Position numbers and translations under genes: made by a program. Below, in pieces: positions 1 through 64,000 of a stretch of DNA of 64,000 nucleotides. The stretch is from assembly GCA_004431415.1 (NCBI GenBank), contig QPMI01000092.1, positions 62,001 through 126,000 on the forward strand, in the 5' to 3' direction. Origin of the DNA: Cyanophora paradoxa CCMP329 (taxonomy: Eukaryota > Plantae > Glaucophyta). How positions within the stretch are numbered: position 1 is the first letter of the stretch; every line of letters starts with the position of its first letter. The notes under the pieces are model-generated. The model made no database searches. It had not been told where the DNA came from and worked only from the letters and a program-made list of their open reading frames with translations.

Positions 1-1150
1 CAGGGTGAGGTCGAGACGAAGATCGCCAGGCAACATCAATTCTCGTCCAAAGTGCAGAGCGGCGGGTGAAAAACCAGTGGCAGCGTGAATCGTGGTCCGG
101 AGAGCGAAGAGCACGCGATAATGATAGAAAGGCCAATGGGAATTGTCCTCCCCGTTCTCATCGCAAAGAGCATACACCAAGCGCTTGTAAATGCCACCAA
201 GCCGCTCAGCACCGCCGTTCGTGGACTGGTGGGACGTGGGAGCGTAAATCAACCGAGTACCCTGGCGAGTCCAGAATTTGCCCCAGAGACTAGTAGGCGT
301 GAAGACCTTGGCGTTATCCGTGAGATACCGCTTGCAAGGGCCGTGATTCGCGTACACAGTTTGTGCAGCCCACTCACAGGCACGACCATCAGCCTCCGTC
401 AGCATCAAAATCTCAGGGTACTTGGTAAAAGCGTCGACGTCAATGTGCACAAGTGTGAAACGGTGAAGTCGACCGTTCTCAGAGGGCGCCATAGGGAAGT
501 GATCGGCTTGACGCAAGTCGCCAGGATGCTCAGACTCGATCACAGTGAATTGTGACTTCGGCTTCTTGTGAGCCTTGGCAAACTGACAGTGTCGGCACGT
601 CTTCACGTAGCGATGGACAGCAGTCGTCATGCCCGGCCACCAAAACCGTGAGGCGATGCGCCGAGCAACAATGGGGGCACCACGGTGAGCCCAGTCATCG
701 TGGTAAGCGTGAACAATCTTCTCCCGCCACTCTGGGGGTACAACGATCTGAGGCCGCATAGTGGGGAGCAAGGGCAACCGCAGTACGGTATCTTGCTCAT
801 CGATCGTGTACTGAGTAGCTTCACGAGCGAAGCGATCGCGTGCAGACTTGCAGAGAATGCAGCTCCCAAGCACCTCCGGGTCACGTTCACCAGCAGTGTA
901 GTGGGAGTGACAGCGCGCCAGGTTCTCCTTCTCGCGAAGAAGTGCGAACACCATCTGGCAAAGAGGGTCACGAGCCTGAGCCATGATGACCGCGGTCCCA
1001 TCGGAAACAAGTTCACGGATCGTCGGTGGCGGAGGAACGTCAACGAGGGGGCGGGGGCCCTCGCTCCAGGTGTCCATGACAACGGTGCCACGCGGCAAGC
1101 GAACGTGTGTCGGCTCATTCTGGGCGCCTTCACCTTCGTCCAGCGGGCGA
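1..1150 (-). CDS. Gypsy integrase (H2C2 zinc domain + rve DDE core), C-terminus off window; absent from ORF track
   Basis: Manual translation: AQARDPL...QIVVPPEWREKIVHAYHDDWAHRG...RFWWPGMTTAVHRYVKTCRHCQ; core QADHFP...VDAFTKYPE...YLTDNAKVF...HQSTNGGAERLGG...ALRTTIHAATGFSPAALHFGRELMLPGDL. Confidence 0.95.
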
Positions 1151-2449
1151 TAGCGCTGCTAGAAGTGGGATCAGGTCGCGGACGACCGAGGTCACGTTCT
1201 TGCTGCAGGAAGTGCATGTACTCTTCCTCGTCAGCAACGTCGAGATGCGACGGGGGCGCAATGGCATATCGAGACTGCCGTGAATTCTTGCCCTTGGGAG
1301 GCTTCACCCGCGGTACGGGGCATGCCTTGGCGTTCAGCGCCTTGCGGGATTGTCGCCGTCTGCGCCGCTCCTCCGGGGTTCGGTTCCGAACAGAGGGCAG
1401 GGGTACGAGCGCGTCGATCTCAGACGGGGTACGGCCCATCTCTGCCAGTTGGCGTCGCCGTTCGAGCGTCGTCGCCGTCCTCTCCCGCGAGGCTTCGTGC
1501 AGATCTCGGGCCGCACGCGAACGTCTGTCGCGATCACTGGCGAGGCGGTCAGCGTAGTCCTTTTCAAGCCGTCGCTGGTATTGGCGCGGGACACTCCAAG
1601 CCGTGCTCCGTCTTGAGTTCGACGTTCCGTCGGACGCCGAGGACTGCGAAGATTGGCCGTCATCCGTGAGGGCCCGGCGTCGTGCCCGTTCCACAGAGTC
1701 GCGTAGCGTGCGGTCAGCTGCTTGACGATCGAAGCCTCGCAAAGATGGACGGGGTAGCGACGGCTCGCTCTCCTCGTCTGTACCCCCTCCCCCTCCTTCC
1801 GGTGACTGAGACCGAGGCCTCCGGGCCGAGCTCTCCCGTCCTCGAGCTTGAAGCCCGTCAGCGGAGCTCTCCTGTCCTCGAACTTGAAGTCGGCGGCGGC
1901 GACCCTCGGCCGGTAGCCAGGCCGCGCCGTCGAGTGTATGCTCGAGGTTCGTCACCCCGCGGCGTCGCCGTGCAGGAGGGCCGTCGCGCCCGCCTCGTCT
2001 GCCGCTGCGGCCGGTGCAGGCGTGTCAACTTCCATGGGTACGACGTCGGGGGCAGAGAGGGCGCCGTTCTCGTGGAGCCGTTCCAGCGTGATCTGGGACT
2101 CCACGTCTTCCAGGCCGCCGTTCTCGACGATGTCACGCACTCGCTGAGTGTCGGGCGTCAACGACCTTGGACGTCGCCGTGAAGTCTGAGGGTCGTCGCG
2201 GTCTCGGCGCGGTGGCGCCGGGGCAAGGTGCTCGGGTCGCGTGGTGGCGCGGCGTCTATCCCCAGTAGGGATCCACGCCGGCCCGTCCAGAGTATGTTGC
2301 AGGGCCGAGGAGGTGCGGTGGATGGCGACGCGGTAGAGTTCGCGTGGATCGTCGTAGTCTCCCGCATCGGGCACACCGAACCCGTGAGCGCCGTCTGGTA
2401 TCGAAGTCGTGATGTCAGTGCCGTCAGCGCCGCCAGGCTTGTACACTGC

Positions 2450-3110
2450 GTGCGTCTCCGCAAGGCGAGAGCAGCAGTCCGCAACGACGTTCGACCGCCC
2501 GTTGCGGTACTCGATAGTGTAGTTGTAGTGGTTGAGGGCGATGGCCGCGCGCCCAAGCGTCTTGTTGTTCGCCAGCTCCTGTGTCTTCAACCATTGCAAC
2601 GCCGAATGATCCGTGCGGATCGTGAACGGGTGGCCGCAGACGAAGTAGTGGTGCCAGACCTTAACCGCCCAGAGTACCGCAATGCATTCGCCCTCCGTTG
2701 GTGATTGGTACTTGCGCTCCATGTTTGTCAGAGTACGACTGATGAATGCGATCGGGCGCTCGCGGCCGTCCTTGTCCTCCTGCATGAGCACCGCTCCATG
2801 GCCCGTTTGCTCCAGTCCGTGTAAATGATGAACGGCTTCGTGAAGTCGGGCAGCATCAGCACAATGTCCTCGCACATCGCCTTCTTGAGGTCGTCCAACG
2901 CAGCGAGAGCCTCGTCATTCCACACCAAGTTGAGCCGGTCGGCTCGTAGTGCGTCCGTGAGGAGGTCTCGCAGGGAAAGTTCCCGTCGCGCGTAACTCTG
3001 TACGAAGCGCCGGTAGAAGCCCGTGAGGCCGAGGAAACTGCGGAGTTGCTCGACAGTCTGGAGTTCGTTCGCCGTGATCTTGGAGATGATCTCAACCTTC
3101 TTGGGTCCAT
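2450..3110 (-). CDS. RT connection + RNase H (Ty3/Gypsy), split by 1-nt indels
   Basis: LRSFLGLTGFYRRFV; LPDFTKPFIIYTDWS; IAFISRTL..ERKY; EGECIAVLWAV; IRTDHSALQWL; NVVADCCSR. Confidence 0.93.
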
Positions 3111-4175
3111 GCGAATGCCGTCGCTGCTGACACGGAATCCGAGCAGCTCGACTTCCCGCACCATGAAACGACATTTGCTGGGCTTGAGTTTGAGGTTACC
3201 GCGGTCGATCGCAGCGAAGAAGGCCTCCAGGTCGAGAAGGTGTTGTTTGACGTTCGGCGAGTGGACCGTGAGGTCATCGACGTACGCCACGACGCAGGTG
3301 GACAAAAGGTTGCCCAAAATTGACGTCACGGCTCGACAGAACGCCGCTGGGCCGTTCGTGATACCAAAAGGGGTCACTTTCCACCTGTACATTCCCCAGG
3401 GGACGATGAATGTCGTCAGGTCACGTGACTCCTCGTCGAGTTCCAACTGCCAGAAACCCGACGTTGCGTCGCCAGTCGAGAACGTGGACGCACCCTGTAG
3501 GCGCTCCAATTGGTCCTCAATGCGTGGCAACGGGAAGACATCACGTTCCGTGAGGGAATTGAGCTTCCTGTAGTCGACGCAGAATCGCATCGTGCCATCC
3601 TTCTTCGGTGCCAGCACCACGGGGCTGCCGAAACCAGCTTGCGAAGGCTCGATGAGACCGTCGCGTAGCAGCTTCTCGATTTCCGCCTTCGCAGCCTTCT
3701 CCGCAGGCGGAGAGAGCCGGCGAGGGACGGTGTACAGCGGGAGGTGCTTGGCGGGGACGCCGGGCAGAAGTCGGATGCTGTGCTTGTACTTCAGGAGCTC
3801 GCGTGGATTGATGTTCTGGGCGAAGCAGTGCTGGCGTTGCGTGAGAAGGTTCTGGAGTTGAGTGCGATCCTCGGGAAGGGCGTCGGGGTTCGACTCCGAT
3901 GGTTTCAACAGGGCGTCCACCATCGCCTTGATGGTCTCGGGCGATGGCTTTGTAGGAGGCGCAGTGTCACTCGACGGGGGCTCCATTCGAGCGTCGGCAT
4001 TGACGGACGCGATGGGCACCGTGGGGCCGACTGCGGGGCCAACCAGCATCGGCTCGGAGTCGAAGCGGGCGAAGTGAGGCTCGAAGAAACTGGCCAGCTC
4101 CATGAGCTCCTTGTCGTTGAAGTGATCGCCGGTTCGAGCAGTGTAAGGGGTGACGACACGTGCGACGTACGACAT
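3100..4175 (-). CDS. pol: Reverse transcriptase (Ty3/Gypsy)
   Basis: SPVVLAPKKDGTMRFCVDYRKLN, FPLPRIED, DATSGFWQ, PFGITNGPAAF, YVDD, LKPSKC. Confidence 0.97.
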
Positions 4176-4489
4176 GAGACGCTCGCTGGCCTCGTGGGAT
4201 AGCGGGATGTCGGCAGCAGCATCGACGGAGCCAACATGCGCCGCCTCGCCCTCCTTGCAGTTGGGTTCGGGCGGTCGTCGGTGGTAGACCTCCGGGTAGA
4301 GGCGTCGGGCTCGGGAGATGTAGCGCCGTGGTTGCGAGCGTCGGGTACGACAACAGGCTTGAAGTTCTCATAGATTTGCGCGGCTACGGAAGAGATCGGG
4401 AATGTCAGTTGTTGTTGAGGTGTCCAGGAGCTGTAACACCCCTTGGGGTAGGTCTCGACATTCTCGTGTGGACGGAATTCGGACTCCGG

Positions 4490-4780
4490 CCAAGTCCCGA
4501 ATTCAGTCTCCGCAATCACAGTTCCGGCTCGCAGGCGGACAGGCCGCCTGTGAGGGTTGCAGATCTGCACGAAAAACGTGCCGTGTGCTGGGTTGCGGTG
4601 AATTTGGTATGGCACCAAGAATTCGACTTCGTCGGCTCCGTCGAAGCCGTCGTCGTCGAGGAGGAGTGGTGGCGGAGTGAGGAGGACTTCCGGTGCGCCG
4701 AGAGTCGTGTTCGAAGTCGTTTGTGGCATGTAACATCGAACGAGCGATTCACCCGGCCGTACAGTGATGTCCTTCGCCAA
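4490..4780 (-). CDS. Degenerate dUTPase-like linker between PR and RT
   Basis: DITVRPGESLVRC...VQICNPHRRPVRLRAGTVIAE resembles the beta-rich dUTPase-like relic seen between PR and RT in many Gypsy pols; catalytic motifs not visible. Confidence 0.4.
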
Positions 4781-4849
4781 TCGGACCAGAACGCCGCCGT
4801 CGTGCTGGCCCGCAGCCGAAAAGGGACGTGGAATCGTTCGCCATCCGAG

Positions 4850-5230
4850 GAGTCAGGCGACGTGATCGTCATTCCCCAATTTGCTGGGTCGAGCACGATG
4901 TGAGCGTTGAGCGCCACCAGCGTTGTGAGGCCGAGTAGCATTGGAGTGTTGCCCATGAGACCAGGCGCGACGACGAGGACCTTCCGCGGAATTGTGACCG
5001 GACCAACCTTAATTGCAATGAATGCGATGCGCGCATAGGCAGTCATGTCCGTTCCAAAGCCGGTGAGGTGCACGCGCGGAGCGTTGCTGTAGCGAAGGCC
5101 TGGCAGTTTGTCGGCGATACTGCCGTCGAGTACGTCCGCAGCGGCTCCTGTATCCACCAATGCCTTGGTGAGGAGGTATTGAAGGACTTGTCGTCGGTGA
5201 TCGATAGCGGCGATGTGCAAGTTGACGCAG
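4850..5230 (-). CDS. Retropepsin aspartic protease domain (in ORF 4516..6228)
   Basis: KALVDTGAAADVL ... LTGFG ... PMLLGLTTL. Confidence 0.9.
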
Positions 5231-8200
5231 ATTCGGCCGTCGTTGATGCGCTCTCTGAGCGTGCGGTTCGTGTCCGTCATTCGCGCAATGGGGTGTGGTA
5301 CTGACGGGCCGCCGTCGCCGAAGAGGGGAACGTCAAGGGGGTCCTCGACGTCGTCAAATCCCAACATGCGTGCCGCGCAGACGCGAAGCGAGGCGAGGTA
5401 GCTCTGCTCATACGGTGTGCACGGTGTCGAACCGGAGATGACGCTGGCTGGCGGGAGCGGTGCCGTCCGCTTGAGGCGAGGTCGCTTCCGCGTGGTTGTC
5501 CGCCTGTGCACGTTCATGAGGACGTCCGTCGCGGCGAATGGGCGTGCCCTGCAGGGAGCTGCCGACAGACGCAGCGGGGGCCGGTGATTGCGCATTGTGG
5601 CTGAAAAGTATCCGACGCCAAGGATGGGCTTGCAGTCGGCGTTTGCGAGCTTGTTGAGGTGGCGGTTGCTGGGCCAGCCATAGTGAATCTCGTTGATCGC
5701 GTCAACTTCGGTCCCCGCTGCGCCATCCCGTCGTTCAGCCGGCCGGTAGCCAGGCTCTCCGGGGGATCGGAACGGGATGGCTTCGCGGTGGCGCGAGAGA
5801 GACGCCCGGAGATATTTGACGAGTTGGGGCCAAGCGTGGCGGAGGCGCGTGTCGCGTTGGAGTACGTGCCGCTCGTAGAAACGTGTCCGTTGAGCGTCAT
5901 GACTACGGAAGTCATTGTGGAGGACCACGTCCCACGCCGCGAGGCCGATTGAATTGAGGATGAAGGCCGCCCGAGTGAACAAGGCGCGAGTGAAAGCGAG
6001 GTCGGCTGACAGGCCCTGAGAGGTTGTGAAATCCCACCGAAAGTTCTCGATCTCGTGGAGCGTCTCCAGGATTGCGTGGGCGTTGAGTTGGTGAGACCGC
6101 TGAAGCGGCGACCAGTCGTACAAGTGATAACTGGCAGCGAATTCAGGGTCCTCGAAGGCACGGTGTCGCGCGGACGTGATCCGCTCGTAGTCCGGTCCCC
6201 GTCCAGAGTAGAGGAGCCAGCAGCCCATCGTGAGATCCGTCGACGTCCTGGGATTAGTGAGGTCGTTGTATGCGATCGTGTACGTGTGCTGCCGTGTGAG
6301 CGGTCCAAGGAGGCCGTGGGGGCGAACGCGGACGACTGCACGCGCGAGGCTAGGCTCGGCGTCCCGGCCGACGGGGTCTCCGATGGAGCTACGGACTCGG
6401 CGGTGGAGCCACCACTGTCCGAGCTGGAGTCGTCGCCGTCAGAGGTTCCCGTCGTCTCGGTCCCCGTAGGACTACGACGCGGAGGCCTGTTACTGCCAGA
6501 TGGCTTGAAGACAACACCCTGGATGTGACCGAAGCGTGCCAGTCCCGTCGGCTCGTTGGTGCGCAGATCCTTGAAGTCGGTCGACCAGACGACGAAGGGT
6601 CGGACAAAGGGCTTGCGCGCAATCCCAGGGTTCCGACGAATGTACTCGTCCGTGCCCACGAGCTTGATCTTGCCGTCGAGGCGCGGGTCCCAAATGTACG
6701 CGCGCGACTCCTCTGCCTTCGTCGTAGTGATGTAGTTCATGATGTTAGTGAAGCGCGTGCGGCCTTCGTACGGGTCGACAGGCGCGCCGTGGGGGCCGTG
6801 ACCAATGTAAATGTGGGGGATCTGACGAAGGAGGCTGTCGTTGTCCGGATCGCCCAGGGAGTGACGCAGGGGAGGACGTCGACGATCTGTACCGCCCGGT
6901 AGGCTTCGCGGCTAGTGAACGTGATGGGCCGCCTCGTCGCCGCGTCGACGGTGGCGTGATTGTAAACGAATTGTTCCAACCAACCGTGGAGTAGCGCCCG
7001 CGCCTGCGGTTCGCGACTGAAGATGGCGGCGCCGAATTCATTGTAGAATGGATCGAATGTGAAGTTGCCATATTCGGCGTGACGGAATTGCTCGTGTATG
7101 TCGGCGTATCGCTGTTCGAAATCCATAATAGCGTTGCGCACTGCGCTCGCGTTGACGTCATAGACACTGGGACGATGCGGGTGTGACGGATCGTTCGTGG
7201 GATCGAAGTCAGCGCCCCGGACTTGGGCGTTGAGTGCGTTGATGACTCCATCCGGGAGTCGGAATGCTACGGGCCAGCAGTGGTTTCGATCCATGTCGAC
7301 ATCTTCGCGAGCCGCCGGGGGTGTCTCGTGCTTGATCTGGACCGCCAACCAGTCGTTGGTTGCCTTGTGCAGTAGGGATTCGAAGGCTGTGATTAAATGT
7401 GCCGGGTCGACGCGTTCGCAGTCAGGGTACTCGACCTCGTACCATTTGTCGAGTTTGGCACTGCGCGCCACTTCGCCTGAAGCCGTGAAGCGGAAGTGCA
7501 GCTCATCCTCGTGGCTACGAACGTAGTCGATGATGATGTTCCCGAGTTCCCCCGGTAGGGGCTCGAGGAAGAACGACAAGGCACCGTGCAGCTTGACTGC
7601 CGCCGCCAGGTACGCTGCGATTCCGTACACCCAAGTGTGTACCGAAAGCGGGAACCCCAGGACCTGGTGGACGACGGGGGGCGTTGCAGGCGCGGTGCCC
7701 GTGGGCCCGCGACGACGCAGAGACACGACGACGCCCCCAGGGCCAGTGTAGTCATTGACGGACACCGGGAAGTACTTGGGGTCGGGGCCGCACGGGTGCG
7801 GCCCCGCCGCCTCGTTTGGGGGTTTCCTCGTGCCCGCGATGATCTGCTGCCAGGTGTTCCGGTTGTTCGCGTCGAAGATAGTGATGTGCGAGCGGTTCTG
7901 GATCGTGTTGGGGGCACCGCGGCTGGGTCCGGCCGGTGCAACGTGCGTGAATCGGACGATTCGAGGGCCGCACAGGTCAGCATTGGCCGGCGTAAGAGTC
8001 ATGGGCGGCGCGTTGAGGTCGTCGGGCATGGCAATCTCGTAGAAGCATCGTTCGACATCTTGACGTGAAGCGGAGTCACGGAGGTGCGCGTGGTTGTCCT
8101 CGTCGTAGATGCAGTCGAAGTAGTCGGCATACTTGTTGGCCGGGTGGAACTCGTCGGCGGCCGTGATCAGGAACGATCGGAAGGGCAGGCCCGCGCGGTT

Positions 8201-11200
8201 GTGCTGGCTGAGTTCGCCATGGCCGGAGCACCGGCGCGGTACGGGTAGGTGCCGGGGCCGACGCCGTAGCGTAGGACACGACTGAGTGCTCGCGAGAAGT
8301 TCGACCAGCGTACGTGCATCTTCATGAGGAATGGGCGCATGTACGGGACGCGCCGGAGAAATGCCTCGAGACCAGAGTCGCCGAGTTGCACGTATGGCAT
8401 GTGGACCTCACCTAGGACGTGCATGTACTTCTTTGTCGTGGTGGCGGGATGAACTGGGGGTGGGTCCCGAGTCGGGATTCCCTCCAGCTCTTCGACCGGC
8501 GGCGGCTCCGGGAGCTCCTCCGGTCTGTGCCCGTCCTCCACAGTGAGCTCCTCGGTCAGATCAGCCGTCTGTCCGAACGGGGCTGGGCCTCCGAGGATGT
8601 GAGCCGCGACGGCGAAGATGTGGGGCGCGTGTCGCCCATGTTCCTGGATCGTTTTGCAGTACGCTGTGGCCAGGAAGTCCGTGTTCGTGAAGAGAAGCGG
8701 TGTCATGAAGATGTGATAGGAGGTATCCCGTCCCGGATCAGTATCCAGAGGTAGGAAGTCACCTCCAGCTCGCGTCTCCTCGGGGCTGTATGTGCGCATG
8801 CCGTACGGGAGTGGGGGCGAGGATTGTGGAGACGGATTGGGTACCAGTCGTTGATCGTTTGGGCGAATAATTCCCCGTTGATGTGATTGTTGCGCCGTCC
8901 AAAACCCGCATAGAACGTGTCGCGCTCGTTCTCCGTCGAATCAGGTCGCGGTTCCCGTCGGACCATCACGCCGCTCAGATCCGGCCACACTCCGTGCTGG
9001 TAGCCAGCGCCGTCGACGACCGTGAAGCCCTTCGCCCATTCCTCGTTGAGGAAGGCCCAGAAATAGACGTCAGGAATGTCAGCGTTCTCCGAGAGTAGCA
9101 CCTCCTTGAAAGGAACAGTGTGGAGTTCGCTCAAAATTCTGGAGATGATGGAGTCGACCTCCTCGGGAGTGAGCCGGGCGGCCTTGCGCTCCTTCTTCTG
9201 CAACTTCTCGTCATTCGGTCGCTTCTTGCGGGGGCGCTTGCGCTCTGTTCCGTAGACCATAGCGCGGGCACGAAGCCCGAAGTACGTGTTGGAGTTCCAG
9301 AAAGTGTCCTTGCTCATGTCGTCGACAAGTCCAACGAGGGAATCCCAGTCAGGAACGCGAGGCAAGATGTCGATGCCGTCCGACGTCCACTGTGTCAGGT
9401 ATCCGTACTCGTCAACGTCGCGCTCAGGGGCCGTGGGACCGGGACGGCGAGAGGGTCGGTGACGGGTACCATCGGACTGGGGAGGACAGGGAGTAGGTGA
9501 TCGCGGTAGCGCGGGTAAAGCATGCAGTAGAACAGATTCAATCGATGCTCGGCGTCCAGGAGGAAGGCCCGTGTTACCGCCAAGCGCTGGGTGGTCGTAG
9601 CCTTGCTAAGTGCAGTGTCGAGTCGAGCGACGAGGCCGAAAGCAAGCTTGCTCGCAGTACGAGTGCTTGACTCCGTCTCGAGCTTGTACGCGCGACGCAT
9701 GGCCTCGAGAGTCAGCTGGAGGATATGGGAGCGCCACGCAGTTTTGCACGCCAGGAGCGCCGCCTCTTCAGGGTGCACCATTATGTAACGGTCAGAGTTG
9801 TAATAGAGCTCGACAGCTGGCTCGGGCTGCTTCGGGGTGAAGACGGGGGCGTGCAGTCGCGATTCGAGACGGATCGGTTTGCCCTTCTTGGCGAGTTGAC
9901 GCTTGTGCATGAACGTAGTGATTGACATCGCGACAACGGTGGTGTCATGTAGCTCGGCGAGCCTTGCCAGCGCAGTCGTCTCCGTGACAGACGCGGCGAC
10001 GACGTTCGTGAAATTTGAGGGGAGGACGCCGGAGCGGTGACGGGACAGTCCGTGCCGAAGACAGTGGTGTAGGTCGGACTCGCTGACGGGGGCGTGCGCA
10101 GACGATGGACATCGCGTGCCGCGACCACTGCTAACTGGCTGTTCAGCCGGATCTCCTCCGCGAGCTCGGCGGTCGCCCGCTGGTTCGTAGCCGGGTTCGC
10201 GTCGGATTTCGGGTTGAAACGGGACGTGTAGTAACGGCGCAGGAAGTTGCCGGGGCCCTCGACGTCGGCTGTGATGTTGACGAGGCGGAGTACGTTCTCG
10301 ACTTGCTCGGTGAGCATTGACAGCAACGGCGCGTGACTCGTCGGCCATGGACGGTCGGAGCTCGGTGCTGGGTCACGAACGTCGTAGAGGTGAGCAAATC
10401 GGCTATCCCCGTAGCGGTCGCGCGTCTCGTCCCACTTGTAATGGTCGAAGTATGCAGCGATGTCCCACGCCCGCGCCAGGGCCGTCGAACGCATCGACAA
10501 GGCGATGTCGGGCGGCGGTGAACCGTGTCGAAGCGTAGACAGATAGATGTCGTCAGGTCCTGTGAGCGGGCCGTGAACTTGACAGTTTGGACCAGTTGCC
10601 TGATTGTTGCAAGGCGCGTCGCCGTGTTCGTGATCTTGTCGAAGTTCAAGAACCGTTCATCGCTCTCCGTCATCTCCACGTCGTAGTGCAGCGTCCGGAG
10701 ATTGCGGGCAAGGTTGACAGCCACCTGAAGGATGCACGGTACGACTGGAGTCTTGGACTGGTGTACAAGAGTGAACTCTGTCGGTGTCAAACCAAACAGC
10801 TCCAGCATCTCTGGCCGTCCGAGGACATCGGCGAGCGGGTCGTTCGGGTGAGGCCACGTGGTCGCCGTCTCCCCAGGCGCGAAGGGCTGAGCCCGCGCGA
10901 GGCGCATGATGACGTGGATGACGGAGCGGAATTCGGTCAGATGTTGAAGGAGGTAGTGAGCCTGGTCACTCGGGCGAGTACCCAGCAACGGTTGCCCAGT
11001 AGGCGTGTTGCTGCGGGCAGCTGCGAGGTGCATGCAGCTCGTGAGCTCGCTGGCGGCGAAGAGGGTCGGCGTCTCAGGGGTCTTGCGCCAATCCGTCGTC
11101 GTCGTTGTGACCATGAAGCGTCGCGGCGTGTCCAGGTACGCACGCAGCTGGTTGTGCACCACGGGCTTGAGGCGAAGGATCGTCCAGGCGTGGCGGTGTC

Positions 11201-13669
11201 CAAGGTCGGCGGCCACGTCCTTGATCTCGGGCTCCGAGTCGCTGGACGTGTCTTCGTCGGTGTCAGGAGGACTGTCACGGTCGTCGTGAGGGCTCGGCAA
11301 GGTCGGCGTGTCGACGATGATCCCCTCGAAACGCGCGGGTCGCCCATGGGCACGTCCTCGGTCCTCTCAGTGCCCGACGAGTCGGCAGTCGTCGAGTCAG
11401 GCATCGACGCGTCGGTCGGTGCAGTGTAGTCGGGGTGAAGTGACGGGATCGGCAGCATCGGGGTTGGGCCGGGCTCTGCGGCGGGGCCGCCGTCACAGTC
11501 GTGGCCGGGGCTGGCGGGGCGTCGGACGGGGCCAGTAGCTCAGGCGCAGGCGACGGGGCCGTCGAGACCGCAGCCACGGCCGTGGGGGACGGGACGCTGT
11601 GCGGGGTCGTCAGCGAGGTCGCCATCGCCGGTGCGATGGGCGAAGCATCTCGAGCGGCCGTCGACGAGACCGGCGTCTCGAGAGCGGGCGTCGGGGCCAC
11701 CGGAGTCGTTGTCACGGGTGCAACGGGCTGGGCGTCCGGAGTCGTCGTCGCGGGTGCAACGGGCTGGGCGTCCGGAGTGTCCGTCGACGAGGCCGTCACC
11801 TCGGGCGCAGGGGTGGGTCGTTCCGCGGGGCCGGGGGCTCCGGGGCGTCGGTCGGCGGTGTCACCGGTGCCGTTGGGCACGTCATGTCGTCGTCGTGGTA
11901 GTGAGGGTTGCCCGGGGTCTGGGCCGGCTGGTATGAATCGGGAGCGCGCGGCCGCGGCCCCTGACCGTTCCCCGTGCCTCGCCGATTGGCGCGGTGGAGC
12001 CTGTGCTGCCGCAGTACGGCGACGGGCGTCCATGGTGCGGCCACGAGCAATACCACCGATTGCAGCCTGCAAGTAGGGGGCTTGCGCCGCGGCCTGCACC
12101 GGGTCCTCTCCCTTGGCAGCTTCGGCGTCGAGGCGAGCCTGCAGTTCACGTGCGAGCTGTTCGTCGGCCAGCAGCTGCGCGTGCTTGTCGGGCGGAGTGG
12201 TCGGGGACGGCGTTCCAGGCGTGCGGCGACGAAGGATGTCTGTCAACACGTTGTGGACTTCGAGGTACCTCGCCGAAAACTGCGTCGGGTCCCGAAGTCG
12301 CGCGTTCTCGGCGGCGAGTCGCAAGTACTCCATGTCGACGTCGTTGGTTCGGAGAGTGAGATGCGGCTTAATCTTGTCCCGCTGTCGAGCCGGCCAGTCG
12401 TGTAGAACGGCAGCGACGTAAATCGACGCCAACTTGCGGCTCACTCCCCCAGCTGCAGCGACCGTGGTCTCAGGCACCGGGTAGGGCGGAAGATCAGTTG
12501 GTGTCGGGCCGAGGCGCGTGTTCGGCTCATCGACGGGGTGCATTAACGCGTGAGCATGGTAGAACGCCGGTGCCGACAAGCAGACGGGAAGCGACGCGTT
12601 CACAGTCGTTCGCGCGAGTCGGGACGTGTCCTGCCCAGAGGTGTTGACAACTCCCGGGGCGAGAATGATTGGCCGAGTGCCTATCGGTCCAGTACTCGCG
12701 TCGCGAACGCCAGGCCGGAGGGTGCTGGCACGGACGGTGAAGGGGCTGACGTCGACGTTAAGGAAGATGTCAGCGACCCGAGGCCAGTCGTCGTTCCCCG
12801 TCAAAGACGTCGTTCCCTGTGGGGTGATATCCATTAACAGACCGATAATCCGCAGGAAGAGCGTCTTCATTTCCATCGTCACTCCGTACAGAGCGTCGAG
12901 CGTGATGTCCGCCGGTGCATCGTCAGGTCGCAGAGTACTCGGGTACGGCGTGCGCTGGCGTGAGGTTGGCGACGGTACGGGCAATTGCGGACGAACTCCA
13001 TGTACGGCGGCGTTGTGCAGAGGCGGCAGTGCTCCTGAAGCTCGACGTTAGTCATTGTCACCGTGTTGCCCGTGGTCGAGTCGATGTACTCGTAGTAGCG
13101 GTGCGCAATGCTGATCACTGATGCACGGAGCCGGTGGTTCACGATGACGGGTGAGCCATCGGGGCCGATGCTGCACGTGTGGCACGGTGCAGGCATGTCG
13201 ACTGGCGACAGGAAGAGAAGAATTTGCTGTCCCCCAACACTGACCATGATCTTCTCGACCGTGCGAGAGGCGAAGACGCGGTCTCCACCCTCGCGCTCAT
13301 ACCTCCCCGCTGCCTGGTGGCGACGAGCGATGAGCGTGATCGAGTCTTCCGCAATGTCCATCAGCATCTCGCGCAACTTCCGGTTGCGGTTGATGGGTCA
13401 TTGTCAGCCCTGTCCTCCGACGCCTTGGGCCGCAGTACGGCGGGCGCGGGTGGAGTGGGCGTGGTCGGCGGGACGATTGGCGTCTTGTCCTCAGGGCGAG
13501 GCCCTCTGCCGTCGCGACAGAGCTGGGTCCGGCGACGGGGTCGGTCGGAGCGTTTGCCGCGACGAAACGAGCGTAGGCGTCAGCAGCCTTTGCCGAAGTC
13601 GCGTCAGGGCCTGAGGCGAACCGTAGCTCACCCTCGCGCTCGAGAATGTAGACGAGAAGTAGGATCGTA
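5230..13669 (-). CDS. Retrotransposon polyprotein, large uncharacterised region (copy 1)
   Basis: ORF fragments 13297..13683, 12879..13376, 11275..12984, 10143..11300, 9781..10500, 9395..10348, 8703..9365, 8167..8799, 6737..8029, 5514..6740, 4516..6228 join into one frame when homopolymer indels are corrected with copy 2 (e.g. ...TNPRTSTDLT-MGCWLL..., ...RTRFTNI-MNYITT...). Two joins (~10020, ~9428) need an extra C absent from both copies. Confidence 0.75.
13664..13669. other. Target site duplication ATCGTA (left, copy A)
   Basis: Identical 6-mer at 30586-30591 and 55967-55972, each abutting a TIR. Confidence 0.95.
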
Positions 13670-13984
13670 TGTTGTACACCCATGGACCCCGCTTACGGCC
13701 ACTTCGCTTCGCTCCGGGCCGCGGTTCCATGGGTATTTAGCGTCTTCCCCTATCTAGATCGATCTGATTTTGCCGTGCGTGTACCAAAATCGTTTTACAC
13801 GTTTCCCTCTGCTATTACGTGCCGGAGGGCGTGTGCGGGGGTACCTTCGGGGTTGAAAAATAAATTTCGATTTAGCTTCGAGGAGGTAGCTAACGGGAGA
13901 GCCTTTGAGGCTGATTGTGAATTCACTTTAGGGTATGAGCTTAGGCATTCTAGTGTCCACTGAGAGGCCGCACTAGAAATTCCC
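13670..13984 (+). repeat. Left terminal inverted repeat (copy A)
   Basis: Begins TGTTGTACACCCATGG; reverse complement of 55637-55966 apart from a 15 bp indel. Confidence 0.96.
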
Positions 13985-14050
13985 TCACCCCGACCCTTTC
14001 TCAGCTTCTAGCATAGGAGCAGTGATCGCAATTTCATTTCAGAATGTTTT

Positions 14051-15430
14051 CTACTCGTCATCACTCATATAGACTTCAGGGCCCTCCTCTGGGCTGTCTG
14101 GCTCGTTCAAGTCAACCTCCATGTCCCGAGGGATGTTCGCAGAAATGTGCGCGCGAATCATTGCAGTAGCGTCTCTGATGTCCATTCCCTGAACGTTGAA
14201 TTCGACAGGTGCCTGAGCAGCCATCGCAGCTCCATTCTGCGCTTGCATGACATGCCCTCGCACTCTGATGTTGGTCACAACTCGGCGAAAGAATGCATTC
14301 CAAACTTCCTCGGAACGTCTGCTTGTGGAGTTAACTGCTGTGGATTCAGTTACACGTGGAGCGATCTTACCCTGCAGCGCTGGAATATCCATTATATATG
14401 TGTTCGAAACAATGACGATATCGGTTGCGTAACACGGAACCCAGCCGTATAGAATTCGAAGTCGTTTCTTGCCCTTGTTGCACAAGTCGTTGAACATAGC
14501 GATTGCATACTCGCCATAATATTCGTCGAAGCCGAGAATAGGTTGGCCATTGAACTCATCAGTAAATTTTTCGTTGTCGCGAGGATTATTGCTGATCTTC
14601 GGCTTCCAGTAGACAGTGCCAGGCGGAAACATGTTGATAGCTGTGGTTTTACCAGAACCAGGGTCGCCACAAATGAGATGAATTCTTGAGAAATGTAGCT
14701 TGGGCCTGGCCACAGCAAGGCATACTTCTGACAGATAGGATCTGTATCTGAACGCTCTCGATCCGAACTCGTGGATAACTTGTTCGATTGTAGCTTGATT
14801 TTCGACGATGTATTCCGTTATTACGTGCAAGTCGGTTCGCTTCCCTCGGCAACTCAAAATTTGGCCAACCTCCTTAAAGTCGAAAATATCCGAAGTGAAC
14901 GCATAATCACCCCGCATCGACAGCAGGTTAGATCGGCGACCCTGATTCGACTGATAGGGCCATCGAATGTTGAGCCCTGAGTTTATAAACATTTTGGCCA
15001 CACTGCTGAGGCGGTGCTGTTTGTTGAAGTACAGGAAACCCTGGGCAAGTATTAAACTGAGAATGAAGATCAACTTTGCGGGAAATCTGATAAACCGTAC
15101 CTGCAGTAACATAAACCATGGATTTTCTGGATCAATGACTGCAATGAAGCAAGCATAACGGCATTTTCGCCGTGGTTCATTCGTGTTTTTATCGATGATC
15201 GGTTCGCCCGTATCTCTGTTGACAAGAACGCCAAAACGTTCCAGAAATTCTCTATCAAGTTGAGGTCCTCCCCAAAAGTGCTCTTGAGTGTCGGGATTAA
15301 AAATGATGGGCTCACGAATCTCGAAATGGAATACGTTCGACTTGTGTGTTGATTTGCAGTTCGCGGGCGGTATCACCGGCTGAGCGAAGGCCGGTTGCGG
15401 AGGTGCAGCCATAGCCATTGATCTGCGCAT
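14051..15430 (-). CDS. CRESS-virus Rep-like SF3 helicase, two predicted introns (15041-15100, 14319-14370), copy A
   Basis: Walker A GDPGSGKT, Walker B ILGFDEY, motif C IVIVSN, Arg finger AFFRRV, RGKRTDL linker; spliced motif II region LLQGFLYFNK. Confidence 0.88.
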   Translation of the reverse strand: MRRSMAMAAPPQPAFAQPVIPPANCKSTHKSNVFHFEIREPIIFNPDTQEHFWGGPQLDREFLERFGVLVNRDTGEPIIDKNTNEPRRKCRYACFIAVIDPENPWFMLLQVRFIRFPAKLIFILSLILAQGFLYFNKQHRLSSVAKMFINSGLNIRWPYQSNQGRRSNLLSMRGDYAFTSDIFDFKEVGQILSCRGKRTDLHVITEYIVENQATIEQVIHEFGSRAFRYRSYLSEVCLAVARPKLHFSRIHLICGDPGSGKTTAINMFPPGTVYWKPKISNNPRDNEKFTDEFNGQPILGFDEYYGEYAIAMFNDLCNKGKKRLRILYGWVPCYATDIVIVSNTYIMDIPALQGKIAPRVTESTAVNSTSRRSEEVWNAFFRRVVTNIRVRGHVMQAQNGAAMAAQAPVEFNVQGMDIRDATAMIRAHISANIPRDMEVDLNEPDSPEEGPEVYMSDDE

Positions 15431-16557
15431 TAGCGAATTATATTTCAGCGCCAAAAAATAATTACGATCTCAGAGCAATTTATACGAAGGGCCCCGACTG
15501 CGCTGATATTTGCCACTTTTTTGGAATTATTTTAAAAACATTTAAGAAATTATTATTTTCTGTACCCCCTCCGCTTCGCCCCTCCCGCTCGCTTTGGCGC
15601 GCGCGCTCGGCCTGCCGGAAAAAGTGAAGAGCGCACATCTACTCGAGCAGAGAAGTGAAGTATGTTGCAAGTGAAGACTTTTCCGGGCACTGAGGCTTCT
15701 GGATGGCCGGGACGTAGTCAGTTTGAGAGCAGCAAAGGAGTGCACACATTTTGCAGCAGGCAGGCGACGCGCGAGACAGCTCTCTTGCCTGTGTAGGCGC
15801 TAGTGATGATGTTGCGCGGAGCTCCCTCCTGCTTCCACCGCCGAGGTGCGCTGCAAAGACGCGGGTGCGGCTTCTGGGTACAAGATCAAGGCCTTTTGCG
15901 GGTACCAGTGTTCAAAAATTTAAACGCAACTTCATGATTTTCGCCCTTCGAAATTAATAATACTTTGGCCACGGAGATCGCTGTGAAAGTTAATAAATAT
16001 CTGTGAAATGGACATAATTATACTGGAATTGCGATAATTTTCGCATCCTAAAATACCGTTACATTTCCGAAATTGTTCTAGTTTGGGTCAGCCTTGGGAG
16101 CCTCTCAAAGCGCCGGACCGCCGCCGGTTGTTATGTTTTATTAATTATGGGAAATAATTTGGTACCGGGATGCTAGCCATTGGTTAGCAAAGTATTTGTT
16201 TGGCCCAGCCGGCGGCGCCGGCTCTCTTGCGATTTGCCGACGCTAATTCTTAATTAATTAATTCATGTGCCTAGTAGGGTAGCTCGGCTAGAACTAGGTT
16301 ACTAGTAGCCTGAGTGCCAGTGACTCATGATCAGTGACGGTCGCGATCGGACAGTCCGGGAGTACTAGTGCACGTTGCCCGGCGAGTCGGTGTCACAACG
16401 GTAGTCATGTCACGATGCTACTATCATGCTAGTACTACTAGGGCTACGGTACTACGGATTCTTAGTACGGAATACGTAGCCTAACATACGGTGTGGCTCG
16501 AGCCTCGGCCCTCGGAGTGCAGGCCTAGGCCAGCGCTGTGCTGATCATCATGGCATG

Positions 16558-17563
16558 CTTGCAGGTGTCTTTGGGGCCGCATTTTTTCCACCGGTTGGTC
16601 CCCACTTCGAAGACAGATAAAAAACGGTTCATGATCAATCGGTCAACTGCGCATGCCGGCCGGACTCGGGATCTGGAGTCTGCACTGACCGGACTCTGCC
16701 ACTGAGTGCAGTACTAGTTCTACGGAACTTCTACCTATACAAAAAATATTTACTGCTAATTATATATAAGGCCGCTACTAGGCCCGCTAGTACCAGGCTA
16801 CTACCAGCCAACTTGCAAGTGTCTTTAGGGCCGCATTTTTTTCACCGGTTGAGCCTCCACTTCCTAGACAGATAAAAAAAACGGTTCATGGACTAGCCTA
16901 CTAACTCAGTGAGAGCCTGAGACTAGTACTACTACGGTCACCGGGTACTACAAGAAACATACAGATAACTAATTATTATAGGTACCACTACCACCGGTAA
17001 CAGCCTGGCCCGCTGGCCCACTACCGCCCACAGCCTAGTCTCTCTACTAGCTATAGCTAGCTATATAGTGCACAGAGAAGGTAGGACTAATTATTATAAA
17101 AACTTAATAGCTACATAGTGCACATGCAGAGAAGGTAGGACTAATTATTATAAAATATTAATTTTTTTGTAAATCGGCGGCCAGCGTCGGCCACGGCGGC
17201 CTAGTCTCTCTACTAGCTATATATAGTGCACACTGCACAGACAAGGTAGGACTAATTGTTTATATAATAAGACAACATATATATATATATGTGTGTATGT
17301 AGGCTACAGTATAGTCTGTCTTCGAAGTGGAGTCAAACGGGCGAAAAAAAAGCGGCCCTAAAGACAAACAACTTGGAGACTCCTGCGCAGCTGCGCTGCG
17401 AGCCAGCGACTGTGCATGCTGTGCTACCATTAATATTGCAGCGTTAGCAACTTGAACATCTAGGCCTAGCCTCCTAGGCTATAGCTATGTACATATATAT
17501 ATATATATAGTCTGTCTAGGAAGTGGAGGCTCAACCGGTGAAAAAAATGCGACCCTGAAGACA
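16558..17563. repeat. Four ~55-78 bp related repeats (two direct 16558-16633, 16812-16890; two inverted 17315-17366, 17511-17563) around AT/CTAG-rich short repeats and (TA)n
   Basis: Core gtctttagggccgcatttttttcaccggttgagcctccacttcctagacaga; three copies of agaaggtaggactaatt-like motif at ~17075-17255; no ORF from 15960 to 17690. Confidence 0.85.
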
Positions 17564-17703
17564 AGCTCCTAGCAGCTGCTAGCCGCCCGATGGCCTGCTC
17601 GGAGGAGGCTGCTCCTGCCTGGTGCACGACATTCTTTCGTCGTCCTCATTCCTAGGTCTCGCCCTCTAGATCTCGTCCGACATCAGTGAAGGCAGCTGAA
17701 GGG

Positions 17704-18283
17704 ATGGCGCGCGTCAAAGCCACACCCAAGAAGAACACTGCTGGCAAGGCTCCTAGCAAGGAGGCAGTGCTTCGGGCCGAGAATGGTCGCAAAAATGGCT
17801 CAGCTGCAGCCTCTGCGACCAAGCCCGCTCGCTACCGCCCAGGTGCGACCCTTTGCGTCTCTCACGATGCGCAAACACTTAACTGATGTCTGTGCGCGCT
17901 CAGGGACCGTCGCTCTGCGCGAAATCCGGAAGTACCAGAAGACCACTGACCTGCTCATTCGCAAGCTGCCATTCCAGCGGCTGGTCAGGGAGATCGCTCA
18001 GCCATTGAGTAATGACGATCTGCGCTTTCAAGCAAGCTCCATTCTCGCGATTCAGTCAGCGGCGGAGGCCTTCCTGATCAGTCTGTTTGAGGATGCGAAC
18101 CTGTGTGCCATCCACGCCAAGCGTGTGACTCTGATGGTGAAGGACATTCAGCTGGCTCGTCGCATTCGCGGAGAGATCTCGAAGATTGAGAAGTCTCAGC
18201 CTAAGCCTGCAGCTTCGACGTCTCCGGACGTAACCCCTATTACAGCTCTCGCGGCCAATTTAGGTGATCAGCTTCAGCTGTAG
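17704..18283 (+). CDS. H3: Divergent histone H3 with 61-nt intron (17843-17903) and C-terminal extension, copy A
   Basis: [17 protein letters not shown]...[37 protein letters not shown]...[31 protein letters not shown]; GT...CTTAAC...CAG intron splits the Gly codon of RYRPGT. Confidence 0.96.
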
Positions 18284-18381
18284 CTGTGCAAGCCTTAAAG
18301 AAAACGTGATGATAGTTATCAATCAGAGATTGTGCGCGCTGAATTTCGAAAAAGTTTTCTGATTGTATCATTAATCGAAAC

Positions 18382-21300
18382 ATGAGCTCCCGAGCCGTAA
18401 GAAACAACCTTAGAACCGAAATCAATGAGCTTGCACAGAGGCTATATGAGCGAGGCTATATTAATGGCACGTACAGGAACTCGCTAGTGCGTCCTCTAAC
18501 AAACACCAGGACCCACACTGACACACTCCGATCCTCTCTAGCATCACTGCTCAGGCTGCAGGGGACAGAAAGGCCTCAGCGTCCGCTGTACGGGCGAGAC
18601 GTTGCCGCACATTTCGAGAGGGGGCAGGCTGCGCGAGCAGCAGCAACACAGGAGATTGATGACGTTGCGGAAGCTATATCAGGGCTATTCCGCGAGCAGG
18701 CGTCGGCCAACGTTAACGTAGTTCGCACCTATACTCACCACGAGTATCCAGGGCTGCTTTTCACAAAGGACGTGATAGAGATAGAGCCGACAGCTGATCC
18801 AGAGAGAGTGAAAGAATTGACGATAGCGTTTCTGAACGAGCTGCGAGTCCCAGAGAGGATTGGAGCTGCTGTTTTAATTCGCTTTCATTTTGAGAATTTC
18901 CACATGTACCGCACGCAGCTTGCGACCATAGAGGAGGCACAATGCAGTCACTTCTAGCAAATCTCGCGGAGAAGATGGAGAGCTGGATGCTAGCGCAGCA
19001 GCCCTACGAGGACACTGATGTCTGGCCAGTCGTGCAGATCGAGGTGCTTATTGCAGAAAACGCAGCAGGGGCTCTGGGAAATGTACCTAAGCTGCCCTTT
19101 GGAGGGAAGGCCCTAACGATGAACAAGATCTACTGTCCGATCTCTCCAGAGGACAACTGCGTGCTTGAATGCTTTGAGCATGAGAAGCTCAATCCCGGTC
19201 GTCTGAGCCTTGAGAGAGTATACAAGCAGCTTCAGCATGTTGATTACGGTTCGATTCGCACTCAGCTGGGGCTTCCCCGGGGACTAATTGCAGTCGATGA
19301 ACCTACCATACGCAAGCTGAGCCAGCACTATAGAATCGATGCAAGCATTTTCGAGTGGATCTCGGACCGCAGCGCGTCGAAGTTCAAGCTCCTATTTTCA
19401 ACTGAATTTGGCTTTGAACGCCGAGCCCACCTTTGCGTGGTCGATGCTCACTGCTTTCTAATTAAAGATAAGAGAACGTGCGAGATGCAGAAGTGCAGAG
19501 CCTGCGGAAAGATGCAGTATGATTTGGCGACTCACAAGGAAACCTGCCGCTTCTGCTATACCTGCCGCTGCGCCTACAATCCGAAGGAGGACCATGCAAG
19601 CAAATGCGATGAAGCAGTGAGGAACAAGAGCGTTATTGAACGCAAAATCAAGCCATGCGAGCCCGAGGAAGAGTTTACAGCCCTAAACTCAGTCATAGCG
19701 GCAGACTTTGAAACGTTTGCACCCAACCGCACGACCCACGTTCCGTACGCAGTCGATATGGACATAATTAGCAAAGGAGAGATCACGGAAACGAAATCGT
19801 TCTGCGGCCCCGAAACTCTGGAACAGTTTATGCTCTGGCTTGACGACTGGAAAGAAAAGTCGACTCTAGTATTCTTCAATGGCAGCGGCTTCGACTTGAT
19901 ATTTATCTATAAGTGGCTTGTCCAGAACCGCCCAGACTGCCAGGTCAAGGTGATGCGCTCATCCGGAAAGATCAAGAGCATGGAGTGGAAGACGCTGGCC
20001 GGGGGAGAGTTTAAAAGCTTCGATCCCTGCTTGCACATACAGGGCTCACTGCGGCAGGCTGGGAAGGACTACGGGTGCACCACCTTGAAAGGGGATTTTG
20101 ACCACCGAAAGATAAGAGCTTGGGATGACGTTGAGATTCACAAGGAAGCCTGGAGCGAATATTTGAGAGCTGACGTTCGGTCAATGACTGAGCTGTATAT
20201 TAAGTACGCTCGGACATGTTTTGATCTATTTGGGATAAATGTGAATTCGAAGCGCACCTTGACAGCATCGGCGATGGCTTTTCAGATCCACAGGCAGCTA
20301 ATGAAAACGGAAGTGCTGCTACCGAAATACAAGGAGGACCAGATTTTTCGCAAAGCGATTTACGGAGGGCGATGCCTACCATTCAAGCGGAAGTTTGTCT
20401 CGAAGGGTCCAGATGATTACTTGGTAGATCTGGATGTGGTCTCTCTCTATCCGACGGCTATGTACTTTAATTACTTTCCCACTGGTAAATTTAAATGCAT
20501 CACCGATCAAGCGGAGCTAGAGCGATTCCGCAAGTTTATGCTGAGCAGGAAAATGGAACAGCTGTTTGTTGCAAAGATTAGCGCTAAAATTCCTCAGGAT
20601 CTTGTGCTCTCTCCCCTTCCCCGCCACGAAGCCAATCTGGGATGGTCTAACTTGAAGCCTATTGAGAAAGAAATGTACACCTCAGTCGATATCTACCGGG
20701 CGATAGCACTGGGAGTTGAGATCACAGAGCTGCACGAGGTGTACTTGTTTGAGGGCAAGGAACGAATGTTCAAAGATTACATTGAGAAGCTGTACTGCAT
20801 GAAAGCACGCTCACGAAAGGGAACCGCCCAGTATGCTACGGCGAAGATCCTCTTGAATGGGCTCTATGGAAAATTTGCTCAGCGTCCAGTAATTGAGACA
20901 ACCGAGCTGGTCTCAAACTACAGACGATTCAAGGAGATACAGCGATCATCGACGATTACGGACATTGACATAGAGAATGATACGAGAATGTACGTCACAT
21001 TTGAGATCCCTGAGTATAGGCGGGATGCCTGCGTTTCGAAGCCTTGCTTTGTTGGTGCATTTATCCTCTCCTACAGCCGCGAAATCATGGATCGATTTTT
21101 GGTGAGGATGAACTCATATAAGGACGTAGAGGCAATGCCATACTACACAGATACAGATTCTATGATCGTGCACAGGAGGTTTGCTGAGCTTCTGAAGGAC
21201 TGCATGAAGCAGCCATATTCAGTTGAGGAATGTCAGAGGAGGAAGGGAATAGAATGATCTGCGAGAGCGAGCTGGGGAAACTAGATTATGACATCCAAGG

Positions 21301-21753
21301 GAGAATTACTGAGGCTTACTTCATTGGTCCAAAGGTTTATTGCTGCTACTTTGTGAGGTCGAATGGGGAACCAGATCTGCATGTGCGGGCAAAGGGAATT
21401 CCGAAGAGCTGGATAGAGGAGAACTGGCTCCCGAGTGATCCAGTGGCAAAGAAGGAATCCCTTGATAACCGAATTGCTTTGGAGGCCTTCACAAGGATGC
21501 TAGAGGAACGTTATCAGCCGCAGTGCACACTAGATTCTAAACTAGCGCGTGTTTTCAAGCCCAATGGAAAGCAACGCGAGGCTGGGATCGACTTCAGCTC
21601 TATAATTCAGATTCCATTCAGCCGAATACTCAACAAAACGGAGTATACGAAACGAAAGATTATTCCTGACGAATATTACAGCACGGTTCCCATGAATACG
21701 TTCGAGCAACAGGCGGCAGCCAAGAAGGCAACCTTGACTTTGTCGATCTCTGA
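18382..21753 (+). CDS. polB: Protein-primed family B DNA polymerase, copy A (three 1-nt indels)
   Basis: Exo AADFET, FFNGSGFD, YLRADV; pol DVVSLYPTAM, KILLNGLYGKFAQ, YTDTDS; Cys/His zinc-finger-like segment N-terminal to exo. Confidence 0.95.
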
Positions 21754-22909
21754 TGCTTACTATGATCCTGAGACAGGGCTCCAGTCAGCTGCACGGATAG
21801 CTAAGAAGCTGAAGATGCCGCTGGCAAGGGTGCAGGCAGTGCTCGCGAAGCTGTCCACAGCTCAGCGCTTTGCAAAACCGGTGAAAGAGAAGCCGTACAC
21901 CAGTATCACGTATAATCACCCAGAGAAGTATTATGAAGTGGATTTGATCGATGTCAGTCCCTATGCTAGAAGCAACCGCGGAGTGCACTTCATCATGAAC
22001 GCTGTGGATGTTGTAACCCGGAAAGCGTACAGCATTCCAATGAAAAATAAAAGCGAGGGGACCCTGCTTTCGACACTGCGGCAGCTCATAGCAAGCTTTC
22101 CGGTGAAGCCCGATATCATTCAGACGGATCAGGAATTCAAGGCTACAGCTGCAACTATGCTAGCAGCCGAGGGGATAAAGCACAATGCTGTCGAGGCGCA
22201 TCGTCCGCAGGCAAATGGAAAGGTAGAGCGCTTTAATGGTACTCTGAAGCGGATCATTGCAAGATACATGGAGGCGTACGACACCGACCGATATATCGAT
22301 AAGCTGCCATCCTTTCTGCGCAACTATAACAGCTCCGAGCATAGAGCTATTAAAACTACGCCTGATGAGGCAGCAAAGAACCCAGCACCTGTTATTGCAA
22401 GAAACGATTATCAGAGAGAGGCGTACGAGCAGCAGCACTATCTGAAAGAGGCCGAGTTCAAGGTAGGAGACTCTGTGCGCGTAAAGCTGGCGAGGAACAC
22501 GTTTGATAAATCAACGAAGCCGACGTACTCAAAAGAAGTCTATCAGATTGAAGCTATAGGAGGATTTGGCCCTCTGCTCAAGTTCAAGCTTGCTGGATAC
22601 GACAAGGAGGTGAGCTACCAGCAGCTGCTGAAAGTGCCAGCAGAGACAGAGCAGCGGCGGGCTGGAAGTGCTGCACAGAATGCCCTTCGCCGTCGAAAGC
22701 AGGAGCTGAATTTGATGCAAGAGAATCTGGACAAGTCAGACATCGAAAAAAATAAGAGACTTCTCCGGGTTCAAAAGCAGCTGCTTACTGCTGGAACCAA
22801 GGCGTTAAATCCAGGAGGTTCGACAGCTCGGTGGTACACGTCTTTTGAAAATGCGAAGGCCTCTTATTCTGCGCCCAGCAACACGAGGACACTTAGACCG
22901 AGACGCTGA
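21692..22909 (+). CDS. Polinton-type rve (DDE) integrase, copy A
   Basis: YYDPETG, EVDLID, AVDVVTRKA, IQTDQEF, GKVERFNGTLK, YNSSEHRAIKTTP, FKVGDSVR. Confidence 0.95.
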   Translation: MNTFEQQAAAKKATLTLSISDAYYDPETGLQSAARIAKKLKMPLARVQAVLAKLSTAQRFAKPVKEKPYTSITYNHPEKYYEVDLIDVSPYARSNRGVHFIMNAVDVVTRKAYSIPMKNKSEGTLLSTLRQLIASFPVKPDIIQTDQEFKATAATMLAAEGIKHNAVEAHRPQANGKVERFNGTLKRIIARYMEAYDTDRYIDKLPSFLRNYNSSEHRAIKTTPDEAAKNPAPVIARNDYQREAYEQQHYLKEAEFKVGDSVRVKLARNTFDKSTKPTYSKEVYQIEAIGGFGPLLKFKLAGYDKEVSYQQLLKVPAETEQRRAGSAAQNALRRRKQELNLMQENLDKSDIEKNKRLLRVQKQLLTAGTKALNPGGSTARWYTSFENAKASYSAPSNTRTLRPRR

Positions 22910-23123
22910 TTCCAGCGGAAGCTAGGGCACTCTCAAGTACAGAGATTCGATTTATCAACCGAGTGCGATAGCGCTTGTTTGCCTCGTTGTGAGCATCTTT
23001 GTGCGAAGCCTGATATCTGCTGCTCTGCTCAATGTGTCTCTGGCGATATGCAGGGTCCTCGCTGTATTTTCTGCGGTGGTACTCTGCTTTCTTCTCCCTT
23101 CTTGCTTGAATAATCTCTGGCGT

Positions 23124-26100
23124 CGTGAGATCCGTCGACGTCCTGGGATTAGTGAGATCCGTCGACGTCCTGGGATTAGTGAGGTCGTTGTATGCGATCG
23201 TGTACGTGTGCTGCCGTGTGAGCGGTCCAAGGAGGCCGTGGGGGGCGAACGCGGACGACTGCACGCGCGAGGCTAGGCTCGGCGTCCCGGCCGACGGGGT
23301 CTCCGATGGAGCTACGGACTCGGCGGTGGAGCCACCACTGTCCGAGCTGGAGTCGTCGCCGTCAGAGGTTCCCGTCGTCTCGGTCCCCGTAGGACTACGA
23401 CGCGGAGGCCTGTTACTGCCAGATGGCTTGAAGACAACACCCTGGATGTGACCGAAGCGTGCCAGTCCCGTCGGCTCGTTGGTGCGCAGATCCTTGAAGT
23501 CGGTCGACCAGACGACGAAGGGTCGGACAAAGGGCTTGCGCGCAATCCCAGGGTTCCGACGAATGTACTCGTCCGTGCCCACGAGCTTGATCTTGCCGTC
23601 GAGGCGCGGGTCCCAAATGTACGCGCGCGACTCCTCTGCCTTCGTCGTAGTGATGTAGTTCATGATGTTAGTGAAGCGCGTGCGGCCTTCGTACGGGTCG
23701 ACAGGCGCGCCGTGGGGGCCGTGACCAATGTAAATGTGGGGATCTGACGAAGGAGGCTGTCGTTGTCCGGATCGCCCAGGGAGTGACGCAGGGGGAGGAC
23801 GTCGACGATCTGTACCGCCCGGTAGGCTTCGCGGCTAGTGAACGTGATGGGCCGCCTCGTCGCCGCGTCGACGGTGGCGTGATTGTAAACGAATTGTTCC
23901 AACCAACCGTGGAGTAGCGCCCGCGCCTGCGGTTCGCGACTGAAGATGGCGGCGCCGAATTCATTGTAGAATGGATCGAATGTGAAGTTGCCATATTCGG
24001 CGTGACGGAATTGCTCGTGTATGTCGGCGTATCGCTGTTCGAAATCCATAATAGCGTTGCGCACTGCGCTCGCGTTGACGTCATAGACACTGGGACGATG
24101 CGGGTGTGACGGATCGTTCGTGGGATCGAAGTCAGCGCCCCGGACTTGGGCGTTGAGTGCGTTGATGACTCCATCCGGGAGTCGGAATGCTACGGGCCAG
24201 CAGTGGTTTCGATCCATGTCGACATCTTCGCGAGCCGCCGGGGGTGTCTCGTGCTTGATCTGGACCGCCAACCAGTCGTTGGTTGCCTTGTGCAGTAGGG
24301 ATTCGAAGGCTGTGATTAAATGTGCCGGGTCGACGCGTTCGCAGTCAGGGTACTCGACCTCGTACCATTTGTCGAGTTTGGCACTGCGCGCCACTTCGCC
24401 TGAAGCCGTGAAGCGGAAGTGCAGCTCATCCTCGTGGCTACGAACGTAGTCGATGATGATGTTCCCGAGTTCCCCGGTAGGGGCTCGAGGAAGAACGACA
24501 AGGCACCGTGCAGCTTGACTGCCGCCGCCAGGTACGCTGCGATTCCGTACACCCAAGTGTGTACCGAAAGCGGGAACCCCAGGACCTGGTGGACGACGGG
24601 GGCGTTGCAGGCGCGGTGCCCGTGGGCCCGCGACGACGCAGAGACACGACGACGCCCCAGGGCCAGTGTAGTCATTGACGGACACCGGGAAGTACTTGGG
24701 TCGGGCCGCACGGGTGCGGCCCCGCCGCCTCGTTTGGGGTTTCCTCGTGCCCGCGATGATCTGCTGCCAGGTGTTCCGGTTGTTCGCGTCGAAGATAGTG
24801 ATGTGCGAGCGGTTCTGGATCGTGTTGGGGCACCGCGGCTGGGTCCGGCCGGTGCAACGTGCGTGAATCGGACGATTCGAGGGCCGCACAGGTCAGCATT
24901 GGCCGGCGTAAGAGTCATGGGCGGCGCGTTGAGGTCGTCGGGCATGGCAATCTCGTAGAAGCATCGTTCGACATCTTGACGTGAAGCGGAGTCACGGAGG
25001 TGCGCGTGGTTGTCCTCGTCGTAGATGCAGTCGAAGTAGTCGGCATACTTGTTGGCCGGGTGGAACTCGTCGGCGGCCGTGATCAGGAACGATCGGAAGG
25101 GCAGGCCCGCGCGGTTGTGCTGGCTGAGTTCGCCATGGCCGGGAGCACCGGCGCGGTACGGGTAGGTGCCGGGGCCGACGCCGTAGCGTAGGACACGACT
25201 GAGTGCTCGCGAGAAGTTCGACCAGCGTACGTGCATCTTCATGAGGAATGGGCGCATGTACGGGACGCGCCGGAGAAATGCCTCGAGACCAGAGTCGCCG
25301 AGTTGCACGTATGGCATGTGGACCTCACCTAGGACGTGCATGTACTTCTTTGTCGTGGTGGCGGGATGAACTGGGGGTGGGTCCCGAGTCGGGATTCCCT
25401 CCAGCTCTTCGACCGGCGGCGGCTCCGGGAGCTCCTCCGGTCTGTGCCCGTCCTCCACAGTGAGCTCCTCGGTCAGATCAGCCGTCTGTCCGAACGGGGC
25501 TGGGCCTCCGAGGATGTGAGCCGCGACGGCGAAGATGTGGGCGCGTGTCGCCCATGTTCCTGGATCGTTTTGCAGTACGCTGTGGCCAGGAAGTCCGTGT
25601 TCGTGAAGAGAAGCGGTGTCATGAAGATGTGATAGGAGGTATCCCGTCCCGGATCAGTATCCAGAGGTAGGAAGTCACCTCCAGCTCGCGTCTCCTCGGG
25701 GCTGTATGTGCGCATGCCGTACGGGAGTGGGGGGCGAGGATTGTGGAGACGGATTGGGTACCAGTCGTTGATCGTTTGGGCGAATAATTCCCCGTTGATG
25801 TGATTGTTGCGCCGTCCAAAACCCGCATAGAACGTGTCGCGCTCGTTCTCCGTCGAATCAGGTCGCGGTTCCCGTCGGACCATCACGCCGCTCAGATCCG
25901 GCCACACTCCGTGCTGGTAGCCAGCGCCGTCGACGACCGTGAAGCCCTTCGCCCATTCCTCGTTGAGGAAGGCCCAGAAATAGACGTCAGGAATGTCAGC
26001 GTTCTCCGAGAGTAGCACCTCCTTGAAAGGAACAGTGTGGAGTTCGCTCAAAATTCTGGAGATGATGGAGTCGACCTCCTCGGGAGTGAGCCGGGCGGCC

Positions 26101-29100
26101 TTGCGCTCCTTCTTCTGCAACTTCTCGTCATTCGGTCGCTTCTTGCGGGGCGCTTGCGCTCTGTTCCGTAGACCATAGCGCGGGCACGAAGCCCGAAGTA
26201 CGTGTTGGAGTTCCAGAAAGTGTCCTTGCTCATGTCGTCGACAAGTCCAACGAGGGAATCCCAGTCAGGAACGCGAGGCAAGATGTCGATGCCGTCCGAC
26301 GTCCACTGTGTCAGGTATCCGTACTCGTCAACGTCGCGCTCAGGGGCCGTGGGACCGGGACGGCGAGAGGGTCGGTGACGGGTACCATCGGACTGGGGAG
26401 GACAGGGAGTAGGTGATCGCGGTAGCGCGGGTAAAGCATGCAGTAGAACAGATTCAATCGATGCTCGGCGTCCAGGAGGAAGGCCCGTGTTACCGCCAAG
26501 CGCTGGGTGGTCGTAGCCTTGCTAAGTGCAGTGTCGAGTCGAGCGACGAGGCCGAAAGCAAGCTTGCTCGCAGTACGAGTGCTTGACTCCGTCTCGAGCT
26601 TGTACGCGCGACGCATGGCCTCGAGAGTCAGCTGGAGGATATGGGAGCGCCACGCAGTTTTGCACGCCAGGAGCGCCGCCTCTTCAGGGTGCACCATTAT
26701 GTAACGGTCAGAGTTGTAATAGAGCTCGACAGCTGGCTCGGGCTGCTTCGGGGTGAAGACGGGGGCGTGCAGTCGCGATTCGAGACGGATCGGTTTGCCC
26801 TTCTTGGCGAGTTGACGCTTGTGCATGAACGTAGTGATTGACATCGCGACAACGGTGGTGTCATGTAGCTCGGCGAGCCTTGCCAGCGCAGTCGTCTCCG
26901 TGACAGACGCGGCGACGACGTTCGTGAAATTTGAGGGAGGACGCCGGAGCGGTGACGGGACAGTCCGTGCCGAAGACAGTGGTGTAGGTCGGACTCGCTG
27001 ACGGGGGCGTGCGCAGACGATGGACATCGCGTGCCGCGACCACTGCTAACTGGCTGTTCAGCCGGATCTCCTCCGCGAGCTCGGCGGTCGCCCGCTGGTT
27101 CGTAGCCGGGTTCGCGTCGGATTTCGGGTTGAAACGGGACGTGTAGTAACGGCGCAGGAAGTTGCCGGGGCCCTCGACGTCGGCTGTGATGTTGACGAGG
27201 CGGAGTACGTTCTCGACTTGCTCGGTGAGCATTGACAGCAACGGCGCGTGACTCGTCGGCCATGGACGGTCGGAGCTCGGTGCTGGGTCACGAACGTCGT
27301 AGAGGTGAGCAAATCGGCTATCCCCGTAGCGGTCGCGCGTCTCGTCCCACTTGTAATGGTCGAAGTATGCAGCGATGTCCCACGCCCGCGCCAGGGCCGT
27401 CGAACGCATCGACAAGGCGATGTCGGGCGGCGGTGAACCGTGTCGAAGCGTAGACAGATAGATGTCGTCAGGTCCTGTGAGCGGGGCCGTGAACTTGACA
27501 GTTTGGACCAGTTGCCTGATTGTTGCAAGGCGCGTCGCCGTGTTCGTGATCTTGTCGAAGTTCAAGAACCGTTCATCGCTCTCCGTCATCTCCACGTCGT
27601 AGTGCAGCGTCCGGAGATTGCGGGCAAGGTTGACAGCCACCTGAAGGATGCACGGTACGACTGGAGTCTTGGACTGGTGTACAAGAGTGAACTCTGTCGG
27701 TGTCAAACCAAACAGCTCCAGCATCTCTGGCCGTCCGAGGACATCGGCGAGCGGGTCGTTCGGGTGAGGCCACGTGGTCGCCGTCTCCCCAGGCGCGAAG
27801 GGCTGAGCCCGCGCGAGGCGCATGATGACGTGGATGACGGAGCGGAATTCGGTCAGATGTTGAAGGAGGTAGTGAGCCTGGTCACTCGGGCGAGTACCCA
27901 GCAACGGTTGCCCAGTAGGCGTGTTGCTGCGGGCAGCTGCGAGGTGCATGCAGCTCGTGAGCTCGCTGGCGGCGAAGAGGGTCGGCGTCTCAGGGGTCTT
28001 GCGCCAATCCGTCGTCGTCGTTGTGACCATGAAGCGTCGCGGCGTGTCCAGGTACGCACGCAGCTGGTTGTGCACCACGGGCTTGAGGCGAAGGATCGTC
28101 CAGGCGTGGCGGTGTCCAAGGTCGGCGGCCACGTCCTTGATCTCGGGCTCCGAGTCGCTGGACGTGTCTTCGTCGGTGTCAGGAGGACTGTCACGGTCGT
28201 CGTGAGGGCTCGGCAAGGTCGGCGTGTCGACGATGATTCCCCTCGAAACGCGCGGGTCGCCCATGGGCACGTCCTCGGTCCTCTCAGTGCCCGACGAGTC
28301 GGCAGTCGTCGAGTCAGGCATCGACGCGTCGGTCGGTGCAGTGTAGTCGGGGTGAAGTGACGGGATCGGCAGCATCGGGGGTTGGGCCGGGCTCTGCGGC
28401 GGGGCCGCCGTCACAGTCGTGGCCGGGGCTGGCGGGGCGTCGGACGGGGCCAGTAGCTCAGGCGCAGGCGACGGGGCCGTCGAGACCGCAGCCACGGCCG
28501 TGGGGGACGGGACGCTGTGCGGGGTCGTCAGCGAGGTCGCCATCGCCGGTGCGATGGGCGAAGCATCTCGAGCGGCCGTCGACGAGACCGGCGTCTCGAG
28601 AGCGGGCGTCGGGGCCACCGGAGTCGTTGTCACGGGTGCAACGGGCTGGGCGTCCGGAGTCGTCGTCGCGGGTGCAACGGGCTGGGCGTCCGGAGTGTCC
28701 GTCGACGAGGCCGTCACCTCGGGCGCAGGGGGTGGGTCGTTCCGCGGGGCCGGGGGCTCCGGGGCGTCGGTCGGCGGTGTCACCGGTGCCGTTGGGCACG
28801 TCATGTCGTCGTCGTGGTAGTGAGGGTTGCCCGGGGTCTGGGGCCGGCTGGTATGAATCGGGAGCGCGCGGCCGCGGCCCCTGACCGTTCCCCCGTGCCT
28901 CGCCGATTGGCGCGGTGGAGCCTGTGCTGCCGCAGTACGGCGACGGGCGTCCATGGTGCGGCCACGAGCAATACCACCGATTGCAGCCTGCAAGTAGGGG
29001 GCTTGCGCCGCGGCCTGCACCGGGTCCTCTCCCTTGGCAGCTTCGGCGTCGAGGCGAGCCTGCAGTTCACGTGCGAGCTGTTCGTCGGCCAGCAGCTGCG

Positions 29101-30591
29101 CGTGCTTGTCGGGCGGAGTGGTCGGGGACGGCGTTCCAGGCGTGCGGCGACGAAGGATGTCTGTCAACACGTTGTGGACTTCGAGGTACCTCGCCGAAAA
29201 CTGCGTCGGGTCCCGAAGTCGCGCGTTCTCGGCGGCGAGTCGCAAGTACTCCATGTCGACGTCGTTGGTTCGGAGAGTGAGATGCGGCTTAATCTTGTCC
29301 CGCTGTCGAGCCGGCCAGTCGTGTAGAACGGCAGCGACGTAAATCGACGCCAACTTGCGGCTCACTCCCCAGCTGCAGCGACCGTGGTCTCAGGCACCGG
29401 GTAGGGCGGAAGATCAGTTGGTGTCGGGCCGAGGCGCGTGTTCGGCTCATCGACGGGGTGCATTAACGCGTGAGCATGGTAGAACGCCGGTGCCGACAAG
29501 CAGACGGGAAGCGACGCGTTCACAGTCGTTCGCGCGAGTCGGGACGTGTCCTGCCCAGAGGTGTTGACAACTCCCGGGCGAGAATGATTGGCCGAGTGCC
29601 TATCGGTCCAGTACTCGCGTCGCGAACGCCAGGCCGGAGGGTGCTGGCACGGACGGTGAAGGGGCTGACGTCGACGTTAAGGAAGATGTCAGCGACCCGA
29701 GGCCAGTCGTCGTTCCCCGTCAAAGACGTCGTTCCCTGTGGGGTGATATCCATTAACAGACCGATAATCCGCAGGAAGAGCGTCTTCATTTCCATCGTCA
29801 CTCCGTACAGAGCGTCGAGCGTGATGTCCGCCGGTGCATCGTCAGGTCGCAGAGTACTCGGGTACGGCGTGCGCTGGCGTGAGGTTGGCGACGGTACGGG
29901 GCAATTGCGGACGAACTCCATGTACGGCGGCGTTGTGCAGAGGCGGCAGTGCTCCTGAAGCTCGACGTTAGTCATTGTCACCGTGTTGCCCGTGGTCGAG
30001 TCGATGTACTCGTAGTAGCGGTGCGCAATGCTGATCACTGATGCACGGAGCCGGTGGTTCACGATGACGGGTGAGCCATCGGGGCCGATGCTGCACGTGT
30101 GGCACGGTGCAGGCATGTCGACTGGCGACAGGAAGAGAAGAATTTGCTGTCCCCCAACACTGACCATGATCTTCTCGACCGTGCGAGAGGCGAAGACGCG
30201 GTCTCCACCCTCGCGCTCATACCTCCCCGCTGCCTGGTGGCGACGAGCGATGAGCGTGATCGAGTCTTCCGCAATGTCCATCAGCATCTCGCGCAACTTC
30301 CGGTTGCGGTTGATGGGGTCATTGTCAGCCCTGTCCTCCGACGCCTTGGGCCGCAGTACGGCGGGCGCGGGTGGAGTGGGCGTGGTCGGCGGGACGATTG
30401 GCGTCTTGTCCTCAGGGGCGAGGCCCTCTGCCGTCGCGACAGAGCTGGGTCCGGCGACGGGGTCGGTCGGAGCGTTTGCCGCGACGAAACGAGCGTAGGC
30501 GTCAGCAGCCTTTGCCGAAGTCGCGTCAGGGCCTGAGGCGAACCGTAGCTCACCCTCGCGCTCGAGAATGTAGACGAGAAGTAGGATCGTA
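23124..30591 (-). CDS. Duplicated retrotransposon polyprotein segment (copy 2)
   Basis: Same sequence as 6229-13669; ORFs 29520..30605, 26861..29365, 26311..27027, 25473..26120, 24316..25458, 23660..24889. Confidence 0.75.
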
Positions 30592-30906
30592 TGTTGTACA
30601 CCCATGGACCCCGCTTACGGCCACTTCGCTTCGCTCCGGGCCGCGGTTCCATGGGTATTTAGCGTCTTCCCCTATCTAGATCGATCTGATTTTGCCGTGC
30701 GTGTACCAAAATCGTTTTACACGTTTCCCTCTGCTATTACGTGCCGGAGGGCGTGTGCGGGGGTACCTTCGGGGTTGAAAAATAAATTTCGATTTAGCTT
30801 CGAGGAGGTAGCTAACGGGAGAGCCTTTGAGGCTGATTGTGAATTCACTTTAGGGTATGAGCTTAGGCATTCTAGTGTCCACTGAGAGGCCGCACTAGAA
30901 ATTCCC
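30592..30906 (+). repeat. Left TIR (copy B)
   Basis: Same as 13670-13984; preceded by ATCGTA at 30586-30591. Confidence 0.96.
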
Positions 30907-30972
30907 TCACCCCGACCCTTTCTCAGCTTCTAGCATAGGAGCAGTGATCGCAATTTCATTTCAGAATGTTTT

Positions 30973-32353
30973 CTACTCGTCATCACTCATATAGACTTCA
31001 GGGCCCTCCTCTGGGCTGTCTGGCTCGTTCAAGTCAACCTCCATGTCCCGAGGGATGTTCGCAGAAATGTGCGCGCGAATCATTGCAGTAGCGTCTCTGA
31101 TGTCCATTCCCTGAACGTTGAATTCGACAGGTGCCTGAGCAGCCATCGCAGCTCCATTCTGCGCTTGCATGACATGCCCTCGCACTCTGATGTTGGTCAC
31201 AACTCGGCGAAAGAATGCATTCCAAACTTCCTCGGGAACGTCTGCTTGTGGAGTTAACTGCTGTGGATTCAGTTACACGTGGAGCGATCTTACCCTGCAG
31301 CGCTGGAATATCCATTATATATGTGTTCGAAACAATGACGATATCGGTTGCGTAACACGGAACCCAGCCGTATAGAATTCGAAGTCGTTTCTTGCCCTTG
31401 TTGCACAAGTCGTTGAACATAGCGATTGCATACTCGCCATAATATTCGTCGAAGCCGAGAATAGGTTGGCCATTGAACTCATCAGTAAATTTTTCGTTGT
31501 CGCGAGGATTATTGCTGATCTTCGGCTTCCAGTAGACAGTGCCAGGCGGAAACATGTTGATAGCTGTGGTTTTACCAGAACCAGGGTCGCCACAAATGAG
31601 ATGAATTCTTGAGAAATGTAGCTTGGGCCTGGCCACAGCAAGGCATACTTCTGACAGATAGGATCTGTATCTGAACGCTCTCGATCCGAACTCGTGGATA
31701 ACTTGTTCGATTGTAGCTTGATTTTCGACGATGTATTCCGTTATTACGTGCAAGTCGGTTCGCTTCCCTCGGCAACTCAAAATTTGGCCAACCTCCTTAA
31801 AGTCGAAAATATCCGAAGTGAACGCATAATCACCCCGCATCGACAGCAGGTTAGATCGGCGACCCTGATTCGACTGATAGGGCCATCGAATGTTGAGCCC
31901 TGAGTTTATAAACATTTTGGCCACACTGCTGAGGCGGTGCTGTTTGTTGAAGTACAGGAAACCCTGGGCAAGTATTAAACTGAGAATGAAGATCAACTTT
32001 GCGGGAAATCTGATAAACCGTACCTGCAGTAACATAAACCATGGATTTTCTGGATCAATGACTGCAATGAAGCAAGCATAACGGCATTTTCGCCGTGGTT
32101 CATTCGTGTTTTTATCGATGATCGGTTCGCCCGTATCTCTGTTGACAAGAACGCCAAAACGTTCCAGAAATTCTCTATCAAGTTGAGGTCCTCCCCAAAA
32201 GTGCTCTTGAGTGTCGGGATTAAAAATGATGGGCTCACGAATCTCGAAATGGAATACGTTCGACTTGTGTGTTGATTTGCAGTTCGCGGGCGGTATCACC
32301 GGCTGAGCGAAGGCCGGTTGCGGAGGTGCAGCCATAGCCATTGATCTGCGCAT
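30973..32353 (-). CDS. CRESS-virus Rep-like SF3 helicase, introns 31964-32023 and 31242-31293; 422 aa spliced
   Basis: Removing GTACGG...CCCAG (60 nt) and GTAAGA...GCAG (52 nt) gives an uninterrupted 1269-nt frame: WFMLLQ/GFLYF and PALQ/DVPEEVWNAFFRRV. Confidence 0.88.
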
Positions 32354-33481
32354 TAGCGAATTATATTTCAGCGCCAAAAAATAATTACGATCTCAGAGCA
32401 ATTTATACGAAGGGCCCCGACTGCGCTGATATTTGCCACTTTTTTGGAATTATTTTAAAAACATTTAAGAAATTATTATTTTCTGTACCCCCCTCCGCTT
32501 CGCCCCTCCCGCTCGCTTTGGCGCGCGCGCTCGGCCTGCCGGAAAAAGTGAAGAGCGCACATCTACTCGAGCAGAGAAGTGAAGTATGTTGCAAGTGAAG
32601 ACTTTTCCGGGCACTGAGGCTTCTGGATGGCCGGGACGTAGTCAGTTTGAGAGCAGCAAAGGAGTGCACACATTTTGCAGCAGGCAGGCGACGCGCGAGA
32701 CAGCTCTCTTGCCTGTGTAGGCGCTAGTGATGATGTTGCGCGGAGCTCCCTCCTGCTTCCACCGCCGAGGTGCGCTGCAAAGACGCGGGTGCGGCTTCTG
32801 GGTACAAGATCAAGGCCTTTTGCGGGTACCAGTGTTCAAAAATTTAAACGCAACTTCATGATTTTCGCCCTTCGAAATTAATAATACTTTGGCCACGGAG
32901 ATCGCTGTGAAAGTTAATAAATATCTGTGAAATGGACATAATTATACTGGAATTGCGATAATTTTCGCATCCTAAAATACCGTTACATTTCCGAAATTGT
33001 TCTAGTTTGGGTCAGCCTTGGGAGCCTCTCAAAGCGCCGGACCGCCGCCGGTTGTTATGTTTTATTAATTATGGGAAATAATTTGGTACCGGGATGCTAG
33101 CCATTGGTTAGCAAAGTATTTGTTTGGCCCAGCCGGCGGCGCCGGCTCTCTTGCGATTTGCCGACGCTAATTCTTAATTAATTAATTCATGTGCCTAGTA
33201 GGGTAGCTCGGCTAGAACTAGGTTACTAGTAGCCTGAGTGCCAGTGACTCATGATCAGTGACGGTCGCGATCGGACAGTCCGGGAGTACTAGTGCACGTT
33301 GCCCGGCGAGTCGGTGTCACAACGGTAGTCATGTCACGATGCTACTATCATGCTAGTACTACTAGGGCTACGGTACTACGGATTCTTAGTACGGAATACG
33401 TAGCCTAACATACGGTGTGGCTCGAGCCTCGGCCCTCGGAGTGCAGGCCTAGGCCAGCGCTGTGCTGATCATCATGGCATG

Positions 33482-34487
33482 CTTGCAGGTGTCTTTGGGG
33501 CCGCATTTTTTCCACCGGTTGGTCCCCACTTCGAAGACAGATAAAAAACGGTTCATGATCAATCGGTCAACTGCGCATGCCGGCCGGACTCGGGATCTGG
33601 AGTCTGCACTGACCGGACTCTGCCACTGAGTGCAGTACTAGTTCTACGGAACTTCTACCTATACAAAAAATATTTACTGCTAATTATATATAAGGCCGCT
33701 ACTAGGCCCGCTAGTACCAGGCTACTACCAGCCAACTTGCAAGTGTCTTTAGGGCCGCATTTTTTTCACCGGTTGAGCCTCCACTTCCTAGACAGATAAA
33801 AAAAACGGTTCATGGACTAGCCTACTAACTCAGTGAGAGCCTGAGACTAGTACTACTACGGTCACCGGGTACTACAAGAAACATACAGATAACTAATTAT
33901 TATAGGTACCACTACCACCGGTAACAGCCTGGCCCGCTGGCCCACTACCGCCCACAGCCTAGTCTCTCTACTAGCTATAGCTAGCTATATAGTGCACAGA
34001 GAAGGTAGGACTAATTATTATAAAAACTTAATAGCTACATAGTGCACATGCAGAGAAGGTAGGACTAATTATTATAAAATATTAATTTTTTTGTAAATCG
34101 GCGGCCAGCGTCGGCCACGGCGGCCTAGTCTCTCTACTAGCTATATATAGTGCACACTGCACAGACAAGGTAGGACTAATTGTTTATATAATAAGACAAC
34201 ATATATATATATATGTGTGTATGTAGGCTACAGTATAGTCTGTCTTCGAAGTGGAGTCAAACGGGCGAAAAAAAAGCGGCCCTAAAGACAAACAACTTGG
34301 AGACTCCTGCGCAGCTGCGCTGCGAGCCAGCGACTGTGCATGCTGTGCTACCATTAATATTGCAGCGTTAGCAACTTGAACATCTAGGCCTAGCCTCCTA
34401 GGCTATAGCTATGTACATATATATATATATATAGTCTGTCTAGGAAGTGGAGGCTCAACCGGTGAAAAAAATGCGACCCTGAAGACA
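33482..34487. repeat. Direct/inverted repeat block in non-coding region (copy B)
   Basis: Duplicate of 16558-17563. Confidence 0.85.
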
Positions 34488-34627
34488 AGCTCCTAGCAGC
34501 TGCTAGCCGCCCGATGGCCTGCTCGGAGGAGGCTGCTCCTGCCTGGTGCACGACATTCTTTCGTCGTCCTCATTCCTAGGTCTCGCCCTCTAGATCTCGT
34601 CCGACATCAGTGAAGGCAGCTGAAGGG

Positions 34628-35207
34628 ATGGCGCGCGTCAAAGCCACACCCAAGAAGAACACTGCTGGCAAGGCTCCTAGCAAGGAGGCAGTGCTTCGGG
34701 CCGAGAATGGTCGCAAAAATGGCTCAGCTGCAGCCTCTGCGACCAAGCCCGCTCGCTACCGCCCAGGTGCGACCCTTTGCGTCTCTCACGATGCGCAAAC
34801 ACTTAACTGATGTCTGTGCGCGCTCAGGGACCGTCGCTCTGCGCGAAATCCGGAAGTACCAGAAGACCACTGACCTGCTCATTCGCAAGCTGCCATTCCA
34901 GCGGCTGGTCAGGGAGATCGCTCAGCCATTGAGTAATGACGATCTGCGCTTTCAAGCAAGCTCCATTCTCGCGATTCAGTCAGCGGCGGAGGCCTTCCTG
35001 ATCAGTCTGTTTGAGGATGCGAACCTGTGTGCCATCCACGCCAAGCGTGTGACTCTGATGGTGAAGGACATTCAGCTGGCTCGTCGCATTCGCGGAGAGA
35101 TCTCGAAGATTGAGAAGTCTCAGCCTAAGCCTGCAGCTTCGACGTCTCCGGACGTAACCCCTATTACAGCTCTCGCGGCCAATTTAGGTGATCAGCTTCA
35201 GCTGTAG
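34628..35207 (+). CDS. H3: Divergent histone H3 with intron 34767-34827, copy B
   Basis: Same as copy A. Confidence 0.96.
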
Positions 35208-35305
35208 CTGTGCAAGCCTTAAAGAAAACGTGATGATAGTTATCAATCAGAGATTGTGCGCGCTGAATTTCGAAAAAGTTTTCTGATTGTATCATTAATC
35301 GAAAC

Positions 35306-38300
35306 ATGAGCTCCCGAGCCGTAAGAAACAACCTTAGAACCGAAATCAATGAGCTTGCACAGAGGCTATATGAGCGAGGCTATATTAATGGCACGTACAG
35401 GAACTCGCTAGTGCGTCCTCTAACAAACACCAGGACCCACACTGACACACTCCGATCCTCTCTAGCATCACTGCTCAGGCTGCAGGGACAGAAAGGCCTC
35501 AGCGTCCGCTGTACGGGCGAGACGTTGCCGCACATTTCGAGAGGGGGCAGGCTGCGCGAGCAGCAGCAACACAGGAGATTGATGACGTTGCGGAAGCTAT
35601 ATCAGGGCTATTCCGCGAGCAGGCGTCGGCCAACGTTAACGTAGTTCGCACCTATACTCACCACGAGTATCCAGGGCTGCTTTTCACAAAGGACGTGATA
35701 GAGATAGAGCCGACAGCTGATCCAGAGAGAGTGAAAGAATTGACGATAGCGTTTCTGAACGAGCTGCGAGTCCCAGAGAGGATTGGAGCTGCTGTTTTAA
35801 TTCGCTTTCATTTTGAGAATTTCCACATGTACCGCACGCAGCTTGCGACCATAGAGGAGGGCACAATGCAGTCACTTCTAGCAAATCTCGCGGAGAAGAT
35901 GGAGAGCTGGATGCTAGCGCAGCAGCCCTACGAGGACACTGATGTCTGGCCAGTCGTGCAGATCGAGGTGCTTATTGCAGAAAACGCAGCAGGGGCTCTG
36001 GGAAATGTACCTAAGCTGCCCTTTGGAGGGAAGGCCCTAACGATGAACAAGATCTACTGTCCGATCTCTCCAGAGGACAACTGCGTGCTTGAATGCTTTG
36101 AGCATGAGAAGCTCAATCCCGGTCGTCTGAGCCTTGAGAGAGTATACAAGCAGCTTCAGCATGTTGATTACGGTTCGATTCGCACTCAGCTGGGGCTTCC
36201 CCGGGGACTAATTGCAGTCGATGAACCTACCATACGCAAGCTGAGCCAGCACTATAGAATCGATGCAAGCATTTTCGAGTGGATCTCGGACCGCAGCGCG
36301 TCGAAGTTCAAGCTCCTATTTTCAACTGAATTTGGCTTTGAACGCCGAGCCCACCTTTGCGTGGTCGATGCTCACTGCTTTCTAATTAAAGATAAGAGAA
36401 CGTGCGAGATGCAGAAGTGCAGAGCCTGCGGAAAGATGCAGTATGATTTGGCGACTCACAAGGAAACCTGCCGCTTCTGCTATACCTGCCGCTGCGCCTA
36501 CAATCCGAAGGAGGACCATGCAAGCAAATGCGATGAAGCAGTGAGGAACAAGAGCGTTATTGAACGCAAAATCAAGCCATGCGAGCCCGAGGAAGAGTTT
36601 ACAGCCCTAAACTCAGTCATAGCGGCAGACTTTGAAACGTTTGCACCCAACCGCACGACCCACGTTCCGTACGCAGTCGATATGGACATAATTAGCAAAG
36701 GAGAGATCACGGAAACGAAATCGTTCTGCGGCCCCGAAACTCTGGAACAGTTTATGCTCTGGCTTGACGACTGGAAAGAAAAGTCGACTCTAGTATTCTT
36801 CAATGGCAGCGGCTTCGACTTGATATTTATCTATAAGTGGCTTGTCCAGAACCGCCCAGACTGCCAGGTCAAGGTGATGCGCTCATCCGGAAAGATCAAG
36901 AGCATGGAGTGGAAGACGCTGGCCGGGGGAGAGTTTAAAAGCTTCGATCCCTGCTTGCACATACAGGGCTCACTGCGGCAGGCTGGGAAGGACTACGGGT
37001 GCACCACCTTGAAAGGGGATTTTGACCACCGAAAGATAAGAGCTTGGGATGACGTTGAGATTCACAAGGAAGCCTGGAGCGAATATTTGAGAGCTGACGT
37101 TCGGTCAATGACTGAGCTGTATATTAAGTACGCTCGGACATGTTTTGATCTATTTGGGATAAATGTGAATTCGAAGCGCACCTTGACAGCATCGGCGATG
37201 GCTTTTCAGATCCACAGGCAGCTAATGAAAACGGAAGTGCTGCTACCGAAATACAAGGAGGACCAGATTTTTCGCAAAGCGATTTACGGAGGGCGATGCC
37301 TACCATTCAAGCGGAAGTTTGTCTCGAAGGTCCAGATGATTACTTGGTAGATCTGGATGTGGTCTCTCTCTATCCGACGGCTATGTACTTTAATTACTTT
37401 CCCACTGGTAAATTTAAATGCATCACCGATCAAGCGGAGCTAGAGCGATTCCGCAAGTTTATGCTGAGCAGGAAAATGGAACAGCTGTTTGTTGCAAAGA
37501 TTAGCGCTAAAATTCCTCAGGATCTTGTGCTCTCTCCCCTTCCCGCCACGAAGCCAATCTGGGATGGTCTAACTTGAAGCCTATTGAGAAAGAAATGTAC
37601 ACCTCAGTCGATATCTACCGGGCGATAGCACTGGGAGTTGAGATCACAGAGCTGCACGAGGTGTACTTGTTTGAGGGCAAGGAACGAATGTTCAAAGATT
37701 ACATTGAGAAGCTGTACTGCATGAAAGCACGCTCACGAAAGGAACCGCCCAGTATGCTACGGCGAAGATCCTCTTGAATGGGCTCTATGGAAAATTTGCT
37801 CAGCGTCCAGTAATTGAGACAACCGAGCTGGTCTCAAACTACAGACGATTCAAGGAGATACAGCGATCATCGACGATTACGGACATTGACATAGAGAATG
37901 ATACGAGAATGTACGTCACATTTGAGATCCCTGAGTATAGGCGGGATGCCTGCGTTTCGAAGCCTTGCTTTGTTGGTGCATTTATCCTCTCCTACAGCCG
38001 CGAAATCATGGATCGATTTTTGGTGAGGATGAACTCATATAAGGACGTAGAGGCAATGCCATACTACACAGATACAGATTCTATGATCGTGCACAGGAGG
38101 TTTGCTGAGCTTCTGAAGGACTGCATGAAGCAGCCATATTCAGTTGAGGGAATGTCAGAGGAGGAAGGGAATAGAATGATCTGCGAGAGCGAGCTGGGGA
38201 AACTAGATTATGACATCCAAGGGAGAATTACTGAGGCTTACTTCATTGGTCCAAAGGTTTATTGCTGCTACTTTGTGAGGTCGAATGGGGAACCAGATCT

Positions 38301-38676
38301 GCATGTGCGGGCAAAGGGAATTCCGAAGAGCTGGATAGAGGAGAACTGGCTCCCGAGTGATCCAGTGGCAAAGAAGGAATCCCTTGATAACCGAATTGCT
38401 TTGGAGGCCTTCACAAGGATGCTAGAGGAACGTTATCAGCCGCAGTGCACACTAGATTCTAAACTAGCGCGTGTTTTCAAGCCCAATGGAAAGCAACGCG
38501 AGGCTGGGATCGACTTCAGCTCTATAATTCAGATTCCATTCAGCCGAATACTCAACAAAACGGAGTATACGAAACGAAAGATTATTCCTGACGAATATTA
38601 CAGCACGGTTCCCCATGAATACGTTCGAGCAACAGGCGGCAGCCAAGAAGGCAACCTTGACTTTGTCGATCTCTGA
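35306..38676 (+). CDS. polB: Protein-primed family B DNA polymerase (~1120 aa after correcting four 1-nt deletions)
   Basis: Same motifs as copy A; ends YTKRKII...STVPHEY, matching the Polinton PolB C-terminal KR...T.P.GY pattern. Confidence 0.95.
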
Positions 38677-39832
38677 TGCTTACTATGATCCTGAGACAGG
38701 GCTCCAGTCAGCTGCACGGATAGCTAAGAAGCTGAAGATGCCGCTGGCAAGGGTGCAGGCAGTGCTCGCGAAGCTGTCCACAGCTCAGCGCTTTGCAAAA
38801 CCGGTGAAAGAGAAGCCGTACACCAGTATCACGTATAATCACCCAGAGAAGTATTATGAAGTGGATTTGATCGATGTCAGTCCCTATGCTAGAAGCAACC
38901 GCGGAGTGCACTTCATCATGAACGCTGTGGATGTTGTAACCCGGAAAGCGTACAGCATTCCAATGAAAAATAAAAGCGAGGGGACCCTGCTTTCGACACT
39001 GCGGCAGCTCATAGCAAGCTTTCCGGTGAAGCCCGATATCATTCAGACGGATCAGGAATTCAAGGCTACAGCTGCAACTATGCTAGCAGCCGAGGGGATA
39101 AAGCACAATGCTGTCGAGGCGCATCGTCCGCAGGCAAATGGAAAGGTAGAGCGCTTTAATGGTACTCTGAAGCGGATCATTGCAAGATACATGGAGGCGT
39201 ACGACACCGACCGATATATCGATAAGCTGCCATCCTTTCTGCGCAACTATAACAGCTCCGAGCATAGAGCTATTAAAACTACGCCTGATGAGGCAGCAAA
39301 GAACCCAGCACCTGTTATTGCAAGAAACGATTATCAGAGAGAGGCGTACGAGCAGCAGCACTATCTGAAAGAGGCCGAGTTCAAGGTAGGAGACTCTGTG
39401 CGCGTAAAGCTGGCGAGGAACACGTTTGATAAATCAACGAAGCCGACGTACTCAAAAGAAGTCTATCAGATTGAAGCTATAGGAGGATTTGGCCCTCTGC
39501 TCAAGTTCAAGCTTGCTGGATACGACAAGGAGGTGAGCTACCAGCAGCTGCTGAAAGTGCCAGCAGAGACAGAGCAGCGGCGGGCTGGAAGTGCTGCACA
39601 GAATGCCCTTCGCCGTCGAAAGCAGGAGCTGAATTTGATGCAAGAGAATCTGGACAAGTCAGACATCGAAAAAAATAAGAGACTTCTCCGGGTTCAAAAG
39701 CAGCTGCTTACTGCTGGAACCAAGGCGTTAAATCCAGGAGGTTCGACAGCTCGGTGGTACACGTCTTTTGAAAATGCGAAGGCCTCTTATTCTGCGCCCA
39801 GCAACACGAGGACACTTAGACCGAGACGCTGA
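38615..39832 (+). CDS. Polinton-type rve integrase, 405 aa
   Basis: DDE motifs as in copy A; consistent with 6 bp TSD. Confidence 0.96.
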   Translation: MNTFEQQAAAKKATLTLSISDAYYDPETGLQSAARIAKKLKMPLARVQAVLAKLSTAQRFAKPVKEKPYTSITYNHPEKYYEVDLIDVSPYARSNRGVHFIMNAVDVVTRKAYSIPMKNKSEGTLLSTLRQLIASFPVKPDIIQTDQEFKATAATMLAAEGIKHNAVEAHRPQANGKVERFNGTLKRIIARYMEAYDTDRYIDKLPSFLRNYNSSEHRAIKTTPDEAAKNPAPVIARNDYQREAYEQQHYLKEAEFKVGDSVRVKLARNTFDKSTKPTYSKEVYQIEAIGGFGPLLKFKLAGYDKEVSYQQLLKVPAETEQRRAGSAAQNALRRRKQELNLMQENLDKSDIEKNKRLLRVQKQLLTAGTKALNPGGSTARWYTSFENAKASYSAPSNTRTLRPRR

Positions 39833-40106
39833 TTCCAGCGGAAGCTAGGGCACTCTCAAGTACAGAGATTCGATTTATCAACCGAGTGCGATAGCGCTTG
39901 TTTGCCTCGTTGTGAGCATCTTTGTGCGAAGCCTGATATCTGCTGCTCTGCTCAATGTGTCTCTGGCGATATGCAGGGTCCTCGCTGTATTTTCTGCGGT
40001 GGTACTCTGCTTTCTTCTCCCTTCTTGCTTGAATAATCTCTGGCGTAAGAGCAATCGGTTTGCGCCCTGGTTTGCGACGCTGCGCTGACTCCATTCCCTC
40101 GTTCAT
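39816..40106 (-). CDS. Small basic bZIP-like protein
   Basis: RRKPGRKP basic motif; HNEANKRYRTRLINRISVLESAL resembles a bZIP basic region plus short zipper. Confidence 0.6.
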   Translation of the reverse strand: MNEGMESAQRRKPGRKPIALTPEIIQARREKKAEYHRRKYSEDPAYRQRHIEQSSRYQASHKDAHNEANKRYRTRLINRISVLESALASAGISVSV

Positions 40107-40180
40107 ATAAGGATCTAAATTATTTAAGCGGTATAAATCGCGCTAGAATCACGAGATTTATTTCTATCTTTTAAAGCATC

Positions 40181-40516
40181 ATGGAATCGCCGCTGCGCCT
40201 GACAATACTGAGAATTGGGAAATACAAAGGGCATACACACCTTGAAGTTGCTTTCAGAGATCCATCATATGCTCACTGGTTGTGTCGATGGGCCAGGCTA
40301 AGTGATTATGATCGCGCTCAGTTTGTCAAGGCATCCAAGCTAATCCGAGAGACAAAACCAGACATTATGTGGGGATTGTACAAAAAAGAAAGAGCTGCTA
40401 GGATTGCTCAGGCTGCAGCCCAAAATTCTACGCAGCCACAAAATGTGGAGTTATCACCAGCAGATGACCTAGACATTGACTTATCAGAGGCGGATGCGCC
40501 GCCCACCCAGGGCTGA
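40181..40516 (+). CDS. Small protein with GKYKG...DPSY..W motif (DUF3820 / ExoX C-terminal-like)
   Basis: LRIGKYKGHTHLEVAFRDPSYAHWL. Confidence 0.65.
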   Translation: MESPLRLTILRIGKYKGHTHLEVAFRDPSYAHWLCRWARLSDYDRAQFVKASKLIRETKPDIMWGLYKKERAARIAQAAAQNSTQPQNVELSPADDLDIDLSEADAPPTQG

Positions 40517-41143
40517 CTTCACTTGTGCACTCGCCGAATTGGGCTCGCTCTGATAAGGTGTAGCAGGTTTCACATCGGCAGAGTCTGGTGATTGCTCTGC
40601 CTTTACTTTTTCGTTTTTCAAATAGCGCAGATCAGGGACATCGAGTGGCCGGTGCTTGAACATTTCGCTGCGAAGCATATCACGAATTTTCGCACGTTCT
40701 TGCTTTTCTTTTACATACGATTCGATATTAGCTGATCGAGCCTCCAGGTCGCGGAATTTAATAAGTAAATCATCGAATTGACTCTTCGAAACCGTGGGCC
40801 CCTTCAGTTTCGGGCCAGAATATTTAGGCTCGCTGGCCATAGCCTTCAGCACGCGCGCAGCATCCGCATCAATATCAGACTGGAATTCTTCAACAGTTTC
40901 CATCTGGTCCTGTCGGTCATCGCTTGCAGATGCGTTTGCAGTGGCAGAGGCAATCGTTTTTGCAACCGAAGTGTTTAATTTGGGGTTGCTCGCCAGTTCA
41001 CCACTTGGATTCGCAACTGCAGCACCCTCAGTGGCACCGCTCTCAATCAGTGGCGACGCAGGCGAGCCAGCTTGTCTGGCGACGTTCGGCTCTGAAATAG
41101 TGCGACGTTCACGAAAACCCTTTCTTGGGATCCCACGGGGCAT
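40484..41143 (-). CDS. Hypothetical protein, 219 aa (basic N-terminus, coiled coil)
   Basis: ATG ORF directly downstream of ATPase on same strand, AT-rich leader. Confidence 0.7.
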   Translation of the reverse strand: MPRGIPRKGFRERRTISEPNVARQAGSPASPLIESGATEGAAVANPSGELASNPKLNTSVAKTIASATANASASDDRQDQMETVEEFQSDIDADAARVLKAMASEPKYSGPKLKGPTVSKSQFDDLLIKFRDLEARSANIESYVKEKQERAKIRDMLRSEMFKHRPLDVPDLRYLKNEKVKAEQSPDSADVKPATPYQSEPNSASAQVKSALGGRRIRL

Positions 41144-41152
41144 CTTATTTTA

Positions 41153-41974
41153 TTAAGATAAGAATTTAATACGTTTCTTTTTAGGGATAATAGGGGATTG
41201 CTCTTGTTTCGATTCTTCTTCTTTTTGTCTTAGCCCGAAGGGCAAGGAGCCCTCCTTGGGCGACGCCCATTTCGTAAAACGAAAACTCTTATCTTCAACA
41301 GCCTTATCAACATACCATGCAGTATCATACTTGGTTCCATCCAGCACAATGCACTGATAATTATGCGCCCACTTTTCAAACATGTCTATAAACTCATCCT
41401 TTGGTAGGTGGCTAAACTCTCGATAGATAGCCTCAAGCTCTGTGTGATTAGAATAGCTAAAGAAAAAACAGTAATCAGCATTAGAACGAATCGATTGACT
41501 AAGAGCTGTTAACTTTTGGGTCATTAGAATAGTTGAAATGTTAAAATGCCGCCCCTGAGTGAAAAGACGATTAACAACCTTGCTATTTCGAAGATCAACT
41601 GTTTCGGAGGCGGCAACAAGATCATCAAGCACAAGCAATATCTGCGGTGATCTCTTTTTATTTTCAATCAGACTGCGCTGAGAATCTATAATTTCTGCAA
41701 CGATTGCTGGGATAAAGTCATCATAGATCTCCTTAGTTATTGCAGCATATTCACCATTAAATTTGGTGGCTGTGAAAACAACAACCCTATCAATTTTTGG
41801 ATACAGTGATCTCAAAAGATGTTTGGTGCAGTAGTACGATTTGCCGCTATTACTTTTGGAAATAAACAGCCCTTTGAAGGGAACTTTGATATCGCCTGGT
41901 TGAAACTGAGATAAGTCATCAGTGTTTTCGCTATCCATCAAAAATAAAGTCGCAGAATTGAGAGCTGATGCCAT
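41153..41974 (-). CDS. A32-like genome packaging ATPase
   Basis: Walker A SKSNSGKS, Walker B LLVLDD, A32 motif QGRHFNISTILMTQ, IRSNADY. Confidence 0.95.
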   Translation of the reverse strand: MASALNSATLFLMDSENTDDLSQFQPGDIKVPFKGLFISKSNSGKSYYCTKHLLRSLYPKIDRVVVFTATKFNGEYAAITKEIYDDFIPAIVAEIIDSQRSLIENKKRSPQILLVLDDLVAASETVDLRNSKVVNRLFTQGRHFNISTILMTQKLTALSQSIRSNADYCFFFSYSNHTELEAIYREFSHLPKDEFIDMFEKWAHNYQCIVLDGTKYDTAWYVDKAVEDKSFRFTKWASPKEGSLPFGLRQKEEESKQEQSPIIPKKKRIKFLS

Positions 41975-43363
41975 TTAAAGGTTGACCTTGCGAAGGCCCG
42001 CAGCATCAACAATTAGGACAGTGTGCAGAAGAGCTCGGACCTGAACGTAGATCTTGTTGGCTGCATCATAAGCGGCAGGGTTCATGATATTAAGGAAGCA
42101 GCTGCTGCTGTTGGTGAGATCCACGAAACCTGTTTGAGCTGCATTGCGGATAGCCTTCTGGCCGTCTACACAGAATGGCAGGCCAGTCAAGACATACCGA
42201 TTGAGAGGAGCATCCAGATTAGAGCATTTGAAGACATCAGCGAGAAGCTCAGCACCTTGCAGCAGGGGCACAGGCTCGTTAGAATAAAGTCGCTGGCCAT
42301 TCAATTCGCAGGAAATAGTTATGTCACGAGCATTGGCCTCGGTTTTGAGGACACTGTGTTTTCCATCAGTTTGGTTCACATTTGTTTGCTTGCGAATGCT
42401 AACGAAAAGGCCATAGCAGAGTCCACTGATTTGAGACAGATTAATCCGGGTGGGCGCACCAGCACCTGCATAGGTAATTGAGTCAGCATCAACCCAACCA
42501 ACTTCAGTTGCAGGAATGGCAATCCCCGAAGATTTGACTTTCTCAATCACCTGGGCAAAAGTGGCCTCATCAACGTTGATGCAGTGAGCTATAATCTTCG
42601 GATTCGAAAGCTCGGGTTTTTCAGGAGTGACAGTGAGGACATTGGGAGTTATATTCTGGCCAATGTTTGCAGGGGATGCAGCAGCAGCTCCTACGCTCCC
42701 AAGGCCATCGTCTTTAGAGGCATCACCGTTTGCGGCATATTCTGCTACAAACCTTCCACCATAGCTGGTTTCAACGAAGCCCTGGGCGCGGTCACGGAAC
42801 CAAACCTCCACAGACACCTCGCCGGAGAGCGCACCAATTGGAAGCACTGAGCCCTCCCAGGGGCAGGGGATCTTTACACTGAAAATACCTCCAGCGCGAT
42901 TGCTCCCCTGAGGTGGGGTTCCATGGAGCCAGCCACCAGACCGGTATTTCTTTTTAAGCTGAGCATCGTCATTGAAAATCAGAGCGCTGTGAACAAGCCA
43001 GTCCTCAGGGACGATGTAGCTGTAGGAAGCATATTTGATTTCAATTCGCTTTACAAGAGCACCAACAGACCGCAGATAACCAGTGCGAACCAGGTCAGTG
43101 TCACCAGTAAAAGCGGTCAGCTCGGGCAGGGTAAACTGGAGTTCAAGCCCCTGAAGGAAATTGTAACGGGGTAGGAAATAAGTAACCCTCTTTCCGAAGC
43201 AGTCTCCATAGTCATTGCTAGGGTTGACAACGACACGCACAGGCTTTGTTTGGCTGGTTAGACCTAACATAAGCTCGTTATTCATAAAGAAATCCTTAGC
43301 TTCCTGCGGAGTTGTGAGCAGCTCCTTTAGACCAAGACGTTGCAAGTTCTGGGTAACATCCAT
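41975..43363 (-). CDS. Major capsid protein (double jelly roll), NCLDV-like signatures
   Basis: FGKRVTYFLPR..FLQGLELQFTLPEL, GALVKRIEIKY, DWL, VKIPCPW...LPIGAL..EVSVEVWFR; 462 aa; adjacent to ATPase. Confidence 0.85.
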   Translation of the reverse strand: MDVTQNLQRLGLKELLTTPQEAKDFFMNNELMLGLTSQTKPVRVVVNPSNDYGDCFGKRVTYFLPRYNFLQGLELQFTLPELTAFTGDTDLVRTGYLRSVGALVKRIEIKYASYSYIVPEDWLVHSALIFNDDAQLKKKYRSGGWLHGTPPQGSNRAGGIFSVKIPCPWEGSVLPIGALSGEVSVEVWFRDRAQGFVETSYGGRFVAEYAANGDASKDDGLGSVGAAAASPANIGQNITPNVLTVTPEKPELSNPKIIAHCINVDEATFAQVIEKVKSSGIAIPATEVGWVDADSITYAGAGAPTRINLSQISGLCYGLFVSIRKQTNVNQTDGKHSVLKTEANARDITISCELNGQRLYSNEPVPLLQGAELLADVFKCSNLDAPLNRYVLTGLPFCVDGQKAIRNAAQTGFVDLTNSSSCFLNIMNPAAYDAANKIYVQVRALLHTVLIVDAAGLRKVNL

Positions 43364-43405
43364 TGAAGTGTTTATAATTCAAACGGAAGAAAATAATTCG
43401 GGGAC

Positions 43406-44362
43406 TCAGTTTGACGAATTGATCCAAGGATATGTCTTTGACCTTTTCTGGAGCTGAAGCTTGGCGAGCTCGTAGACAACATCACCATTTGGTTCATCTG
43501 GGCCATAACGAATTTCGAGTATAAATGAGACAGGACCTCCATTTAAATCAGCAATTCGCTGCATAAAATCGTAAATCTCAATAGTCACAGAGTAGAGGTC
43601 CAGCTTTGAATAAATATACTTGTACAAAGGATGTGCTTCAGTTGAATCATAGTATGCTATCTCGCCTGGACGAAGGACACTTGGAATGCTCAGCTTCGAG
43701 AAGAAGCCAGGTATTGACGTGTTCGGCATACTGACAAGGTCACCAATTTCAGGAATTCGTAGGAGCACATGATCATCAGGAGTGACATCAGGCTCATAAG
43801 CGCCTGCTATATATTCAGTATTTATAGATAATGTCTTTGACCGAATTGGTAGAATTGATCTCAGCCCTAGAAGCTTTGCAGTTCGCTGAGCCCTTGCAAC
43901 GGCCTGGTAGTTTCTGACTTCCCGCCCACCCTGGTTCGTTGGCAACATCAGAGCAATAAAGAACTCGAAGTTAGCTGTGAACCCTATTAATTTGATCGCT
44001 GAATTATACGTGCACGTGATACCTGTTCCCGTCAACCTTTCGTTTATCTCTGTCACAAGCGAGGTGACGTCGTAATTTCCAGGTGGAATTGCAATGTTAT
44101 TCCACGCTCCAAATCCGGCCTGAGGTGGGTCGGGTCCTTCATTAGTGGGATCATATTTGCACCAATATATATAGGTGTTAAAGACTAAATCCTCTGCCGG
44201 ATCGAGTACATCAATTGTGCTCATAGTGTTGGGGATCTCAGCTGATACCAAGCGCACGGCTTTCACATCCTGATAAACTTTAGGCAGTCTTACTTTAAAT
44301 TTCGAGGTGGATGTCAGCTCCTCCGCTTGGTGACTTGCAATGCAGACGTAGTCCGTAGGCAT
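43406..44362 (-). CDS. Minor capsid / penton-like protein 1
   Basis: FKVRLPKVYQDVKAVRLVSAEIPNT, IPPGNY...LVTEIN, C-terminal DLNGGPVSFILEI. Confidence 0.8.
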   Translation of the reverse strand: MPTDYVCIASHQAEELTSTSKFKVRLPKVYQDVKAVRLVSAEIPNTMSTIDVLDPAEDLVFNTYIYWCKYDPTNEGPDPPQAGFGAWNNIAIPPGNYDVTSLVTEINERLTGTGITCTYNSAIKLIGFTANFEFFIALMLPTNQGGREVRNYQAVARAQRTAKLLGLRSILPIRSKTLSINTEYIAGAYEPDVTPDDHVLLRIPEIGDLVSMPNTSIPGFFSKLSIPSVLRPGEIAYYDSTEAHPLYKYIYSKLDLYSVTIEIYDFMQRIADLNGGPVSFILEIRYGPDEPNGDVVYELAKLQLQKRSKTYPWINSSN

Positions 44363-44389
44363 CTTTTTTATATCAGTTAGAGAATAAAA

Positions 44390-45277
44390 ATGCGGCTTAC
44401 CTTTGACAGCAGAGACAGAAGGCCAATCGATTCAGAGGCAAACTTTGTGCTCGAAATCAATGAACCGATAATCAATCCAGTTGCTGTTCGACTAACCCAG
44501 TGTGAGTTCGCAAACAGCCTTTACACCAGCATTAAAGCTGAGTATCTTTCCATCACCTTTCCCTACCTTGGAACGCAAAACGTGGAGGTGTTTGAGCCTG
44601 GCATAATTACGACTGCAAATCTGGGCGAAACAGATATTTACAACTTTGGCCTATCATTTAATATTGAGCTAGAAGGGATTTCAATTGCGTATTTTAAACT
44701 ATTTCGAGACCCAGAGACGCTGAAAATGTCTGCGTATTGCAACCGTTCCTGCACACTGACCTGCCAGTTCAAAGCTTTATCGAATCTGCTCGGGCTGAAC
44801 CGAAATGAGCCCCTCCAGCTGTCTCCTATTGTACTTGAAGGGCCGCAAAGACCAGCAACTGCAGCTGAGCGGTATCTAGAGGTTGCTGGCATTCCAGTGA
44901 CACCTGCTCACCCTGAGTACGGCGTGGATTTCACCGGAAGAATGCAGAGTATAGCACTTGGTTACGCCGTCGAATTTCCAAAGATAATCGACATGAACAG
45001 CGACCAGTACCTCTTCCTTGTCTGCGAAGAGCTACGGCCGTTTGCTTCGAAGCTTCGCCGTGGGGCTAAATCAATGTGTAATTACGGGCTCGCTCGAATC
45101 CAGATGAGCCAGGATGTTGGCAAGTTCGTTTATATAAATCAGGAAAATGACGAGTGGATCCCCATCGAAGAGCGCCTGGTGCTGACCTCTCTGCGACTGC
45201 GCATTGTCGACAGAGATGGTGATGACGTCTCTCTGAATGGCCTGCCTTGGTCTGGTGAACTGCAATTTTTAGTTTAG
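44390..45277 (+). CDS. Minor capsid / penton-like protein 2
   Basis: FDSRDR...F...INEPIINPVAVRL...EFAN, YLFL, LRIVDRDG..VSLNGLPWS. Confidence 0.8.
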   Translation: MRLTFDSRDRRPIDSEANFVLEINEPIINPVAVRLTQCEFANSLYTSIKAEYLSITFPYLGTQNVEVFEPGIITTANLGETDIYNFGLSFNIELEGISIAYFKLFRDPETLKMSAYCNRSCTLTCQFKALSNLLGLNRNEPLQLSPIVLEGPQRPATAAERYLEVAGIPVTPAHPEYGVDFTGRMQSIALGYAVEFPKIIDMNSDQYLFLVCEELRPFASKLRRGAKSMCNYGLARIQMSQDVGKFVYINQENDEWIPIEERLVLTSLRLRIVDRDGDDVSLNGLPWSGELQFLV

Positions 45278-46753
45278 GTAACGTCCCCGGAAATCAAGCC
45301 GGAACGCATTTACATTTATAAATTCGTTTGTTATAATTTGCACATAGTTATACACCTGTGGGGTGATCAAGTGCGAGTCACTATGCATTAGATCGAAGCC
45401 TGTCATAGATGGGTTTGCAGCAAGCACATTTGCTAGGACCGTATTTTCAAATAGTGACCCGTCTCGTAAATATCCTAAATTGGTCAGAATGCTGAAATTA
45501 AATAGGACTCCGGCGGCAAAGGCTGGCCCATACATAATTATTTGATGTAGCTCAAAAGGCTTAGGAAACTCGACTTTAATCCAGGGATTAGGTAAAGTGC
45601 CCCCTTGGAACCCTGTTGAGTTAGGTCGAACGTGAGAAGGTGGGTGCAATTCCTCAAAGTCGTTGCTTGTGATGTTTGCATCTGGAATTATAAACCAGTT
45701 GACATCAAATGGCGGCTCAACTGTTAAGGTAGACGATATGATAAGTCTCTCATCGTTCAGTAGGTCGTAGTTCGCCAGTAGAAAGCTACAGAGTGCATTT
45801 ATTTTAGCATTTATTTCGGTTTGTTTCAGCCATAAATCAGTCGTGGAAATCAAATAAGAAATATTCGAAGGCGAGGCATCATCAAGCTTGCTCATGACTG
45901 CAGCTGGCAGCGGAACACTTAAACGCCAGTATCTAGTGAGATTCCTATCTGCATCAACTGGAAGCAGCTCCTGCATTTGAAAGTGCGATTCCAGCTCGCT
46001 CCCAGCCATTAGCATAGAAATAATAGGGCTGCCTGAGAGGGATAGGATCCAGCCCAGGGCGCCCCAGCCTGACGTCTCTGCATTCGAAAAGCCTGCAGTC
46101 AGTTGCTCACTAGCTTGGACCTCACCACAGCTGATGCTCACAAGAACAATTGGATCCTCTGCATCATAAATTTTGCTGGCGTGGCTTAGCGCTGCAACTG
46201 AGGGATTATTCAAACAGGCGATGGCCCCGTCAACAAGGTTTTTGTCTCCTAGAACCTTCGGTGGAAAGAATGTTGGCGCTGCAGAAGATGCTCTAACTGC
46301 ATCACGAATCAGCGTGCTCGAGTATGGCCCATCTTTGGTGAAAACTACGGGCTGCATCCGAACTGTATCAAACGCTGTAATTAATATGTCTTTGGTCGAT
46401 TCTGCAATTGTGTAGTCCAGGGCAACGTCTGTGAGCACCGACTCCAGAGGGTTTGCATCATAGCGGCTTCCTGAGAGCAAGCTTGTGAGTGATCTCGGAT
46501 TTGCAAATATTACAGGTAGGTTCGTTTGATATAAACTGAAGATATCACTTGCAGAATATCGATAAGCGAGAACAGAGCCTGGGCTGGATGGGGTCGCTAA
46601 ACCAGCCGCTATTATTGCCCCTGTCGAGGTGCCTGCAAAGAAATCAAACAGCTGTGGAATTGCTTTCCCAGTAATCGCCTCGATCCGCTGTAGAATTCGG
46701 GCAATGACTATGCCACGAGCACCTCCACCTGATAGTGAGAGAATGACCTTCAT
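45269..46753 (-). CDS. Patatin-like phospholipase with C-terminal extra domain
   Basis: LSLSGGGARG, GTSTG, ASSAAPTFF, DGA (DGG variant). Confidence 0.93.
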   Translation of the reverse strand: MKVILSLSGGGARGIVIARILQRIEAITGKAIPQLFDFFAGTSTGAIIAAGLATPSSPGSVLAYRYSASDIFSLYQTNLPVIFANPRSLTSLLSGSRYDANPLESVLTDVALDYTIAESTKDILITAFDTVRMQPVVFTKDGPYSSTLIRDAVRASSAAPTFFPPKVLGDKNLVDGAIACLNNPSVAALSHASKIYDAEDPIVLVSISCGEVQASEQLTAGFSNAETSGWGALGWILSLSGSPIISMLMAGSELESHFQMQELLPVDADRNLTRYWRLSVPLPAAVMSKLDDASPSNISYLISTTDLWLKQTEINAKINALCSFLLANYDLLNDERLIISSTLTVEPPFDVNWFIIPDANITSNDFEELHPPSHVRPNSTGFQGGTLPNPWIKVEFPKPFELHQIIMYGPAFAAGVLFNFSILTNLGYLRDGSLFENTVLANVLAANPSMTGFDLMHSDSHLITPQVYNYVQIITNEFINVNAFRLDFRGRYLN

Positions 46754-46777
46754 TTTTAAAAGGGGGCTTATATAAAA

Positions 46778-49700
46778 ATGTCCTACATCTTAAAGAAGCC
46801 AGTGCCACTTCGTAAAGCTCCAGATCTCGTGGATGATCGGCATATAAATATTCGCGTATTTGGGAGTACTCTAATTGAGTACAATGCTGACAAAGATATA
46901 CACCAGACTGAGTTAAATCGCCCAGCTGCATTAATTCTGCGCAACTCACATGTTGGCGCCCCGGATATTGCACAGAGATTTTGTCTGGGTCCAGCTGAGA
47001 ATTATGTTGCTGAAATAGTCGGATCCAGGGCTTTACCGCGTCACCTACGCATTGCCTCTTCAGGCACAGTTTCCAAGTATGATTCTGGTAGATTAATATT
47101 TAGGCTTCAAAATGATAGAGGGGTCCACACATCAGCTCTACGCCTTATTGATGAATCCAATGCCATCACGAACAAGACAGCTGCTCAAATTACAGGGCGA
47201 ATCCTCCTTGGTGAAGACGCAGGGATATCAGTGCTATCATCGCAAATCCAACCATTTCCCTGGGATTTACTTTATACAGCTGCACGAGAAACAAATATTT
47301 TATACGGATTTGATGTTAATCAAATTGATACAGAGCCTGCTACCAGGTTAGATATTCCTGGATGCACCTTTGGCTCTATCCTGATTGAGGGTGACAGACA
47401 CCTGCTCCCGGCATTGCATGATAGATATGACCTAGGGCTTCGCACCAGGCAGTGGCGAAATATTCATGGAACAAATATTTATCAGGACGGTAAGAAAGTA
47501 AGCACTGAAGAGGAGGTGATCAACATTTTCAACTACTACTTTGGACCTATTGTCCCTATACCACCTATACCACCTCTTCCAGGGCTACCAAAGCCGCCAA
47601 CCCCGGATGGACCAGGTCGAGAGCGAGTTGCTGATGAAACAATCCCATTTGGTCAAAATATTATATCGTGGGAGGCTGTCAGGAATCGCCCAGTGATTGA
47701 ACCCTATAAGCATCCGCATGAAGAATACCTACCGCCTGATATAGAAGTTTTTCCACTCGAGATGTACACAGAGCCGGAAGAGCAGTTACTTCCTGATGGC
47801 TTAGATGTTCAAGAACTCGAGTACGAGCAGCCTGTGATTCCGCATGAGCAGCTGCTTCCAGACGGCTTTGAACCTATTCTCTTCCCCTTGGAGTTCACCG
47901 TAGACTGGGAATCAATTACGAACAAACCTGAGATTTTTCCGCCGGAGGAACACAGACATGATTGGGACGAGATTGATAATAAGCCTTTAAGGTTTCCCCC
48001 AGAGGATCACAGGCACGATTGGGAAGACATTGATAACGTTCCTCCGGAGTTTCCTCCAGAAGACCATAGACATAATTGGGACGAAATCGATCAACAGCCT
48101 ACCTTCGCATCCGCAGGTAATATATTAACAGACTTTCCACATGGTGTAAGTCTCTATCAGAACATTGAGATACCAGAAAGATTACAATTAAATGACTACT
48201 ACGTAAGTCGCAAAGGAATAGATGCAGGCACCACTATGGAGGGTGAACTTTATATTAGACCACCTACAAGAAATGTAATATTACCACTTGGTGGTGGCAT
48301 AGAAATTAAAGACACTAAACCAGGAATCTACTTAACCAATTACTACGTGGATGATGTCCCGATGACAGGAGGTTTAATATCTCTCCCTTCTGATCCAGCA
48401 AACTTTGATAACAAAGATGCTACTCTACAAATCAATGTGACTAATGTTAGCGATTTCGATGGTTCAAGGCCAAAATTAATATTCAGCCGTGAGCAACTCG
48501 CAGCAGAAACCCTTTTAGGAAATCGTGACGATTATAAACAGTGTGAGGTAGCATGGATAAAAACAAATTATAATGGTGGAGTTCCTGAGGGTCTTTTAGA
48601 AATCAATCAGAGAGCCTCAGCGAAAAACATTCATAACGAAAATATTTCAAGAGTCGTAACAGAAGATTATTTTAGATGGGATAATATCCCTGACGCACCC
48701 GAAAAATTCCCACCCTCAGATCATGAACATGTAAAAGCAGATATTACAGATTTCGCCCATACTCACACAAAAGACCAAATAACAGATTTCGCACACAAAC
48801 ATGTCAAAGCAGATATTACGGATTTCGCACATGAACACGTCAAAGCCGATATTACAGATTTTGCCCATACTCACACAAAAGACCAAATAACAGATTTCGC
48901 ACACAAACATGTCAAAGCAGATATTACGGATTTTGCACATGAACACGTCAAAGCCGATATTACAGATTTCGCCCACACTCACACAAAAGACCAAATAACA
49001 GATTTCGCACACAAACATGTCAAAGCAGATATTACGGATTTTGCACATGAACACGTCAAAGCCGATATTACAGATTTCGCCCATAGGCACGATTGGGACG
49101 AAATAGATCAACAGCCAGTATTTGCACAATTGAATGCAATCGGAAATGTTTTTAATGGAGTCACACTTTACCAATCGATTAATACACCTGACAGGTTATA
49201 TTTGAATGATCATTACGTTAGTCTCAATGGATCGTTTACAGGTCAAGAAGGCACACCGATGGTGGGAACTCTCGCTGTAAGATTACCCAGGGATCCAATC
49301 GTAAATGGAGTGTATAGTGGTGATTTCAACGTAGGAGTAAACGATACTTTCCCCAGTATTTATGTTACGAATTATCACCCAGGGGAAACAGGACAAGTAG
49401 CGGATTTTTCAGCAGCTATTCAAATTAATGTAACAGATCAAAGCGCATATGATGGAGCAAGACCTAAAATAGTATTCACAAGGGAGAAAGTTGTTAACTA
49501 TCTTCCCGTTGCGGGACAACCCACAGATGATCACGGAAAATGTGAGATGGCGTGGATTAAAACGACATCAGGTGGCGCCTTAGAAGTCAATCAGAGAATG
49601 GCGGCGAAAAACTTACACAATACAACCCTTTCAGGAGTGGTTACAGATGATTACCTAACCAATAAAGGATATCTTACCACCGCAGATTTAAGCAGTTATG

Positions 49701-52600
49701 CAACGGATGCAGAATTAGCGGCGGCACTTGCGAATTACTTACCTCTTACAGGTGGGACTGTTAATGGAACCGTTAACGCTACCACTTTACAAATTGGCGG
49801 AACCACAATACCAAAAGGTTTCGAATTCGATCAATTAGACACTGTTTCAACAGATAGAAGCGCAAATAATTGGACTGTTAATTGGACAGGACAAAGAACA
49901 GGACAAACAGGATGTTACACAAACCCACTAAATGATGAAGATTGCAGCGGATGTTTTATGCGTTGGACAGTTCCAGAAGGTATGAAATCGTTTTACATTC
50001 AACTTTTACTTTGGGATAATTGTAGATATTTCGATATATACGGACAAACCGTGAATAACCATCAACATTTCCTTAGACGCGTTAATAACTATCAAGCTGT
50101 TCAAGTTGGCGCCGTTCAAGATGGAACGTATATGGCTATTGCGTTTACTTCTGTAAATTGTGAATTTTACAGTAAAATATATGTTCAAGGGCGAAAAGGT
50201 CGCATTTATCTAACGGGTGTTTTCGGTTGGAGTAGACAAAGAGCAACTGATACGGATGTAGGATTAGTGCATTATGATAATATCGCTTTTAATCCTGTCG
50301 GCAAATATTCAGATTTCGATGTAGTGAGTGGTTGGAATAGCACTGGTGTAGCGTTTGTTGGAAGTTGGCAGACCGATTGGAAACCTACAACAGATAACCC
50401 AGTAGCAGGATTTTATAGCAGCACAACAGACGATGCAACCAGTAGTGACTACGCGCAAGTTGTAGTGCCGACGGGAATGAAAACATGTCACATCCAATAT
50501 TTATGTTGGACGAATGCAAGATACTTTGATATTCAGGGATTCCGCAACAGTCGATGGAATCATATTATGAGAGTGAATACTTACCAGAATGTATCAAACA
50601 CAGCCGATTCATTATGGCATGACAGTTTATTATGGACTTCCGTATTTTGTGGGAATTTTACACATATTAGAGTTGTGGCAAGAAAAGGACGTGTTCATAT
50701 TGGATATTTTGCATGGACGAAAGAAGTAGGAAGAACAGCACCAGCAAATGGAATGATAAGTTGGGATAATATTTACAGTCGTCCGGCATTAATTACAGCC
50801 GCAGACCTTCCAGGAACGGCAACATGGGCAATTGATACATGGTTAAAATCAGCAGACAACTACTCGCGGTTTTATTTTGCAAATGCAAATGCAACATACA
50901 TTAGAGGTAGACCTAATAACGATAATGCGTGTGTTGTATTCAGAAACTCAGCAGATTCTACAATTTTACAATCATATGAAAATGGCAACCTTGCGGTTAC
51001 TAATACTTTGATTGCTCCGACCATAAGTGCAACAACCATAGATGTTGCAACATTAAAAAGAAATGGTTATGAAATTCCGAAATTCTACGGTTTTGATGAC
51101 ACAGTAGCAGGTGGTGCTTATCATTCATCGGGCGGAACTTGGTCGGTTGGGTATGGAACAGCTTGGGATCCAGGATATAATTATGGTAGTCATGTGTATA
51201 ATAGTGAAAGTCAAGATGAAGTGTCTACAACAACTTGGATTCAGTATACAATTCCCACCGCATTAGTGAATGGAACAGCATACCTTACACATTTACCATG
51301 GTATAATTGCCGTTACTTTGAGATTTGGGGAGTCCGTAGTAATGGGGCAATAGTATTTATTACAAGAGTAAATAACTATCAGCCACATGATGGTAACGCA
51401 GACGGTCACCACAACGGGTTAAACAATGTCCCAATTTTCCTTGCCGGTCGATTTACTCACCTCCGTATTTATCCCAGAGTTGGAAGAGTTCACATTATGG
51501 GTATTGGTTTTACGCACGATCGAGCAAATAGTAGTTCATATGGTGGTCACACAGGTTACATTTCTTGGGATAACATTTATAGTAAGCCAAATCTACTTAC
51601 ACCGAGTTTAGTTGGAAACATTACAGGTTTTGATACTTGGAGTGGAACAGGTAGTGGTGGTCTATCATTTAGCGGATCTTGGGTATCAGGTTGGACGGCT
51701 ACTAATGATAATCCTGTGGACGGATTTTATAGCAGTATTGAAGGAGAAACGACGAGTAGTGATTGGGCGCAAATCGAAAAACCAGCAAATATGAAAACAT
51801 GTCACGTTCAATACTTGTGTTGGACAAATACAAGATATTTCGATATTGGAGGTTATCGATCGGGTAGATGGTTCCACATTATGCGAGTAAATACTTACCA
51901 GGCTATCTCAAATTATGGAACTTCTGATTATCACGATGGGTTGGCGTGGGCTTCCTTTGCTTGTGATAACTTTTCACACGTAAGATTTGTTGCAAGTAAA
52001 GGACGGTGTTACATCGGTATGGTTGGATGGACAAAAGAAAAAGGAAGAACCACACCAGCAAATGGGACGATCAGTTGGGATAACGTTTTTAGCAAACCAA
52101 ATAGCGCAACTTGGGCTACCGGAACTTGGATAACATCAACTGATAATTATGAAAGAGTATATTTCGGTTCAGCATCAACTACATATATTAGAGGACATGC
52201 AACAACAGTAGTAGAATTTAGAAATACGATAGATACACATGTAGCATTTATAAATGACGATGGTTACATGTGGGTTAGAAACTATCTCGGACAAGGTAGC
52301 GATAGAAGATACAAAACCGATATTAAAAAGATAACGGGCGCTCTTTCAGCAATTGAAAAGTTAGAAGGAGTGAGTTTTAAACGAATCGGAAGTGAAAAAG
52401 ACGGAACAAGATTAGGGTTAATTGCGCAAGATGTGCAACAGGTTATACCAGAAGTTGTTAGAGCAAAACAAGATGATGGCTACTTAGCTCTCGAATACAC
52501 GGGTTTAATTCCGGTTCTCATAGAAGCTGTTAAAGAATTATCTAAGAAATGCAAGGGTCTACAAGATCAAATAGATCAATGGCGCAGCCAGGCTGCTTAA
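46778..52600 (+). CDS. 1940 aa fibre/spike protein with His-rich phage-tail repeats and C-terminal peptidase S74 chaperone
   Basis: HxH..DITDF repeats; SDRRYKTDI...LGLIAQDVQQVIPEVV...YTGLIPVLIEAVKEL. Confidence 0.9.
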   Translation: MSYILKKPVPLRKAPDLVDDRHINIRVFGSTLIEYNADKDIHQTELNRPAALILRNSHVGAPDIAQRFCLGPAENYVAEIVGSRALPRHLRIASSGTVSKYDSGRLIFRLQNDRGVHTSALRLIDESNAITNKTAAQITGRILLGEDAGISVLSSQIQPFPWDLLYTAARETNILYGFDVNQIDTEPATRLDIPGCTFGSILIEGDRHLLPALHDRYDLGLRTRQWRNIHGTNIYQDGKKVSTEEEVINIFNYYFGPIVPIPPIPPLPGLPKPPTPDGPGRERVADETIPFGQNIISWEAVRNRPVIEPYKHPHEEYLPPDIEVFPLEMYTEPEEQLLPDGLDVQELEYEQPVIPHEQLLPDGFEPILFPLEFTVDWESITNKPEIFPPEEHRHDWDEIDNKPLRFPPEDHRHDWEDIDNVPPEFPPEDHRHNWDEIDQQPTFASAGNILTDFPHGVSLYQNIEIPERLQLNDYYVSRKGIDAGTTMEGELYIRPPTRNVILPLGGGIEIKDTKPGIYLTNYYVDDVPMTGGLISLPSDPANFDNKDATLQINVTNVSDFDGSRPKLIFSREQLAAETLLGNRDDYKQCEVAWIKTNYNGGVPEGLLEINQRASAKNIHNENISRVVTEDYFRWDNIPDAPEKFPPSDHEHVKADITDFAHTHTKDQITDFAHKHVKADITDFAHEHVKADITDFAHTHTKDQITDFAHKHVKADITDFAHEHVKADITDFAHTHTKDQITDFAHKHVKADITDFAHEHVKADITDFAHRHDWDEIDQQPVFAQLNAIGNVFNGVTLYQSINTPDRLYLNDHYVSLNGSFTGQEGTPMVGTLAVRLPRDPIVNGVYSGDFNVGVNDTFPSIYVTNYHPGETGQVADFSAAIQINVTDQSAYDGARPKIVFTREKVVNYLPVAGQPTDDHGKCEMAWIKTTSGGALEVNQRMAAKNLHNTTLSGVVTDDYLTNKGYLTTADLSSYATDAELAAALANYLPLTGGTVNGTVNATTLQIGGTTIPKGFEFDQLDTVSTDRSANNWTVNWTGQRTGQTGCYTNPLNDEDCSGCFMRWTVPEGMKSFYIQLLLWDNCRYFDIYGQTVNNHQHFLRRVNNYQAVQVGAVQDGTYMAIAFTSVNCEFYSKIYVQGRKGRIYLTGVFGWSRQRATDTDVGLVHYDNIAFNPVGKYSDFDVVSGWNSTGVAFVGSWQTDWKPTTDNPVAGFYSSTTDDATSSDYAQVVVPTGMKTCHIQYLCWTNARYFDIQGFRNSRWNHIMRVNTYQNVSNTADSLWHDSLLWTSVFCGNFTHIRVVARKGRVHIGYFAWTKEVGRTAPANGMISWDNIYSRPALITAADLPGTATWAIDTWLKSADNYSRFYFANANATYIRGRPNNDNACVVFRNSADSTILQSYENGNLAVTNTLIAPTISATTIDVATLKRNGYEIPKFYGFDDTVAGGAYHSSGGTWSVGYGTAWDPGYNYGSHVYNSESQDEVSTTTWIQYTIPTALVNGTAYLTHLPWYNCRYFEIWGVRSNGAIVFITRVNNYQPHDGNADGHHNGLNNVPIFLAGRFTHLRIYPRVGRVHIMGIGFTHDRANSSSYGGHTGYISWDNIYSKPNLLTPSLVGNITGFDTWSGTGSGGLSFSGSWVSGWTATNDNPVDGFYSSIEGETTSSDWAQIEKPANMKTCHVQYLCWTNTRYFDIGGYRSGRWFHIMRVNTYQAISNYGTSDYHDGLAWASFACDNFSHVRFVASKGRCYIGMVGWTKEKGRTTPANGTISWDNVFSKPNSATWATGTWITSTDNYERVYFGSASTTYIRGHATTVVEFRNTIDTHVAFINDDGYMWVRNYLGQGSDRRYKTDIKKITGALSAIEKLEGVSFKRIGSEKDGTRLGLIAQDVQQVIPEVVRAKQDDGYLALEYTGLIPVLIEAVKELSKKCKGLQDQIDQWRSQAA
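48722..49085 (+). repeat. 36-bp coding tandem repeat x10 (108-bp higher order)
   Basis: HEHVKADITDFA / HTHTKDQITDFA / HKHVKADITDFA cycles. Confidence 0.95.
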
Positions 52601-52631
52601 CTGCCGTAATAAAAATGTCACAGTATAGTAA

Positions 52632-52940
52632 ATGGCGACCTATCCACTTGGTGGATCTCCTTCCACTACTACTGAGCCTGTCGCTCTTGCATTCGATACT
52701 ATTAAACTTGTAGCCGCGCTACAAAACGTCGAAAAAACAATTCAGCAAACTAACAAACTGTCCCCAGTTGTTCATGAATATAAAAACCTCTTGGTTAATG
52801 TCCTCGCGCAATCGGCTTATGGTGATCCTGCCGGCAAATATAATGAGCTCGATTCAAACCTGAAAACTATGATGATGTCACTTCATAACCTATCCACTAT
52901 CTATCAAGCTCTCGGATCAAATCTGATCACTCCAGCTTGA
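52632..52940 (+). CDS. Hypothetical protein, 102 aa, helical
   Basis: ATG ORF filling intergenic space in a same-strand cluster. Confidence 0.7.
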   Translation: MATYPLGGSPSTTTEPVALAFDTIKLVAALQNVEKTIQQTNKLSPVVHEYKNLLVNVLAQSAYGDPAGKYNELDSNLKTMMMSLHNLSTIYQALGSNLITPA

Positions 52941-52977
52941 CGTTGCTGCATTATTTTTTCTCTTTCGTTTCTATCAA

Positions 52978-53826
52978 ATGACCGAGTACAATCGGGTCCA
53001 ACTACCTATCTACTCGCTCGGCTCCCCAGCCATCCATATGAGGCAGCACGAAGTTAGCGATGCCATTGCTGGATTAGAGTCCACTGAGCGGCCAAATTCA
53101 ACTAACGCCTTTGATCAGCGATCGGTGATTCGGTGTAAAGAATTGCGCGCAGATAAAAACTCTGGGGTTGTCAAAACAACGCGATTACTAGTTACAAATG
53201 CCAATTTCTCACAGCCCATAACAGGGGGAGTTGATTCGTACAGTGTTGACCTCCGAAGCATAAACTATGATCAAAACACTGCTGCCCTCACTGTGCGCTC
53301 CGGAGGAGCGGCTATTACCGGTGCTTGCCGAGTTAGTGGAGGGCTATCATCATCGATTGCCATCAATGATGTCCCAGACTTTTCATTAGAGAATGCTGAA
53401 AATCGTAAACGAGTTCGCATGTATGTACCCTGCTGTGACCTCCCCTATGCACAAGCTCTAGTAGAAGTTGAAATTACAATAGCTAATTCCAGCACACCAA
53501 ATGGTCTCGATGGAGAGAGGTTGCTTTCAAACAGAGAAATCCCCAAGGCACTTCAATCGCTCTGTCAAGATCAAAATGATCAAATAGGCCATGTTTACAC
53601 GTTCTTTGTACAGGGTCTAGGACACGCAGGACGTGGATACGTTGTTCGTAATATTAATACAAGGCATCTTTTCGATTTATATGCTACTGCTATAGGCAGA
53701 TATTCTATCCTAATCATTGGCTATCGCTCCGATGTGGCTGCATCTGTGGCCACTAGAGGACTGAATCCTGATCCGGCACTGAATAATATGTATGAGGAAG
53801 GCAATCCGGAAAATCCTATACCTTAA
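52978..53826 (+). CDS. Putative fibre-associated protein, paralog A
   Basis: Shares GLESTE, DKN.GVVKTT.L.VTNANF, RSGGA.I, R.YVP with next gene. Confidence 0.75.
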   Translation: MTEYNRVQLPIYSLGSPAIHMRQHEVSDAIAGLESTERPNSTNAFDQRSVIRCKELRADKNSGVVKTTRLLVTNANFSQPITGGVDSYSVDLRSINYDQNTAALTVRSGGAAITGACRVSGGLSSSIAINDVPDFSLENAENRKRVRMYVPCCDLPYAQALVEVEITIANSSTPNGLDGERLLSNREIPKALQSLCQDQNDQIGHVYTFFVQGLGHAGRGYVVRNINTRHLFDLYATAIGRYSILIIGYRSDVAASVATRGLNPDPALNNMYEEGNPENPIP

Positions 53827-53855
53827 GTGGAAAGTTTTATCTCCTGTTTTCTAAA

Positions 53856-54689
53856 ATGGAAGCTGTTGAAAGAATAGTAGTTCCAACTTTAACTCTTGCG
53901 GCCCCAGTAAATCACGTCCTGCAGCATGCGATTTCCGACGACGTGCCTGGCCTAGAGTCTACAGAGCAGCAGCCAACTCTTAACACTTTTCGGGAGAATC
54001 ACATATTACGTTTAGGAGAGGTTAGATGTGACAAAAATAATGGAGTGGTCAAAACAACAAATCTTGTCGTAACAAACGCAAACTTTAATGCACATTATGG
54101 GGATCCTGATAGCTATGACGACGCTAACAAGGTTAACACGTTTACCTACGAATCAAGAACAGGGGCTGTTACCTGCAGGTCCGGAGGTGCTTATATTGGA
54201 GATGGCCTGAGAGTGGGTGGAGCTGCTTGCGCCCCTATATTTGTAAATGATCAACCTAACCCTGAAAACACTAATGAAAGAATCAGAACGTATGTTCCTG
54301 GTATGAATTTGCCTTATATTATCAAAGTCTTCACGCTAAACATAAATGAGCAAACATCGATCGTAGATAACGTTCAGCCACTCGGAAATCATTTCAAGAG
54401 TGTTGTTGATATTCCCCCGGATATCTACTTCCTTTGTAGGAGAAACGATGCTCTCCGGCCAAACATAGCTGTTTTAATTAATCCTATTGACAATTTTGGT
54501 GTCGCTTTCCATTCTACTCCAGTGGGGGTTGAAGATTACCAGTTTATTGTGAGGGCTACGCTTATGGGCGCCTACAAAATTATTCTATTTGCCGAAAGAA
54601 CAGATGTGATTGCAAATGGTGTTAAGTACGGTGAGACCTTCAATTCGAATCGTTATTTCCCAATTGGTGGGGCCGATCCTAATCCCTGA
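53856..54689 (+). CDS. Putative fibre-associated protein, paralog B
   Basis: Full-length similarity to 52978..53826. Confidence 0.75.
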   Translation: MEAVERIVVPTLTLAAPVNHVLQHAISDDVPGLESTEQQPTLNTFRENHILRLGEVRCDKNNGVVKTTNLVVTNANFNAHYGDPDSYDDANKVNTFTYESRTGAVTCRSGGAYIGDGLRVGGAACAPIFVNDQPNPENTNERIRTYVPGMNLPYIIKVFTLNINEQTSIVDNVQPLGNHFKSVVDIPPDIYFLCRRNDALRPNIAVLINPIDNFGVAFHSTPVGVEDYQFIVRATLMGAYKIILFAERTDVIANGVKYGETFNSNRYFPIGGADPNP

Positions 54690-54723
54690 CTGAGCCCCGA
54701 ATTATTTACTGAGACCTCTGATA

Positions 54724-54969
54724 ATGGCCTCATGTCTTGCAGGGCTGTTTGAGTTGCTACATCATTTCCATGCACACTCCCGCTTGCAATCCCAGTGCTG
54801 CACAGCTGACCTAGATCTTTCTTTTGGTGGTGATCATGACAGCAACAGCGCCAACCGTGAAGCTGAACTCGATGCTCTTCAGCACGTAGAAGATCCAGCA
54901 CCGCCCGGTGTGCACTACCAGAGGCCTCGGACGCCGTCAATAACGTACCATCTATATCAGGATGCTTGA
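54724..54969 (+). CDS. Small hypothetical protein, 81 aa
   Basis: ATG in ATAATGG context, same-strand cluster, SQCC motif. Confidence 0.5.
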   Translation: MASCLAGLFELLHHFHAHSRLQSQCCTADLDLSFGGDHDSNSANREAELDALQHVEDPAPPGVHYQRPRTPSITYHLYQDA

Positions 54970-55064
54970 AGACTCGCTGAGGCGTCCTGGACATCCTTTT
55001 GTTTGCTTTTGAAAAAAAGAAACGGGGACAGCCAGCCGTTTCAAACACATAGATAGCTTTTTAT

Positions 55065-55568
55065 TTACGCCCTGTTTTCAATTGGGAAATTAAGACGTAG
55101 AAAAGGCCGGTCTGCCTCTGCAGTGTGCTCAAGTAGATACTGATCTCGAGCTCTGGCTGCTTCCTCCGCTGTGGAGAAGCATCCGACATCGATTGTTTTT
55201 CTATTTTTGCCAATGGTAGCAACCCATCTGCTTTTCGATCTGTTGTAACTCACTCCAAGGAATCCGCTGGTGTTATTCGAATTCTTGTCTCGATGCATTC
55301 GGTGCTGCTGTTTTGTTACGAACTTTAGATTATCTCTGCGACAATCCAGTTTATCCCCGCTGACACAGAGGATGCTATGATCTGCAGGAGCTTTCCCCTT
55401 CACCAGATCTCTAAATTTCTTATGCCATCTCTCTTCAGGGTGGAATGCTACTGGATAGCCATTCGAGTCTATGTAGAACCTCAGACCAGAGAATTTCTCC
55501 TCGTCATCTTTCGAGATTAGCACTGAGTGCACTGTGTTTGGTGTCTTCACCTGAATTGCAGAGTCCAT
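55065..55568 (-). CDS. HNH-AP2 protein with degenerate HNH
   Basis: LCVSGDKLDCRRDNL (cf. DHINGDKLDNRRENL); NTSGFLGV..NRSKSRWVATI...VGCFSTAEEAARARD = AP2 domain. Confidence 0.88.
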   Translation of the reverse strand: MDSAIQVKTPNTVHSVLISKDDEEKFSGLRFYIDSNGYPVAFHPEERWHKKFRDLVKGKAPADHSILCVSGDKLDCRRDNLKFVTKQQHRMHRDKNSNNTSGFLGVSYNRSKSRWVATIGKNRKTIDVGCFSTAEEAARARDQYLLEHTAEADRPFLRLNFPIENRA

Positions 55569-55636
55569 GTATCTTCCTTTCGATAATATAAGAGATTGTG
55601 TTCTCTTTATGTCATACACACCCCTCATATTAAACC

Positions 55637-55966
55637 GGGAATTTCTAGTGCGGTGTCAGCCAAGATGGCCTCTCAGTGGACACTAGAATGCCTAAGCTCA
55701 TACCCTAAAGTGAATTCACAATCAGCCTCAAAGGCTCTCCCGTTAGCTACCTCCTCGAAGCTAAATCGAAATTTATTTTTCAACCCCGAAGGTACCCCCG
55801 CACACGCCCTCCGGCACGTAATAGCAGAGGGAAACGTGTAAAACGATTTTGGTACACGCACGGCAAAATCAGATCGATCTAGATAGGGGAAGACGCTAAA
55901 TACCCATGGAACCGCGGCCCGGAGCGAAGCGAAGTGGCCGTAAGCGGGGTCCATGGGTGTACAACA
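55637..55966 (-). repeat. Right TIR
   Basis: Ends CCATGGGTGTACAACA; 15 bp extra relative to left TIR. Confidence 0.96.
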
Positions 55967-55972
55967 ATCGTA
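55967..55972. other. Target site duplication ATCGTA (right)
   Basis: Matches left flank. Confidence 0.95.
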
Positions 55973-58200
55973 GACTCGACGTCGTAGCCACGGAGGTACG
56001 TGCGGAGTGTGCTCTCAACGTAATTGACAGCGGCCGTTCGTCGGTTGGGGCGCATGAATGTTGGGCTGCGGTTCTGCGCGTCGGTGAAGGACGTCTTGAC
56101 ACGGTTCAGGAGGGACTCGACGACAGCAGCTCCTGGGAGCGTCAGCGTTGTCGTAGGTGCAGGCGGCGCGTCGGTTGTGTCCATGGCGCCGTCGGTGAAA
56201 GTGAAGACACGACGGGCGCACAGAGCGTTGACGATTGCCTGAACCGTAGTGTCAACATCGAATGCCTCGAGCTCCTTACGCAGTACACTCGTGACGTGGT
56301 TGGCCGCAGCCTGCCGCGTGCGAGGCGGCGGGGCGCCCGTGTTCGTGATGGCCATCGCTGCCATTTCAACCAAGTGTAACAGCTGCTCGCCCTCAGCGCC
56401 CCGGTAGGGCCGGCGAAGCTGCTCGTTGGTGTTCGAGATGTTAGTGTTAATTGCCGCGATAGTCGTCGTCTCACGGGCGATTGCGATCCACGTGCGCAAC
56501 GTTGTCACGTCATCCTCAGTGGCCGTGTCTGCAATGATGCGTGTGACGGCCGCATTCAGACGCTTGTGCTCACTGTGGCCTTTCGGGTTGATGAGCGGGC
56601 GGGTCGCCAGCAAGTGCCAATGCGGGTGGCTGTGGTGAGCGTGAGTGCCGTCAGCGCACGGGATGCCGGGGTTCACGTCGAGCGCCGGCGGGATCGGGAA
56701 CCGCCCGTTCTTCGCGTGTCCGGAGATGTCGCGGGCGATCACAAAGAACTCCGTCTCCCTGGTCGGGTCACGAACGGGGTGCGACGTAGGGAGGCTTTCA
56801 AGCGCAGCGATGAGCGCGGAGTGAGCAGTACGAAGTCCGTCATTGGGCGCGTCACGACGGTGTGCCGAGGGAATGGGGCGGGCAACAAGGGTACCATTCT
56901 CCTGGCGGCCGACGACATGGGGTGGCAGTCAGCACACGTCTCGTTGGCGAAAGACAGGTCCCGACGGCGAGGCATGTGCGCATCCTCCGTGAATACCGCG
57001 GTACGGTAATTGGAGGCCTGCGTGAAGACGGGGTACATGTTGTCGTGGGGCTTGGGAAGCGGTGCGCGCGCGCCTCCTCCGAGTCGCCTTCCGCATCGAT
57101 AGCGTTGCGGACGCGAGCCCAGCAGACACCGGGGCCCTTCGGCTCGAGGTACGTCGTGAGCATCTGGAGGGCGGGGCAGTAAAGGATGGTACGCGCGTGG
57201 ATCTGGCGCTGGTCGCTCGAAGGGATGCCATCACGAAGCCAGTCAGTGCACTGGATGCCGTCGACGTGCATGCGGTTGTTAACACGGCGAGTGTGCATGT
57301 TGTAAGCAACGTTGTCGAGCCAGTCAGTGCAAAGGGGTACCAAGGACTCGCAGCCCTCGACCGCCGGTAGCGAGTCGATTTCGGGCATCTTGGCGGGCGG
57401 GGCCTTGTAGTTCGGGGTCGGCCGCCCACTTCCCTTCGAGACGTTCCCCTCCTGCTGCGAGGTGGCTGCGGGGGAGTCGGTGCTCGATTTGGAGGTTAGC
57501 GGGCCGAGTGCAGTGTCCATCGGCGACTCTGTGACGGGGTCCCCCAGGGCGCAGTACGTCCGGGTCTTCGGCTCCCGCACAGAGTCAGCGTCGGAGTTCG
57601 TGCTCTTCGCCGAGGGGGCGGCCGCGAAGGTGAGCGACCTCGTGACTGCGACGCGGGCGACGGGATTGATGGCGTTCGGGCGCGGGCGGTGCATACGGCC
57701 AAAGTTTCGAGTGAAGAGCGGGGTTTTCTTGGACGTGACGGGAGCCAAGGCGGCGGACATGCGAGTGTGGTCGTGCCGGCGGAGGCCAGCGTTGATGAGG
57801 TCGCGGATACTGCCGGCAGTGACGCCCCGCCGGGGCTGCGCACACCGAATTGGAACACGGGACTCGGCCGCAGTACGGCTTCCCGTTTCCATCTCTGTCG
57901 ACAAGTCAGACGGGGCCGGCGACGACGGGCCGGTCGCGTGAGTCGACGAGGGGACGGCGACGCGGGTTCAGCGACGGGGATGGCGACGGGGACGGGGCCG
58001 TCCTCTCCGCCGCCGACGTTACCGGCTGCGTCGCCGTCGTGGCGTTGACGTCCCGAACGAAGTGCGCGATGTCCGATGCCGAGGGCTGCGTCGGCGTGAT
58101 CGGGACAGTTTGCACCGGAGCGATCGGTACCATGGCCAGGCTGTCCGTCGTAGCCTCGGTCTCCCGGCCCGAGTCAGGACCACCGGACTGCACGGCGTCT
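55973..58200 (-). CDS. Retrotransposon polyprotein region downstream of gag (fragmented)
   Basis: ORFs 57906..58193, 56852..57904, 56739..57038, 55879..56742; frame continues across the virus insertion (YDVEST/ILLLVY). Confidence 0.7.
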
Positions 58201-60549
58201 CCGTGGTCAGTCGGGCGAGGGTTCGGGGCGGCGCGTTAGCGATGGGGCCGGTCGGGCGCGGAGACGGCGCGTCAGCAACGGAGCCAGTCGGGCGCGAAGG
58301 CAGCGCGTCAGTGACGGGGCCAGCCGGGCGCGAAGACGGCGCGTCAACAACGGGGCCAGTCGGGCGCGAAGACGGCGCGTCAACAACGGGGCCAGTCGGG
58401 CGCTGCATCGGGGCGGGATTGCCGAGGAGGGTGGCGTTAGATCCCGTCCCGCCTTGGCCGCCGCCTCCACCGCCGCTCTGGTAGCCGCCCCTGCCACCGC
58501 CGCGATGGCCACCACGGTGCCCGCCGCCTCCTGCGCCGCCAGCACCACCATCGGGGCCACGCTTCGGGGACGGACCGTGTGGGGGACCGCCGTCGTGCTG
58601 GCGCTTGCCACTGGGGCAGCGGTTCTGCGTGTGACCCTCCCCTCCGCAGTTGTAGCAGCGCACCGGCTTCGTGCACGCCGACGCGTGGTGGCCGTGCTCG
58701 CCGCAGTTCCTGCAAGGGGCGGTTTGTAGCTGCGCCGGAGCGACGGGTACAGAGTTCGACGGCGGGGGGACCGCGTTGTAGGACGGTGCCTGCGGGCCGC
58801 CAGGGATGAGGCCGCAGAGGCGGGCCGCAGCCAGGACCTCGGGGTCTTGGCAGCCTTGGTTGACGAATTTGAGTAGTTCCCGACGGTACGGGTGAGAGCA
58901 ACACTCGTGGTAGTCGTCAGAGTAGTGATGGATGTCCGCGGCTCCCAACGACCGACAACGTGTGCAAATGTGATCGTTGGTGCCGGGCCTCACCCTCGGG
59001 CGCGCGTCGCGCGGGTAGCCCTGGCTCGTACGGATCGCCGTGACCGTCTGCGTACGGGCGTAATCGTAGGGGCGGCCGATGGGCGGGCGATTGCCGTAGT
59101 CCTTCCCGGGCACCGGTGCGTGCCAGTCGCAGCAGCCGGGACGGGCTTGTGGCCCGGCGCCGGCTGCTGGGGCGCGGGGAGGGCGGATTGGTAGATCGGA
59201 TTGGTTGTCGGCGGGGTCGACGGCGTCGTGTGGACGAGATTGACCGAAGAGCCGAGTAACTGCGAGTGCGGGGCCGAGGGCGCAGGGGACGACGAAGGCG
59301 GTGGGGTGTACGGAGTGCCGCTGTACGGCGCCGTGTACCCGTCGTCGCCATCGTTGTCGTAATCGTACCCGTCGACGTTCGCCGCGTTGATGCTGGCGCC
59401 CTTCTTCGAATTCCCAGTAGGAATCGAGGGCTCCCCAGCAGTCGTCGTCACAATCAGAAAGCCCGCCTCCCGAATGAGCGACTGCGCACGAGTGCAGAAG
59501 AGGTTAAACCAGGTCTCCTTGTCCTTGGGAGTCATCCCATCGGTCGGCGACAGGTCCTGCGCCATCGTCTTCAGCTTCGGCAGTAGATTCAGCGCCAGGT
59601 CGTAATTGGCCTTGCGCTGCTGCTCGTACGGGAGGCCGGAGTACAGGCCGTGGTGTAGCGTCTTGCGCTCCGTGATCTGCTGCTCGAGCGTGTCATAGAC
59701 GTCCAGCGCCTGCACAGTGTGGCCCGTCTTGTCACGCGGCAGGTCAGTGAACGCGATGAGGTCACAGATGTTGGCGAAAATACGGTCCAGTTGAGTGCCA
59801 TCGTACGCCGCGATGAGCTCCTCCTTGAGACGCTTGCGCTCAGCGGGGTCAATCATGCGAACGAGGCTCTTAATGTACGAGGGGACGCCGCGAATAATGT
59901 CCGAGGGCATCTCAGCCCGGAGTTTGTCGACGACGGCCTGTCGCGTCTGGACGGCCTTCTGCGCCGCCTCCTTGGCCGCCTCCTCCGTAGCCGTCGCGAG
60001 TGTCGCCTTCGCCTTCGTGAGCTCGCTCTCTGCGTCGACGAGGTTTTCGACGAGAGACCGGTGCAACTCGACCGTCGAACGGTAGACTTCCGTTAGTCCG
60101 CCGGCAGCGAACGGACACCGAAATCGACGGCGTGGTACGCCGCCTGCGAACCGTCGTCCAGCAGGGAGTACTTCTTGTCTCCGCGAGTAGCCGAACGGAT
60201 GGCGTTGTGATGTTGGAAGACGCCGTTGGGCGAGACGGGAATCCCGGTGGTGTGGCCCATCTTGCCGTCCTCCATCTTGATCGCCTGCGGCGGCTCCGCG
60301 CCCATGACCCGCCGGCGCGCGATCTCCTCGGCGTGCGCCGCTGCGACTCGGGCCGTGCGGTTGAGCATTGTCAGTTGGCCGGGGGAAGGTCGGGCCATCT
60401 CGCCGGAAGTCATGCCTTCGCGCTCCATCACGCGGTCGTTCGACGTAGACGTTGCCGTCGGGCCGCGACCGCAGTACGGTACGCGAGCTGGCCCGTGACC
60501 GTCGTTCGAGTCGGACCGCCGCAACCGATCCCCGATGCGCGCGCGGCAC
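58200..60549 (-). CDS. gag: Gag-like protein with two CCHC zinc knuckles (fragmented; start uncertain)
   Basis: CRNCGEHGHHASAC and CYNCGGEGHTQNRC followed by RGG-rich tract; helical upstream region. Confidence 0.85.
58238..58402 (-). repeat. 36-bp coding tandem repeat (~5 copies, RPTGPVVDAPSS)
   Basis: Visible in DNA and in ORF 58019..59113. Confidence 0.9.
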
Positions 60550-60852
60550 GAACGATGAGCCAGGGAGCTAGCCGATGCCGCGGTACGGCGGGCTGCTCCC
60601 CAACTGCGCGAGTGAGCGGCGGAGGCGCGTCCGAAGCTTCGAGAAGGGAAGCGTCGGCGGCGAGGCGGGTCAGCGGAGTGCGTCCGCCAGTAGCGGTGCT
60701 CTCCGAAAGCGTCAAGCGTTCGTCTCCTCGTAGTCCAGCGGGTTCACGCTCGCGGCCAACGGACGTGCGCAGCAAGTCCGTCAGCTGGCGTGCGCTGGTC
60801 CCGGCGAGGATGTTTTAGGAGGTTTTATACGTCCCAGTAGACCTTAGCAACC

Positions 60853-60868
60853 TTCCCGTAGCGTACCA
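60853..60868 (-). promoter_or_regulatory. Possible tRNA primer binding site
   Basis: Minus strand TGGTACGCTACGGGAA upstream of gag, 17 nt from a GTGACA (60886-60891) that could be an LTR end. Confidence 0.3.
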
Positions 60869-61264
60869 GCAGCAGGCGAGCAGGCTGTCACGTTGCAAGA
60901 GAAAGCTGCTAATCACAGACTACTGTGTACCCTAGGACACGGCTACCGGAAAGTATCAAGCTAGAGTCAGAAAAAGTAGCTAGGGTCGCATCTTCGTACA
61001 GGGGTACAGTGACTCAGGAAATCGCGAGAAGCCGCGGGTCAAGTCACGGTACTACTGCGAACGAAGTGCAAACGAAGCACTAACGGCTAGGAAACCCTAT
61101 CGGCAACAATGTCTCCTGAGTGATCCTCGCGCGCCCAGTTGCATGCAGCGCTCAGGGCACAGAATATAAGTCATTTACATGCTTTTGAAACAAAATATAG
61201 GCTAAATAGAGCGCTCGCGGGCCTCTGAGGCGAGAAAGCAAAGCTACACTAAGCTACGTGGCTA

Positions 61265-62735
61265 AGCTGCGGCGTCGGCCGCATCCTGGCGTCGTCCCCT
61301 CGCGTCCTGGCGGCGGCGCCGCGCGGCCTCCTGCGGCGGGGCGCGCGGCGGGCGGGCGGGGGGCGCGGGCGGGGCTGCACGGGCGGGCTCGGCGTGGGCT
61401 GGAGGCGTCGGCGGCGTCGCGGCGTAGTCCCCTCGCGTCCGGGGCGCCCGCGGCGGCGCCGCGCGGGCTCCTGCGGCGGCGGACGCGGCGGGCGGGCGGG
61501 GGCGCGGGCGGGGCCGCACGGGCGGGCTCGGCGTGGGCTGGAGGCGTCGGCGGCGTCGCGGCGTCGTCCCCTCGCGTCCGATGAGCTCGGGGGCGGCCCG
61601 GCGCGGGCTCCTGCGGCGGCGGACGCGGCAGGCGGGCGGGGAGCGCGGGCGGGGCTGCACGGGCGGGCTCGGCGTCCGCTGGCGGTGTCGGCGGCGTCCT
61701 GGCGTCGTCTCCTCGCATCCGAGGCGCTCGAGGGCGGCCCGGCGCAGGCTCCTGCGGCGGGGCGCGCGGCGGGCGGGCGGGGGCGCGGGCGGGGCTGCAC
61801 GGGCGGGCTCGGCGTGGGCTGGAGGCGTCGGCGGCGTCGCGGCGTCGTCCCTCGCGTCCGGGGCGCCCGGCGGCGGCGCCGCGCGGGCTCCTGCGGCGGC
61901 GGACGCGGCAGGCGGGCGGGGAGCGCGGGCGGGGCTGCACGGGCGGGCTCGGCGTCCGCTGGCGGTGTCGGCGGCGTCCTGGCGTCGTCTCCTCGCATCC
62001 TGGCGGCGGCGCCGCGCGGCCTCCTGCGGCGGGGCGCGCTGCGGGCGGGCGGGGAGCGCGGGCGGGGCCGCACGGGCGGGCTCGGCGTGGGCTGGAGGCG
62101 TCGGCGGCGTCGCGGCGTCGTCCCCTCGCGTCCGATGAGCTCGGGGGCGGCCCGGCGCGGGCTCCTGCGGCGGCGGACGCGGCAGGCGGGCGGGGAGCGC
62201 GGGCGGGGCTGCACGGGCGGGCTCGGCGTCCGCTGGCGGTGTCGGCGGCGTCCTGGCGTCGTCTCCTCGCATCCGAGGCGCTCGAGGGCGGCCCGGCGCA
62301 GGCTCCTGCGGCGGGGCGCGCGGCGGGCGGGCGGGGGGCGCGGGCGGGGCCGCACGGGCGGGCTCGGCGTGGGCTGGAGGCGTCGGCGGCGTCGCGGCGT
62401 CGTCCCCTCGCGTCCGGGGCGCCCGGCGGCGGCGCCGCGCGGGCTCCTGCGGCGGCGGACGTGGCAGGCGGGCGGGAGCGCGGGCGGGGCTGCACGGGCG
62501 GGCTCGGCGTCCGCTGGCGGTGTCGGCGGTGTCGCGGCGTCGTCCCCTCGCGTCCGATGAGCTCGGGGGCGGCCCGGCGCGGGCTCCTGCGGCGGGGCGC
62601 GCTGCGGGCGGGCGGGGAGCGCGGGCGGGGCTGCACGGGCGGGTTTGGCGTCCGCTGGCGGTGTCGGCGGCGTCGCTGTGTCTTCCCCTCGCGTCCGAGG
62701 CGCTCGGGGGCGGCCCAGCGCGGGCTCCTGCGGTT
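61265..62735. repeat. GC-rich minisatellite, ~141 bp unit, ~10 copies
   Basis: gcacgggcgggctcggcgt recurs at ~61377, 61516, 61657, 61797, 61937, 62070, 62211, 62352, 62492, 62632. Confidence 0.93.
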
Positions 62736-64000
62736 CTGGACAGCGGCACGCCGCGCCAGCGAGTGCGGACGTGTTCTGCGAGCGCAAATGATGCTCTTAG
62801 TTGTGCAGAACGCTGCTCTGGGTGCCGGCGTCGCACCACGCTCGCCCCCGCGAAGCGCCCCGCGCTCTCCCGAGGACACTGCGGCCGCGGTCAGCGGAGG
62901 TGCCGCCAGCGGACCGCAAACGCATGTTGGGCATTGTATAGGCGCAGAAGCATGTATGTGGCACCTTCGGAAGCGATACAGCGGCACCGGGAGCGACGGA
63001 TCGCCCGCAGTCACCGAAGCCGCGCAGGTCGGCCGTTCGCAAGGCGCGGAGCGTCCGCGGTGCTGGCTGTAGCTAGCTACGTGCCGGCTGGAACATATAG
63101 GACGTGCTGCCAGCGGCCAGACTAGGCCAGGCTCGCCGCGCGGGGCGTGCGACCGCGCGGAAGGCAGGGTGTCGGGTTGGTCGGCGGCGCGGGCGCCGGG
63201 GAGCTAGCCAGCGCGCCCAGCTACCCGCCTAGTGCTTCCGATACGTGCCCTGCGCTCTCCTGGCGCGGCGCTGCTACAGTCCGGGCCAGCTGCTTAACAG
63301 TTCCTGTACGCCCCCCGAGTAGCTCGGTTTCGCCGCAGGATAATGGATTTCCGAGTCGGCCATTTTGGGGTATACAAGGGCCTCACACGCAGAGCGCCAC
63401 GTGCACCTGCACATGGAGCTCTAGTGCCCCGTTCAGCACCAGATCTCCAGCTGGGTATCCATGGCCAGTCCACGTCCGCATCTTTTTCATCGTATTCGTA
63501 TGTCTGGCGGCGTGTCGAACTCGAACAGCGGACGCCGCCCTGAACGGTGAGCTCGCGATCGCCGTGGCCGGCGTCCGACGGGCGTCTCTCCCTGCGCGCT
63601 CTGGCGCTCCCGAGAGCGGGCCATGGCTCACGTCTCTCACCATGGGCACTGCGGCACACGTGCACCCTCGTTTCAGGTATCCGAGTCAGCCTCGCCGACG
63701 GGGCACAGGTCCGCGCACGCATTTGCATGAGAGTTCTCCAAGTTCACCTCTTGTGCTAAAAATGAAACAGGAAATACTATTCGCTGCACCACTTGCGGGT
63801 TGGGGCATCGGTGCACGCGGCGCAACGCACAGGATTGGAGTCATCGGCAAGAACATGTCGCAGCAGGTGAATATTAATGTTTGGTTCATTCATCTTTATG
63901 CGGAAAATTTCTCATGTGCATGTGGTGGCGCAGTTATTCTACGCCGATATCGATCTCGACAGGAACACGTACAATATCTACCGCTTCCTGCCCTCGGTTG

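Follow-up and report, generated by a model that had tools for sequence, protein, structure and literature searches.

The locus examined here raises the question of what a Rep gene of the type found in ssDNA (CRESS) viruses is doing inside a dsDNA Polinton-like virus: whether the gene is spliced, whether its product could still nick DNA, and which role, if any, it might have in its carrier. The window, that is, the whole stretch of DNA analysed, covers 64,000 nt of Cyanophora paradoxa CCMP329 (assembly GCA_004431415.1, contig QPMI01000092.1, positions 62,001–126,000 of the forward strand); coordinates below are those of the window.

The Rep gene lies inside a complete Polinton-like virus

The CRESS/circovirus-like Rep gene (32353–30973, minus strand) adjoins the inner side of the left TIR of a complete, integrated Polinton-like virus of 25.4 kb (30592–55966), recognised by its TIRs, TSD and gene content. 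The left TIR (30592–30891, 300 nt) is 100% complementary to 55667–55966, and both ends are bordered by the 6-bp TSD ATCGTA (30586–30591 and 55967–55972); the empty integration site appears as a loose end in short-read runs X2 and X3. A Pfam scan of the element ORFs identified pPolB (PF03175, E 9.8e-57) followed by an rve integrase (PF13683, E 1.2e-7) at 35306–39832 on the plus strand, where the frame breaks fall at one-base indels that distinguish the two assembly copies, and an A32-type packaging ATPase at 41153–41974 on the minus strand (PF04665, E 1e-9). A double-jelly-roll major capsid protein (41975–43378, minus strand) was predicted with Atlas from an alignment-free score of 0.98 to clusters in which 12–30% of the members carry Capsid_N; it had no PDB sequence match. 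The presence of pPolB, integrase, TIRs, TSD, A32 ATPase and the predicted capsid places the element in the Polisuviricotina, of the pPolB plus rve-INT type, and 275 relatives were found for its pPolB. Two minor capsid protein candidates (43406–44431 and 44381–45277) gave no significant Pfam match, no protease family that could mark a maturation protease was matched among the element ORFs in Pfam, and Rfam returned nothing in 30500–56100. The flanks (1–13669 and 55967–64000) consist of GC-rich retrotransposon sequence coding for RT, RNase H, protease, an integrase zinc finger and a CCHC knuckle; cDNA-like contigs of run X5 map onto the left-flank sequence.

The remaining reading frames of the element include a patatin-like lipase gene (45269–46789), a fibre-like ORF of 1941 codons (46760–52600) that contains tandem repeats of 36 nt and, at its C-terminus, a Peptidase_S74 chaperone domain, an adjacent pair of ORFs of ~280–300 codons each (52927–54689) that look alike by eye and lack a Pfam match, and an HNH-AP2 endonuclease gene (55065–55655).

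The assembly contains the Rep gene twice, as ‘copy A’ (14051–15469, minus strand) falls inside a 16.9-kb duplication in which 6230–23123 is a tandem repeat of 23152–40046 with 35 differences, all of them one-base indels and none a substitution. We compared short-read contigs from four (X1, X2, X3 and X5) of 22 listed runs. Contigs from X1 and X2 were identical to copy B over 30877–33785 and a contig from X3 over 30877–32463, in each case with no other letter and no gap, and in X1–X3 the contig ending at 23152 ran on into the sequence preceding 6230, not over the tandem junction. Because the short-read contigs match copy B exactly and skip the junction, we regard copy A as a probable duplicate created by the assembly rather than an independent gene, and base the reading of the gene on copy B. 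Copy A, whose read-through of intron 2 depends on a one-base difference missing from the short reads, was rejected as independent support for the gene model as a likely assembly artefact.

Two short introns are predicted in the Rep gene

The predicted gene model has three exons and encodes 422 aa, from an ATG at 32353 (or 32341) to a TAG at 30973, arranged as an HUH-fold domain with an altered active site, an oligomerisation domain, an SF3 ATPase and an acidic C-terminal tail. Exon 1 (32024–32353) carries motif I followed by an insertion of ~30 aa, the position of the metal-ligand Glu and that of the motif II His; exon 2 (31294–31963) carries motif III, the oligomerisation domain (GKRTDL), Walker A (GDPGSGKT), Walker B (FDE) and the motif C Asn; exon 3 (30973–31241) carries an arginine pair (31209–31204) and the acidic tail. 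Predicted intron 1 (32023–31964, 60 nt, GTACGG...CAG with TTAAT at −15) is located inside motif II, in frame and without a stop codon. Predicted intron 2 (31293–31242, 52 nt, GTAAGA...CAG with TTAAC at −16) shifts the frame, and the arginine pair and the acidic tail are reached in frame only after its removal.

To rank these introns against other possible excisions, 271 GT..AG pairs of 40–110 nt in the gene were scored with a profile built from 123 CRESS Reps. Intron 2 was the best single excision of the 271 (146.5 versus 138.9 bits unspliced) and, once it was removed, intron 1 came first of 163 (148.9 versus 146.5 bits), with a lead of only 0.7 bit over an alternative 60-nt excision that uses a poor GTTTAT donor. 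The spacing of the conserved residues responded in the same manner: Tyr92 and Gln110 are 18 residues apart after splicing and 38 apart before it, compared to 14–23 in 109 matches, and the spliced Asn323–Arg346 distance of 23 residues falls within the 15–30 found in 121 matches. We rejected a further intron within the insertion that follows motif I, where the best excision gained 0.4 bit. As an internal control for intron size we used the neighbouring histone H3-like gene (34629–35207, plus strand), whose predicted 61-nt GT-AG intron (34767–34827) splits RYRP/GTVAL at a site that the conservation of H3 determines; TTAAY occurs 15–25 nt from the 3′ end in all three introns. Both predicted Rep introns thus have the sequence features of the U2 type, namely GT-AG ends, a branch-like motif and an excision that restores the protein. 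Two introns of 60 and 52 nt had been proposed in the initial annotation, the second as the solution to the apparent frameshift of copy B, and both proposals agree with the ranking and the restored frame.

Neither of the two top-ranked splice choices restores a His at motif II, and a retained intron 1 would add 20 hydrophobic residues within the motif, again with no His. The only cDNA-like contig over this part of the gene, from X5 (31826–32128, depth 3.5), crosses intron 1 unspliced and without a gap, and the contigs of this run end in what we take to be a SMART cDNA adapter; intron 2 had no coverage among the X5 pieces listed. Retention of the introns in transcripts had been named as evidence against the initial annotation, and this contig retains intron 1, although it may represent pre-mRNA or DNA.

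Both domains of the Rep are of CRESS-type ancestry

A phmmer search of 1.84 billion representatives gave 123 matches at E ≤ 0.001 (best 5.6e-10) with 22–34% identity. Viral_Rep and/or RNA_helicase was present in all 35 matches scanned with Pfam, 18 of the 20 matches looked up were on contigs of 1.1–3.6 kb, and the best PDB sequence match was the PCV2 Rep (E 1.1e-8). The N-terminal part alone scored 0.91 to Cressdnaviricota Rep clusters in the alignment-free Atlas comparison, where ten of the ten best family matches belonged to one clan. On an HUH profile built from 55 matches not chosen on that domain, the protein gave a weak signal of 11.1 bits, compared to 52–119 for intact matches and at most 6.4 for shuffled sequences (648 of 1000 reported). 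Pfam, applied to the unspliced frames and the single exons, found no Viral_Rep, and its RNA_helicase scores of 14–16 bits fell below the 21.5 cut-off.

The structural model (pLDDT 78.5) was built on an alignment of 112 CRESS Rep sequences, which makes its fold match partly circular, yet the Atlas comparison and the independent profile agree with it; a model from the single sequence (pLDDT 33.7) was unusable. Foldseek placed vientovirus and PCV2 Reps at the top and, among viral models, CRESS Reps. The oligomerisation and ATPase domains of the model matched the PCV2 Rep (PDB 7lar) with Z 15.2 and rmsd 2.1 over 145 residues, and residues 24–187 matched the Rep nuclease of the nanovirus FBNYV with Z 8.2 and rmsd 2.5 over 94 aligned residues, so that the N-terminus adopts an HUH fold in this partly circular model. 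The poxvirus D5 helicase, absent from the seven phmmer PDB matches, reached Z 6.8; we rejected a D5-type origin of the helicase, given the higher score of PCV2 and the HUH-like N-terminus. An HUH fold and a helicase that sides with the CRESS Reps had been set as checks on the initial annotation, and both outcomes uphold its view of an ssDNA-virus Rep inside a Polinton, as does the location of the gene within a bounded element.

Taken together, these results support a CRESS/circovirus-type ancestry of both Rep domains. Domain trees, which contained unnamed matches only, gave the protein a long branch with neighbours that differed by domain, and no close relative of the Rep was found by word-indexed search, in viral contigs or in metagenome contigs; the capsid protein and the N-terminal pPolB frame likewise had no close relatives in viral contigs.

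The nuclease site is altered in three catalytic residues

Residues were counted in an alignment of the spliced model with the 123 Rep matches. The metal-ligand Glu is replaced by Val (32062–32060), whereas Glu is present in 109 of the 123 matches and Val in none. In motif II, which reads LLQGF, the His has become Leu (32032–32030); 112 matches have His there and none has Leu, and the neighbouring Gln, shared with 110 matches, is kept. Motif III reads YAFT, with Thr in place of the Lys of 114 matches and Thr in none, and motif I reads FHFEI, with FE for FT (Thr in 101 matches). The motif III Tyr (31828–31826) aligns with the Tyr of 117 of the 123 matches in MAFFT, whereas HMMER puts a different residue in that column; the catalytic Tyr thus likely remains, judging from the alignments. 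In the duck circovirus Rep, the equivalents of the replaced Glu, His and Lys are two of the three metal-binding residues and the residue proposed as general base (PMC9973303), and their replacement strongly predicts that nicking ability has been lost. The initial annotation had read all three motifs in this way and had recognised the His and Lys changes, from which it proposed an HUH-inactive Rep; it overlooked the replacement of the metal-binding Glu.

Divergence was also uneven along the protein. The mean identity of the HUH domain (18.0%) was below that of all 107 full-length matches, compared to 23.8% for the oligomerisation domain, which exceeded 13 of the 107, and to an SF3 domain that exceeded 2 of them, in a set of matches selected mainly on the oligomerisation and SF3 domains.

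The ATP site is kept and the DNA-gripping residues are replaced

The helicase retains the equivalents of PCV2 K180, D216, N256, R276 and R277, which represent Walker A and B, motif C and the arginine pair, and has Phe at the equivalent of W202. Motif B′ is altered, with Leu-Tyr in place of K240-G241 (Lys in 111 of the 123 matches, Leu in none), and the sensor 3 residue R228 is replaced by Asp, which occurs at this site in no match. K240-G241 forms pore loop 2, which grips ssDNA in the PCV2 Rep (PMC8406172). A basic run, KGKKRLR, adjoins the replaced pore lysine and could stand in for it; a non-basic residue occupies that site in 4 of the 123 Reps, all intact. The helicase is thus CRESS-type and not D5-type, and it is not fully intact: the earlier description of it as intact applies to Walker A/B, motif C and the arginine pair, and fails at motif B′ and sensor 3. 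By motif criteria, the protein is predicted not to be a functional CRESS Rep.

The Rep and H3-like genes form a block with predicted introns at the left end

The Rep and H3-like genes are divergent and separated by a non-coding array (33490–34487) of four ~53-nt repeats, two direct and two inverted, around AT-rich 36-nt repeats. The array, 1.1 kb upstream of Rep, might function as an origin or in regulation, or might consist of small nested elements. The H3-like protein has a divergent N-terminal tail and an extra C-terminal tail, and it shares 75–78% identity with H3 from plants as well as from animals; a literature search for H3 in such viruses found nothing clearly on topic.

Predicted introns were found in the Rep–H3 block only, pPolB, the capsid and the fibre being long single frames (773, 463 and 1941 codons). 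The predicted intron of the H3-like neighbour suggests that the block may at some stage have been part of a host genome. The initial annotation had concluded that the Rep was domesticated long enough to gain introns, a step that is weakened by this possible host derivation and by the introns that CRESS Reps can bring with them, as reported for gemini-, genomo- and circoviruses (10.1101/687855).

Short-read depth was used to ask whether the Rep belongs to the core of the element. In all of X1–X3, the mean depth over 31165–32386 equalled the depth of the one contig listed there, which indicates one contig on Rep at a likeness of at least 85%. At pPolB, up to four contigs lay at one place, and among the listed ones the differences reached 29 of 910 letters. 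Sister elements in the sample thus appear, as a hint only, to be without a close Rep, contigs being able to show presence and not absence. In 160 pPolB loci (80 viral and 80 metagenomic), mostly distant (22–34% pPolB identity) and many of them short, the Rep profile gave no match below E 0.09.

Possible roles of the disarmed Rep

We tentatively favour, at somewhat below even probability, a nicking-dead, ATP-binding ring protein with an accessory role as a decoy or regulator, and not as the replication helicase. A circovirus-like Rep situated in the left-end cargo region would still assemble through its oligomerisation domain and bind ATP, while the catalytic metal would not be bound and the pore would grip DNA poorly. 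Such a protein could act as a DNA-binding or dominant-negative decoy that occupies DNA sites of the Rep type or enters Rep rings and does not cut, with interference with co-infecting ssDNA viruses or regulation of the element as the outcome, and the virus itself would be replicated by its own protein-primed polymerase. The decoy role is a hypothesis by analogy to the avipoxvirus Reps. The avipoxvirus apvRep-2 is a Rep that a dsDNA virus took over from a krikovirus, for which exaptation or a dominant-negative defence was proposed, and it shares with the Cyanophora protein the three-domain cressdnavirus architecture, the inactivated HUH/HUQ motif and the retained Tyr and Walker A/B (PMC10193959). 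In contrast to apvRep-2, the Cyanophora Rep is carried by an integrating Polinton-like virus, has predicted spliceosomal introns and keeps the arginine pair.

The initial annotation had instead proposed that the nuclease-dead Rep serves alongside pPolB as the SF3 helicase or origin-binding protein of the element, for which papillomavirus E1 and polyomavirus large T would be the analogues. This role is compatible with the retained Walker A/B, motif C and both arginines, with a match of the model N-terminus to the E1 DNA-binding domain (Z 7.0–7.1), with the repeat array upstream of the gene, and with the finding of no other helicase family among the scanned element ORFs. We nevertheless consider it unlikely, since the pore-loop Lys/Gly and the sensor 3 arginine are replaced, close sister elements seem to lack the Rep, and none of the 160 pPolB loci carried one. 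In addition, pPolB enzymes generally displace strands unaided. Stand-alone SF3 helicases do adjoin pPolB in polisuviruses (10.64898/2026.10.13.758929), which speaks for the helicase role.

Slightly less probable is a passenger gene, in which a host-endogenised Rep gained its introns in the host, was picked up together with the H3-like gene as one block, and now drifts without function. The confinement of predicted introns to that block would fit such an origin, as judged by the long single frames of the core genes. The unspliced cDNA-like contig would also fit, as would the intermediate codon use of the Rep (r 0.51 to the element core and 0.44 to the flanking retroelement), whereas its GC content of 0.48 is like that of the element and differs from the 0.60 of the flank. 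Against drift stands the selective nature of the changes, with all ATP-site residues kept and nuclease residues lost, and the 422-codon frame, open without a stop or frameshift at only 22–34% identity to any match, argues against a long-dead relic.

The favoured accessory role can be extended to a spliced, disarmed decoy that would poison the Rep rings of co-infecting ssDNA viruses and travel together with a histone H3 mimic in an exchangeable cassette that bears introns. We regard this extended version as improbable; if true, it would represent an ssDNA-targeting defence module in a Polinton. Least probable by far is a separate ssDNA virus or Rep transposon inside the Polinton, or a Rep still nicking by unusual chemistry, for which the MAFFT alignment of the catalytic Tyr and the upstream repeats can be cited, against the loss of two of the three metal ligands, the other residue that HMMER aligns at the Tyr column, and the lack of a capsid-sized ORF between Rep and H3 and of the nonanucleotide NANTATTAC in 30592–35400 (its five matches in the element all lie at 38593 or beyond); the last two of these points also speak against the Rep region being a Cressdnaviricota virus.

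Relation to known captured Reps

Precedents exist for a captured, nicking-dead Rep, with nearly the same decay in apvRep-2. HHV-6 U94 is likewise a captured Rep with a dead endonuclease and conserved Walker A/B, but its donor was a parvovirus and its carrier a herpesvirus, and several of its helicase functions were found by experiment to be retained (PMC10193959). Within the subphylum Polisuviricotina, circovirus Rep-like nickases were reported as a replicase class of Gulliviroviridae virophages (10.64898/2026.10.13.758929), and gene flow from ssDNA viruses to polisuviruses has therefore been noted already; unlike those nickases, the Rep described here stands beside pPolB and an integrase and looks nicking-dead. 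CressRep adomaviruses join a cressvirus-type Rep to adenovirus-like virion genes, but there the Rep is the replicase class, whereas the Cyanophora Rep accompanies pPolB, an integrase and TIRs (PMC11071296). The closest solved structure, the PCV2 Rep, is an active nickase-helicase of a circular ssDNA genome (PMC8406172), and the equivalents of its K240, G241 and R228 and of its nuclease Glu, His and Lys are all changed here.

Passages of PMC8502044, PMC11253617, PMC12220804 and PMC9952930 describe no such Rep gene. A literature search found no report of a nuclease-dead, spliced CRESS Rep in a Polinton of the pPolB–integrase type, and the supplements of 10.64898/2026.10.13.758929 could contain one. 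Polinton-type viruses would join poxviruses and HHV-6 as dsDNA viruses with a captured, nuclease-disabled Rep, captures that point to repeated, unexplained exaptation. The Cyanophora protein would provide a natural test case for a disarmed Rep, with the ATP site and ring domain kept and the nicking and DNA-gripping residues lost. Introners have been described in dinoflagellate polinton-like elements (PMC12166617), and in a large protist survey viral genes were predicted with a gene finder for prokaryotes, such elements being assumed to be intron-free, so that spliced cargo could be missed (PMC10120064). Another large-virus carrier is possibly represented by the 21,435-bp contig of P0045, an intact CRESS-type Rep that was not found among the viral contigs.

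Follow-up and report, generated by a model that had tools for sequence, protein, structure and literature searches.

A complete Polinton-like element in the genome of Cyanophora paradoxa carries a histone H3 gene of its own, with a predicted intron, a near-canonical histone fold and an N-terminal tail lacking both ARKS sites. It lies within the 64,000-nucleotide stretch of DNA analysed here (the window). We put a probability of about 45% on the reading that this H3 is an accessory gene whose product is laid on the element's own DNA, where it would blunt silencing in cis. Judged by its altered residues, an anti-silencing role of the element H3 is plausible.

A complete Polinton-like element

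The element spans 25,375 bp (30592..55966) and has a GC content of about 0.39-0.52 versus about 0.60-0.70 in the surrounding host DNA. It is bounded by terminal inverted repeats (TIRs) of 300 bp, the left one (30592..30891, plus strand) beginning with TG and the right one (55667..55966, minus strand) being 100% complementary to it, and by the target-site duplication (TSD) ATCGTA (30586..30591 and 55967..55972, both plus strand). The empty insertion site is present in short-read contigs of X1 and X2, two of the three DNA or unlabelled runs, so the insertion is real. With perfect TIRs, a TSD and an existing empty site, the element looks recent and intact. A first-pass annotation, made from the sequence alone, had proposed a 25-kb integrating virus with an H3 inside its TIRs, and both statements hold. 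GC-rich repeats surround the element, upstream of ORFs for a Ty3/Gypsy-like protease, RT and RNase H. A long run of same-strand ORFs upstream of the Ty3/Gypsy protease, RT and RNase H (627-13367, minus strand) lies in a multi-copy repeat and is possibly an LTR element of unusual size that carries additional genes. A GC-rich 141-bp satellite of about 10.5 copies lies at 61269-62733. No tRNA was found in the window and no Rfam match within the element.

From the left TIR, the gene order begins with a Rep of circovirus/CRESS type with an SF3 helicase (31034..32353, minus strand; structure match 7lar), a non-coding, CTAG-rich spacer of 2.3 kb (32354..34627) and the H3 gene, followed by pPolB (35306..38676, plus strand; PF03175, E 9e-57) and a retrovirus-type RVE integrase (38615..39832, plus strand; rve_3, E 1e-7). 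Then come an A32-type packaging ATPase (41153..41974, minus strand; Pox_A32, PF04665, E 1e-9, above the cut-off) and a double-jelly-roll major capsid protein (41975..43363, minus strand), whose modelled structure (pLDDT 57) matched the PBCV-1 capsid with E 9e-14 and a TM score of 0.51, an earlier model at pLDDT 37 having been uninformative. Capsid_N was found on 12-30% of the members of capsid-related Atlas clusters. The next ORF likely encodes a minor capsid (penton) protein (43406..44362, minus strand), a lead that comes from related cluster members carrying DUF5901 (13-17%) or V18-19 (26%), the candidate itself being without a Pfam match. A possible second minor capsid protein (44390..45277, plus strand) has no family match and was judged by eye. 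Further genes encode a patatin-like lipase (45269..46753, minus strand; E 1e-25), a fibre-like protein of 1940 amino acids with a C-terminal S74 chaperone domain (46778..52600, plus strand; E 3e-16) and an HNH-AP2 protein (55065..55628, minus strand). The fibre gene contains 36-nt and 57-nt tandem repeats and internal duplications, and the lipase beside it bears a C-terminal extension. The capsid is 64% identical to a C. paradoxa gene model, its sole close relative, and its lineage is very divergent, a search of 1.84 billion representatives having given only six relatives at E 0.001. Capsid peptides retrieved no environmental sister elements from metagenome or viral contigs.

The element was filed as Polinton-like and not as a strict Maverick because no protease family, such as an adenovirus-like cysteine protease, was found in the scanned element ORFs (at least 75 aa, nested antisense ORFs set aside) and because its termini read TG...CA. 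Maverick/Polinton elements sensu stricto have 5'-AG...CT-3' termini. The strict-Maverick features pPolB and RVE integrase are both present. Parts of the literature already place Polinton-like elements in C. paradoxa (PMC10120064; PMC12220804), and the endogenous protist Polinton-like viruses described there (Bellas et al. 2023, PMC10120064; PMC12220804) resemble the present element in size (15-30 kb), TIRs, pPolB, rve integrase, ATPase, major capsid protein, GC contrast, Ty3/Gypsy neighbours and artefactual frame breaks.

An apparent tandem duplication of 16.9 kb (unit 1, 6230..23123; unit 2, 23152..40046; plus strand) places a second, identical H3 copy (17704..18283, plus strand) within a truncated left part of the element. 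Between the units there are 35 single-base indels but no substitutions, and the junction (23125-23183) contains a repeated 27-bp unit; the duplication may be real or an assembly artefact. True decay of pPolB was considered and rejected, as its frame breaks are not the same in both copies and are missing from short-read contigs. The indels that break it resemble errors of the consensus, which passages of PMC10120064 describe as a known artefact in such elements.

Gene structure and residues of the element H3

The H3 gene starts with an ATG at 34628 and consists of a 139-nt exon 1 encoding the rewritten N-terminal tail (34628..34766), a predicted 61-nt GT-AG intron (34767..34827) and a 380-nt exon 2 encoding the histone fold and a C-terminal extension of 35 residues beyond the conserved RGE (34828..35207), all on the plus strand. 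Splicing yields 172 amino acids with no internal stop; the unspliced frame runs into a stop within the intron. Two GT/GC-AG pairs preserve the frame and the RYRPGT motif, and the 61-nt pair alone also preserves the alphaN helix. Exon 2 matches PF00125 with E 1e-36, the stop codon lies 98 nt upstream of the pPolB ATG, and short-read contigs match 34446-35217 letter for letter in all three DNA or unlabelled runs. The intron call is supported by homology, since DNA contigs of a P0058-type paralog have intron-like sequence at the same site and RNA contigs of that type, present in three of three RNA-type runs (X21, X22, X24) from two studies, run straight across it. No contig of the element H3 itself was found in these RNA-type runs, nor was any RNA data set listed as containing 34400-36400, absences that are uninformative either way.

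Compared with the canonical-type H3 P0054, the protein is identical at 17 of 39 tail positions and 78 of 96 fold positions (81%). K4, K9, K14 and K18 are kept, with the lysine contexts PKKN and GRKN; S10N, S28N and K36T are lost sites, and K79 is gone, within a loop 1 longer by one residue. Additional changes are T3V, A7P, R8K, R17S, K23R, E94S, Y99F, T107A and P121V, so that all three mitotic phosphorylation sites (T3, S10, S28) are lost. K37, K56, C110 and H113 are retained, the latter two being residues of the four-helix bundle. The tail has 10 K+R and 2 acidic residues, compared with 12 and 0 in the canonical form. The first-pass annotation had read the intron (as a prediction), the position directly upstream of PolB, the near-canonical fold, every kept and lost residue that it named and an extension of some 35 residues correctly. 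It missed the second identical H3, the Rep gene, two sister H3 gene models and the apparent minority status, by contig depth, of the H3 within the element family.

By class the protein is a non-centromeric H3, with alphaN and C110/H113 intact in its fold. CenH3 proteins lose Q68 and F84 and are only about 50-60% like H3 in the fold. A CenH3 identity was rejected, as Q68 and F84 are kept and the fold is 81% identical to canonical-type H3; its only CenH3-like traits are T107A and the longer loop 1. No H4, H2A or H2B was found among the scanned element ORFs, and this lone H3 with a host-like fold therefore shows the "pickpocket"-type pattern. The GC3 of the gene (0.64) lies between that of element genes (0.30-0.62) and flanking host ORFs (0.71-0.77), which indicates that the gene was not freshly copied from host-like DNA. 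Its leader is GC-rich and host-like, the capsid-gene leaders being AT-rich. The last 14 codons (35164-35207) are common to a sister contig that diverges upstream.

Relatives of the element H3

Five H3 variants among the 120 H3 matches listed are C. paradoxa gene models, and the three with full tails all lack both ARKS and R8K9. A phylogeny of H3 had been proposed in the first-pass annotation as a check. In a tail-plus-fold tree (62 rows, 136 columns; P0045 and P0065 omitted as partial or shifted models), the element H3 grouped with the gene models P0034 and P0035 at 98/97, a rough support value because the bootstrap was unsettled (0.796), and P0058 joined this clade in just 13% of bootstrap trees. 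The fold-only tree (106 rows) left 82 of 103 inner branches open and placed P0034 elsewhere. The motifs GEISK and AIQ[ST]AAEA are shared by the element H3 and P0034/P0035 and occur in none of 210 other distinct H3s; ARVK.TPKK is shared with P0045/P0058 and is likewise found in 0 of 210, and the TLM of the element H3 recurs in one of 210. Contigs in the runs that hold the element carry motifs of the Cyanophora H3 variants. P0034 and P0035 keep neither K14 nor K18, and P0034 also lacks K9, so no conserved code underlies the lysines kept in the element H3.

In the fold, the closest database match agrees at 77 of 91 residues, and other H3 contigs reach about 84-86% identity over at most 101 nt. 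Of the proposed capture of a host H3, the eukaryotic derivation and intactness stand, but the gene was not freshly copied from an ordinary host H3, the nearest relatives being the two divergent, ARKS-less Cyanophora models. Six of seven and four of four listed fold differences from two paralogous contigs are synonymous, a tally that covers 7 of 16 and 4 of 12 differences. The histone fold appears to be under purifying selection, and this constraint may date from before capture, when the genes were still the host's own.

Letter for letter, the loop-1 sequence of P0034/35 fits a second DNA contig (read from a two-contig consensus), and the predicted stop of P0034/35 falls about 7 nt before 35164, where the sister contig joins the element sequence. 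This hints that P0034/35 also precede pPolB. The depths, though, do not match cleanly (X2, 160 versus about 257, derived from bins; X6, 8.65 versus 27.8). A search with pPolB gave two distant matches only. The multi-copy P0058-type paralog sits on a deep 5.7-kb DNA contig; this type (P0058/P0045/P0065) is ARKS-less, comprises five near-identical gene models and is seen on spliced 2.9-kb RNA contigs, and it may ride another, active mobile element. Other strongly divergent host H3-like transcripts, one of them switching sequence right after YQK, occur in the RNA contigs of X22 and X24 and possibly include the host CenH3.

Distribution among sister elements and the Rep partner gene

From the TIR through H3, the assembled contigs are exact and of low depth (X1, 82-94; X2, 128-139; X6, 9-20), compared with deeper pPolB/integrase contigs (X1, 358-448; X2, 554-636; X6, 48-82). 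By contig depth, the H3-Rep arm would be present in between roughly a quarter and two fifths of the element family, a rough guide in that contig depth is not copy number, GC bias is uncontrolled and the comparison is blind to sister arms whose H3s are less than 80% identical. The first-pass annotation had counted absence from sister elements, together with an identical ordinary host gene, against its own idea; most family copies do seem to be without H3 by contig depth, which is half of that combination. The depth of a host H3-like contig in X2 (59) suggests that the H3-Rep arm has maybe about two copies, and the two copies in the window could be the whole H3-bearing set. The divergence of sisters from the window is about 9% at the pPolB 5' end and about 0.3% in the integrase region. 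The H3-Rep arm is thus probably a minority, recombinant left-arm module, and the H3 does not belong to the core genes of the family. A different sister left arm, considered from a loose end at 30906, was rejected since that end proved to be the element's own right arm.

Rep is arranged head to head with H3 and matches 7lar and 8xms, which we take to be porcine circovirus 2 entries, with E about 4e-9 (3.7e-9) and 3e-8. It has a predicted in-frame GT-AG intron of 60 nt (32023-31964), past which motif II reads LLQGF, the HUH histidine apparently being replaced. An element that encodes pPolB thus also holds a Rep whose gene has a predicted spliceosomal intron and whose HUH histidine is seemingly lost. 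The Rep-H3 spacer contains nested inverted-repeat pairs (33490-33541/34239-34290 and 33744-33796/34435-34487). A CRESS origin in the spacer was rejected, as neither a perfect hairpin (stem of at least 8 nt, loop of 5-15 nt) nor NANTATTAC was found there.

Comparison with other viral and mobile H3s

ARKS is wholly absent from 15 of 40 IMG/VR viral H3s and 3 of 52 metagenome H3s (distinct full tails), and from 17 of 41 database matches picked by likeness to the element H3; it is kept at K27 in only eight of the 40 viral tails. Since the loss of ARKS is common in viral H3s, tail rewriting by itself is no proof of a decoy design, as had been suggested in the first-pass annotation. It follows a viral trend and fits relaxed constraint equally well.

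Ten element-type proteins searched against H3 loci (E 1e-3) matched none of 81 IMG/VR and none of 80 metagenome loci (15 of at least 8 kb). After nine repeats of the same contigs were excluded, 72 of the 81 IMG/VR loci yielded 41 H3-bearing viral records, which resemble giant-virus material and none of which is a Polinton-like virus. PF03175 occurs in five of the 41, all giant-virus genomes or bins of at least 181 kb, and in none of the 20 records under 60 kb. A histone gene in a Polinton-like virus was likewise not found in the literature checked, which includes portions of PMC10120064, PMC12220804, PMC12721341, PMC8502044, PMC12859917, PMC9145170 and 10.64898/2026.06.19.733378; an annotation-table entry could exist. 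The text and supplements examined of PMC10120064 contain no match to "histone", the mentions seen in PMC12220804 are solely a 3'UTR stem-loop match and a SET fusion, and "polinton" occurs 0 times in the viral-histone review PMC9145170. To judge from these sources, the Polinton-like carrier appears to be new, while lone viral H3s (PMC9145170) and hAT-borne H3s (PMC6710886) have been published. Hence the view of the first-pass annotation that viral histones are known mainly from large viruses omits the H3 of the small xenomavirus (in PMC9145170) and the hAT-borne H3s (in PMC6710886).

The sections of Talbert et al. 2022 (PMC9145170) on single viral H3s describe those of Dishui Lake phycodnavirus 1, sylvanvirus, MAGs and Manila clam xenomavirus, with folds 73-87% like host H3 and K79 often lost. 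Like them, the element H3 is a lone H3 with an altered tail and a presumed host H4, and its alpha2 site, SSIL, is near their SAIL/TAIL. The xenomavirus is small and Rep-related (section 9 of PMC9145170), and the element also carries a Rep. Unlike them, the element H3 has a 25-kb integrating Polinton-like carrier, an intron, a C-terminal extension and sister genes in the host gene set. The H3s of Dothideomycete hAT elements (Dhillon et al. 2019, PMC6710886) also lie within TIR-bounded mobile elements, which, as far as that account goes, move by cut-and-paste, reach tens or hundreds of copies and are mostly killed by RIP; in contrast, the present element encodes a capsid and its H3 is low-copy, intact and tail-rewritten. 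The Cotesia bracovirus H4 likewise derives from a host core histone, has an altered tail and belongs to an integrated viral element, but it is an H4 with an added N-terminal tail that acts on a second host (in the bracovirus part of PMC9145170), the role of the element H3 being putative. Polinton-like viruses are intron-free in the passages seen of Bellas et al. (PMC10120064), whereas this element has two genes with predicted introns.

The P0050 cluster (P0124-P0126) and P0091 are H3s without introns that bear rewritten tails or C-terminal extensions and lie on metagenome contigs of 13-23 kb, two of which measure 20,790 and 20,791 bp. These contigs are possible complete small elements. No locus identical to P0050 was found.

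How the H3 may act in cis

The intron and GC-rich leader suggest that the gene would be transcribed by host Pol II and spliced in the host nucleus, splicing being supported by the paralog. With fold and tetramer residues intact and no partner histone found in the element, the protein would need host H4, with which it could enter nucleosomes; it would then be deposited on the element's own DNA and not on host genes. Silencing enzymes and readers depend on R8/R26 before the lysine, on S10 and on the reader pocket for ARK(me)S, and in other eukaryotes K9-context, K23 ubiquitin and K36 methyl signals guide DNMT1/DNMT3. By analogy, nucleosomes with the element H3 would be poor silencing substrates. 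A tail without both ARKS sites, S10, S28 and K36 would likely blunt silencing, with K4, K14 and K18 staying in place.

In C. paradoxa, repeats and virus-derived genes are CpG-methylated and silent according to the part of PMC12344493 on this alga, which makes loss of DNMT1/DNMT3 guidance through the K9 context, K23 and K36 a likelier main route than escape from PRC2. PRC2 core genes were not found in an older assembly and H3K27me3 was inconclusive (in the portion of PMC5405695 on C. paradoxa), so that of the K9/K27 basis for silencing invoked in the first-pass annotation the K27 half is weakened.

Alternatives to the cis reading

Captured once into one left arm, the gene might be a passenger, a fast-evolving host H3 variant that is undecayed and useless to the virus, an account that is possible but that we do not favour. 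Apparently only one insertion, with its tandem duplicate, carries the H3, its intron and host-like leader set it apart from the capsid genes, and several divergent Cyanophora H3 gene models exist, a multi-copy one being present in RNA contigs. The 14 codons shared with the sister contig would fit an extension that arose as the frame read on into older element DNA, and hAT-captured H3s are often dead passengers in what PMC6710886 reports of them. However, the H3 contigs and fold matches include no near-identical host donor, the frame is intact despite that distance, and the rise in sister divergence from about 0.3% to about 9% toward the pPolB 5' end suggests an older, diverged element, not a recent capture from the host, as the source of the arm. 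It is rather improbable that Rep, spacer and H3 form a small element of their own, which descends from a Rep-encoding circular virus, entered the left arm by recombination and is what the H3 serves. Rep and H3 do stand head to head around nested inverted repeats, both with predicted introns of about 60 nt, the low-depth stretch coincides exactly with this block, and xenomaviruses combine a circovirus-like replicase lineage with a lone H3 (in parts of PMC9145170 and 10.1101/341131). The missing origin signals and the seemingly replaced HUH histidine nevertheless speak against it, as do the absence of a capsid gene and of any noted flanking target-site repeat, and the block runs uninterrupted from TIR to pPolB leader, like an element arm.

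A decoy or effector acting in trans, by which the H3 would enter host nucleosomes genome-wide and dilute silencing or mitotic marks, is very improbable. Decoys and inhibitors usually retain the enzyme-binding context, as K27M does, and in the element H3 these contexts are destroyed; a latent integrated element would also gain little from damage to its host. For it speak the loss of T3, S10 and S28 together, the view that lone viral histones work with host histones, and the bracovirus H4, which enters host nucleosomes and alters host expression (both in the respective sections of PMC9145170). Hardly credible, finally, is a virion core protein that condenses the packaged genome, as was suggested in the first-pass annotation: marseillevirus histones do package viral DNA (in the section of PMC9145170 on them), but no H4, H2A or H2B accompanies the H3 among the scanned element ORFs, most sisters with near-identical pPolB and integrase appear to do without it, and its tail is less basic than the canonical one.

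Implications

The cis anti-silencing reading offers a concrete candidate mechanism, an own H3 without silencing sites, for the exit of Polinton-like viruses from the silenced integrated state, an open question for viruses that are abundant in protist genomes, and it does so in a culturable alga with a published methylome. Near-identical sister elements, seemingly without H3, would be natural controls. The finding extends viral histones to a phylum where literature and record searches showed none, and it puts predicted spliceosomal introns in a group whose genes are as a rule annotated without introns, an annotation habit by which such spliced genes may have been missed. Even if the H3 is a passenger, it clearly documents host-gene capture and the swapping of arms among these elements.

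A wider reading, which we regard as doubtful, is that glaucophyte Polinton-like viruses keep a diversifying lineage of spliced H3s on swappable arms beside pPolB, loaded as silencing-proof nucleosomes, a lineage that would comprise the element H3, P0034, P0035 and perhaps the expressed multi-copy P0058 type. If true, Preplasmiviricota would have in this element-borne lineage their first anti-silencing system based on histones, and mobile elements would have converged once more on an ARKS-less H3.
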